This document shows positions 1-64,000 of a stretch of DNA of 64,000 bases, one piece after another. Below the pieces are notes generated by a model. That model ran no database searches, was not told the DNA's origin, and saw only the letters and a program-made list of their open reading frames with translations. The position numbers and the translations under genes are program-made. The stretch's first letter is position 1. Every line of letters starts with the position of its first letter. The DNA comes from Mizuhopecten yessoensis (Eukaryota), in assembly GCF_002113885.1 (NCBI RefSeq), contig NW_018408912.1:1-64000 (forward strand). Reading direction: 5' to 3'.

Positions 1-699
1 GGGGAATGATGTTTACTTTGTCATTATGTTTATACACAGTATACACTGCAAGTTCCTCGATAAGCATTACACGAAGACAATGCGTTCACTTAAGCATTGA
101 ACTGTTTTTGTATATTATTTATGATCTATTTGAATGACACAGCTTTGCAAGCAAACAACATAATGCGCGCTAGCTGTGTCATTCAAATCGATCTTAAATA
201 AAATACAAAAACAGTTCAATACTTATATTTACGTTTTCTCTGCCTCTTATGTTCTTTTTTAACTGATAATTTATATTTAAAATTGAAAATGCCCGCGTTA
301 TCGACAGTCCATACAATTTCGTTCAATAGTTTGAACAGCGAATTGTCGCGTGCTGATTGGCAAACAAAGTAGTATTTTGAAATTTTAACAAACACTTGAA
401 TTTTATTCCACAATTCAGTATCAATACAATTGCGTATGATATGTATATAGGGTGATTTAAGTTTATCAATAGAACTCTGAGCTGAAAGTTAGATTTTAAA
501 TTGTTCCGATTTTGCCCCGGAACAAATTTCGCGCATGGACAAAAACAGTGAACACCGTAAATCCGACCTTGCCCTCCACGAGGGAGTTATTTTTGGAAGT
601 TAATTCGAACTTTACTCTTCGCTCATTTTGTGAAGAATCCAGGCGTGAATGTATTTGTTGATTGTATGGGAACCTGACAACAGTCGGTAGATTCTATAA

Positions 700-1532
700 C
701 AGCATGGTTATTTGTCATGTAATCATATTATTATTGGACCTTGTGAACATGATAACTTATATTAAGTAATTATCAACCCAGTTTGATGAAACTTTGTTTG
801 CGGCCTTATATCAATAAGATCTCGGATGAGTTCGAAAATGGGAATTATTTGACATTAACTAACAGAGTTATTGCCCTTTGTAATACTATTAGTATTGGAC
901 CTTGTAAACACGATATCTTGAATAAATGTTGACGGAGTTCAATGAAACTTTGTCCGGTAATTATTTGACGGTAACCTGCAGAGTTATTGCCCTTTGTCAT
1001 TATATTATTATTTGTCCCTGTGATATTGATTGACATTACACAAGAATAGATGTAAATTCATGTGGTACACCCATTTTTCATTCATGACGAATTTTTCCTA
1101 TTAACAAGGTGCTATTCAAATTTTGTGCCTTATTTAATAAATCATTGATTTACGCTTTTACTTGTTTCTTTTAACCAAGAACAGAAGACATACAGTTACC
1201 AAGTTTGTTCAAAACAGACCCCTTGGGTCAAAATTGGAGTCACACCCATTTATTTCAGTTATCGTGTTCACAGGGTCCAACAATAATAGAATTACCAAGG
1301 GGAATAACTATGTAAGTTATAATCAAATTGGTCAGGTATTCAAAATCATCTAGGATCGCATTGATACAAAGCTGCATACAAAGTTTCATCAAAATCGGTT
1401 CATATTTACGGAAGTTAATGGACGATGCAGCAAGGTCACTCGGACCGACGAAAAGTATGAATTGGCCCCTGGGTGATAGTCCTAATTTGAATCGGATGTC
1501 AGGTGACCGTTAAGGCCCACGGGCCTCTTGTT
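700..1532 (+). mobile_element. Non-autonomous Helentron/HINE-like element remnant with internal core repeats (one copy inverted)
   Basis: The core motif 'agagttattgccctttgt...attggaccttgt' recurs at ~730-1020 and appears reverse-complemented at ~1270-1310. The 3' end 'tcaggtgaccgttaaggcccacgggcctcttgtt' (1499-1532) contains the hairpin aggccc-ac-gggcct followed by a T-rich flank, as in mollusc HINEs. The left boundary is approximate. Confidence 0.6.
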
Positions 1533-1775
1533 TATTTTATTTTTTATTTTGCACATCAATTTACAATGACATTCTCAAATCTCACAATGCCCAGCGATAT
1601 TTCAGCAGCCGTCATGTTTATTTATATTGGATATTGTAGTTCCGGTCAGTGTTGTATTAATAGGCTAAGAATTGTGTCTCGTGATGCATGGTAATTATGG
1701 TCCCATCAACGACACAGCTTTCAAAGAGGCTATATAGTGACAATGCCATGCAAATGTAAATGTATAGCTACGTAC

Positions 1776-1847
1776 GTATGAACGCAATTTGATAAACGCC
1801 ATTTTGAAGCTTCTCCCTCCACCTCGAATAACGTGAGAAGCAAACAT
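1776..1847 (-). CDS. Possible first coding exon (MFASHVIRGGGRSFKMAFIKLRSY), resembling a mitochondrial transit peptide; the gene would continue off the left edge
   Basis: gccaaaATG start context, 24 codons with no acidic residues, followed by the donor-like GTACGT. No downstream exon identified in the window. Confidence 0.25.
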
Positions 1848-4358
1848 TTTGGCGACGTTAGGCTGTTCCATGAATCTCGTTTCCACCAACGACACAGACA
1901 CTTCAATACGGAAAATATAAGGGAGAACCTTTATTTCGTTAAATGATTGTGTATTGAAAAGTACTTTTTATTGTTCATTCAGGTATATAAATATGGTAAC
2001 ATGAAGCTCTAGCGGCTTCAATCCTTATGTGACATGAGCCATGTTATAGTAAGACACTCGTAAAATGTTATTAGTTCCCTCACGACGTACATGTTGTGTG
2101 TTACGTGTACACTACTGCTGCCAGAAGTTTGAGGACGGTCTGAACCAGAGGGGAGAACGTCACATGCAATTGTACTTTATGGCTTTCTTTAACACAACGT
2201 TAATTATTTTGATTGAATTCCGCTGACAGTGGCGAAGTGGCGACATATGATCCTGTCACGTGTTCAATAATACATTGGAACGAGGATCTGTGTACAGTAC
2301 GGCGACAAAATGAAAAATTAGGGGTATGTTATTACTCCCGGCAGTAACAGCGGCAGAGTTGCTGATATGAGCGGTACCACTGTTTGCCGTGCATGATTGC
2401 TGTGAGTACACAAGTGCAGCAGATTCTGATTTAAAAAAAAAATGATTATAAGAAATTTGCTAATTCCACACAAGTATTACATTACAAAAGTTTTCTTCTC
2501 ACACAAGTTTTATACACAACAACGTTGTCATTGCCAGGTGAACGTTTGAAACTCAAGTCTTTCGGAAAATTGTAAATGAGGTTCAAATTACATATAGTAG
2601 AAGGTATATACTGGCTTTTGCCACGTGAACACATAAAACTCGACTTTGTATGATTGTGAAATAATTAATATATTTATTTGATGCGTACCCCTAAAACACG
2701 AGTTACAAAGGAAGACAACTTTAAGGACTGTACACTGTCTGGTTAACCAGAGGGTTTTAGGCAAGTTCTAAGAGTAAACTTTAAAGTATACTGTAAGGCA
2801 ATGAGTAGCATACATAGTTTTGCTGCCTCATCTCTGAAGTGGGCAACTTCTTCCAGATTATAACTTATCACGGTTAAGTGCTACTCTATAACATAAACTA
2901 GTCTAAAAAGGAATATAACTTTTCAGTAAAAAAGTCTTTTAGGAAGAGAAGTTATGATTAGTCTATATCCCAGAGAGAGAATTGGGGGACACAAAGAGAA
3001 CTGAGGCCGGATGAGAGAACGTGTCAGCCCTGCCAGTATGTTTTGCACGATTTCTCACCTGGGCGAGAAATTGTGACGTAACAGTACCGCATTATCAGTT
3101 ATTTATTGTTTTACTTTACTTTAGTATATAATTGTGGTTTTAAAGATCTATGTGCATTTGTACAAACAGAAATGCCACATGACCTTTTGGTTGGTTGGAT
3201 TCCTCACAGACAGTGCTTTGTGTGATGGGACCAATATGTCACCGAGCGCAGAAAGCAGGTGCCCGATACATTCTGTTTGTAAGTCCGAGATCAGCCATTT
3301 CCTGCGGATTGCGGAATCCTCCAGGGCTGTAGGCAATTCCAATATCAATTGCTTCCGAATTTATGGTGTTCGACTGATCTCTTCTCAAACCAAATTGATT
3401 TCACGTTCCGATTAGCAAGAAACGTGTACGTATTAGATTTGGTCAGCAGGCCAACGCGCGCTATCTGGACGTTTTTCATTGAGACAAAATCATAAATAGC
3501 AACATGAAACACTCTTGCGATTCAATACTTTGGTTTGAACTATATATAATAGGTTTCCGCAAATGATTATTCGAATACTATTGACAGATGTAAGGAGCTT
3601 GTGGCTCTGGTATCGTGCTGAGGTATTTGTAACATGAGAAACAACAGTACACTCGACCACATCTTCCAATGTAAATGTAATCACTTCTAGTACCTATACC
3701 TGATATTGGCCACACACCAAGGATGTGGTCTGTGATCAAGTCCACAACCGTTACAAGCGTCTGGTGGACGCGGATATGACATTGCTCGCTTAGATTCATG
3801 AAGACATTCGGACACGCTGGCTGATGGACAGTGACCAGAGCAGCAGATACGAAACTGTCTGACAAGGGATTGTTGCTTTATTGCGACGGCGTCTACATTA
3901 TAGGGTCTGTTTATAAATATCTATCTCGTAAACACACGATTATTTGTGTATAATGACATTCCCTACCTTTATCCCATAGACATTAATGTCAGGAAGTGCA
4001 CGCCTGTATGTCTATCACTTATAAACAGTTTATGTGTCTCGCTAATCACTTTCTACTCTCACCTTCACAACGATATTAATGCAGAATCTTTAGCGACTTT
4101 CCTTTTAATATGGGTTTCTGGAACTAGTCTAGAGGGCTACAAGGCCCTGTCTAAATCAAAGGAAACATTTAGGACGAATTTCGAGAATGTTTACTGAAAT
4201 GGAAACGAATTTACTTGTAACATAATTTGTGTCACATATCCAATAATACGCGGAAATATTTCGCAAACAATGCAACACGTTATCACTGTCGTCTCCATCT
4301 TGGTGGAATTAATATCTTCAGTGTGACGACATAATGCATCTGACGTCACATTAGTATG

Positions 4359-4859
4359 GTGATAAATAGATGATGATATGGGGGGAGGGTTGCTAAGGAA
4401 ATCCGCCATTTTGGATCCAAGATGGCGCCTTAGCAACCCCCTTTACCTACGGCTCCATATCTTCATCACTTCATCATGCTTTTTTTTTGCGTGTGATGTC
4501 ATCAATTTTAGTGTTAACGACTGAATTATCTCCCCCTGTTTCCAAAAGGTGTGTATATTTAGTGTGACGTCATTTTGACGGAATTAACTCCCCTTGTTTC
4601 TGACTTTTAACCTTCTGATTTCAGGTATTGCATCCATGGACTGTCTCTCTCTCTGCAATGCTTGACAGACCTGTTTTTTTTTTCTCTTTTCTTTTCTTTT
4701 CTGCTCTTTTTCTGCTCTTTTTAGTCATATCTTTTCATTTTCCTTGATAATCTTATACATAAAACATATTTATAAACAATAAATAGTTACAACATGCGTT
4801 TTTTACGATATAACATAATTCTTTTATTTACAATGTGCTGATTAAATCAACTAAGGTGT
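4359..4859 (+). repeat. Left long inverted repeat (~500 bp), with a hairpin at 4387-4439
   Basis: 'gtgataaatagatgatgatatg...ctaaggtgt' aligns by eye to the reverse complement of 6994-7480. Confidence 0.9.
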
Positions 4860-5981
4860 AAAAAAAAACCACGAATGGCTTTTTCCAAATGAAAAATAGT
4901 GTTAGTTTTCCTCGCTCAACATGGCCAATAAGTAGTGTTGTCGTGTTGTTTGAACTGAAAGAAATAGAAAAAAAAAATATCAATACATTAAAAAAACCCA
5001 ACAAAAAACAGAAAAGCAAATGCACTATTTTTTACAATATACTTATACTTACATGGTAGTTTGTAATAATACTGGCCACTTGCACGTCGTTGTCTATGCA
5101 TTCTTTGACGATGTTGTTTCCTAATGCACTCCTTGTCGTTTGATATGTTTTGTCGTTCCTTCCTGTACGTGTCTGCTTGCCGTTGTATTAATTGGTGCTG
5201 GCGGAGGAAGTCGGATAGACTGCATATTGTCAGAATCGTACGGTAAGCTTAAGTTGACGCCATGGTCGTCGAACGTGATGTCACTTCCATCGATCGTTAT
5301 CAGCTCTTAACTCAGGCTTCTATGTAAAATCAAAAGAACATTGGAAGACGGAGGGGTCAATTTCAGTTTTAAGGGGTCAATTGCCCCCTCCAGGATTATC
5401 CCTGGGAGGCATAAACGAAAATAGCTATTTTTACCCCCACGAAAACGAAAGTTAAGATATTTCTATAAGCATATTGCATGTATAAGTATTCGTCTATTTT
5501 GTAAGACATCTATCATGTCTTGTAAAGGTTTTTTTCAAGGATTCCATACTGTAAATGCACTGGTCATAGCCAAAGATAGCTCCTTGCAAGCTGTTAGACA
5601 ACCCTGTCAATTGCCGATAAACTTGTAGCTGAAGTTACTAAACAATTTCTAGCTATTCTATAGCTTTAAAACAGTTACGATTCAAGAAATATTTAGAATT
5701 GTCATGAAATACGTTTTAAAGTAAAGAAAATACCTGATAATCGTTGTTATTCGTAGACTGAACCGTTCTTCAAAGCCTGGTGTAGTGTCAACTATCCGTT
5801 CATGTGACGTCATAACCGAAAGTGAAAAGTATAAGAGTTACTTTTGGTCCCTCTGGAGTACAAGTGGTTTACAAAGATAGTACAGGGGTCCTTAATTGAT
5901 TCGCAAAGTAAAGAGTGTCGCCGATTTTGATTCAGATGTAGCACCTGTTACGACAAAGGAGTGAAAACAGCTCTTTACACT

Positions 5982-6256
5982 TTAATAACCGTACGGATAC
6001 GTGTTTAAATAACCCTTTTAGTATATACGAGTCTATACAAGTTGGTACGCGTTTCATTGTACAGCGCAAATGTCCTCTGATCCCTCATTATTTTTTCGTC
6101 TACTGTTTTTGTGACTCTACCGCGGTCCGACAATACAATGTCTTTCATCATAGAGAAGTTGACAGTCCTGTCGTTTTGTACTGTACGTTCAGGGAAAATC
6201 ACCTGACCTTACACGTAGTGTTGTCTTTGTCCTTAGGTCCGGCAAAAACGAATTCC
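5982..6256 (-). pseudogene. C-terminal fragment of a protein-primed DNA polymerase B (Polinton/adintovirus type)
   Basis: Manual translation: EFVFAGPK...TTCKVR*FSLN / frameshift / VNFSMMKDIVL...YRLVYTKRVI / frameshift / TYPYGY-stop. This matches the pPolB C-terminal motifs EFVSxGPK, CKVRGFxLN, YxKR and the terminal TxPYGY. Confidence 0.85.
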
Positions 6257-6675
6257 GAACTATTTGTTCACAATGGGGTAGCTTTAGATGACGTAACGGT
6301 CGTCGAACGTGACGTCACTATCATCGATGTGTATATTTCTGTGACTTCATCCAATTTAGTGTTACAGAATGAATTATCTCACCCTGTTTCCAATAGATGT
6401 GTATATTGCGTGTGACGTCATTCTGCTTCTGTTTTCATTGGCGTTACACACATTACACAAACATTTATGAAATGATGTGGAGGGTGGTTGTAGTTTGTGT
6501 ATTGTGTGTGACGCCATCAATTTCGCATTACCTACGAAATTATCTCCCCTGTTTCCGCCTTTTTCTGATTCTGATTTCAGGTATTCTCTCCAGGGCTTTC
6601 TCACCAATGCTTCGTCGACCTTACAAAAACGCCATTAATAGTAACATGGAAGCCGAATTAGAAAGGCTGTGAAAA

Positions 6676-6790
6676 GACCAATCAGAGTTTGACCAATCAA
6701 ATTTGAGCAGCTAAATGCAATGACCAATCAGATTTCGACAAATTAGATTTGAGCAACTAAATGCATCGACCAATCAGATTTGAGCAACGA
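6676..6790 (+). repeat. Short tandem repeat of CCAAT-containing units inside the Polinton relic
   Basis: 'gaccaatcag/a..tttgagca' repeated about four times. Confidence 0.7.
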
Positions 6791-6993
6791 TATACAACAC
6801 ACGGTGCTGTGTACATCAACAAGATAACCCCTAAGTTTGACTTGACTGATTGTTAGCATTGATTTAAAAGAAACAGAAAACAAACGTTTTAGTTGGAAAA
6901 TACCAAACTCTTTTTAGTACTAGTTATATATAAACGCGTTACATGCACTTCAGCTAAAGATGTAGACCTCACTCAGTGTTACGTGAAAATGTA

Positions 6994-7480
6994 ACACCTT
7001 AGCTTATTTAATCAGCACATTGTGAATAAAAGAATTATATTATATTGTAAAAAACGCATATTGTAACTATTTATTGTTTGTAAATATGTTTAATGCATAA
7101 GATTATCAAGGAAAATGAAAATATAAGATTAAAAAGAGCAGAAAAGGAGTAGAACAGAAAAGAGAGAAAAAACAGGTCTGTCAAGCGTTGCAGAGAGAGA
7201 GACAGTCCATGGATGCAATATCTGAAATCAGAAGGTAAAAAGTCAGAAACAAGGGGAGTTAATTCCGTAAAAATGACGTCACACTAAATATACAGATATT
7301 CAGTCGTTAACACTAAAACTGATGACGTCACACGCAAAACCCCCCACATGATGAAGTGATGAAGATATGGGGCCATAGGTTGAGGGGGTTGCTAAGACGC
7401 CATCTTGGATCCAATATGGCGGATTTCCTTAGCAACCCCCCACCCCCACCCCCACCCCCATATCGTCATCTATTCATCAC
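6994..7480 (-). repeat. Right long inverted repeat (~490 bp), with a hairpin at ~7384-7440
   Basis: 'acaccttag...catatcgtcatctattcatcac' is the reverse complement of the left copy. Confidence 0.9.
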
Positions 7481-8490
7481 AGGGGATTGAATGCGTATAT
7501 TAACATTGTAATTCCATTTTTGTTGATGGCAGTCTTAGTCAGCAGATTTTGATATTTGTGATATAAAAGCTTCAGTGTATAAAGTATTCCTATAGCCTCA
7601 TTTTATGCGAGGCGGTAGTATAAGCGTCAAGATCAAATTGCTTCTGGTACATGCAATGTTTATATACACCTACGGTAATAAGCAAAACATGACATGGATT
7701 TATTCATTGCGTAAAAGCAAGACAGTCAATGGTCAAACATACATCAGGAACACTTCCGCATCATAGACAGAAAGCTTTACAAAGTACACGGGCTCAAAAA
7801 TTTAGGTTTCGATACTAAAACACTGGGTTTAACTTGCTCAACATAATTCATTTTCATTTGTCTGTTGTTGGAATGCTGCAATGCAAGGTACAGGACAAAT
7901 TACCATTAAATAGATCTTATGTAGTCCTGCTTGTCAATCTTATCGTGACAAGAAACTTCGTGAAGGTGTAATTTATTATGATTTTATCTTCTTATTGTTA
8001 TATATACGTGTTGTTTGGTGTGTTCCGTATCTACATTATGATTGTCGTTTTTAATCCATATATAGGGTCATTTAGAAGACGGCAACCTTTCCGAGATTAT
8101 TTATCATGTTCATCGCGATCGACATGAAGTGTAATGTGTGAATCTTTACATCTTTATGGTAATCTTTTTAAGCTGTCAGTCTTACGGCCCGAGATACCAG
8201 CGAATCACATTTACTTTTCCTAAAATAGTCACTGGTTGCTATACTGGCCTATATTTAGCACAGACTGTTAGTTTACACAGGAAATGGATACCATACTCAT
8301 TCATCACCCTTTGGACACGTCTAGCCACTAATGGACACCACTTTCGACAGTTTATGTCATTGACACACACCAATTTGACAGACAAATACCAGAAACGTAA
8401 CCATCAATTCTACAGTTAAGTTTTTTTTTATTAGATCGACGAGCAGACATATCAACATCTTGTGTAAAAGCTCCACCAGGGGGTCACAAT

Positions 8491-8596
8491 TTACCCACGG
8501 AAAACAGACGAGTTGAAGCCATTGAAGTTAACTCTCTTAGAATATACTTTGAAGTCCCTGAGATCTGGTATCGTCTTGGGGTGTTCGATATTGAAC
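8491..8596 (-). CDS. Exon 6 (last) of the C7orf31/SPMIP4-like (DUF4555-like) gene
   Basis: ctcag acceptor and phase-2 join. Encodes (R)FNIEHPKTIPDLRDFKVYSKRVNFNGFNSSVFRG-stop, which resembles the C7orf31 C-terminus as I recall it (QKRF...DLRD...F.G.NS..F). Confidence 0.8.
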
Positions 8597-8804
8597 CTGA
8601 GAAAGAATAAGAATGATCATTAAACTAAATGTATGTGACAAATAATGATCGCATTGGAATTTTGTTGAATGAGTTTCACACGATATAACTGTATCCAAGG
8701 AAACTAAAGCGAACAATACTATTACAGTCAAACAACCATAGACTGAAATAGTCATGTATAAGGGAAATGAATGGAAGTTGCAATTGTTGAAGTTGATAAT
8801 TTAC

Positions 8805-9537
8805 CTTTTCTGGGTCCTCGACTTCTGGGGGAGGCTAAGTTTTGGTTCGTGTGGCCACTCAGTCCAACTGTCTATACTGGGTAGGGGTCTTTGGTTGGAC
8901 AATTTGTTTTCCGGCAAAGTTTGGGTCCGTTTGGCAAGTTCCATTTCCATTTTCAGGTCTACCATGTCCCGAATTAAGGTCGGAGGGATGGCAGGACGGA
9001 GGAATCTGGAACAGCCATCAGTAATGTCTTCATTATCCTTTTTCTCAACCTCATGATTCATTGTATCCGGTACTGTTTGGTCACTTTCGAATCCTTCAGT
9101 ATAATGAAAGATAGACGGCAAACGGTACCGATACACGTCTTGTATAAGGTGATTATGGAAGTTCTGATTGGCGTCATATTCACCATCAAACATTTTTCGC
9201 TTGAGAGACATTGGTGAAAAAAACGAAGGTTCGTAAATTGATTCTCTATCGTTGTCAGCCTCACGCAATACTTCCGGTGGGGCGCTACCAAACTTGTCCA
9301 TCACATGACTACACGCACCATCACTGTGTCTGTCACATGGAGGCTGAATAAAAAAAACAGGGCATGACATCGGTTGACTTTCATCTGGAACCACGCAATC
9401 GAGACACATTGTCTGATTTACGTCGCTCTCTGACGTCACATCCACAGGATACATACTGCTGTAACGAGAGGAGCAGTACAGCTTCCGGTGTGTGTCCTCT
9501 ATGGCGGACCGTGTGGACGGCGGTAACACGTGGTCTC
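8805..9537 (-). CDS. Exon 5 of the C7orf31/SPMIP4-like gene
   Basis: A 733-nt open frame (ORF 8801..9529) bounded by a ttacag acceptor and an AG|gtaa donor. Phase 1 in and phase 2 out match the neighbouring exons. Confidence 0.85.
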
Positions 9538-9689
9538 CTGTAACATAACCATAAACATTCTCTTAAAGATAATTTTTCTGAAAGTCAGTTTAAAAACTTC
9601 ACCAGCCCGGATGTTTCAAAATAGTGTTCCCGTGTATTCATTGGATATATGACAAAACAGACCTCCCTGTAGCACACCGTACATTGTAT

Positions 9690-11760
9690 AGACATTCATA
9701 ACCACAGAAGTTCTTCCAGTTCATTATTTTCCAACCTGAAGTTAACTTCGTGTATATTGGCTATATCTATCCATAACTTATCTCTTATAACATTCGTAAA
9801 ATCACATCTTAACACAACATGTTCTGTATGATTTGCAGTGTTACTGCTTCTAATTGTTACAATAAGATTCATTATAAACTGTATAAAGGGCATTTCTTTG
9901 ATAACAACTATAGACAGTGCGGTTGTAACTTATCATGAATATGTATAAATTTTGCTCAAATCATAGTCATTTGAGATACGTTCACTAAAATCATTTTCCT
10001 GTTTGATTGAAACAGACACTTTCACTATAGTTTTCCAGTTTCTCTCATCAGGAAAATTACAATTATTTATAAGTTCATGCACATATTTGTACAGACTATA
10101 CTTCAATTGTATCCATCAACAGAACTGCTGTAATCAATGGATTCAAAAAGATCTTATCTGATAACGTATTCCTGCCCATACTACATAGCCTTCCAAAAAT
10201 AGTAATCTCTTGACGTTAATAATACTTTCTATGGATGACCATCCTATTTTCTTCTTTCAAATCCTTGTATAGATTTTATTACAACATTGTGAGCCCGTTC
10301 TAATATAAGAATTTCTGTTCGTGACAAATACCAAAGTTCGCAACCATACAGTGCCGAAGCATATACCGTATGTTTGATTAACTTACATGAAGTGTAAGTG
10401 GGTTTAAAGCTCTTGGATGTAATCCGTTCCGTATGAGTCTCATGGTATCACTTTTTAACTTACAACATGCTCTAGAGATGCGATTGAAAGAATTTAATTT
10501 AGAAGTTAATGCAACACCAACATGAATAATGGTTTCCTTTTGGTATTATGATTTTCATTTTTTTGGTCTTGGTCCCAGAAAAAACCAATCTCCATTTCTT
10601 GCTATATTTTTCGCAAATATCTAACATACATCTAACATCGCTGACTCTATTAGCAATCAATGTGATATCGTCAGCTTGAGTAGGAACATTTACAGTTATT
10701 CCCATTACAGTGCAACTTTTACCGCTTTTCTCTATTTGATTCAGTACAATCTAATTAAAATTATATCTTCACATCGCTCCCGCTTACTGATATGTCGCGT
10801 TGAAGATTTAACAACATCCCGTAGAGGGTCACGTCAGAGGTCAACATGAATGCATTATCGTATTTATAACAAGCTAATCAAAACGCGACATAACTCTTTC
10901 TTTAAACCAATCAGAAAGCAGGACCTGTAGCATTTAATGCAGACACCTCGTAGCCTTTTTCGTCTGCTCCAGTGATTGTTTGAATATTGCGAAGCCTGTC
11001 ATTGGTTAATTTTAGTTTCAGGTTGTTAAACTTTTAAACGACAACATCACCAGAAGAGGAAGTCTCTCTTATTTCAAAGCAAAATCCACAAATTCTACAA
11101 ACGTTGTCTTGTAGATAGACACGGCGTGGTGTCATGGGCGCCGCCATTTTCGATGCTCATTTGACACCTCTCTGCAAGTCATAGCAAGTGTGTTCCGAAA
11201 TCATTACATCATCACTTACAGAAATGCATAAGCTCTCATCTGATTGGTTAATGCAAAGGTCGCCTGAACATGACCATCTACGGGATGTTGTTAGATCTTC
11301 AACGCGACATATCAGTAAACGGGAGCGATGTGAAGATATAATTTTAATTAGATTGGATTCAGTAGATCATTAATAAAAACTAAGTACATTTTTGCTGACA
11401 ATGCTCTTCCTTGTAAGATACCCCGTTGGACGTTAACCCACCTCGATGTATGGTTATTAGCTATTATACAACTTCGCACACCAGTATTCATACATTTTAA
11501 GATTACCCATACCTTTGATTTAAGTCCTATTTCATGTAACTTGTACAACAATCCAACGTGCCAAACAGTATCGAAAGTTTTGTTCCTGTCCAGAAATGCT
11601 ACAGTAACATGTCAAAATAGGACTGATTCTATCATCAATAATAGTTTCGAATATTTTAAAAATAACTGGAAGTAAGGTTACACTTCTGTAGCTATTCGAA
11701 TCCTATCTGGGTTTATTATTACCTTTATATCATGTAACGATTTGCCTTCTTTTACGTAAT
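9690..11760 (-). mobile_element. Decayed non-LTR retrotransposon (CR1/L2-group LINE) ORF2, interrupted by a MITE
   Basis: RT motifs appear in order: YRSVTLL (~11690), AFLD..FDTVWH (~11580), RGILQG..LS...Y.VFINDLL (~11400), PTQADD (~10680), KWRLVFS..KT, and a C-terminal EHVVLRC..RDKLW (~9800). There are many stops and frameshifts. Confidence 0.85.
10747..11355. mobile_element. 609-bp MITE with ~85-bp TIRs and a 9-bp TSD (Mutator-like by TSD length)
   Basis: TIR 'caatctaattaaaattatatcttcacatcgctcccg...' with its reverse complement ending at 11355. GATTCAGTA is duplicated at 10738-10746 and 11356-11364. Confidence 0.9.
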
Positions 11761-13000
11761 TTCCAATAAAATGATGAAGTTATATTAATGTTTAACTACA
11801 AATTAATCTCACAAAAAGATCCGTTTTATTATTGGTTTACTGGCAAAACTATTTGTTAGTTGGACAAAACCTGTGCCCAAAATAAAGATTTTCATTATTC
11901 AGAATCATGGACTTTTTTTTCAGTATTGAGGCAAAATTGCATGAGATTAAGTTTTCAACATCAGAGCTTGGACACATTTGTACACTTATCTTGCCAAAAT
12001 AAACATTTCCAATAAGTTCTGCACACACACAAATGGATATAAAATGCTTGTAAGCATTTGCTTGTCCTTTTTCAAATTACATGTTACAGAAATAGGTAAA
12101 TTGTTTATTTTGGCATAAGTTAACACCAAATCGGCACGATTGGTCAAATTAGATGGGTTTTTTTTTTTTTTTTGTATGTGAATGTACCATTTTTCGTGCA
12201 TTAATATAAGATAAAATGTGATGTTTAAAGAAGCTAGAAATAGACTCATATGGTCACTGAGATTAAGTAATTAGTATGTTCTGCATTTAAATAGAAAACA
12301 AAAGCCAATATTGTCAAGCTAAAAATGCTTTTAGGCCATTTTCATAGTTCAATAACTTTTCAATGCAATACCTCTGCTGTATCATTTTGGTAAATCTGTA
12401 ATATATATTTCAGTTGGTCTTGCTATACGTTTAATCTTATATATCCAGTATCGTAAAAGAGGTAGATATTACACTTCAAAAGTGGTCAGATATGTGATTT
12501 TCCCGTATTTTCTTGATCCTATAGAAGGTCAGAATAATATTTTACCAAAGTTTGATTCCAGGAGACTTTTTTCCTGTTATAATACTGATAACTACCATTG
12601 CAAAAAACAAAACAAAAAAACAAAATTCTGTTGCAATTAGTTTGAGGTTTTGGCTGATTAAGCGTAGGGTGACTAGACTACAAAGGGTATAAACTCATGA
12701 GCAAGTCCGTGAGCAATGCTATTGGGCTCGGAGCATACTTGGATGGAAAGATAGCAAATCTTTCAAAGTCAAAGGTGTTCAAGTGTGTTAAAATTTTGAT
12801 CGACTTCTAAATGATAAGGGCGTCTAGAGTGATGGTATTGGCTATTCAATTTAATTTGTTCGCCACTTATTCTTTTGGGCCTCTTGTTCAAACAAATAAC
12901 AAAGTTTCAAGGAAAAGAATACCAATGCTCCAATAGAATTATGTGAAGCAAACGTAGTCTCAAAAAGATGAAAAACATCCTTGAAACAAAGCCATCCTAC

Positions 13001-13098
13001 CATTTTCGTCTTTTCTTTCCGGGTTATGCAGGGGAAACACGTCCACATGTGGGTCACACACCACGTGACGGTCAGTTTTTCGGGGAGTCTCCATACCA
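13001..13098 (-). CDS. Exon 4 of the C7orf31/SPMIP4-like gene
   Basis: ttgcag acceptor and G|gtagg donor. Encodes GMETPRKTDRHVVCDPHVDVFPLHNPERKDEN; phase 2 in and phase 1 out fit. Confidence 0.8.
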
Positions 13099-13226
13099 CT
13101 GCAATTCAGAGATGAACAAGAAGATACAGTATGTATTATTATACTTCTGTAAGAATGTCCTCGTAAAATGTTCAACAGAATATTAAGCTATTATACTCAA
13201 GATAAACATATTTATTGTACAACGAA

Positions 13227-13333
13227 GGGGGGGGGGGGGGGGGGGAATTGGTGAAAATACATGATTTTTAAAGAAAATTATCAGACTTGGGGGGTTTCCT
13301 GAAGCCCCAAAAACCCCTCTGGATCCGCCACTG
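13227..13333. mobile_element. One end of a small DNA-transposon MITE
   Basis: Ends in 'ctggatccgccactg', the reverse complement of the common MITE terminus CAGTGGCGGATCCAG, preceded by G-tracts. The partner end was not found. Confidence 0.45.
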
Positions 13334-13431
13334 GCATCCTAAGTCTACGAGCTAGTGTATTATGTTACTAGGCAGCACTAAACCCCCCATAGCAACCCTA
13401 TCATGATGATACAATAGTATATCACAAATAC

Positions 13432-13461
13432 CTGTAATCTGCTTCCAGAGGCTTGGGCAAT
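13432..13461 (-). CDS. Exon 3 (30-nt microexon) of the C7orf31/SPMIP4-like gene
   Basis: tttttcag acceptor and AG|gtatt donor. Encodes LPKPLEADY; symmetric phase 2-2. Confidence 0.7.
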
Positions 13462-14408
13462 CTGAAAAAATAAACAGAAAGTCATCTGACAATACCAAAA
13501 TGTAGTAGCATTTTTCTCGAAATCATTTATCACTTGCGACACGATTCTGTGTATTTGAGCTGAACACATAATCATGTGTATGGATGTGCTCCATTACTAT
13601 GACATTCCCCGGCTTTGAAGGTCCAAGGATAACAGTCACTGTATTGATTGAACGATTCACCAACGCGATAAAGGTAACAAGAAATATAGTGTAATCATTA
13701 AGACGACATTATGAAACTGTTACAGTGTGTTGTTTATCTTTGTTTGTCATGCGACAACCAAAACAAAAATCTTTAAATCTCGGTCACTTCCTGTGAGGTG
13801 GGCGGAGTACAACAGCTTTTACAGAAAGACGTTTGAACTGACTTCGTCGCAATGTGTCTAAATGTTCGGGAACATTCGGGGACATCCAGGGATGTACGTG
13901 TATACTACAACTACATTGTATGAACAGTTTTGTAATGCTTCAATAATACTACATGTAAGCAATTAAAATATATTGTATGATTGGTAGATTTTTTTAGATT
14001 GTTTCAAAGTTGTTGTAAAGTAAAAGGATGTGGTGAGAACAAGACTAAGGGAGATAACTCGTAAAGGATTGGAAGAACTCGCCTGTGGTTGCCGAAGGTA
14101 TCGATTGGGTTATGACTTCCGGCGACTTCTGCTTGGTGACAACAGTCAAAGTTACTGCGGCTGTAAATGAAATAGATCAAGTAAGATAAAAACAGATCAC
14201 GCGTGTTCTACCCTTGTGGGCTGTATGCTTGCCGTACTTATTACGTATATTTGATATTGGAAACGTTCAACATTTCCGTAACTAGGACGTTTCTCAGCCT
14301 TTCAAAGTTTTGAAAACATGTATAGGTTTTAGGTAAATACACCTATTGAGTGTTGCTAACAAATTGTTACATTATGGAGCAAAATTTTGGTCGTGTGATT
14401 TTACTCAC

Positions 14409-14528
14409 AATCCCAAGAGTCCATCAGATAACCGACAGTCCCTCCCGTCTTCATTGAGGACGTCATACTCCCCCCAGCGCGAGTTCTGCCGGGGCGACCA
14501 CGACTGGTTATCGGCAGTCCCAGGGGTC
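14409..14528 (-). CDS. Exon 2 of the C7orf31/SPMIP4-like gene
   Basis: ttttgttacag acceptor and gtgagt donor; 120 nt, GC-rich. Encodes TPGTADNQSWSPRQNSRWGEYDVLNEDGRDCRLSDGLLG; phase 2-2. Confidence 0.8.
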
Positions 14529-14839
14529 CTGTAACAAAAACGGGTTGGATGCTTCTTACGTTTAATTCTATTTATTTTGATGAAGTTGCAAGGTCTCAAT
14601 CAAACAATACTTTATAGCAATCGTTTTACGACTTTTAATTAACGCCGACATCTGTCCTATAAGGCTTCACTTCATATAAGATACATGTTGTTCTAATGTG
14701 TAACTTAAAACCAGGGAAAAGAAGGAATAGTAAAAATATTGAAAGATAGCTGTTGTCATTCTATTTTGTATTGGTGTTAACTATGGACGCAAACTGAAAA
14801 CATCGATAATATGTTAGCAGTCACAACAATATACCAAAA

Positions 14840-16470
14840 GGTACTTGTCAGTCTAAGCCACTCGGCAGCATGTCACATTTCTGGGTACTAGTCAGTCTAA
14901 GCCACTCGGCAGCATGTCACACTTGAGGGTACTAGTCAGTCTAAGCTACTCGGCAGCATGTCACACTTGAGGCTACTAGTCAGTCTTAGCCACTCGGCAG
15001 CATGTCACACTTGAGGCTACTAGTCAGTCTAAGCCACTCAGCAGCATGTCATCCTTGAGGGTACCTTTCAGTCTAAGTCACTCGGCAGCATGCCACACGT
15101 AATGGTACTTGTCAGTCTAAGACACTCGGCAGCATGTCACACTTGAGGGTACTAGTCAGTCTAAGCCACGCGACAGCATGTCATACGTAATGGTACTTGT
15201 CAGTCTCAGACACTCGGCAGCATGTCACACTTGAGGGTACTTGTCAGTCTAAGCCACTCGGCAACATGTCACAATTGAGGGTACTAGTCAGTATAAGCCA
15301 CCCGGTAGCATGTCACACTTGAGGGTACTTGTCAGTCTAAGCCACTCGGCAACATGTCACAATTGAGGGTACTAGTCTAGGCCACTCGGCAGCATGTCAC
15401 CCTTGAGGGTACTTGTCAGTCTAAGCCACTCGGCAGCATGTCACACTTGAGGCTACTAGTCAGTCTAAGCCACTCAGCAGCATGTCATCCTTGAGGGTAC
15501 TTGTCAGTCTAAGTCATGCGGCAGCATGTCACACGTAATGGTACTTGTCAGTCTCAGACACTCGGCAGCATGTCACACTTGAGGGTACTAGTCAGTCTAA
15601 GCCACTGGGCAACATGTCACAATTGAGGGTACTAGTCAGTATAAGCCACCCGGCAGCATGTCACACTTGAGGGTACTAGTCAGTCTAAGCCACTGGGCAA
15701 CATGTCACAATTAAGGGTACTAGTCAGTGTAAGCCACCCTGCAGCATGTCACACTTAAGGGTACTAGTCAGTCTAAGCCACTCGGCAACATTTCACAATT
15801 GAGGGTACTAGTCTAAGCCACTCGGCATCATGTCACCCTTGAGGGGACTTGTCAGTCTAAGCCACTCGGCAGCATGTCACACGTGAGGGCACTAGTCAGT
15901 TTAAGCCACTCGGCAGCATGTCACAATTGAGGATACTAGTCAGTATAAGCCACCCGGCAGCATGTCACACTTATGGGTATTAGTCAGTCTAAGCCACTCG
16001 GCAACATGTCACAATTGAGGGTACTAGTCTAAGCCACTCGGCAGCATGTCGCCCTTGAGGGTACTTGTCAGTCTAAGCCACTCGGCAGCATGTCACACTT
16101 GAGGGCACTAGTCAGTTTAAGCCACTCGGCAGCATGTCACAATTGAGGGTACTAGTCAGTCTAAGCCACCCGGCAGCATGTCACACTTGAGGGTACTAGT
16201 CAGTCTTAGCCACTCGCCAACATGTCACAATTGAGGGTAGTAGTCTAAGCCGCTCGGCAGCATGTCACCCTTGAGGGTACTTGTCAGTCTAAGCCACTCG
16301 GCAGCAAGTCATTCTTGAGGGTACTAGTCAGCCTAAGCCACTCGGCAGCATGTCACACTTGAGGGTACTAGTCAGTCTAAGCCACTCGGCAGCATGTCAC
16401 ACTTGAGGGTACTAGTCAGTCTAAGCCACTCAGCAGCATGTCACACTTGAGGGTACTAGTCAGTCTTAGC
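14840..16470. repeat. 44-bp minisatellite, ~37 copies
   Basis: Unit gggtactagtcagtctaagccactcggcagcatgtcacacttga; period 44 measured at 16321/16365. Confidence 0.95.
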
Positions 16471-17039
16471 CTTTCATGATAAAATGTGAAATCATCATTC
16501 ATGAAAAAAATATTTTGATTTTAAAGGCGAAGGTGGCTGACGGTTTCTGGTAGCATTTTACTAAGGCAACAGATAACAAGAGATAACATTTGATTATTAA
16601 GCATTAAGATACTGATTAAATTGCTTTTCATATAGAAAAACAACTGCAACGGTAGCCCGGGGGTCAGTTCTAAATGCAAAATCAAGAGATTTGAGTAATT
16701 AAATCGGCGATAACTATATCAAATGTGGATTTCTGAATGTACATATAAGCCCGTAACGCTAGTTCAGGCCCTAGAGGAACCAGAGCCGTTCTGAGGCCAG
16801 CACAAGCAATTAACTTACAGGAGGTCGTTTGGAGATAATAAAACGTTATTGAATTGGACCGATGGGGGTTACCAGCAAATATTCATTGACAGCAGAAGTC
16901 GATTAATAACAGCAAAAAACACTTCTGTGAAAAGAGGTGAATTGCAAACAGTACAGAAGTGCAAAAATTGAGATGAGTGTATAACATTACGGGAGGGTCC
17001 GACTGGGAACAGGATTGGAGACACAAATGATTAAATAAG

Positions 17040-19835
17040 ATTAGTTGAATAGGAGACAGTAACTAATTACAGAAATAGTTAAACAGGAGACAGTAACTCA
17101 TTACAGTAAAAAGTGAAATAGCAGACAGTAACAAATTACAGGAATAGTTAAATAGGAGACAGTTATCCATTACAGAAATAGTTAAATAGGAGACAGTAAC
17201 CCATTACAGAAATAGTTAAATAGGAGACAGTTGTAACTCATTACAGAAACAGTTAAATAAGAGACAGTAACTAATTACAGAAATAATAAAATAAGAGACA
17301 GTTGTAACTCATTACAGAAAAAAGTGAAATAGGAGACAGTAACAAATTACAGAAATAATAAGAGACAATTGTAACTCAATAAAAAAAAGTTAAATAGGAG
17401 ACAGTAACCATTTACAGAAACAGTTAAAAAGGAGACAGTAACCAATTACATAAACAGTTAAATAGGAGACAATGACCAAATACAGAAATAGTTAAAAAGG
17501 AGACAGTAACCAATTACAGAAACAGTTAAATAGGAGACAGTAACCAATTACAGAAACAGTTAAATAGGACACAGTAACCAACTACAGAAACAGTTAAATA
17601 GGAGACAGTAACCAACTACAGAAACAGTTAAATAGGAAACATTTGTAACTCATTACAAAAAAAAGTGAAATAGGAGACAGTAACCAATTACAGAAACAGT
17701 TAAATAGGAGTCAGTAACCCATTACAGAAATAGTTAAATAGGAGACAGAAACAGTTTAATAGGAATCAGTTACTCATTACAGAAATAATAAAATAAGAGA
17801 CAGTTGTAACTCATTACAGAAATAGTTAAATAGGAGACAGTAACCAATTACAGAAATAGTTAAATAGGAGTCAGTAACCCATTACAGAAATAGTTAAATA
17901 GGAGACAGAAACAGTTTAATAGGAATCAGTTACTCATTACAGAAATAATAAAATAAGAGACAGTTGTAACTCATTACAGAAATAGTTAAATAGGAGACAT
18001 TAACCAATTACAGAAACAGTTAAATAGGACACAGTAACCAACTACAGAAACAGTTAAATAGGAGCCAGTGACCAATTACAGAAATAGTTAAACAGGAGAC
18101 AGTAGCCAATTACAGAAACAGTTAAATAGGAGACAGCAAACAATTACAGAAACAGTTAAATAGGACACAGTAACCAACTACAGAAACAGTTAAATAGGAG
18201 CCAGTAACCAATTACAGAAATAGTTAAATAGGAGACAGTAGCCAATTACAGAAACAGTTAAATAGGAGACAGTAAACAATTACAGAAACAGTTAAATAGG
18301 ACACAGTAACCAACTACAGAAACAGTTAAATAGGAGCCAGTNATTACAGAAATAGTTAAATAGGAGTCAGTACCCCATTACAGAAACAGTTAAATAGGAG
18401 ACAGAAACAGTTGAATAGGAATCAGTTACTCATTACAGAATTATTAAAATAAGAGACAGTTGTAACTCATTACAGAAATAGTTAAATAGGACACAGTAAC
18501 CAACTACAGAAACAGTTAAATAGGACACAGTAACCAACAACAGAAACAGTTAAATAGGAGACAGTAACCAATTACAGAAACAGTTAAATAGGACACAGTA
18601 ACCAACTACAGAAACAGTTAAATAGGACACAGTAACCAACTACAGAAACAGTTAAATAGGACACAGTAACCAACTACAGAAACAGTTAAATAGGACACAG
18701 TAACCAACACCAGAAACAGTTAAATAGGAGACAGTAACCAATTACAGAAACAGTTAAATAGGACACAGTAACCAACACCAGAAACAGTTAAATAGGAGAC
18801 AGTAACCAATTACAGAAACAGTTAAATAGGACACAGTAACCAACTACAGAAACAGTTAAATAGGACACAGTAACCAACTACAGAAACAGTTAAATAGGAC
18901 ACAGTAACCAACAACAGAAACAGTTAAATAGGAGACAGTAACCAATTACAGAAATAGTTAAATAGGAGTCAGTACCCCATTACAGAAACAGTTAAATAGG
19001 AGACAGAAACAGTTGAATAGGAATCAGTTACTCATTACAGAATTATTAAAATAAGAGACAGTTGTAACTCATTACAGAAATAGTTAAATAGGAGCCAGTA
19101 ACCAATTACAGAAATAGTTAAATAGCAGACAGTAATCCATTACAGAAATAGTTAAATAGCAGACAGTGACCAATTACAGAAATAGTTAAATAGGAGACAG
19201 TAACCCATTACAGAAATAGTTAAATAGGAGACAGTAACCCATTACAGAAATAGTTAAATAGGAGACAGAAACAGTTTAATAGGAATCAGTTACTCATTAC
19301 AGAAATAATAAAATAAGAGACAGTTGTAACTCATTACAGAAATAGTTAAATAGGAGCCAGTAACCAATTACAGAAATAGTTAAATAGCAGACAGTGACCA
19401 ATTACAGAAATAGTTAAATAGAAGACAGTGACCAATTACAGAAATAGTTAAATAGGAGTCAGTAACCCATTACAGAAATAGTTAAATAGGAGACAGTGAC
19501 CAATTACAGAAACAGTTAAATAGGAGACAGTGACCAATTACAGAAATAGTTAAATAGGAGACAGTAACCAATTAGGCCTACAAAAATAGTTAAATAGGAG
19601 TCAGTAACCCATTACAGAAATAGTTAAATAGGAGACAGAAACAGTTTAATAGGAATCAGTTACTCATTACAGAAATAATAAAATAAGAGACAGTTGTAAC
19701 TCATTACAGAAATAGTTAAATAGGACACAGTAACCAACTACAGAAACAGTTAAATAGGACACAGTAACCAACTACAGAAACAGTTAAAAAGGAAACAGTA
19801 ACCCATTACAGAAACAGTTAAATAGGAGACAGTAA
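17040..19835. repeat. 34-bp minisatellite, ~80 copies, with an assembly N at 18342
   Basis: Unit acagaaacagttaaataggagacagtaaccaatt; period 34 measured at 17521/17555. Confidence 0.95.
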
Positions 19836-20166
19836 TGAAAGTTTGATATTTAGAAATATTTAAACTTCTGTAAACCCTGTCCTTTTTTTAAAATATTTTA
19901 TGATAAGAACTCACCAAAAATCCAACGTAAAACATATAATGTTATTAAAAATGACTTAAGTTATGTTGATAGTTCATCAACGTGTAAATATGTTGTTGAA
20001 AAAACAGATTCCTTAATGACTTGGTAAAACCCATGCCGCATGTAGATTTAAGTAGGCTAGCATTGATATATTGCACGAGGAAGACGTATACAAATAACCT
20101 ACACAATTGTACACTACTTATTGCTAATGATGGTGGTGTATGTTGCTGGTACGTCTCTGGTCTTAC

Positions 20167-20210
20167 CTCGCAAACTGTGAGAGAGGATCCTGTCCATAGA
20201 TTGCCGACAT
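20167..20210 (-). CDS. Exon 1 (start) of the C7orf31/SPMIP4-like gene
   Basis: caaaATG context, MSAIYGQDPLSQFA(R), and an AG|gtaaga donor in phase 2 matching exon 2. The joined CDS is 1131 nt (376 aa). Confidence 0.75.
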
Positions 20211-20219
20211 TTTGCTGAT

Positions 20220-20285
20220 CAGCCCCGCCTGAGTGTGCCTGACAACCAGCTCGTGACGTGACAATGGATATGACGTCACAATGGG
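20220..20285 (-). promoter_or_regulatory. Putative proximal promoter of the C7orf31-like gene
   Basis: GC box (ccccgcc), CRE palindrome TGACGTCA at 20271-20278 and a second tgacgt half-site lie directly upstream of the start codon. Confidence 0.4.
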
Positions 20286-20749
20286 AAGAACGTCATAGTA
20301 AAGAATTGGCAAAAGGTATCACGCTTACCGCTTGGTGTCTTTTCATCCGGAATTTCTAACGAATAACATTGGATATTTCACGTTTACAAATGGAGTAAAC
20401 ATTATTCAGATGAGGAAATCCGATTGAAATGTCGTGTATGTGAACGATGAACATTCTTTGAAATTACCTCCTTGAAACTAAAAGATCGCTTGTTTTTTTG
20501 TTCAGTGTGTTAGAGTAGCCTCATGTACATTTTCGGATGGCAACTGTTATTACGTCTGCACATAAATGAAATTGAGAAATTTGCTGTTATGCTGTTATAT
20601 TCATGTCATTAGAAGCTATGGGGGTACAGTTACAGAGTTTTAGGGAAACAGCTATAGACATTCTATTAAATAATACCCATAGAATCTAGAGGACAAATCG
20701 AGAAGTCCAGGCAGCATAGTTATGGAGTATAGAGATCATATTATATGGC

Positions 20750-21075
20750 GTTTTTGGAACACAGCTATTGACGCTTGGGGAAAACTATGCAGATTTAGAA
20801 ACACCTTCAGCTATCGAGTATAAGGAAATATATTTGTGCTTGGGGAAAACTATGGAGATTTAGTAACACCTTCAGCTATCGAGTCTAAGGGAATCTATTT
20901 AAATGAAGTATACTATGTAGGGAACACAGATAGAGTATATTGGAACACAGCTATTGATGCTTGGGGATAACTATGGAGATTTAGTAACACCTTCAGCTAT
21001 CGAGTCTAAGGGAATATATTTAAATGAAGTATACTATGTAGGGAACACAGATAGAGTATATTGGAACACAGCTGC
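20750..21075. repeat. Degenerate tandem duplication (three related blocks)
   Basis: 'gcttgggga.aactatg.agatttag.aacaccttcagctatcgagt.taagg' occurs three times. Confidence 0.8.
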
Positions 21076-22688
21076 GGAGACTACAGATTGGGACACACAT
21101 ATGCTATTGCTATCGTATCTAGTAATTATATCAAAGTTTATTTAACTTAAAATAAGATAATCCGACACGTACACATCTATCTCAATCAGTTGATACTGCA
21201 GTCATGCACGACTTATTTTAAACAAAACAAGTTTAGTTGTTTGTAGGAGACTTATGTTGACGAACACGAACTGTAAATACTAGTACGTCCGAAAGGGATT
21301 AAATCTTCATACCGTAAGTAAAGAAGGATAGTAGACATTGAATTATATACATGTTGAAATGGATTTCCATTATGCGATGGAATTGCACATTTCATTTCGA
21401 TTGTGCTTGCAAAGATTCATATTTCACTTACAAAAGCTTTGTCCTTTTAGTTTATCCGACGGGAATAATTCAATCCAATCGATAACACTTATTGTTTGGT
21501 TTAGGATGAGGGAAACAAATATCACTATCGGAAAATGAAATATCGCATCATGTTTTAAAATCCTTACATACAAGTGGTTCCGATGCTGTGGGAGAAATAC
21601 AATAATCTATTGATTTCGATTGTTCGAAGAACAAAATCTGGAATAGCACTACAGTTTCATGATACATGGGCCAGCTATCTTAAATGTCCTACATAGGGTT
21701 AATAACAAACTGTTCCGTATTCTACAAATACATAAAAATAATGTTTAGATGGCGGGGGGTCAACCCTTACCTATGGAAAACTAACATTATTCCTGGCCCC
21801 GTTTTCTTTCCGTTTTTCATTTTTGCACCCAAGAAGGTATTATATCATGTTGTTTAAAATCAGACAACACATTTTTAAACCCATTCAAGGACAAATGGGG
21901 CGTCATTAATTTACACCACAATCTTTACTTTATGGTTATGTTAAAAAATGCTTCCTCTTCGTAAGATAGACAAAGTTTTACGCGATAGTACATTTTTTAA
22001 GGGCTGGACAGACTGCTTCCTGTATTATTTTGATACGAAATCCTTTTTTTTTAATGAATAATTTTATTAATCATTTAGTTTAGTGGGCAAAATGTAGATG
22101 TGCGTCTACATTTGTACATGTTTTTATACTTTCTCGACAGTTGACAATAAACCAATATTCAACATGTGGATTTTTAAAAGTTCAAAAACCGGCAAATTTC
22201 TGTATCTTGCTAATTCAAGCTCATCAAGCTTATGTGAGGTGCCCTATATCACGATGCACGGCTTTACATTATATGTACGTCTGGGCCTGTTACCTTACAG
22301 TTCCCTGGGACAAGGGAGTCGATATTACACTTTACATGGCTTGTACATGGTTCTCCTGATCCTGGTGTGAGTAAATGGGTGAGTGAGGGGTAATATATGT
22401 TTAGAAAATGTTTAAATTGCTTAAATAGTTTCTCGAAAAGAAGATCAAAACCTTACCTAATTTTTCTTTTTGTGTGTGTGCTGATTTAAAAATTAATATA
22501 AAATAATTTAATGCTTGAAGTATTCATGCATTTGGTATCGAAATAAGGAGGATTTTATTTTCAAACATCTTGATGAGAAACTTGTGAAAAAATCGCTATT
22601 TTTGATCTTCTTTCGTCCGCATATGTGATTATTTGCTCAGAGAAAAAACCGGTTTTCAAAACCAAACTCAGATGTAGTATTCTAACGC

Positions 22689-22851
22689 CTATAAATGTGT
22701 GTTATACAATGTATTACAGTCTATAAATGTGTGTTATACAATGTATTACAGTCTATAAATATATGTTATACAATGTATTAAAGTCTATAAATGTGTGTTA
22801 TACAATGTATTACAGTCTATAAATGTGTGTTATACAATGTATTACAGTCTA
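22689..22851. repeat. 32-bp tandem repeat, ~5 copies
   Basis: Unit ctataaatgtgtgttatacaatgtattacagt. Confidence 0.9.
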
Positions 22852-23481
22852 TTTGTGATTGAGTTTTGTTATTTTTGTATGGGTGTCACATGTCTGAAAA
22901 CGTTATTCTAATAGTGCGTATATTTGCATTCCATTACAGATGAAAAGAGAAAGAAGGCAGTGTGTATCCTTAATGAAAACTGGCCCTGTAGTATGAAGTA
23001 CCTGAGCAATGTGAAGAGCTTAAGAGCCTTACACACACCTGATTAACGCGCCCAGTATATAATAACCAAGTCGACACAAGTTGGGTTAAATAATTAAGCC
23101 AACACGAGTTTTATTATATGTAGTTAAAAAGGTACAAAATCCTACTAATCGAAAGATTATGCACTGTACAAGTTATTTAAAAATCGCTCGTACACTCGGT
23201 TCGTTAATTTGAAAGACTGATTTTTAAAGATTGAATGTACTGTACTCAAATGAACACATCGGGATAGAATCGAAGTCAGAGTAAGACGTTTTTTTAGAAA
23301 GTTTTGATTGAACATTTCTTGATAGTAATGATACATGTAATAATACGTTGTAATTTCATCATGTTTTCGTACTTTGTCTTCCATTTTTCTGGTTTAATTC
23401 TACCTTTGTATTGAGTAGTATCAAGTTTTCACAAGTGTGTTGAAGTCCTCCAACCTTTTCACCACAGAATATTATCGTAGT

Positions 23482-25308
23482 ATATGGAACATTGATATAA
23501 CAAAGACTAAGATATGGAACATTGATATAACAAAGACTAAGATATGGAACATTGATATAACAAAGACTAAGATATGGAACATTGATGAAACAAAGACTAA
23601 GATATGGAACATTGATGAAACAAAGACTAAGATATGGAACATTGATGAAACAAAGACTAAGATATGGAACATTGATGAAACAAAGACTAAGATATGGAAC
23701 ATTGATGAAACAAAGACTAAGATATGGAACATTGATGAAACAAAGACTAAGATATGGAACATTGATGAAACAAAGACTAAGATATGGAACATTGATGAAA
23801 CAAAGACTAAGATATGGAACATTGATGAAACAAAGACTAAGATATGGAACATTGATGAAACAAAGACTAAGATATGGAACATTGATGAAACAAAGACTAA
23901 GATATGGAACATTGATGAAACAAAGACTAAGATATGGAACATTGATGAAACAAAGACTAAGATATGGAACATTGATGAAACAAAGACTAAGATATGGAAC
24001 ATTGATGAAACAAAGACTAAGATATGGAACATTGATGAAACAAAGACTAAGATATGGAACATTGATGAAACAAAGACTAAGATATGGAACATTGATGAAA
24101 CAAAGACTAAGATATGGAACATTGATGAAACAAAGACTAAGATATGGAACATTGATGAAACAAAGACTAAGATATGGAACATTGATGAAACAAAGACTAA
24201 GATATGGAACATTGATGAAACAAAGACTAAGATATGGAACATTGATGAAACAAAGACTAAGATATGGAACATTGATGAAACAAAGACTAAGATATGGAAC
24301 ATTGATGAAACAAAGACTAAGATATGGAACATTGATGAAACAAAGACTAAGATATGGAACATTGATGAAACAAAGACTAAGATATGGAACATTGATGAAA
24401 CAAAGACTAAGATATGGAACATTGATGAAACAAAGACTAAGATATGGAACATTGATGAAACAAAGACTAAGATATGGAACATTGATGAAACAAAGACTAA
24501 GATATGGAACATTGATGAAACAAAGACTAAGATATGGAACATTGATGAAACAAAGACTAAGATATGGAACATTGATGAAACAAAGACTAAGATATGGAAC
24601 ATTGATGAAACAAAGACTAAGATATGGAACATTGATGAAACAAAGACTAAGATATGGAACATTGATGAAACAAAGACTAAGATATGGAACATTGATGAAA
24701 CAAAGACTAAGATATGGAACATTGATGAAACAAAGACTAAGATATGGAACATTGATGAAACAAAGACTAAGATATGGAACATTGATATAACAAAGACTAA
24801 GATATGGAACATTGATGAAACAAAGACTAAGATATGGAACATTGATGAAACAAAGACTAAGATATGGAACATTGATATAACAAAGACTAAGATATGGAAC
24901 ATTGATGAAACAAAGACTAAGATATGGAACATTGATGAAACAAAGACTAAGATATGGAACATTGATGAAACAAAGACTAAGATATGGAACATTGATATAA
25001 CAAAGACTAAGATATGGAACATTGATGAAACAAAGACTAAGATATGGAACATTGATGAAACAAAGACTAAGATATGGAACATTGATGAAACAAAGACTAA
25101 GATATGGAACATTGATATAACAAAGACTAAGATATGGAACATTGATAAAACAAAGACTAAGATATGGAACATTGATATAACAAAGACTAAGATATGGAAC
25201 ATTGATATAACAAAGACTAAGATATGGAACATTGATATAACAAAGACTAAGATATGGAACATTGATGAAACAAAGACTAAGATATGGAACATTGAAACAA
25301 AGACTAAG
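23482..25308. repeat. Near-perfect 30-bp minisatellite, ~60 copies
   Basis: Unit attgatgaaacaaagactaagatatggaac, with a variant attgatataac...; 40 consecutive identical units at 23581-24780. Confidence 0.98.
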
Positions 25309-25669
25309 ACAGATCAAGTACAATTCGTTTCTACAATTTGTTTGATTAATTGGATTGTCGCTGTTGACATTTTACCATTTTACAGCAATATATATATCAG
25401 CCACCAATCTAGAGACGAAGCTATCTGACATATGTATCTTGTTCGGCTCCATACAGTTTCATCTCTCTGAGCACTCAATTTTATGTTACTGTCGTTATCA
25501 TACATGTATATAAAACATAGTTCGTTTCTCCACATGAAATGTTTGCTGTTTCATATTAATAAAAGTGTTTGAATCACCATATTACTCGCAAAATCGAGAG
25601 ATTTACAGAACTAAAAAAAACCGATAATGACTCCATTTTTTCTGTAGTCTGGCCTTACATGGAGTTAAA

Positions 25670-26370
25670 ATAACTGGAATAATTAAGATTTTATCGTCAC
25701 CTATCAGCTTGACCGGACTAACCAGGTTTCCTGTCATCATAAACCAGCGTTACCTGGCGAACAAAAGTAAACGTAACTGGAATAATGAAACTTCTATCGT
25801 TACCTACCAACTTGACGGAATAACCAGATTTCCTGTCGTCACCAACCAGCGAACCCTGGCTAACAAATATCTTCTCACCATTAACAAGCTTGATCGAACT
25901 AATCAGGTTTCCTGTCGTTTCAAACCAGCGTAACCGGCCGACTAATGAGGTTTCTATAATCATAAAACAGCTTGACCGGACTAACTAGGTTTCATGCCAT
26001 CATCAACTAGCTTGGCTGTACTAACTAGGTTTTCTGTTATTACAAACTAGCGTGACCAGACTAACAAAGTTCCTATAATCATAAACCAGCTTGACCGGAC
26101 TAACAAGGTTTCATGTCATCACAAACCAGCGTTAACTGGCTAACAAAGATCCTATCATCATCAACTAGCTTGGCTGGACTAACTAGGTTTCCTGTCATCA
26201 CAAACCAGCGTAACCTGGCTAACAATGTTCTTATCATCATTAACCAACTTTACCGGGCTAACCATCACATACCAACGTAACCTTGTTAACAAAGTTTTTT
26301 TTATCACAAACTAGCTTGACCGGACTAACTAGGTTTTCTGTCATCACTAAATTGTAACCAGACTAACGAG
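25670..26370. repeat. Degenerate tandem repeat (~36-40 bp units)
   Basis: Recurring 'accagcttgaccggactaactaggtttcctgtcatca'. Confidence 0.8.
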
Positions 26371-27100
26371 GTTACATTGTATAACAGACGTTATAACAGA
26401 TAGGAACTAGGTTATTTTTAATCTTTTATAACCTTGCTGAAAATATACCTGTAAATTGACAACAACTTTTGTTAATCAAACTTTCTTACACAGAGCGTTA
26501 TTGTTAAAGTAAGGAAATGACTGACAGAAAACAATCTTATATTTTCTGTAAAATAGTTTAATGTTCAATTGGCATTGTAAATACATGAATTACGGTTTTG
26601 GAGAATATCATATATGATAAGCCAATTCCGACTTCATCAAAGCCATCCATTAGCAATAGTGTACTGTCGATATTTCCGCATATGTATCAATGTATGGATG
26701 CATTAATAAATGTTTTGTTTCACCAATAGGTTGCTATCCTGTAAACAACTGACAACAATAATGTTTTTCTTGTGATGAAATGAGACACGTTCAAGGTTAA
26801 TTACAGCTGTTTCAGCCGAAATTTGTTTTATAGACCAGTGCTGTAAAACAAAAGGAAGTAATGGCACTGCCGTTTCTGTCAATGTTATTGGGTTACTGGT
26901 ATTCTATAGAACTAACTAACCGCTACGTTAGCTATTAGGCTCACCACTGACGATACAGGAATGTCAAAGCAATTCATTGATTCACGGGAAAACAGTCAAT
27001 GAACATTGTCGTGTTCCATAGTTGAGTTAAAATTCCACAAGCGTAACTGATTGTCTATACATCAAGTAAACATAACGCGTATTGCTTTTCAAAATCGCAT

Positions 27101-28486
27101 TCACTCTGGTACATGTTCGACTTCCGCCAGAAGCTCACCTTTCTCATCATGAGTTCCGAGTAAAGGGGAGTTGACAGGACACGTCCTACCATCGTCAGAA
27201 GGCGCTTGTTTCTCACTTGAACGACTCTCATGTTCGTCCCATGTTGGTTTTATTTCAATTACGATTGAGTTGGCGTGATTGGCCGACTTCCTACTGTCCG
27301 CCCCGTTACCCGGGTTTGGCTGGTTGACGTCAATGACTGATTGTAAAACCCTGTTTTCGTACCCATATTTGGACGCCAAACTACTATCCTTGTCTACTGA
27401 CCTGTGCTCAGTGCTCTTCCCTTCTACTCCCCGCTGTTGCATCAGCTCCACATACTCCTTGTAGGCTTCTACAGATTTATAATCCCTGTCCATATATCCC
27501 TGGGTCGCATGTTTTCTCAGACGTATCGGAACTTTAGTTCCCCATTGCGCTGGTCTGTGTTTCAAGTTTTCGTGTTTCAATGGTCGTTCGAGTCGCCGGT
27601 TTTTTGTAGATGCAGATTCATACAGTCGTCCCATATCACTCGGCTGTCTGACGACTGTTGTAAGCTGCCCGGCATTTTCTTTCAGGAATTCAGTGCTTGC
27701 TTCTATTCTTCGGACTTCAAAGCAATTTTCACTTGCAACCGAGTCCATTGTGTTTTGTTTTTGAAGTCCTTTTATCTGTATTGATTCGACTCGCTTCCTT
27801 TCCGGCTGGGGTACTATCATCCTGTTAGACAGGACGACATCATTAACTTGTCGCTCCAATACCATGTTTTTTCTACTGCTGTCTAAAGGAATCTCGCCGA
27901 CCGTCCAAGGTCTGTCGGTCGTGATCCGAGGCAACGTACACACGTGGTATCGTAATTTGTCCTTGGATAAACAGTATGTATTTCGGTACATCCGGTCACG
28001 TGCATCTTTGGCACGTGCAATGTTTTCCTTCCATTGCTCCCAAGCATCCGGCTGACTACTTTTTCCATCGGTTGTCTTAGAATCTTTAAATGATCCGTCT
28101 GATAGCATAAATTTAATCGCTCTAGGGGACATTAAAGATGGCGCTTTGGACGAGTTTTGTGATCTATTGTTGGGTGTCCGCTTGCGTGGACTAAAGGAAG
28201 AAGACAATTGATCGTTCATGGGTCGAGGGATCCGTTTTTGGGTTATAACATCGAACCGGAAGCTGGTATCTCCACGATTATCTGATGCTGGTATATCCGT
28301 CAACAAAGGTGCGCGAACACCGACAGGGAACATGCGCCGTGAAATGTTTTCTATTATGTCTTTCTCTTGGCGGCGTTTGTTTATCGACGCTCTAGGTTCG
28401 AACCTCCTTGTTAGATTTTTCTCCGTCAAAAAGGAACCTAAACCACCTTTAGGCGGCGCAGGATTGTCTGCCATTTGAACAGACAT
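27101..28486 (-). CDS. Uncharacterised 461-aa protein, single coding exon, basic and likely disordered
   Basis: Long non-repetitive ORF with raised GC, caaaATG context and an in-frame TGA just upstream. A candidate 5'UTR acceptor (ctttcag) lies at 28739-28740. No domain recognised. Confidence 0.85.
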   Translation of the reverse strand: MSVQMADNPAPPKGGLGSFLTEKNLTRRFEPRASINKRRQEKDIIENISRRMFPVGVRAPLLTDIPASDNRGDTSFRFDVITQKRIPRPMNDQLSSSFSPRKRTPNNRSQNSSKAPSLMSPRAIKFMLSDGSFKDSKTTDGKSSQPDAWEQWKENIARAKDARDRMYRNTYCLSKDKLRYHVCTLPRITTDRPWTVGEIPLDSSRKNMVLERQVNDVVLSNRMIVPQPERKRVESIQIKGLQKQNTMDSVASENCFEVRRIEASTEFLKENAGQLTTVVRQPSDMGRLYESASTKNRRLERPLKHENLKHRPAQWGTKVPIRLRKHATQGYMDRDYKSVEAYKEYVELMQQRGVEGKSTEHRSVDKDSSLASKYGYENRVLQSVIDVNQPNPGNGADSRKSANHANSIVIEIKPTWDEHESRSSEKQAPSDDGRTCPVNSPLLGTHDEKGELLAEVEHVPE

Positions 28487-31400
28487 TTTGTTGATTCACA
28501 GTAACTCCGTCGCAGTTCTTATATGTAAATATATTTCTAGTTTTTGATCTCCTATTCGAAAATCGAAATTCATGGTACACAGGTCCTAATCATGTAGCAC
28601 ATATATCAACGGTTAAGGGATTGTCAGTAGTGGAATGTAGAACAACACAAGGATGGCCGGTTGTGACGTAGAATCTTAGCCCAGTGGTACTGGTAGAAGA
28701 GGAACACACACCTCCTCCTCATATATCAAACGTACGTCCTGAAAGTAGAAAGGTAATACACCGTTATATCTCATTTCGTTGGGTGCTCTGTTAATCAACA
28801 ACAGGCAAATCCGTAGTGAAAATCCTTACTAAACATATCCGATTATAACAACGCATTGTACCGGCATACAAATTCTTACCGGGTATTTAACGCAAGTGAA
28901 AAGATTCTATTAAATAAATACATCTACCTGAATTTAAATGTAAAAAGCCGATTTACACTGCAGTGCCGGGGTAAATAAACTCCCTATAAATACGTCTGGT
29001 GGAGCCACAGGTTGACGCCTTTGTTTGGCATGTGTACAGAGCGTACCCACTGTTAATGGCGCGGACTTGTTGATCATTTCAAATTAATTATAATTGAAGA
29101 AGTTCGATCATTTATAGGGTGTAATGTGCTAGGCGTATATTGTAAGGTTTGTCAGGTGTGCATTGTGTTGTGTGAGTAGTGGAGGAATATTATGACATCC
29201 AGGTATATTATATATCAACGCCGGTAGTACGGGGGTCAGCAGACTGAAGGAGACCTAGCGTAGTGTTAAACATCCCCTTTGACATCTTTGTAGCGAATCT
29301 AAGCCTGTCACAACTGAGTGAATGGAAAAGTATTCTGTGATAAAGTCTTATACTGTTTTATGGCCTTTGAAAGTACTGTGATTTCCCTTTGTAGACTATA
29401 AGCGGGTACATAACGGTATATATCCTAACAGATGTATTAGTCTGCTGAGTTCAGGTCATCTCGTTTATACTATCTTCGGTAACCCAAAAGGACTGTTTCT
29501 AATGTGAGCAATATCATATTAGTGTTAAATCAATGATATCTCTGCACGTATACATATATCAGAAAGTAAGAAATATGTGTAAATGTTTATATATCAATGA
29601 CAAGACAGTAATATATACTTATCAAATAACACAATTATAGCGACCATTATGCAGGCAAAACTCGTATATATAGAATTTTACATAAAAAGTACTTTATATG
29701 AGGTTAATGGAACAAGTCGGTATAAGACATTTAGTTTTTTGTTTGTTTGTAGATAGGTGACACTCCATCTTGATTGTTAATGACATGACTAGACACAATT
29801 ACACTATACAAGGATACGAAAGTGTGAATTTTCGCCATACAAATAGTAAATTTAACACAAATACACTATTTACCTTCGTCAAGCATAGTAAACTCATTGT
29901 CGTATACTGACTAATAGGATCACCTTAATATCAATAATATACAAACGTAGGATTGGTTTTAGATTACAGGTTGATTCACTAAAACATTATTACCTGTCTC
30001 AGCTTCTATATACTTAGTCATTTTCATTAAATCTTATCAATTAGATAAGCAAATACAAATCCGGATACTAAGTATAATTATACATACATGTATCTGTATA
30101 TAACAGACATAGAACGTTTTATATACATTCAGCACGTATACAAACATGGATCGACAACCCTAGATCCGCGCTCATTGAAACATCGTGTCGCTATTGACTG
30201 CACATCGTTTAAACCGTGTATCGGGATATAAAATGTATCAACAACCCAAAATACATTCAAATTAGTCAAAAACGTCAGGTTCAAACATGATGTCGGCGCG
30301 TAAAATATTCCCGTTAAAGTATTGAAAGGCGACTGTGATGAACTGGTTCTTTTTGTACATATAGAAAAAAATATACAATCTGCTATGCATCTTCAATCCT
30401 ACAAAGCATTTATGAATAATGAATGTGAAATATTTTAAATGTCTCTCAGGGAAAGAAAGAAATATCATTAAAAATACATAGACTGATTCAGACAACCCGC
30501 TATAGACAAGGTACTGCTATGGACATTTATATGCATAATATCTGGCATAACAACTAGACAATATCTGTCCAGGAGACAGACTGGAGACGCAATGTAAAAC
30601 GTTGTAAGTCTGACGCTTTTTTTTTTTATCTTATACCAGAAAATCCAACACCGAGTTTAGAAAAACAGCAAGATATATGACTTACCACCTGTGTGATATT
30701 ATCATACAGATCTTTCAGGACAAAAAGTGAAAATCTTACCATTAAATCCCAAACAGTAATTGTATACTTATATCAGTCTCACCTGACAGGTAACCCGCTA
30801 TCTCTGTAAGTCATGTGAAGTATTCCCTGTCAGACCCACACTCACATCTAAGGGCCGTCCACTTGAGGAACCCCTAACTCTTGGATAAACAATGTTAGTA
30901 ATACCCGCGTCAAGACAGCTCAAGCATCAGGTAGGCTTCTGTCACAAGTTGGAATATGTAAATGAACCTGAAGTGTTACCGGTGTACTTCCTCTTACAGA
31001 CGTACCGAGGTACCCAGCTACACATAAACAACCGTCATTTAAAGGTGTAATAATGAACGATAGATCCCGGTCCCGTACATGTCGTAGAAAAATACATTAT
31101 TAGTTTCACAGGTAACCTTCGGAGATTAACATCGAGACACCGTGTTGATAATTGTTGGTTTTGATCCTTAAGGGTAAATAGCTGTGGAATTGCTGTTCAC
31201 ATAAAACTGACGACAGATTTAGACACGAGCTTTCGTGACAAATATCGTAACTCAGTATTTTGTTTACCGCGGCCACAAAGACTTGTCTTTAAGACATGTT
31301 CAATGACTATGGTCTAATATTAATTGAAGTTTTAAATCTAAATTACCTACACGCTAAGTTGACGTGAGAAGTGGATAGCGGTATAACCCTAAAACTACAC

Positions 31401-34348
31401 TCATTACTCATGTCAACTTGTATCTTGATACAAGCGTTCCTGTGGAAAATGTGACCACACGTCAGACGGGACCAATGTAGTCATAAAGTTCACAAAAAGG
31501 GTCTATTGATTTTTTTGTGCGAATGAGCTACAAAGGAATCTGTAACATATTATCTCAAGCTGTAAAACAAACCTATGTCTCAGTCACAGTGAGGGATTTT
31601 TATAGGAAAATATTTCGTTTACCGTACATTTCCCGATAAAAGTTGAGCCGTACTAGCGAGGTACTGTCATCGAGGTTAGTAAACTGAGAGGTAAATCAAT
31701 GGTTACCAGGAACGACTGAGCTATACTACTAGCTACATACATTATAATTTACATAGGTATGGTGTTGATTTCTGACCAAATAAATAATATGTACATATTT
31801 ATTTTGTTATTATCCATGGTGAATTTCTTTTTGATTTTGTGTTTGGTGTCTTCTTGGTTTATTTTAATATGAGTGTCGATCATGCAGTTTCGCGGCTTTT
31901 TGGATGTTTATTTCCCCGTATGTTTTTGTATTTGTTGCTTTTCTTTTTTATTCATTTAGTTCAATAAGTTCTCTTAGAGAACAAAAAACGTCTGACTCTT
32001 TTAAACCCTTATTGTGTATTAGAAAAAGCGTCAGCCATGAATTTATGTTGGGACTTTGGAGCTTTTTGTTGAATACATACGGTAGATAAACAATCCAGAC
32101 AAAGCATTAAACATACAAGTCTGACTTTTAAAAACAAATTTTTAATTTATATTTGGTAGCTTATCCTTTACCACAACAACTAAACAGTAATTCAATACAA
32201 ATACAACATTGTGAGACCGCTAGGAGAGGTCCGGTAGCGTAAATGAACAAGTGCTTTTCAATCAAGAATGTCAATTTATATTGCTCGGTACACCAAATAA
32301 ACCTGGTCATTCCGTCATACCTAGTGGTCAGTTAACCAAACAAATGAAATCAACCTCATAGGGTGATTGAATAGTAAACAGTCACCCTTGAGCGTGCTTT
32401 CGAGAGATGTAGTGACCATTAGAACAAACCAAAATCGTTTTTCGAATTCGATATCAATGAAACTATATACAAAGTAATAATACAAACATCGAGAAAAATG
32501 GTGTTTTCGAAACTTCATATAACCAACCTCTACTGCTACTAAAATAAAATTGAAAACATGAAACTATGAAATATGCTATGGAATATTTAATGAAGTCAAG
32601 AATTAGTTCCAGCCCCATTCGTGCTACCCATTCCAACTAACTTGTATCTTGTAGCATGTCAAATATTAATTAGGAATTTATTTGATAAGATGAAATTAAA
32701 ATATTGACTAAAACATACACTTTCTTGATGTTTGATAACACACATTTGCTTGAAATCTCAAGCGTAAGATAGGAAATGAGATATAAACTGAGACTGTCCC
32801 GTGTTAGAAAACAAATAAGATATTAGTTGTGAATCTTAATAGTAGAAATATCTGATGAGTAATGAGCTATTCACGGAGAATCGCTTTCATAAATAATACA
32901 AAATACATATTAGCTTAAAATCTGTAAAGATAAAAGTAAGGATTTTACTGGGTAGAATATCTAGTGTACGATAGAAACTGTTTAGACAAACGATTATCCT
33001 TATTGGGGACCTACTTTCACTTTCACTTTTTACATATGTGATAAGCTGTTTTTTCTGCTCTTATAGAAAGTTGATGTTTTCATACTGTGGTAGTTTTTAC
33101 TGTTGTTAACTGCAGACTCATTAGTGCAAGGATTTTAAACAAATATAAGCTTAAAATATTTGATTAATTGTTTTCAATATACATGCCGAATGTCTTACAC
33201 ATGAATTTGAGAATATGCGATTTTGTTAATGAACTTCAATAAGTGTTAATAATTGTTGTTATTTTTGTGTATTAATAATGTCTAAAGCAGACTAATCGAT
33301 ATCACCTCAGTTATCATAATCAAAGAAAAAAAAAGAAAAAAAATAAGACCTGTAAAGCGTTATAAATGACATGGAGGACGATACAAAACAGGGGTTGTCT
33401 TATCTATTTTATTGTCAACAGTCAAACACAATATTGAAATATTCAACAATCAATCTTAATACTAGAAATTTGCAAGAACGTAATAAATTGAGAATAATAA
33501 AAAGGGAAATCGAAAACAATTCTTGTTTTGAATATGTATTTTCAACGTTGTGTATATGATATATTTCATATATCTAAAAGAACACCTCTACTCAACAGAC
33601 TGGTAGTAATCAACTTGCATGATTTAAGCTGTATGTGTTAGAAGGAGCAGCATCAATGTTAGAATCGCTATAAAGGCACTCCCTAGGCAATATATCATGG
33701 AATAAGCCTTCTGCAAGAACATCGTCCTATCAGCTTTATTTCCGGTATTATTTATAAACGTGACATCTACTAAGGAATGGGAATTTGTGAATGTCTGTTT
33801 CAAGGCCAGACATACATCAAATCGCAAGCCGTCATGAGAAATATATGGAAAGGGTCCTGAATATCGATACGGCTTAGGACTGAAGTATTTCACCTAACAA
33901 CGTGTCGCCTGCTCTAAAAGCGACTTTTAACATGTGCCAGACATTGAGACAAAGTTAAGACTCACTGGGAATTCAGCTTCAAGGTCTCACTACTTGGAAA
34001 TATGCACGCTATATTTCATCCACAACACAAAATGTGCTGTATCGGAAATAAATGAATCATTTTTCTTTCGTGACAACAAAGTTTTGACTGCGATGGCGTT
34101 TATCTTCTAGTTTCCATAGCATTGTTTTACTGTTTATGTCGTTTATTACCTTGTGTTCATAAGATGTATTCGTCCTGTATGAAGAAAACGGAGTTTATCC
34201 AGAGGCTGAGAATGTTCTGTGTGTATCAGTAGGAGTGCTTGATCATTTTTCTCTACGCTTTCCTACAGTGAAAATAACATATAATGATGAACAACAATAC
34301 ACCATGCCATCACCAAGGGTGAATGAAAAGTGTGATAAATTAGTTGAC

Positions 34349-34362
34349 GTTACTATGGTAAC
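34349..34362. promoter_or_regulatory. RFX X-box-like palindrome
   Basis: GTTACTATGGTAAC matches the X-box consensus GTNRC(C/T)ATRGYAAC. Function and target are unknown. Confidence 0.3.
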
Positions 34363-34924
34363 ATTGCGCAAAGTGATGACGTGATGATGACATTTTCAGA
34401 ATAATAGCGCGCATGACACGTTTTGTAGATAGGTCAAGGTAGCAAGCACCTGTAAAGTGTGTGAGAAATTAATATCTTACTGTTCACGACATCTACTTTT
34501 TGTGTTTATGACCTGTATTTTATACTTTTTGACGATTATCATCGGCTGTACATACGATTTATCTTGACCAATCGATGTTAGCTTTCTACTGTTATGAAGT
34601 TGACATTCTACCCCGTGTGATGCTTATCTATTATGTGTGACGTTATTTACCATTGGTATTACAATTTATTTTTTAGCGTTTGTAGCATTCATTTTGTTTC
34701 ATTCAAACTAAGTATATGTAAAACAATTACTAGTATGTAAGAAAACTGATTATATATCTTGACAACATTGAATGAATTCTGTTATCAACCATAAAGCATC
34801 ATTTATACTATTTTCTAATTCGCGTATTTGTTAACGGTTACGTTCATACGATTGCAGGGTCGTATGAAGCCCTCTAAGACAACTTTCAAGTTCCATCTTA
34901 TTGAAACGGTCAAACCTGGACACT

Positions 34925-35040
34925 CTAGAATGACACTCCTACCAGTCACGTTATTCTGATATTGGGCTAAATGGGTAAGGCTATATTCTTTCCCCGATCC
35001 TTTGCATGTTAAGCTAAGCAAAACAGAAACAACTTATAAT
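34925..35040. mobile_element. Possible SINE fragment
   Basis: 'ccagtcacgttattctgatattgggctaa...gctaagcaaaacagaaacaact' resembles bivalve SINE core sequence from memory; degenerate. Confidence 0.3.
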
Positions 35041-36629
35041 TCCCTCCCCTCAACAAACAATAAAAGACATCATTGGAACTCAATGTCTTTATGAAAAGAC
35101 AACAACAGAGGGACATCAAAACGAAAAGAAAAACATCGTAAACCATTAACCTGTAAAAAGGTAAAACAATGTTATCTACCACATGTGGTACACGTTATGT
35201 CGACAGTCAGATCCATTTAAGTAAGTAGAGGAGAGTATCTAGAAACATGATCAATGGCATGCCTGATTTGTAACTATTTTTCAGTAGGATGGGGTTTAAA
35301 CATTCTTACATCGTTGTGTTACATTGTAGTAAACTACGCAAATTCGTCAGACGTTATTTGCAGTATCTGACAAACGTTGACGTAACACACAGGTCTTTAT
35401 AGACGGAACAGTCGTACTGACACACTCATACGCTACTACGTCCAATTGCAACACATCAAAGAGATACACTAGAAGACAATGTAAACACCATCCTTGTAGC
35501 AAATACTGTAATAACAGAGGCACATTCTTACCTGAGGACGATTCCCACGTTCACACTGTGAGAAAATTTGCACACAGATGTTTAAAAATGTCTTGTCGCA
35601 TCCAAACAAAAATTGACAGTTACATCAGGCAATAAAGACCAACCTTAATGAGATCTGCTAAATAACGGCTGTTCCATTGTTCCATTTTCAGAAATGACGG
35701 AATAGGAAAGTCAATGATGAATTGCCGTATACCATATACTGTCCTCGGTAACTACTGAACTACACCATGCAAAATTAGGCCTATTTTACAGAGAAGACAT
35801 TATTTTAGAATCAATATGTCACATCGTAGGCCCGTCGTATCAAAACTGTTATCGCCAAGCTGGATGGTATTACGGTCATTTCTATAATTGATAAGCAGGT
35901 GCAAAACTTTTATGATGATTGTGTTTTATATGTAATTTTTCATTGTTTGACATTTTCAAGCATATTATATTAGCCTGATACACCAAACCTGGCCGCGGTT
36001 ACACAAGTAGTGTTTATCTGGTGTCTGATCGGGATATACAATCTAGTTGATACAGATCTTAACTTAGGAGTTATGTGTATAACACACTGGAGACAATGCA
36101 TTCAAATCTTACCTTATCTGTTTTAACATAAGACGTAACACCTAAATTACAATCCAGCGTACAGATGTTATACTGTCCTTAGATCCCCTCGGAGACATGT
36201 ATTTACACTGTGTGTGCACTCTTACTGGGAAGAAAACTGAACCCTCTATGGTATGCGGTTAATGGGGTGCCACCTGGTGCAGTCTTGTTAACATAAGCGT
36301 GAGATATGGAGCTGCATACTGCATGAAACGGAATAATTTATAATGCGCTGAGCAAGGTGACTATTTATATACTCTGATCGCTCAGAAGTTAGTAATCAAG
36401 GTCAAAAAGATCCCATACATGTTTAAAAAGTAAACACTCGATCGAATAACATGATTCGTTTCAGCATTTTAAATGTTTTATCTTTATAGAAGCGAATAAC
36501 GCACCTCCAGTTGATGTTACTTTGAAATGTCCAATGATAATATAATCATGTCCCTGAATAGAGAGGGGAGCGTAGTGGTAGATACAGTAAAAAAAATAAA
36601 CTGACAATAAAAGTAAATCACACAAAATA

Positions 36630-38460
36630 GTTGAAACTAACAATATAGGTCACTGACCACCCAGGATAACATGTAATAACAGTATAGGTCACCGACCACC
36701 CATGATAGTGGTAACAAAAAATGTAGGTCACTGACCACCCATGATAGTGGTAACAAAAAATGTAGGTCACTGACCACACATGATAGTGGTTACTAACAAT
36801 AAATGTCACTGACCACCCATGATAATATTAAGTAAGAGTATAGGTCACTGACCACACATGATAGTGGTAACAAATGATATAGGCCACTGACCACCCATGA
36901 TAGCGGTAACAAAAAATGTAGGTCACTGACCACACAGGATAGTGGTTACTAACAATAAATGTCACTGACCACCCATTATAATATTAAGTAAGAGTATAGG
37001 TCACTGACCACACAGGATAGTGGTAACAAACAATGTAGGTCACTTACCAACTATGATAATATAAAGTAACAGAATAGGTCACTGACCACCCAGGATAACA
37101 TGTAATAACAGTATAGGTCACCGACCACACAGGATAGTGGTAGCTTATAATAAATGTCACTGACCACCCATGATAATATTATGTAAGAGTATAGGTCACT
37201 GACCACCCATAAGAGTGGTAACTAATGATATAGGCCACTGACCACACAGGACAGTGGTAACTAACAAACAGGTCACTGGCCACATAGGATACTGGTAACA
37301 AACAATGTAGGTCACTGACCACACAGGATAATATTAAATAACAATATAGGTCACTGACCACACAGGATAGTGGTAACTAACAAAACAGGTAACTGGCAAC
37401 ATAGGATACTGGTTACAAACAATGTAGGTCACTGGCCTCACAGGATAGTGGTTATTAACAATACAGGTCACTGGCCACATAGGATACTTGTAGCAAACAA
37501 TACAGGTCACTGGCCACATAGGATACTGGTAACAAACAATGTAGGTCACTGGCCTCATAGGATAGTGGTAACTAACAAAACAAGTAACTGGCAACATAGG
37601 ATACTGGTAACAAACAATGTAGGTCACTGGCCTCACATGATAGTGGTAACTAACAATACAGGTCACTGGCCACATAGGATACTGGTTATTAACAATACAT
37701 GTCACTGATCACACTTGATACTGGTAACTAACAATACAGGTCACTGACCACCCAAGATCATATAAAGTAACAGTATAGGTCACTGACCACCCATGATAGT
37801 GGTAACTAACAATGTAGGTCACTGGCAACATAGTATACTGGTAACAAACAATGTAGGTCACTGGCCTCACAGGATAGTGGTAACTAACAAAACATGTCAC
37901 TGATCACACATGATACTGGTAACTGACAATAAAGGTCACTGACCACCCATGCCAATATAAAGTAACAGTATAGGTCCCTGACCACCCATGATAGTGGTAC
38001 CTAACAATGAGGTCACTGGTCACACAGAATACTGATAGCTAACAATATGGGTAACTGACCACACGGGATAGTCGTAACTAACAATGTAGGTCACTGGCCA
38101 CACAGGATAGTGGTAACTAACAATATAGGCCACTGACCACACAGAATACTGGTAGCTAACTGACCACACATGATACTGGAGGCTAACAATATAGGTAACT
38201 GACCACACAGGATAATATTAAATAACAATATAGGCCACTGACCACACAGGATAGTGGTAACTAACAATATAGGTAACTGACCACACAGGATAATATTGAA
38301 TAACAGTATAGGTCACCGACCACACAGGATAGAGGTTACTTACAATATAAGTCACTGACCACACAGGATACTAGTAACTAACAATAAAGGCTATTAAATA
38401 ACTCAGGGCAGAGGAAATTAACAATATAAGTCACTGACTGCACAGGTTACATAAACTTAC
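36630..38460. repeat. Degenerate 39-bp minisatellite, ~45 copies
   Basis: Consensus aacaatataggtcactgaccacacaggatagtggtaact. It explains the repetitive ORFs at 36.6-38.2 kb. Confidence 0.95.
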
Positions 38461-38732
38461 ACTATAGGTACTTTATCACACGATATGGGACAGCTGGGTT
38501 GCATTGATAACCAGCATTTGATTTCACGGAGCGTACAGCACTATCTACGTCTCGATTATTATCAGAGTGTGACTTCGGTATATTAAAATCACTTTCAACC
38601 TAAGTTACCGTCCTGATAATCTTCTTAACTAACAATACGCTTACATAATAAACAATATGACAGGCATATCGACAATGGCTTTATATGGGATTGGAAACTA
38701 CAGTCATAAGTACTGGTGAATGTACTCTCGTA

Positions 38733-38865
38733 AATATACAACATTTGATATAGCGCCCTATATAGCTAACATAAGCCACTTTAAAGCGCTTTACAGTACA
38801 TAGAAATACAATTTTATACAGTCAATACGATTAGCATATATATGAATCAATACAATATTGAAGAA
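38733..38865 (-). mobile_element. 3' tail of an L2/CR1-type LINE or derived SINE (copy A)
   Basis: Reverse complement of 43180-43318; carries the 'aaagcgcttt...gggcgctatat' tail motif. Confidence 0.65.
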
Positions 38866-41800
38866 TTTGCAGGAGCTTCCTTTTTATGCGCTAACTACTA
38901 GTCCTATGTCACCTGGCTAATATCTCCCTATGTGTGTATGCCTGTGTTCGTGCTGGAGATGTATTGCGTTTGATTGCACTTTGATTCCAGACACACTCCA
39001 TTAAATATAACTTATATATTACCTACCCGACATGACAAAAAGAAGACAAAATTCATTAACATAATGATTTAGATTCAACAAAACAAAACACATTTCAAGC
39101 CAAATTTACCTGAATTCAGATATCTTGTGAATATCGTTGTACTCTCCACTGATGTACTGTTGCTGAGATTTACCTCCACCAGACAGACAGCTGTCTGCAC
39201 CTATCATACTGACAGTGCCAGTATGTAAAGAGACCATTTGAACTCATTATTAATTCCCTAATGGAAACTGTTCACATAACCATTGAAAACCTGCTGTGTT
39301 TCCGAGTGTATTATCTCCCACTACCCAGGTACAGACTATAAATCTGCCTCGTTGTTCGTTACACTCAATAATCACATGGACGTGTCGCTGTCACAATTAG
39401 TGGCCTATAAATGGTCCAACATCCATCAAGCTAGAAAGTCGATAACCGTTTGATTATAAAGAAACAATTACGGTTCACACGCCAATATTTGTCTTATGAC
39501 CACAGGTAGAACACAAGGTTGATTGGTCGTACAGGTAAAATACAGGCAGGTAACACATTGCTTGATAAAGCTCGCTTGGTGATACAGAATATTGACTTAA
39601 CTTGAGAGGCAGTGTATCGTCCGTTCAAAAGAGTAATTTGCAAAAAATCTGAAATATTTAAATCAAGGTCGTTAAGTTGTTGATTTAATCAACTCAAAAA
39701 GATATTAAATAAAGCTTATAAAAATATAATGAAAATGTATATCTATGGAATACACGTCAATAGACGGACTTTCATACATTAATAGCGATTTAATGGTTTA
39801 ATTTTTATTTGTACTGAAATTATTATAACTATCCTCTGCCTATATTAATGTAAACCTAGTAATAGGTATACATGACGTTATGTCTATGAATAAATAGCCT
39901 CCTTAATTTTCTATTTAAAAACATAGAGGTATGAACTAACTTATCTTGTTGAAACCTGTACGCTATTTGCTGGATTTCTGTCCTGGACATATCTAAAACT
40001 TTATCAATTCAGCGTCACACTAGTTACTGTTATCGTAACAGTTCATCACACCTTACATATATTTACACCACAAATAACCCCAGCTATCAGAAAATCCCTA
40101 TATCCGGTAGACCCCGGGCACACTATCAACAATTACTGATGTAGCGAAACGTCGCCAATACCAATATACCTGTGTGTAATACATCAACGTTTAATATGTA
40201 AAGGTATGGCAACAACTGAATAAACAGCAATAAATGAAATCATTATTAAAGCTATGAGGAATAATTGCAATCGCTCAAAATAGAATTTTAGATATTTTTA
40301 TTCCTAAAACTCGTAAATGACTTACTTGCATGAAATTGACAAAGGAATGGTCACCGCCAAGCGGATTGCTGGAACCCCTTACCTTTCCGGGGAACTCACT
40401 GTCTAACAGTTACTGATAGCTTTGTGTGTCCACGGCTGTAATTTCCTTTTTAAGTACCACAAACCTCTAGTAACACTCTTCTGACAGGATACATGGCATC
40501 CTCATAGTAGAGTCATGATCATTTGGTTACGAAAGAAAAATGATGTTGCTATCAGCCAAATTAAACAAAAACAGCAAAAAGGAGCAGTATAAAACATATC
40601 TAAGTTATGAAAAATTATGATTCGCGTTATTTTGTTTAATAATTGTCTAGCAAGAAAATGACATGGACCAAGAAATTATTAGACCTAAAAACGTTTTTAA
40701 TGAAAATATTTGTTTAGGATTAATTTCAGAACTTTACAGGTAATACATCTTTGGTACATCAAAGGCCAAAATCAAAATAGCAGAGCAATTGAACTCTGTC
40801 CAAAGTAATGTGATTTGGCTTGTCTCTACAACTTATAAAGAAAACCTAGCTCATCAAATATCATTAACCACTAATATTTAGGTCGATGAATCTGCATGAA
40901 TATATGACAAGAACGATTGTTTACTTGTGAAGTATTATTAGCATAAACATGTTATGCAAATAAACATTGTCGTTTTTTACTGCATTCTAGTATTCACTAT
41001 CCAAAACAGAGTAAAACGCGACATCAAATTGCTAATAAAAACAATTATTCACCAGGAAGTAATAAAAATAATAAAAATAAAATAAATCGAAAGAAAACAA
41101 ACCCGGGGAATACTATTGCAAACATGAAAAGAAAACATGGACTAAGATATATACAGGACAGTTGGTGAATAGTAAACAACAAATGATAAATCCCAATTCA
41201 ATTTTTGACTTATGAAAAAGAGTATGACAGAAACATCATTGTGTAATAGATGTTTGTAGATACTCGTCTCATTTTAGATTGTCCCCATACCCGCTGTTAT
41301 AGACATTTCTTCGAGATTTCTTTAAACATATGCATATCGATTTCCCATGGTCAAATATCTCCTCCATATTTGGAATGAGTAGATGATAGTTAACGATACG
41401 ATTGTGTAAGCCGGTGTACTTACATCTGTAGCTGTGCACGAACGCATCAATGTACTTCCTTGCAGTCAGTTTCGGGTACAATCCCTGTTGTTTACATATT
41501 TTGACTGTTCCTTGTTTAGCTCTTTTCACCTGATTTGAAAACGTTTAGTAATTATGAAATCACCATCCTCTATCCAATTAATATGTCATTTAGCATATTC
41601 TTTCTCTTGCTGATAAATGTGCTGCTATATATACTGCGGTCCTGCGTGATATCATATACTACTATATCAAAATAAAAAAAATATCTATCCGAATAACACA
41701 TAACAAAATAGAGTCGAAATCAAGAAAAATATCGTTGGTGCTCAAATAGATTTGTTGATCATGTAGTACACGAACATTTTACTCTTCCAGACTACCTCGT

Positions 41801-43179
41801 TTTGATTACTATGCGTTTGTAGAGGTTCTTGACAATTTCATTGTTTCCATGTGTCCATGGTAACTGTCTCTTTTCCTGTCAAGTTTAAGAGTGTTATTTT
41901 CTATTTGACTTTTTGAATTGTATTCCCAGTTAAGGGGAGGTTAGTCTGATGTATGTCTTAAATTAATATTAATTCGCTATTAGTTGTAAGCACCTAAATC
42001 AATTACATACTTTATTCTAAGTTTTTGTATTGATTTAATGTCAAGGATTAGTTAAAGGGGAACACTTAATGGGCCAAATATAATGACAATTAGCAGATAT
42101 CAATATACAAAAAAATAACATTTTAATTCAATAAAAATAAAATAAATGAGTGAATTTTCCCGGCTTATAAATGATCGAAGAGTACACTAAAATGCGTTAG
42201 AAGCTGGTATCAATATATTGTTTTGTAGAATAAAATTGACTAAAATCTATTGCAAGTAGAAAATGCAGAATGGATAAAATTTGGGGAAAACAATTGCACC
42301 TGTATAGATATGTTTGGAAATATTAAACTTTGTTAATCGGCATGGCGTAAATACAAAATAATATTTTCTTTAGATTACCATTGTAACCTAACATTGTAAG
42401 GTGATCATTCTCGCACAGAAGACAATAACTAATATTAAATATAGTTCCTAGCTAGAAATAGACTATATGTACGCCTGTACATACTAGTAACCAGGTAAAG
42501 AGGGTAAGACATGGCCAAATTAAAAATTACAAATAAGATCTGATTTTAGATATAGTTAGCCACATCGATCGCTTGCCTAATAAACAGTGTTCTTAATATC
42601 TTCTGTATGAGGAATCCAATGGTTATTAGCCAATCGTCACCACCACTACCAAATGATGATCAGTATAAATCAGTAAACGAGGACTGGAAATGTTCCTTCG
42701 AGACGTGTGGAAATCCAGTATCCCATATGAAAAAGTAATGATACCCGACGGTTAATTGTACAATGAACTGCAAAATACATTACAACCATGCATTATGTTA
42801 GATCTTCACAACATCTCTGTTGACAGTGCAGTGATGTTGAGAAATGGCATTATTCATTATTTAAAGAACGAACAGAGACAGACCTTACGAATGTTTGTCT
42901 TAGCTAAAATATAGCTTTGTTATTATCTTTTGCACCAAGTTACCATATACGATCACGTACACCTCGATGACATATACTACTCATTGAGCCTTTGAACGAC
43001 TGGCTGGAAAGCATCTTAAATCAAAGGACTTTCTAGTGGTATTTGGTTCTGTGCCTAACACACTTACACAATGTAATGTTAGGTTTGTCATACTTAACCA
43101 CATAATTGTGGTTCAAACTTTCAGTACTTATCTGGAATTTAACTTTAAATTACCGCTATTCTGATTGCGTGATGGATAT

Positions 43180-43318
43180 TTTCTATTAGTTTTATTGATT
43201 AAAGTATATGCTAATTGTATTAATTGTACATCTATGCACTTTAAAGCGCTTTAGAGTGGCTTATGTTAGCTAGATAGGGCGCTATATCAAATAATGTTGT
43301 ATATTATTATTATTATTA
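43180..43318 (+). mobile_element. 3' tail of an L2/CR1-type LINE or derived SINE (copy B)
   Basis: 'taaagcgctttagagtggcttatgttagctagatagggcgctatatcaaat' followed by (TAT)n. Confidence 0.65.
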
Positions 43319-43577
43319 CACGATTTTTACTATCTGAAACCCTCGCTTTATGCCATCTAACAGGTTTTATCTATTTCCGGTTCAGGGAAGAGAGAGCTAG
43401 AATCCCACCAAGGGCTTCCAAAGGCCTACAGTACCATATTATTACTTTGCTTTGGATGTACTTCGAGTTACCCGCCGATCTACAGTTTAGTCTGATCGCA
43501 TGACACCTGTTCGAATTTCTCTCTTGTTTTACATGTTTGACTAACTGACATTTGCTGGGTACACTTTCGTGGATACA

Positions 43578-44155
43578 GTTGATGCTTCCGGTCACTTTTA
43601 GGGCCAGTTAATGTTTCCGGTCACGTTTAGGGTCAGTTAATGCTTCAGGTAATTTTTAGGGCCAGTTAATGTTTCCGGTCACGTTTAGGGTCAGTTAATG
43701 CTTCAGGTCACTTTTAGGGCCAGTTAATGCTTCCGGTCACTTTTAGGGCCAGTTAATGCTTCCGGTCACTTTTAGGGCCAGTTAATGCTTCCGGTCACTT
43801 TTAGGGCCAGTTAATGCTTCCGGTCACTTTTAGGGCCAGTTAATGCTTCCGGTCACTTTTAGGGCCAGTTAATGCTTCCGGTCACTTTTAGGGCCAGTTA
43901 ATGCTTCCGGTCACTTTTAGGGCCAGTTAATGCTTCCGGTCACTTTTAGGGCCAGTTAATGCTTCCGGTCACTTTTAGGGCCAGTTAATGCTTCCGGTCA
44001 CTTTTAGGGCCAGTTAATGCTTCCGGTCACTTTTAGGGCCAGTTAATGCTTCCGGTCACTTTTAGGGCCAGTTAATGCTTCCGGTCACTTTTAGGGCCAG
44101 TTAATGCTTCCGGTCACTTTTAGGGCCAGTTAATGCTTCCGGTCACTTTTAGGGC
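43578..44155. repeat. 29-bp minisatellite, ~20 copies
   Basis: Unit gttaatgcttccggtcacttttagggcca; period 29 measured at 43745/43774. Confidence 0.97.
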
Positions 44156-47100
44156 TGAGATGAGATGAGATGATTGAGTAAAACGTTGCTTGGTCTACAG
44201 AAGCCGTATTGCTTTCATGGACGTATAAAGATAGATACACGCTTTAACTCTTTATTGAAACACTTCGCTTAATGATTAAAAAGATAATTAAATTGTAAAA
44301 TATATTCAACTAAACACGTTTCTATACCATACAGCGTATCTTGTTGTCCACGTGCTGTGATTAAGGATTATAAAAAATATCACCTTGAAATATGAAATAT
44401 GAAAAAAAGAAGAATTTGGTTGGTCGAGAGTCACTTATCAATATGAAGCAAATCTACCCAGACCAAAGAATATGTTTTCTATATAAAGCAGTTTATTACA
44501 AACTATACATTAAATATACACATAGGACAGCTTTACTTTTGACGACTGCGGTACCCCAATAAATCACAAGGGACTTAATGGCTTAGCTGACAACACCTTA
44601 TAATTACACTGCATGACATGTATTAAAGTGTAACGTTATACACCTATGCGTAGGGGCATGTACCTTATATAATCAGTTTGTATACCAATAAATTATTGAC
44701 ATGTTAGTACATTATTTTGTATTCCAAAGTATGAATGTGATTCCGCCTTAAAAGCATCAATGTTTTATACTTTATGTTTATAATTTTAATAGTTATATAT
44801 TTCTGTGCAGGAAATAGTTTTTATAGAACAATCTGTAGAATACAAACATTTTGATGAATTTCAGAATCATTTTAACAGCAAGGAGCATACATCTTCATTG
44901 AAGATTGAGATTATGCTGCTTGTGGTTTGCATGTAAGTCACCTATTTGCTCAATGCACGTGTATCATGCCTTCGGCTAGTTTAAAATCCAATAGGAAGGC
45001 ATATGACACTTGTAAACCAGTTCATCATTAAATACAGGAAAAAACAACCGCATTTAGAAATAAACAACATCCAATAAGGTGTGTATGGTCTTTACAATGC
45101 ATCGTGGGTAATAAGGTGGAACAAACGCTTGTATTTAAGGTGCTAAGGAGAATAAACCAAGCCATAAATGAGCATTTAATTCAGAACAAAGTGGTCGTTG
45201 TTTCAAACACGTAGTTCGATTTACAGTTTGTCGACTGCACTGAAAATAATCTAATAGATAAAAATGGTTACTAATATTATAATACAAGTTCAACAATTCC
45301 AACCTAATTTTTCTTTTATTGTACTCTGTATTTTGGATCAATTATTGTATAAGGGTATTTGTTAGATCCTATGATCCTTTAATATTCTACATACATATGC
45401 ATGTGTACTGGTTATTGTTCAGTGTGATTCATTAAATCTGATTTGAAATGTACTGGTAAAGGTATCTGCTTTAATAAAGATTTAATCGGTCCACCATAAT
45501 CCTGCCACACATGAGCGGCTAGACTAAACAGGTCCTGTGTATTGGGAGCAGGCATTCGTATACTCCGTAAGTCTAGATACCACCAATTGTAACAAGCTTT
45601 AAATCGACAGTATTTCCTCATAGTCTACCAATGATACTTAGGGCTTGGAAAATACTTGTACAGTAGCCATTAAAGTGTTTCACTGCCAGGACAGCGAGCC
45701 CGCCACGGTCATGCCAAGACGTAAGGAACGGGTGTAAGGTGTAACTACCGTTTAATGACGCGACCATGATCGGTAGATACACTGTTATTGTGATACAGAC
45801 TTTTATGAATGGAAAATCCATGACATGAGAACTATTGTAAGTTAACATAAACTATTTACCCCGTGAAAGTGAAGAAGAAACGTAGAAGGATGAAGTAAAA
45901 CTCTATAAACAAACAATGGGCATGTTTCACAAATCTGTATTGTACCAAACCGGAGTGAGCGTGCAGGGTATCTGCTGAGATGGACTAGAAGGAAAATCCT
46001 GTGCTAATAAAGGTAAGTACAATAGGACCGTGCAACCTCATAACTAGTGGTTTTTGAAAGAGTAGTTATTTAAAATACTAGTTATTGATTCTATTTATTG
46101 AAAATAAAGATCGATAAATTGATAGGTGTTTTTGAAAGTAGTTATTAATATTGTAGCGGAGTATAATGTTCTCACACCAACAAATGTCATTTGAAAACTG
46201 GTAGACATTTATATAACTATTGATAGCAGATATTGAGAATAGGTACTTATATTTGATTGAAGTTGTTATAAGCAGTTATTGATAGTATTTATTGGTATTA
46301 GCTATTGATAACAGTAATTGATAGTAGTATTACTTGAAAATTGATTCTTCGTAATCATAGCTGTTAAATTAGAATATAACATCATGTCGTAGTTAGTATT
46401 TTCTTCTCTTATGCTTTTTATTCTGAATATGGTTCAGTTTGCGACCTAAACCATCACAGATCATCGCATTGAAACGTTACATAAGCGAATAGTTGTTTGT
46501 GCCACTAGACACGTTTGTGTAATCCATGAGGCCAACAGAATCAAATGTTTTGACACCTTGTAATTCTCAGTCTTGTTCGGAATTCCTCGTTAGTTACATA
46601 TACAATGTATGTCGGTAGTGTCACGTTCATGTCTTTAAGTGACCATGACCTCGGCTAAACAGTACTCTACCTGTGGTCGGTAAGGTATCCACACGCCCGT
46701 ACGGTTCAGATCCCACAGATACAAGACTTTATGTTATCGGGTTGGCGGGCGCTCATCACCACCCTGACACAATGGGGTCAATCAGGGACAGATCAATAAA
46801 ACACAGGGTACGGGCACCAATGCATTCAATATTTAGCCACATATCTCCGGCTCTAGTCAATCGTCAAACGGAAATATTCATATGTAGGCGGGAGTAATAT
46901 CACAGTAGTTTTGACCCATATTTTATTGATAGCGTACACACTGTTTTCTTTTAATAATTTTAATGTTAAAGAGAACAATATGTTGGTGTAGATGCTCACT
47001 TTAGCCTGCAGACAATTTTGGCGTATCATGACTGATACTTCTATGTTAGGTAATTCAAAGCATGAGATCAAGCAATATCGGTTTAATCATTCAATGGCCT

Positions 47101-48138
47101 ATTTTTATTTCTGTATTTTAAATCATGGTTGCCCCGTTCAAAAACTATTTTGCATTCAAAGCGAACTAATATCCCACATTTTGTTTTCGTTTCAATTAAG
47201 TTGTAAATTGAAAATACTGTCTTGTGTATAGAATGTCTTTTCAAAAAGATGACATATAAATCCAATCGGCCATTATAAAGCAAGGTTACTCAACATGAGT
47301 ATAGCAGTTTCAATATGTATGTAATCCAAATGCTTATCAAGCCCATTCGGGAAGTGATAATATGGTTGTAATTTTAGCAAGAGTGTAAAACCGACTCCTT
47401 TTTACTTGTTCGACCTCTTAGTCACAACACCACGTATTGTTTCTTAACTTTAGCGACGTCACAATCAACATTGTGACTTTCATAGCAATACCGACCAGAG
47501 AAGTAGTCATCACCCCCTGATTTCTCACGAAGGTATTTCAATATCGGCACTGGTATACACATATTTATTTGTAATTTATCGTTGGGGACCAACTTACCTT
47601 CCTGCAATGGCGAAAACACCAAGACGGGTGCTATATGAAGTTACATGACGGGTGTGACAGGATACGGATCATCTGGTTTCTGTGGATTTCATACTGGTTA
47701 TCCTCTTGAAAAGTTGTTTATTATCTTCCTGTCGCTTTCTACTATATCGGCTATGATTTGAACTTTTGTCTCTGCGTGTAGACACTGTGGTGTTTTTCTT
47801 CCTCTTTGTCACTGGTGATACGATGCGTTTTGTGTATGATATCACTTAAACGATCATAACCCCATTACCATACATGGTCAGTTAAACCTACTTATGCTTT
47901 TTTACTGGTTCGGGATACCTGATTGTGTAACAATTTAATCCTATATAACCTTGCCTCAATTTCACTAACATTCTCTCACTTAAGGGAATCGCTTACGTTT
48001 TTTATACGAAAGCATTGGAGCTAAGCAACGTTAATAAAATTAGGGTGATGATGCCTTTTTATTAGGAACAATATGGTTAACAGTGCAAGATTTTTTTGTT
48101 CTGCTAACACAAATCGGATATCAGTCAGTGTTTGATGA

Positions 48139-48880
48139 GATACCCCCGCAAGGAAGTTAGGGTGTATACTCGAATCAGCTTGTCTGCCCGTCTGTCTGTC
48201 TGTCCGTAAAAAGATTTTGTCCGGACAACTCCTTCTCAAGTACATGTAATGGACCGATTTCAACGAAACTTTTCAGATAAGATAACTACCACCTGAAGTT
48301 GTGCATCAATGTATTATTTTTTCATTCTGACCTTTCTTTTTACGAATTTATTGCCCTTTGTTGAAAAAAATCCTTAAACATTTTGTCCGGACAACTCCTT
48401 CTCAAGTTATGGATCGATTTCAACGAAACTTTTTTTATGGAGTTATGGCCCTTTCTTGAAAAATTCTTGTCCTGACAACTTTTTCTAATCTACTGGGCCA
48501 ATTTCATTTTTTATTTACAGATATTGTAACTATCCCCTGACGTTGTGCATATAAGAAGTGCTTTTTATTCCAACCTTTTAAAAGGAATTATGACCCTTTG
48601 TTGAATAAACCTTTGTCTACCTCATAAAGTACTGGGCCGATTTCAATGAAAGTTTACAGATATTGTAATTACCCCCTGATGTCGTGCATCAGGCTAGTAT
48701 TCTTTTCATTTCGACCCTTTCTAAGGAGTTATGGCCCTTTGTTAAAAATCTTTATCCTGACACAATCTCCTTAACTAATAGGACAATTTTAGTAAAACTG
48801 GTTCATCTGGGCTAACAAATTTGGTAAGTAAGTATGTTTTGGCAAGGGGAAGGAGTACAGGAAGTATGTCAGTGACCAGT
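48139..48880 (+). mobile_element. Non-autonomous Helentron/DINE-1-like (HINE) element
   Basis: Starts 'atacccccgcaaggaagttagggtgtatact', then a (GTCT/GTCC)n microsatellite, then about four tandem core repeats ('ttgtccggacaactcct...ccgatttcaacgaaactt...gagttatggccctt'). Confidence 0.75.
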
Positions 48881-49559
48881 ATACTTAAATAAGTGTACAT
48901 CTCTGTCAATAAAGAAATCATTACTGGTGAGAGACTATGGATTGCTTTGCAATGTTTTGCCTTAGTAAGCCTTAAGCTTACAGTTCTGGTTTATATAGCA
49001 GCAAGGGTATTAGTTAGCCATTGGCTTACAGTTTTAGTTTTAGTTTTAGAATTGTTCCAGTAAACCAAAAGGTATCTCAATTCAGTCACTATAACATAGA
49101 ACTAAAACAGATTGATTAACGAGGATTGGAGGTATATTATTCATGCTATCAGTAATACCTGATTTTTGTTATTGTCTTTAAATGTATTTCTCCTGGGCTT
49201 TTTTTTAATTCCCCTTTTCATGTTCATATTCCTTTAACCATCCTTCTACCTATACAATCCTCATTCCATTTCTTTTGCGGTATCTGGCAATGTCATTGTA
49301 TGGTCCTGAGTATTCACTACTGGTAAGAGTAACCAGTTAATGTTTAGATTAAGTATCGAATGAATATATTCATAATAAATGCCATTCTATGGTAACGTCA
49401 ATTCTTTATTCAGAAATATAATAACTTCCGTAGGAAATGTTTACATCGTACTGCCAGCAGTTGTTATAAAGGAAAGGCATATATACATGCATTTGTTTGT
49501 GATGGCTAGGCTTAATGCATTCAAGAGCCTATGGTAGGGTTTCTCTGTGTTACTGTCTG

Positions 49560-49990
49560 GTACATTGACACAAATACAAGAAACATCGGTAGGCTAGAAA
49601 TGCATACAAGTACCAAGGGAGGGGTTAATCTGTATTACTACTCTGTGCAAAGGCAAGCATACAAGAACGATGGGTAGGCTCGACAGACATACATAACTAC
49701 CTGGTACATAGACAGGCATACAAGAAACATAGATAGGCTAGACAGGCATACAAGAATATAGGGTAGGGTTACTAAGTATAACTGCCTGGTACAAAGACAA
49801 GCATACAAGAAACAAAGGTAGGCTAGACAGGCATACAAGAATAAATGATAATGTTACTAAACATAACTGACTGGTTTATATACAGGCATACAAGAACGAT
49901 AGGTAGGCAAGACATGCATACACGAATAAAGAGTAGTGGCACTCTGTACTATTGACTGATATAAATACAGTAATACAAGAAACATGGGTA
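49560..49990. repeat. Degenerate tandem repeat
   Basis: Recurring 'caggcatacaagaa...taggctaga'. Confidence 0.7.
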
Positions 49991-50562
49991 GGATTACTCT
50001 GTATTACTAGTTAAAAGACAAATTTACATAACGTATACTGTTGGCAGGGCTGATTTATAATTTTTTGTTGAAATATATAAACTTACTGTTTAAAAATATG
50101 TTTGAACTCACCCACAAATAACTGCTACATTTTTCAAAGAAATATAGGTATAACGATGCATGTTATGTATATATATTAAGATCAGACTTGTTTGTCTAGG
50201 CGCCAAGTTTAAATTTTATGATGATACAAATGATATGACACAGTAAAGAATATTACTTAGACCTGCATTCAAATAGAAACACCAAAATTGCTATGCAGTA
50301 TCCACTTTGATATTACTTCAAGCATACGTCTGAATAGTATGTATATGGAAGTCACAATGGGTACATGGATGTATGGTAGTGTTATAATTATCATTGGCTT
50401 GTTACTTAGTTGTACATTTTTAAGGTTTATAATCATATTTAAATATCCTTTGATTTAAGGGATTTACTAAAACTTTTTGTTATTTTGTTCTGTTCTATAT
50501 TGTTTTCATAAAAAACAGTTTAAGTAAGAAGACATTCAAGGAATGTTTACGTCGGATACTAC

Positions 50563-50597
<35 letters not shown>

Positions 50598-52412
50598 TAA
50601 TAGACTTTATTTAAATTCGATAACACATTGAGTCAATGACTCGTCTCACATGTGGTCGACATAAAATGTGCAATATTTACAACATGGATATGACATACAC
50701 GTACATACATAAGAAATTAAGTAACATATCACAGGTAATAAAACATTGTATTATTTTTAAAACAAAAAACAAAAAACAACAACACACTCCTGCATCGTGT
50801 ATCCAATAACAAAACTACGTAATACATATCACAGATATATTGGTATGTGATATCACACAGGCTTACAATAAAATATGTCACACGTGTATTGGAAAATAAA
50901 AAGTTGGCTAAATATCATGCAATGCATAAATTCTCATGCTGCATTTTAGAAGATTTAAGAAACGCATAATGCGTCTAATATACATACATGTCATTGTGAC
51001 AAAGGGTAAAAAATTACAGAATATACGCTAATGTAGCGTGAGTTAATACCAAAGTGTTGATTAGGGCATTAGGAATAGTAATTAAGATAAATTCTAAAAC
51101 TTCATTTAGATACACGTGTGTCATATTCCAGGTACTACAGCAGATAGATATTTCAGGAGGGAAAGGGGGTGCAGATTTTTAATTTTCTTTACACTTGTCT
51201 TTATAGATTACATTGAGATGTTTTTTGCACTCGAACTTAAAACTGTTTAGTGATTGGCATTTAGAGACAGTGGTTGGCAAATTGTTCCAGAGTGTCGGTC
51301 CATTATATTTAAAAGAGCTTTTGAATTTTTCCGTTTTGTGTTTGGGTACAACATATCTACCTGCCGCAGCTGACCTGGTTTGGATAGTATGGACATTGCT
51401 CACAAGAGTATTGCAGTCTAGGTAATTTGGACATAGCTTGTTTATTACTTTAAACATCAGAACACATTCGTTATATTCAACTCTGTACGTAAAAGGCAGC
51501 CATTTTAGTTTTACAAACAGCTGTGCACCGGGAACAGTATAGTCGGCATCTAGTATAATCCGCAGTGCTCGTTTTTGAATTCTTTCAAGTTTGTGTACCA
51601 GTTTTTGAGAGCAATGTCCCCAAACGTTCGAGCAAAAGTCAATATATGGTAGTATAAAACAGTTGTGGAAAGTGATTCTTGCCGATACTGGTAAGAATTT
51701 CTTTATTCTACATAGTTGATAAATTTTATAATTAAGTTTCTTTAGGACGTCTTGTACATGTTTTTCCCAAGTTAGGGTGTCATCAATACGAACGCCTAAC
51801 AGTTTTTCATTTTGTACAACTTCCAAGTTTGAATTTTCAGCTATAATATTTAGATTTTTCTTTAGTCTCTGTTTTTTTTTCTTACTTCCAATTAACATTA
51901 CTTTGGTTTTATCAGTATTTATGACCATTTTGTTGACATCACACCATTTCTTTACATGATTAAAATCCGTTTGTAGACATGATTCGATAACATCCAAATT
52001 TGTGTCTGCTTTTTGCATTGAAGTATCATCTGCATACATAAAAAGTTCACAATGTTTTGAGCAGAGTGGCAGATCATTGACATATAATAAAAACATCAAA
52101 GGCCCAATTATGGAACCTTGAGGTACACCAGTTGTAATTTCACAGGCATCACTTAAAGAACTTTTGAAAGATACTTTCTGAAATCTGTTTGAAAGGTATG
52201 AGGTAAAAAACATGATGGAATTTTCAGAGCATCCATATATATTCATTTTCTGGAGTAGTATCTTATGGTCAACAAGGTCAAAAGCCTTACGAAAATCAAT
52301 ATACATTACACCGATGAGGTTTCCCTTGTCCAATTCATCATACCATCTATTTGTAAGTGCAGGAAGAGCAGTTTGACATGAATGCATATTTCGAAATCCT
52401 GATTGATTCTCA
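50563..52412 (-). mobile_element. 5'-truncated L2/CR1-group LINE with 3'UTR and (TAT)n tail
   Basis: The RT frame starts mid-domain (ENQSGFR). The 3'UTR ends with the stem-loop gagtc-aat-gactc (50630-50642), an AATAAA and a (TAT)n tail at 50563-50601. Confidence 0.92.
51179..52387 (-). CDS. LINE ORF2 fragment: reverse transcriptase and C-terminal region (endonuclease missing)
   Basis: Motifs DFRKAFDLVDH, GVPQGSIIGPLMFLLYVNDL, YADD, KLLGV.ID..L.W and LERIQKRALR in an uninterrupted 402-codon frame. Confidence 0.93.
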   Translation of the reverse strand: MHSCQTALPALTNRWYDELDKGNLIGVMYIDFRKAFDLVDHKILLQKMNIYGCSENSIMFFTSYLSNRFQKVSFKSSLSDACEITTGVPQGSIIGPLMFLLYVNDLPLCSKHCELFMYADDTSMQKADTNLDVIESCLQTDFNHVKKWCDVNKMVINTDKTKVMLIGSKKKKQRLKKNLNIIAENSNLEVVQNEKLLGVRIDDTLTWEKHVQDVLKKLNYKIYQLCRIKKFLPVSARITFHNCFILPYIDFCSNVWGHCSQKLVHKLERIQKRALRIILDADYTVPGAQLFVKLKWLPFTYRVEYNECVLMFKVINKLCPNYLDCNTLVSNVHTIQTRSAAAGRYVVPKHKTEKFKSSFKYNGPTLWNNLPTTVSKCQSLNSFKFECKKHLNVIYKDKCKEN

Positions 52413-52748
52413 ATTGTGATGCCTTTAGTACTACTGTAAATAAAATCAAGGTTCTTTGGTTTTTGTCGTCAGGTAAAAGAAAACAAACAAAAACTAAACA
52501 AAAAAATATTAAAACACAAAGCAAAAGACAAAACAAAACACGTTACTATCGACGTGCTTTTTGCTTGTGTTATGTATATGATTTAACAAGTTTTGGCTTA
52601 CAAACATTCTCTTGAATTTGCCAAACATAACAGACTTATACTTTATCATCTATAATTGAAATACAAATTTTGGTACAAACTTCTTGTTCTCTAAATATAC
52701 ATTTGCAGTTCACGGTTTTGTTTTCATTTAGGTGTTTTCTTGTTTTCC

Positions 52749-52890
52749 TAACGATACACTGCTATATTATTATAATACCATCACTTAACGATACACTGCT
52801 ATATTATCATAATAACATCACTTAACGATACACTGCTATATTATCATAATACCATCACTTAACGATACACTGCTGTATTATCATAATACA
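52749..52890. repeat. 37-bp tandem repeat, ~3.8 copies
   Basis: Unit aacgatacactgctatattatcataataccatcactt. Confidence 0.9.
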
Positions 52891-55210
52891 CTATATCAAT
52901 ATATATTATATATATATATTTACAAATGCTCTTGCTTTACACATTAATAGATTTGTACGAAAGGGTATTGATGATTGATTTAATTGTTTGTTAAAGATTT
53001 TGCGATAAAAGTGTACAGCTTATCATGCTACATAAGCATGCATACTATAATATCATACATGTACTTGGCATTGCATCGGAAAGTACTTAAAGTTAAATAA
53101 TTGAATTTAAGAAACCCTATTATAATGTCGGTAGTTATGGGAGGCCGTAACAAACTTGCTTTAGGTGTAGTACATACCGAAACAGATCACCAAAGTATTG
53201 TCAACTTAACCGTCTCTGTAAAAATATGTCTGTCTTTCAAGTCAATTTCGTTGATAGATAAAAGTGAAAATCTGTATACAGAAATATCTAAAAGTATAAG
53301 TTGTATATATATTATTAAGGTTAGGAACAAATGCGAATGTTATTACTGAATGAAAAGTAGGTCTGTGTGTGTCATCAAGTTAGCGGACACACCTCACTCG
53401 GCGCTAATGATGTCTTGGTAGACCTAGCGAGAGATTAACTGGATCAAGAATTGTATATACAGTGTAGGAGCCTCCAAGCTATGCGATATCAAATATTAAT
53501 ATCTACAAATGAAATCGATACAGTTTTATTAGATTCAATTGATAATAATATAGGTTTATAGTATGGTTAATGCCAATGCCTGTTCACTTCCACCCTCTGA
53601 TTTAACCAAAGTTATTAATTCATCTGTACCTTTATTGACCTTTAGTGAAATAAACTTATATGAGTTACTTTCCACTAAACTTTCTTCACTGTTAATTTGC
53701 GGATACTTCTTACATACTGGTAAGTTTTGGTGTAATATGGGAACGCCTACGTGTACAAATTCAATTAACATAGATATAGTGGCAGCTTTATGATAAAAAT
53801 AAGTTCAATAATGCTTACCGAATGAACAAATGATTTCTCTCTATCCAAAGGCTGATGATACAATAGTGTAGCGTTTCATCAGTGTAAGTCGTGAGAGTTG
53901 TCGTTATCAGATACGTATGTCATTTATTACATATTCTTACTAAAAAATGAACAATAATTTAATCAAGGGAATTATAAATACAGTGTCATTTATCTACATA
54001 CATCACGTATCGCTACTATTACACAGCTATAGAAAATAAATATCTTTTTCGCATTCATTTATTCACCCGTTTAATAACAGTAAGTTAATGTAAGCTATTA
54101 CAGATCTTGGTTTAAAGTGACCTTGGGTTCAAATACAACTACAGAAAACATTGAAACAAGAAGGATCAAAGCCTTAAAGGAATGTGTTTAATACCGAAGT
54201 GCCAGATAGCTTGTAGAATTCAAAATGGGTCAGGTAATGAATATGTGTTGGTGTCAACCAATCAGATTCGTGTGCAATTATGGCATCTCTTCCATCTTAC
54301 TACTTCATTAATTAAAACTGACAGAAAACCTTAAATCACGAAACATACGTTTCACAATTTGCTTCAAACGTTTCTTTTCGTGAGCATTTGAATTCGACAA
54401 ATAGTTGCATTTTACTTGATTTCAGAACCTTTTCTCCTTGTATTGCTAAGCGTAATGTATATCTCATGAAATATATTTATCTTATTTACATTATATACTA
54501 TTGAGTCAATTATACTGTAAATCTTTATTTGTATGTGTCGTTACAGGATAATCAAGCTGTATATATTTTCCCAATGTATCAACAATATACTTTTTTAGGT
54601 GCATTACAGCGTGCAAATGGTCATTATAAAGGAAAACCTAATATTACACTTTTATAAAAAAGTAAGTCTTGCAATTTAATGTGTATAAACTATAAATTGA
54701 TTTCTAGCATTTCTATATGAGGCATAACAGAGCAGGCGATTACCCATTAACAATACACCATATACGTCCAATTATTTCAACAGTGACCTTAACCTACATG
54801 CTGTAACATATTTTGCATTAATTATCAACTCGTATAAACTTATAGTTTATTTCTAAATGTTGTGAGATTGATATTAACAATGAAATCGATTTGTTTGAGT
54901 TGTTGTTTAATGTCTGAAGGGCCTTGTCAAACTAAATATTGAGGACAATACTTATTTATGAACAAGCGTTTTGTGTCCCATTCATACACGTTTATTTATT
55001 GTTTGGTTTTCCAGATATCGAGATACGTTTTATTAACTGATATATACTTAGCCTTTGTAAAGCATTTAGATAAAGTATATGATTCGTTATGATAACAATT
55101 AACAACAAATTTTCTGAAATTTAACAACATATTAAGTTTGTGTATTCTTGTACGTTGCAGGAACTATTCTATGAGATGTATAATTTCTGAAGACAAAACC
55201 AGATACAAAG

Positions 55211-56563
55211 ATGAAAAAACAAGGCACGGTTGATAGACTAAAAATAAAGGGGACGCCGGCTCCTCGGAACACTCCGACGTCACCCTTGTTGTCAATGTCA
55301 AAGGCAAACAGAGCGAGTAATCCGAATGTGGCAGCCGTTGATAGATCGTATGAGTTTGTCTTGCGCAAAGCAAATAGGAAAGCTTTGGAGCAGATGCCAG
55401 CAGGGCCTAGTCATATCACAAGACGCATGGACTTCCTAAATAGAATTCAAAATGCAAATTTTGGAATATCCACCATGGACTCTCCCTATATCACAAGTGA
55501 AGGGACGGTCGTAGATGATCAACCTAAATTTGTTCTTTGTGGACAACCTTTAAATGGATGTTCCTCAAAATCATTTGTAAAGTACTTCAGTGACCAAAGA
55601 GTGGGAAGTTATAAAACATCTGCACAGGAGATGTATCGAGCGCGCCACAATATTAAAACCAGAGCTCGAAGTGAACCCGCATGGAGAACAACAGACAATC
55701 GAAATGGTGACAGTTCTTCAGCAAAAACAGAGTTCAAAGACAATAGAAGTATGCATTCATCATCTTTTATATCTGTTCCTTCCTCTGCTAGCGAGAGTGT
55801 CACTTTTCCTGCCATGAGACCATCTCCAGTAGATAGAAACAAGTCATCTTTCGAACTAAAAGGCAGAAGCTTCAAACCGGTCAACGGTCTTAACCTGGGC
55901 TTCTCTTCGTCCGTCAGTGGAGATTTCGTAATATCAAAATCACCATCTAGGGTATCGAAAGACGACAAGAAGGAAACCGTCAATACAACTACTGCTCCCA
56001 ATGAATCCGGTAAAGCTGGCAGTGCTTTCTTACATATAAATAATGATCCACAAGAAGTGACAATTGCACCTGAAAACGGCACAGAATTCCCTAAGTACAA
56101 TAAGTCGTTCGCAAAGAAAGGAGTACGATTCTTTAACAATCCGTACAGACTCCTCAAAAACAGGGAAAGACAGGTAGCTATTAGAACTCAAAACTTAGAC
56201 ATGAAATCAGTACAGAAAATAACAAATATGAACACTGACAATCCATCAGAGTCGGAGAAAGTTCTGGAAAATTTACCAAAAGGTGAATCATCTGAGCAAC
56301 TCCTACTTGAAATGATGTTTGATGTGAACGGGCAAAGGACACGTAGGTCGCACGTTAGTGGAAAATACTCTGACATCGCTCTCCACAGAGACTTAGACGA
56401 ATACATGGTTGTCCGGACGCCACCATCTTCAACTAGAGACTCACCCGTTAAGTCACACAGGGGCAAGAGTGGCAGAAGGTACTTAGACGAGCTTGAAGAG
56501 GAGTCACATTGGGCTGGGAATGACATCAGTGAAGCTCGAATAATAAACAGGATTTCAACGTAG
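55211..56563 (+). CDS. Uncharacterised 450-aa Ser/Lys/Arg-rich protein, single coding exon
   Basis: Long non-repetitive ORF with a ttgcag acceptor ending at 55160 and in-frame stops between the acceptor and the ATG. No domain recognised. Confidence 0.85.
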   Translation: MKKQGTVDRLKIKGTPAPRNTPTSPLLSMSKANRASNPNVAAVDRSYEFVLRKANRKALEQMPAGPSHITRRMDFLNRIQNANFGISTMDSPYITSEGTVVDDQPKFVLCGQPLNGCSSKSFVKYFSDQRVGSYKTSAQEMYRARHNIKTRARSEPAWRTTDNRNGDSSSAKTEFKDNRSMHSSSFISVPSSASESVTFPAMRPSPVDRNKSSFELKGRSFKPVNGLNLGFSSSVSGDFVISKSPSRVSKDDKKETVNTTTAPNESGKAGSAFLHINNDPQEVTIAPENGTEFPKYNKSFAKKGVRFFNNPYRLLKNRERQVAIRTQNLDMKSVQKITNMNTDNPSESEKVLENLPKGESSEQLLLEMMFDVNGQRTRRSHVSGKYSDIALHRDLDEYMVVRTPPSSTRDSPVKSHRGKSGRRYLDELEEESHWAGNDISEARIINRIST

Positions 56564-58880
56564 TAATTCCAATAGTGTTTAGTAATGTCACCTGTCTGTT
56601 CAGATGCCAAGCCTTGTGGCAACATCACAGCAGTAATAATGTTTCATTTTAACTACAATATATATACCAATGCTATTCTTTTTCAATATTAGAAATCATT
56701 TTGGTTGTCTTAAGGAAGAACAGGACAAAGAAAGTCATTTAAAGTTGAGTTAACAGGAAAATTATATTTACTTCAGATCAAAGTTGGTATTATTTTGTAT
56801 CAAGTAATTAACTTAAAGGTATTTAAAGATATATATATTATTTAGCTTATTGAAACAAAAATGCATATTTACTGCTATACTATGAATGGTCTGACCATGA
56901 TTCTAACTGCTGTTTTCGATCAGCCTCATTAAGCGAAACTCTCAAAATTGAGATCACTATTAACTGTATGAATTAAAGCATATAATATATGAATGAAAAG
57001 ATTGGTGATTGCTTAGAGATGTTGAGCATAGATAACACATCAATAATAACAAACCTGTATGTGAAACGGAATAGATCGGGCGACGTATTGCTATTTTTAT
57101 TCCAAATACTGAGCAAATGATGACAAACATTCTTTATATATTATGATGTTACCGAATCCTTTACAAGACGCAAAACTGAAATTGTTTCGTGTCTACATTT
57201 TGGGCACACTGCGTCACTACTGCCGGTTTTACCGATTCACTCACTCATTTACCTTCGAATTCAGGACGGATTAACTATCGAGCTGTTTTTTTCTGAGTTC
57301 TGAAACAGACATCTAAGGTCTGAATATTAACATGTCTGCCAACTTTTATGCCTGAAAATGAAACACAAAATGTTACAGGACCTGATTACTCTTTATAAAG
57401 GAAACGATTACTATACAGTGTTACTAGGTTTAGATTTCCTTAAAAATACTTACATTGTCATGCATGATAATGGTTTAAGTTTAGCGACAATGATATCGTC
57501 GATATTAGATTTATAAATATATAATCAAAGTACATTATAAAAGATGTGAGTAAATTGACCTAAAGACGTAACATTCTTCATACACGCTGTTAATGTATTA
57601 GCTCTACATGTGATTTAACAACTGATCACCTGAAGAGCTGATACTGTAAACATGCTGGTATAACACATGATCTGTTTGGTTGACATCAGAATTCTTGGAT
57701 TTGGCAAACAGGAACATCCTTAGTTATTTATAACATGAGCGTCCCTGCACGTTATTTTTCATATTCACGTGATCAAATAGACTTAAGTCTTCAAACTTAA
57801 TTATCAATCTTCCGTGTTTTACATAAAGTAAACTTTACATGTTCGTATATCCATTTTGCAACATTTCAGTATTAAACACATATTTTTATGTATATTATAC
57901 TCATTGTTGTCTAATTTTTGTACTTGTTGAAATCATTAAAATGTGATATCACAAGAAAAGCATGTAATTGCGTTATAAAATATGTTTCTCATTGCTTCAA
58001 CATGTACTGTCACTGTGCTTGCTGTTCGGAACGAAATGTGTTGCTCTATACACCATACACGACTCGTTGACCTTGCGGATGACAAACCAGACAAAACGAA
58101 TCTACAAAGTATTTTGTGTGCTGATAAGTTTTTGCTAACTTTTAGCTATGTTCGTAGCGTAAATAGTCAAGAGACCAATGACTTTTAATAGCATGCCATT
58201 AACTCTATCTATGATATTAGTGTCTTGAATTAAGGGATTGATTTCTGCTCAGTTTTATCAGCATATTTACACTTAATTACTAGTAAATGTAAAAGTGGCC
58301 TTTTCATTCCCATTCCAATACTATTATACGTCCAGAGTCAAGTTTTATTGCCACTGTAGATGGAAACATCATTCAAAAAATGTCTAAACTGACTTGAAAA
58401 GAAGGACTAACGACTTTAAGTTAAAGGTGTAAGGGAGACAACTCGGCATGCCCCCGACAATTCGATAGATATATCCAGCCTATAACGTTACATGAATAAG
58501 TTGCCTATAATTCACCCATAATTCCTTTCTTCTTTTTTCCAAAAATCATTTTCGCGTCTTCATTAGCAAGAAAACGTAACCTTGAACTTTCATACTGTCA
58601 TCGATCGAAATATGAACAAGACGATTTTTATTTTGTTACATACATGCTTTTTACTTTGCAACTTCGGTCAGCACCGTAATGAAAAATTAGTGACGAACAA
58701 ATAAAAAATACAGTCTGGAGCAAATCTAAATGTACTTTAAGTTCCTTTTTATATGCATGTCATTGCCATCACACCTGTTATGGATGTTACGACAAACTGA
58801 TATATAAATCACTCACACAGATTCCCTAAAAGTATCAACCACATTGACATTTTACTGCAGAAGGAATGTCGAAGTGTTAT

Positions 58881-59119
58881 GGTTCAAGTCTGGGGTGGTG
58901 TAATCCAACCGTAAACGATTCCCTAACCAATTCAAGTCTGGGGTGGTGTAATCCCACCGTAAATGATGCCCTAACCGGTTCAAGTCTGGGGTGATGTAAT
59001 CCAACCGTAAATGATGCCCTAACGGTTCAAGTCTGGGGTGGTGTTATCCAACCGTGAATGATGCCCTAACCGGTTCGAGTCTGGGGTGGTGTTATCCTAC
59101 CGTAAATGATGCCCTAACC
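58881..59119. repeat. 48-bp tandem repeat, 5 copies
   Basis: Unit ggttcaagtctggggtggtgtaatccaaccgtaaatgatgccctaacc. Confidence 0.92.
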
Positions 59120-61075
59120 AATGGTCTGACTGAAAGAAAAAACAACAGTGACAATAATATTTCCCTTCAAAGAACCACACTCAGATTTCTGTAAGCGACC
59201 ACTGAACTTGTTAACCGCCGACCGGATATTCAATATTACATCATAAACATTTACCTCCAAATAGTGGGTTTTTTTTCGACAGAAATCTACAAATTGATGA
59301 TTAGCTGTGGAACCAATTTGTCAAAACCGATGTCTCAGATGAATGGTTTTGTTTTGTTTTTAAATATTGATGATTTTATTAAATAATGGTATGTTTCAAA
59401 ACAGGTATTACTATTTTTGACAAAGCATGGAAGCCAAATTTTCCTCATATTATGGGGCCTCTCAAGCGTCATAAAGTTTCATAGAAATTGTAGTAAGCAT
59501 TCAACCCGATCATATTACTTTTTGCTTTGGGCTATCAAGCAGTCAAACAGAAAAAATTATAAGGGAAAATACAATATAGATGTCCAAATTGTAACAGAGC
59601 AGCAGATCAATATCCTTTAATGTCCGTTAACAGAGGCAACAGAGACAGAAACCCCCAACTCTTACACCGGGCTAAACAGCAGGCTGTTACATGTAGATCA
59701 TGTTTGTTTATCTACGTGTCACATTTTCCAGTGTGGTTGTACGGTTTACTATTTTATTATCAGATTCAATCTTTGCAATTTTCGTTTCAATCTCAATAAC
59801 GTCTCATTTGTTCTTAATATTATCCTAAAGAAAATTCCCAATAAAAGAAACAAATCCAACGACATTGCAACATTTATTATAATTCCAACAAACATTAAAT
59901 ATTGAAAAAACATCAACAGACTAAATTGAACAACTATAAATGCTATAACATGTAATACATGACCTGCATATATTACAAAATTATTAAAACAACAAAAAGT
60001 TATTGCTACAATGTACAACTTAATATTACATTTTTAAATCTATTTGCTAGCTTCCCAAATATTATGTCATACATTGTTTGGGAGGAACACCTATCATAAC
60101 CAAGTGAGTATGAAATGTTAAAAGTTTTAGCGTATACATACATATGTACTATTGTCATGGTCTCTCCATATTTACCTGTCACCATCACATTACCATATAA
60201 CATGTTATCGAAATCAATATATCACTATATCATGTATTGAAAGTCTGAAGTATGAATACGGGAAACCCTTTTCATCCGAAATATATCGGTGTTGGTTTAT
60301 ATGATCGTTTCTGTATATTTGACCAGATATGTATCCCGCTAATCCAGCATGTTAGTATAACAACTACACAGATAATTGATATTCTATAGGTTTTAACAGG
60401 CGTGTTTTCCCCGCTGATTTTCTGTATTTCACATCACTACTTTCATGCTTTGCTACTCTAACGACAAAATTGTAGAATAAACAACGAAGGCATGACTCGA
60501 GGAATGTTCTATCATTATTATTAGCTGTAATTACATATGCAAACTGAGTGTATACTAATAAAAACATGACAAAATAACAGTGGCATCAGTAGCTTTCAAA
60601 TGCATTGTAATTATATATATATCTTCAAACTTAAGAAACTGCAAGACGCTGCATGCAATCGTACAACAACAACAACAACAATATCAACAACAACATTAAC
60701 AGCATTAACAGTTTGTGCCTCCCTAGCTCGACCACATGTTCCATTCACAAAATGATCATTGTCCAAACAAATTATCTATATCGACGTCAGGAATATATTT
60801 CGGATTTTTTTTTTTCTCACGGCTCGGCAAAATGTTGCCCATCTCTCTATTTTCCTCTCACTCGCCCTGTGAGGTATTTAAGGAATTCCATAACTTCTTG
60901 TGCACTGGATAAAAGACAATAACAATGTTTCACTTTTCTGTAAAAATAAATTTGTCTATTTGAAATTATCTGCATTTTACTTTCAACTATTACAAAAATA
61001 TTTCTTATAAAATATGTTGGCAAAAACGTAAGCATTTAGGGTTGTGTCCGTAAAGTGAAAGCAATCTGTTACCTG

Positions 61076-61240
61076 TTATCTATTTCTGATGTCGTCTACC
61101 CGGTTCTGTTTGTCGTCTTTATCATCATCAGGACTGCCGCACGTACACTTCCATAAACAGTACAGGTATATACCTATAAATAGGAAGGTACCTAGTCCTG
61201 CCGTGATACCAATGAATTGGTTGCTGGTGAACAGATTTTC
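61076..61240 (-). CDS. Exon 3 of an 88-aa type I membrane microprotein (TM helix, Cys cluster, acidic tail)
   Basis: Poly-T + ctcag acceptor. Encodes ENLFTSNQFIGITAGLGTFLFIGIYLYCLWKCTCGSPDDDKDDKQNRVDDIRNR-stop; phase 0. Confidence 0.8.
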   Translation of the reverse strand, partial: ENLFTSNQFIGITAGLGTFLFIGIYLYCLWKCTCGSPDDDKDDKQNRVDDIRNR

Positions 61241-61813
61241 CTGAGAAAAAAAAAACTGTTTTAGTTCTCATTACTTTATAACGTATTTCTGATTATTTCA
61301 CACTGTCAATACAATAAGTATAACTGGTGTAAATTATCTAATTTTTTGAATTTTTACAAAATTTTCCATATTTGCTAAAAACCCAGAGAACTTGACCAAC
61401 CTGTATTGCCCACCGTTTTAAGGCAGTTTTCTATCGCATCAAACAAACAAAGTTACATCAAAGACAAGAAAAACAAAAATAGGGTTACTGTGCTGTTGTT
61501 TTGAACATAAGATGGGCTACTGCGAATCATAGGAATATTCCTCTACTAAACTGTATTAAATACTGTCATAAATGTTTAAAAAAAAATCATTTCAAGCAAT
61601 AAATATAGTAGCGGTTCTGGCCATACATTAACGTTATAAAAGCAATCTATTATTATAACGTTTGATTTACAATATGTATATAAAACATTCCATGCATTCC
61701 TACCAAAATAAACTGGAATTAAAGTACCGATCCTTTGTTTATTATATCGTGACATTAATTATCATTTAAATAATATCTGTTATTTTATATGACACAATGG
61801 GAAAATGTGTTAC

Positions 61814-61848
61814 CGTCGTGTCCTCCGTTGAATTTCCACACATAATAC
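61814..61848 (-). CDS. Exon 2 of the 88-aa membrane microprotein
   Basis: gtcttacag acceptor and G|gtaac donor; 35 nt encoding (G)IMCGNSTEDTT; phase 1 in, phase 0 out. Confidence 0.75.
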
Positions 61849-62031
61849 CTGTAAGACAGAAGAAAACAACAATACATGTGTTAAGTCTATAAAAGTATGA
61901 TTTAATTAATGACGGATAACATGGTTTTCAGTTAACCATAACTTTGACAGCAAAAGACTACGATTGAATGACGAACGGATACAAATATCGAGATTATACT
62001 AATTTGATATATTACCACTACACCTACTCAC

Positions 62032-62098
62032 CATCAACTGTACATAGTAAGAGTATAAGGACCACGTGCCACTGATGGCAGGATTTTGTTTGTTCCAT
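62032..62098 (-). CDS. Exon 1 of the 88-aa membrane microprotein (signal peptide)
   Basis: MEQTKSCHQWHVVLILLLCTVD followed by a G|gtgagt donor in phase 1. Confidence 0.75.
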
Positions 62099-62504
62099 CT
62101 CCTCTACACCATTTTTCCTGGATTCACTTTGTACTAAGTTGAGTTAATCGTTTGTTCTTGGTTTGGTTTGCAATAGGTTGTAGTTTAGTTCCATTATAAC
62201 AGAGTAGTTCGTTAACTCACTGCATTTTACAATCTTAATTAATGCAGTAGTCAGGTCTTATCATTAGGGATTGTGAGCTAATCTCGTCTGTGATCTCGCG
62301 TGTCTTTTGATAAAGCACACTAGTATAGGCCGTGGTATAAAATTGGATTGATATCAATCGCTTAGGTTGGAGCTCACGTCTTACTATTGTTCTATTTGTA
62401 TAGATTCACGTATATAAATATACCACAATCAAACAAAGACACTTGGACAATTACTTCGTACTAAGTACAAGACTTCACTGGTATTTACTTGTGATATTTT
62501 GTAG

Positions 62505-62722
62505 ACTTTGTTACGTTAAACTACACTGAAGTACTTGTGTCTACTGGTTTTGATTTGTGAGATGCTGCTGACTTTGTTACGGTAAACTACACTGAAGTAC
62601 TTGTGTCTACTGGTTTTGATTTGTGAGATGTTACTCACTTTGTTACGGTACACTACACTGAAGTACTAGTATCTACTGGTTTTGATTTGTGAGATGTTGC
62701 TGACTTTGTTACGGTACACTAC
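62505..62722. repeat. ~66-bp tandem repeat, ~3.3 copies
   Basis: Repeated 'ctttgttacggta.actacactgaagtacttgtgtctactggttttgatttgtgagatg'. Confidence 0.9.
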
Positions 62723-63772
62723 AGTCACAGTTATGATAACTGGATTAGGTGTGATGATTAGGTATATGGCAGATGGCAAATTACGGATGCTTTCATGCTT
62801 GGATAAACTGAGAAACCGCTGGAAAGAACGCTTAAGATATAGCATACTTTTTATGGTAAGCATATTTCTTTTTTTTTCTTTTTTGATCATTTTATCTTAT
62901 TTTCACTTTTACATGCATGCGTTATTTAATCTGATTCATAATTTCTTATTTGGTATTCCTTCTTCTATGCATTCATAAGCATATTTTACTATGTGTCTCT
63001 ATATGGAAATACATTAAGCATTTCTTTTCTGTATCATTGCGAATTTGAGCATGACTTTCCTTCCCTCTCTACTTTTTGATGCACAGTTACCAGCTTATTC
63101 TCCCCTTTTACATGATGATATAAAGTCTGATATTTTGTTAGAAACAACCAGGCCGAGTCACTCGGTTGGGGCTTGGCAATTGTAGGTTGTTTGAATTACC
63201 ATTGTTGTTTTAAACGTTGTTTCCCACGGATTCCTTGTGCTGATTGTTAGTGATGTTTCCATACAATATACGATTGCTGTTGTCTCTTTATCAGGAGCAG
63301 ATTGCTCTTAAATTTTGAAATTGAGTTTGTCCGCACTGTTGGCTATCACTACATATTAGTTAAAGCTTCGAACCGGCCACAGGAAAAACGGAATGATTAA
63401 ATACTATTGCTATAGCTAAATAGTATTTATTCATGTAATTTAAATGTTCAATGTTCGTGCCTTGGAGAACATTAACTCGAAAAACTACAAATTGTATTGT
63501 CCACACTGACGTTAATATACATTAGCTTAGTAACCATGTATTCTTATTTACTATTAGACCCCTGAAAATTGCTTATTGTTCACACCAACCTACCCAGGAA
63601 CCTGTCCGTGGTGGCCTGTTAATACTGATTTCACTGCAAATACATATTTTAATTAACACTTCGCCTCATTACCACCCTTAGTGTCGAGAATCTTTAAAAC
63701 GTTTGAGTGTTAATTTGTTTCTTGCAGTTCTACATTGATTTCCAATATTTCAGCATAACAACGTTGTAATCC

Positions 63773-64000
63773 ATGTCTGTGTATGTTTATTTGAAGAGGT
63801 TTCAGATTATTCCCGTTACTGGTGCCATTGTTTTATTCTTCGCTGAGGATCCGGACAATATGTTCCGTTACAGCTGGCTGGCCGGACCTGTCCTGTATGT
63901 CACCGGTTACGCCTTGACGAAACTGAAAGAGTCATCTTTCCTCCTTGAAGACGAAGTAATATCCAAAAAAGGTAGCCATGACAAATATAATGTCAAGCAT
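63773..64000 (+). CDS. 5' part of a probable coding exon, open to the window edge; product unknown
   Basis: MSVYVYLKRFQIIPVTGAIVLFFAEDPDNMFRYSWLAGPVLYVTGYALTKLKESSFLLEDEVISKKGSHDKYNVKH..., 76 codons with no stop, raised GC, and candidate acceptors ending at 63727 and 63753. Confidence 0.5.
   Translation, partial: MSVYVYLKRFQIIPVTGAIVLFFAEDPDNMFRYSWLAGPVLYVTGYALTKLKESSFLLEDEVISKKGSHDKYNVKH

Follow-up and report, generated by a model that had tools for sequence, protein, structure and literature searches.

The 64,000-nucleotide stretch of Mizuhopecten yessoensis DNA analyzed here (contig NW_018408912.1, positions 1 to 64,000; referred to as the window) contains a short element in which two long inverted repeats enclose the decayed 3' end of a gene for a DNA polymerase B of the protein-primed type (pPolB), and the interior of this element is multi-copy in sequencing runs of the host. 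Our preferred explanation, which we regard as probable, is that the element belongs to a defective family that was amplified after its polymerase had broken and that was mobilized in trans. A Polinton/Maverick would have undergone a large internal deletion and rearrangement, giving a small non-autonomous family that retained both termini, with their replication and integration signals, and lost all working genes, the polymerase tail being the only recognizable remnant in the family. The short form could then have been copied in trans with the help of an intact relative, which would have supplied polymerase and integrase, and the order of events would be breakage of the polymerase, amplification, and finally decay of this copy. 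A minimal family amplified with a broken polymerase would indicate which cis sequences are sufficient for mobilization in trans, and the hairpins at its termini are concrete candidates for such sequences. The addition is a modest one: degraded and non-autonomous Polintons are known already, this copy is dead, and no helper was seen.

Inverted repeats and hairpin ends

A preliminary description of this DNA had reported two inverted repeats of ~500 bp lying ~2.1 kb apart, and our analysis agrees. The left terminal inverted repeat (TIR) occupies 4359–4859 on the plus strand (501 nt) and the right TIR 6994–7480 on the minus strand (487 nt), with 2134 nt between them and a total element length of 3122 nt. 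The left TIR possibly starts at 4353, with an AG-starting hexamer for which the right end has no mirror image. The two TIRs are 84.5% alike over 516 columns in blastn; 437 of the 467 ungapped columns are identical (93.6%, with seven gap blocks), and the mismatches consist of 21 transitions and 9 transversions. An 18-mer from the TIR occurs at two sites in the window with at most three mismatches, compared to 0.01 expected. A match to this 18-mer in the viral contigs (L094, a phage) was rejected as an 18-nt chance match. The repeat lengths lie within the range of about 50–1500 bp used to recognize Polinton TIRs, and within the 46–1447 bp that vertebrate Maverick TIRs span (PMC8097293). We infer that the repeats are Polinton termini. 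In total length, the 3122-nt element falls short of the 13–25 kb given for Polintons in PMC10748475. Just outside the left TIR, the flank at 4313–4349 holds one motif matching the inner repeat at 17 of 20 nt and a TGACGTCA site at 4341, which are either chance occurrences or an older remnant.

Each terminus carries an imperfect palindrome of ~125 nt, predicted to fold into a hairpin, whose orientation relative to the end is identical on both sides. The left palindrome (4353–4479, plus strand) is centered at ~4412–4417 and has a predicted energy of –31 kcal/mol (z –6.1), and the right one (7349–7479, minus strand) reaches –42.5 kcal/mol (z –8.15); for each of them, none of 200 shuffles was equally stable. 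The flank contigs end at 4416–4417, within the left hairpin, in all four runs analyzed. The terminal hairpins at each end and an internal TIR-like segment, described below, are new details. They also form the basis of a reading that we find very doubtful, in which the elements are ~3-kb satellites of a Polinton, resembling defective genomes, with termini that end in the ~125-nt hairpins. The hairpins would allow the template to fold back during strand-displacement replication, which would produce deleted and rearranged genomes (for example with an internal TIR-like segment), and these genomes would then integrate and multiply on the enzymes of a helper. If true, the satellites would constitute a genomic record of Polinton replication, with more than 100 termini compared to a few tens of gene-bearing copies.

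The element ends in GTGAT...ATCAC, and neither an AGTAGT/ACTACT nor an AGAGAG/CTCTCT motif pair is found at its ends, the set sought, (AGT)2//(ACT)2 and (AG)3//(CT)3, being one described for vertebrates in PMC8097293. The hexamer at 4353 starts with AG and has two mismatches to an end motif, and the right end has no counterpart. The 6-bp target site duplication (TSD) that is characteristic of Polintons is absent at the locus, and no 4–11-mer with at most one mismatch adjoins both ends; the TSD may have been lost in a short deletion on the right side. The lack of a TSD, of a canonical end-motif pair and of a second Polinton gene remnant all speak against our preferred explanation.

The difference between the GTGAT...ATCAC ends and the Maverick motifs would fit a rather unlikely alternative, in which the repeats come from a different kind of non-autonomous DNA transposon with hairpin ends, such as a large MITE or a Mutator/foldback-like carrier. 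This carrier would have captured the Polinton polymerase scrap and other repeat pieces, and its transposase would have spread the subfamily bearing this cargo. The length of the repeats, however, suits Polintons, and the AG-starting hexamer lies just beyond the matched repeat at the left end. Moreover, since no TSD of 4–11 bp adjoins both ends, no other superfamily is supported either.

The polymerase fossil and the search for other genes

At 5982–6258 on the minus strand lie ~100 codons that, judged by sequence comparison, represent the C-terminus of a Polinton/Maverick-type pPolB. The motifs quoted in the preliminary description are indeed present here, but they do not form the single enclosed frame that it proposed: they are spread over three minus-strand frames (6255–6169, 6178–6002, and 6008–5985), with one internal stop, two frame breaks and a terminal stop codon at 5984–5982. 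The short stop-free piece previously given as a 65-aa ORF also exists, although it measures 67 aa from stop to stop (6005–6208). This longest stop-free piece alone matches nothing in Pfam or the ESM Atlas, nothing among 1.84 billion representative proteins and none of 26 stretches in viral contigs, and a search of 5.8 billion proteins, longer lengths included, gave eight candidates, none of them significant. We therefore derived a degenerate pattern from the last two motifs and searched the viral contigs with it. Of the six loci obtained, one (L006) contains a 1313-aa PF03175 polymerase; the other five are unrelated to pPolB and were dropped. In L006 (690–12123, a 13-kb viral contig) the polymerase adjoins an A32-type ATPase and a double-jelly-roll protein, and there is a weak match to the adenovirus core protein X and no integrase among the eight ORFs scanned.

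Used as a query, the C-terminus of the L006 polymerase yielded 62 PF03175 proteins, which constitute our reference set. This group is of the Polinton type: two loci, L067 and L009, join the polymerase with an rve integrase, an adenovirus-type protease and an A32 ATPase. The tblastn comparison with protein-primed polymerases, proposed earlier as a check, gives an HSP at 5970–6300 for 51 of the 62 references at E ≤0.05 (best 4.6e-6), with 30–52% identity to the best matches among those listed. A profile built from the last 125 residues of the 62 references has three colinear minus-frame matches, at 6255–6169 (8.7 bits), 6178–6002 (24.5 bits) and 6071–5985 (7.8 bits), compared to a maximum of 3.9 bits over 100 shuffles and 2.3 bits over 27 other blocks of the window; the earlier assignment of the motifs to the Polinton/Maverick pPolB C-terminus is thus upheld. 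Because the seed was derived from the last motifs, we also cut the profile by its last 24 residues. The first segment then scores 10.2 bits, compared to a shuffle maximum of 5.5, and the second drops to 4.0 bits and fails alone.

The fossil covers ~100 residues of a median of 1370 in the 47 full-length references, it is shorter than the references in two places between conserved motifs, and the homology fades at about 6260–6295. In 61 of the 62 references the C-terminal motifs stay in frame across the region of the last break. Of the protein-primed polymerase expected in a Polinton, the element preserves just the final ~100 codons, in fossil form; about 100 decayed codons in three frames are too few to place the lineage, which the preliminary description had taken as possibly uncatalogued.

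For the search for other genes, 93 loci were fetched and ten of them excluded, because they were unrelated, duplicates or matched only in part; the remaining 83 supplied 1801 ORFs. Of the 69 HSPs that these ORFs produced in the element, 68 fall on the polymerase piece and a weak one in the left repeat, and among 38 family profiles the polymerase family alone scored above zero within the element. An integrase was matched neither by the reference ORFs nor by a five-member integrase profile, for which the references are distant. For the packaging ATPase, 120 Polinton ATPases gave no tblastn HSPs and five of five sub-profiles remained under the shuffle level; this 120-ATPase search led us to reject an ATPase remnant that had been suspected by eye downstream of the polymerase. 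Single queries with the protease ORFs and the putative capsid ORFs from L067, L009 and L006 gave nothing below E 0.01. Decayed remnants of integrase, accessory or capsid genes could escape these searches, because the references are distant. A 61-aa ORF at about 5121–5306 (minus strand) was set aside: it falls in unnamed Atlas clusters with low recognition and has E 0.038 to one L067 ORF. When the interior was read through in six frames, no Pfam or PHROGs family was matched in a meaningful way; the two Rfam matches are both far under the gathering score, none of the 83 fetched loci has a blastn match in the window, the flanking ORFs have no Pfam family, and a bacterial promoter scan was uninformative. 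As the element does not show the integrase, morphogenesis genes, TSD, end motifs or size of a Polinton, we file it as a probable Polinton derivative. That no further Polinton gene was found would also be expected if an unrelated transposon had captured the polymerase scrap.

Copies in the host and the mosaic interior

In 16 of the 20 runs listed (five studies, one organism), a share of 0.27–0.35 of the element's words is present, as would be expected if this copy diverged by ~3.5% from the common form. Another four runs, labeled as the same species, contain almost no element words, and this bears neither way. We analyzed depth in four public runs from four studies, with a flank depth of 10–16; summed contig depth is not equal to copy number. 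A multi-copy interior is what a non-autonomous family, as proposed in the preliminary description, predicts, and this is borne out: all 18 interior bins from 4402 to 7407 have at least 10.7 times the flank depth in each of the four runs. Depth climbs from single-copy to multi-copy in the left-TIR bin and drops to single-copy outside the right TIR, and in all four runs both changes take place at the ends of the repeats. Flank contigs enter the left repeat in all four runs and adjoin or enter the right repeat, so the insertion is present in all four samples and is not an assembly artifact. Among the 15 of 56 joints listed, there is no empty-site joint.

Relative to the flanks, the outer left repeat has a depth of 132–149 times, the stretch 5070–5403 one of 145–244 times and the polymerase piece one of 11–27 times. 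Since the repeat is far deeper than the polymerase piece, most copies of the repeat are unlinked to it, which weighs against our preferred explanation. An outer repeat that is about 5–14 times deeper would suit a foreign carrier that picked up the polymerase piece, but many deleted Polinton derivatives would likewise give more termini than genes. The stretch 5070–5403, whose depth far exceeds that of the parts next to it, combines a 49-nt module, the 61-aa minus-strand ORF and a foreign repeat end.

Variants at 5618, 5954, 6011 or 6041, 6177, and 6333 have 5.8–11.2 times the flank depth (17 values, chosen by eye), which suggests one young subfamily. A 165-nt contig of depth 128.9 in run X4 corresponds to 5979–6143 with four substitutions and no gaps, so that the majority form has the last frame break too. 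Other copies differ near 6175, so the polymerase break there appears to be specific to this one. In run X1, two contigs of depth 111.5 are found at 6177 and again at 6333, which hints that contigs of equal depth cross the polymerase junction, and this was not repeated in the other three runs. That the hint comes from one run of four, and that none of the contigs listed spans the element, are further points against our preferred explanation. According to our preferred explanation, the other copies would be colinear 3-kb elements and a helper would have mobilized them.

A distinctly unlikely history is that a complete Polinton was inserted at this site and that a single later event removed most of its interior; the 3-kb form would then never have moved, and the multi-copy depth would stem from other full-length or differently deleted members. 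This would be in line with the 96% of vertebrate Maverick loci that are degraded according to PMC8097293, with the lack of an element-spanning contig among those listed, and with other copies that differ before 6276. The gapless majority contig, however, has the last polymerase frame break, so the abundant form is itself defective, and contigs of ~300–400 depth cross 5404, which makes the junction with the foreign repeat common to many copies. In addition, among 24 of 983 rows listed, no loose end leads into upstream polymerase sequence.

The interior of the element is a mosaic. A 49-nt direct repeat flanks the polymerase piece on both sides (plus strand, 84% identity between copies). Its first copy, at 5246–5294, is part of a longer module that is abundant in the host, and its second copy, at 6280–6328, sits where the polymerase homology ends; before 6276 other host copies have a different sequence. 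An end fragment of another high-copy repeat lies at 5318–5404, with loose ends on both sides in all four runs, and behind 5404 there are 27–36 contigs with unrelated AT-rich continuations. The last bases of this fragment resemble what we take to be a hAT-type end. The foreign repeat end and the duplicated module around the polymerase piece are features that capture by an unrelated transposon would explain. Further right, a 46-bp tandem repeat at 6676–6781 (plus strand, 2.3 copies) contains four CCAATC boxes, and six of the ten TGACGTCA sites in the window fall inside the element; presumably TGACGTCA and the CCAAT cluster are promoter-like motifs.

The internal TIR-like segment occupies 6340–6602 on the plus strand; it is oriented like the left repeat and has no terminal hairpin. 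It is 85% identical over 86 nt to 4492–4577 and 77% identical over 71 nt to 4578–4647, at other places in the host, contigs connect it with sequence of the outer TIR, and it probably derives from a related subfamily. A unit of ~106 nt at 6493–6598 is tandem in other host copies, with a joint depth of 297–377 in the four runs. One could imagine that an element inserted in the polymerase gene of a related element and that a later deletion fused both, the segment being the left end of the invader. Its left-end orientation next to the polymerase break, its divergence from the termini (77–85%, compared to 93.6% between the termini themselves) and the contigs that tie it to outer-repeat sequence would agree with such a composite, but the outer hairpin region is lacking, and we consider this origin scarcely credible. 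It may nevertheless be compatible with amplification of a defective family in trans, as the origin of the family founder.

Comparison with known elements and other observations

With Polintons/Mavericks the element shares the PF03175 Polinton-group pPolB C-terminus, TIRs of a few hundred bp (PMC8097293, PMC10748475) and a degraded state, which is usual for copies described in PMC8097293 and PMC8502044. It differs from them in its length, 3.1 kb compared to 12.7–24.6 kb, and in having no intact gene. Mavericks were found across the analyzed mollusc genomes (PMC10294476), mollusc pPolBs are included in published trees (PMC10748475), degraded adintovirus relics are widespread (PMC8502044), and corals contain many polintovirus regions (PMC11131425). 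Virions of Polintons have not been observed, and their replication and integration are without experimental proof, according to PMC10748475 and PMC8097293. The preliminary description had also used the label "Polinton-like virus" (PLV), which is wrong, because most PLVs are without a pPolB (PMC5499653). Both belong to a broad class of elements, but most PLVs also lack the integrase and have a helicase instead, and nothing in the present element is PLV-like.

Like non-autonomous Polinton derivatives, the element is TIR-bounded, lacks a working polymerase and is apparently amplified. The "N" in the family name Polinton-1N1_DR marks it as non-autonomous. This zebrafish family is named in PMC9341505, and Polinton-N1A in PMC11296320; Polinton-1N1_DR is likened to our element by name only. 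In Pieris mannii butterflies, polintons that lack polB are still mobile (10.1101/2025.02.07.637071). As described in that work they are longer than 12 kb and still carry other core genes, whereas our element keeps the polymerase scrap alone, its ends form hairpins, and it contains the internal TIR-like segment. For anole, PMC3014272 reports no apparent non-autonomous copies. We found no 3-kb hairpin-ended Polinton family in the literature covered, Repbase and most subscription journals being outside this scope.

The reference loci also contain a structure of related design. In a metagenome contig, L051:3325–9254 (5930 nt) has AGTAGT-starting inverted repeats, a polymerase with one stop and no TSD, and judging from its sequence it appears to be a polymerase-only mini-Polinton. 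This 5.9-kb structure resembles the element in having TIRs around a broken Polinton polymerase and no other long ORF, but its ends are canonical (AGTAGT), the polymerase is largely present, and there is no DNA similarity to the element. L062:74–3932, upstream of a Polinton polymerase, has inverted repeats of ~78% identity over 1 kb, which are possibly a fold-back or two adjoining ends.

Elsewhere in the window, three stop-free frames without a Pfam family, at 8801–9562 (minus strand, 253 aa), 27101–28495 (minus strand, 464 aa) and 55184–56563 (plus strand, 459 aa), are probably large host exons. A 429-aa stop-free reverse transcriptase frame at 51179–52468 (minus strand; RVT_1, E 5e-22) is a LINE fragment. 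Smaller, MITE-like inverted-repeat pairs are found at 10747–11355 (88 nt, 95%) and 757–1418 (172 nt, 76%). Tandem arrays occur at 14840–16471 (period 44), 17043–19835 (period 34), 36619–38390 (period 39) and 43576–44155 (period 29), and the array at 23482–25309 has a period of 30, with 61 copies and 98% matches.
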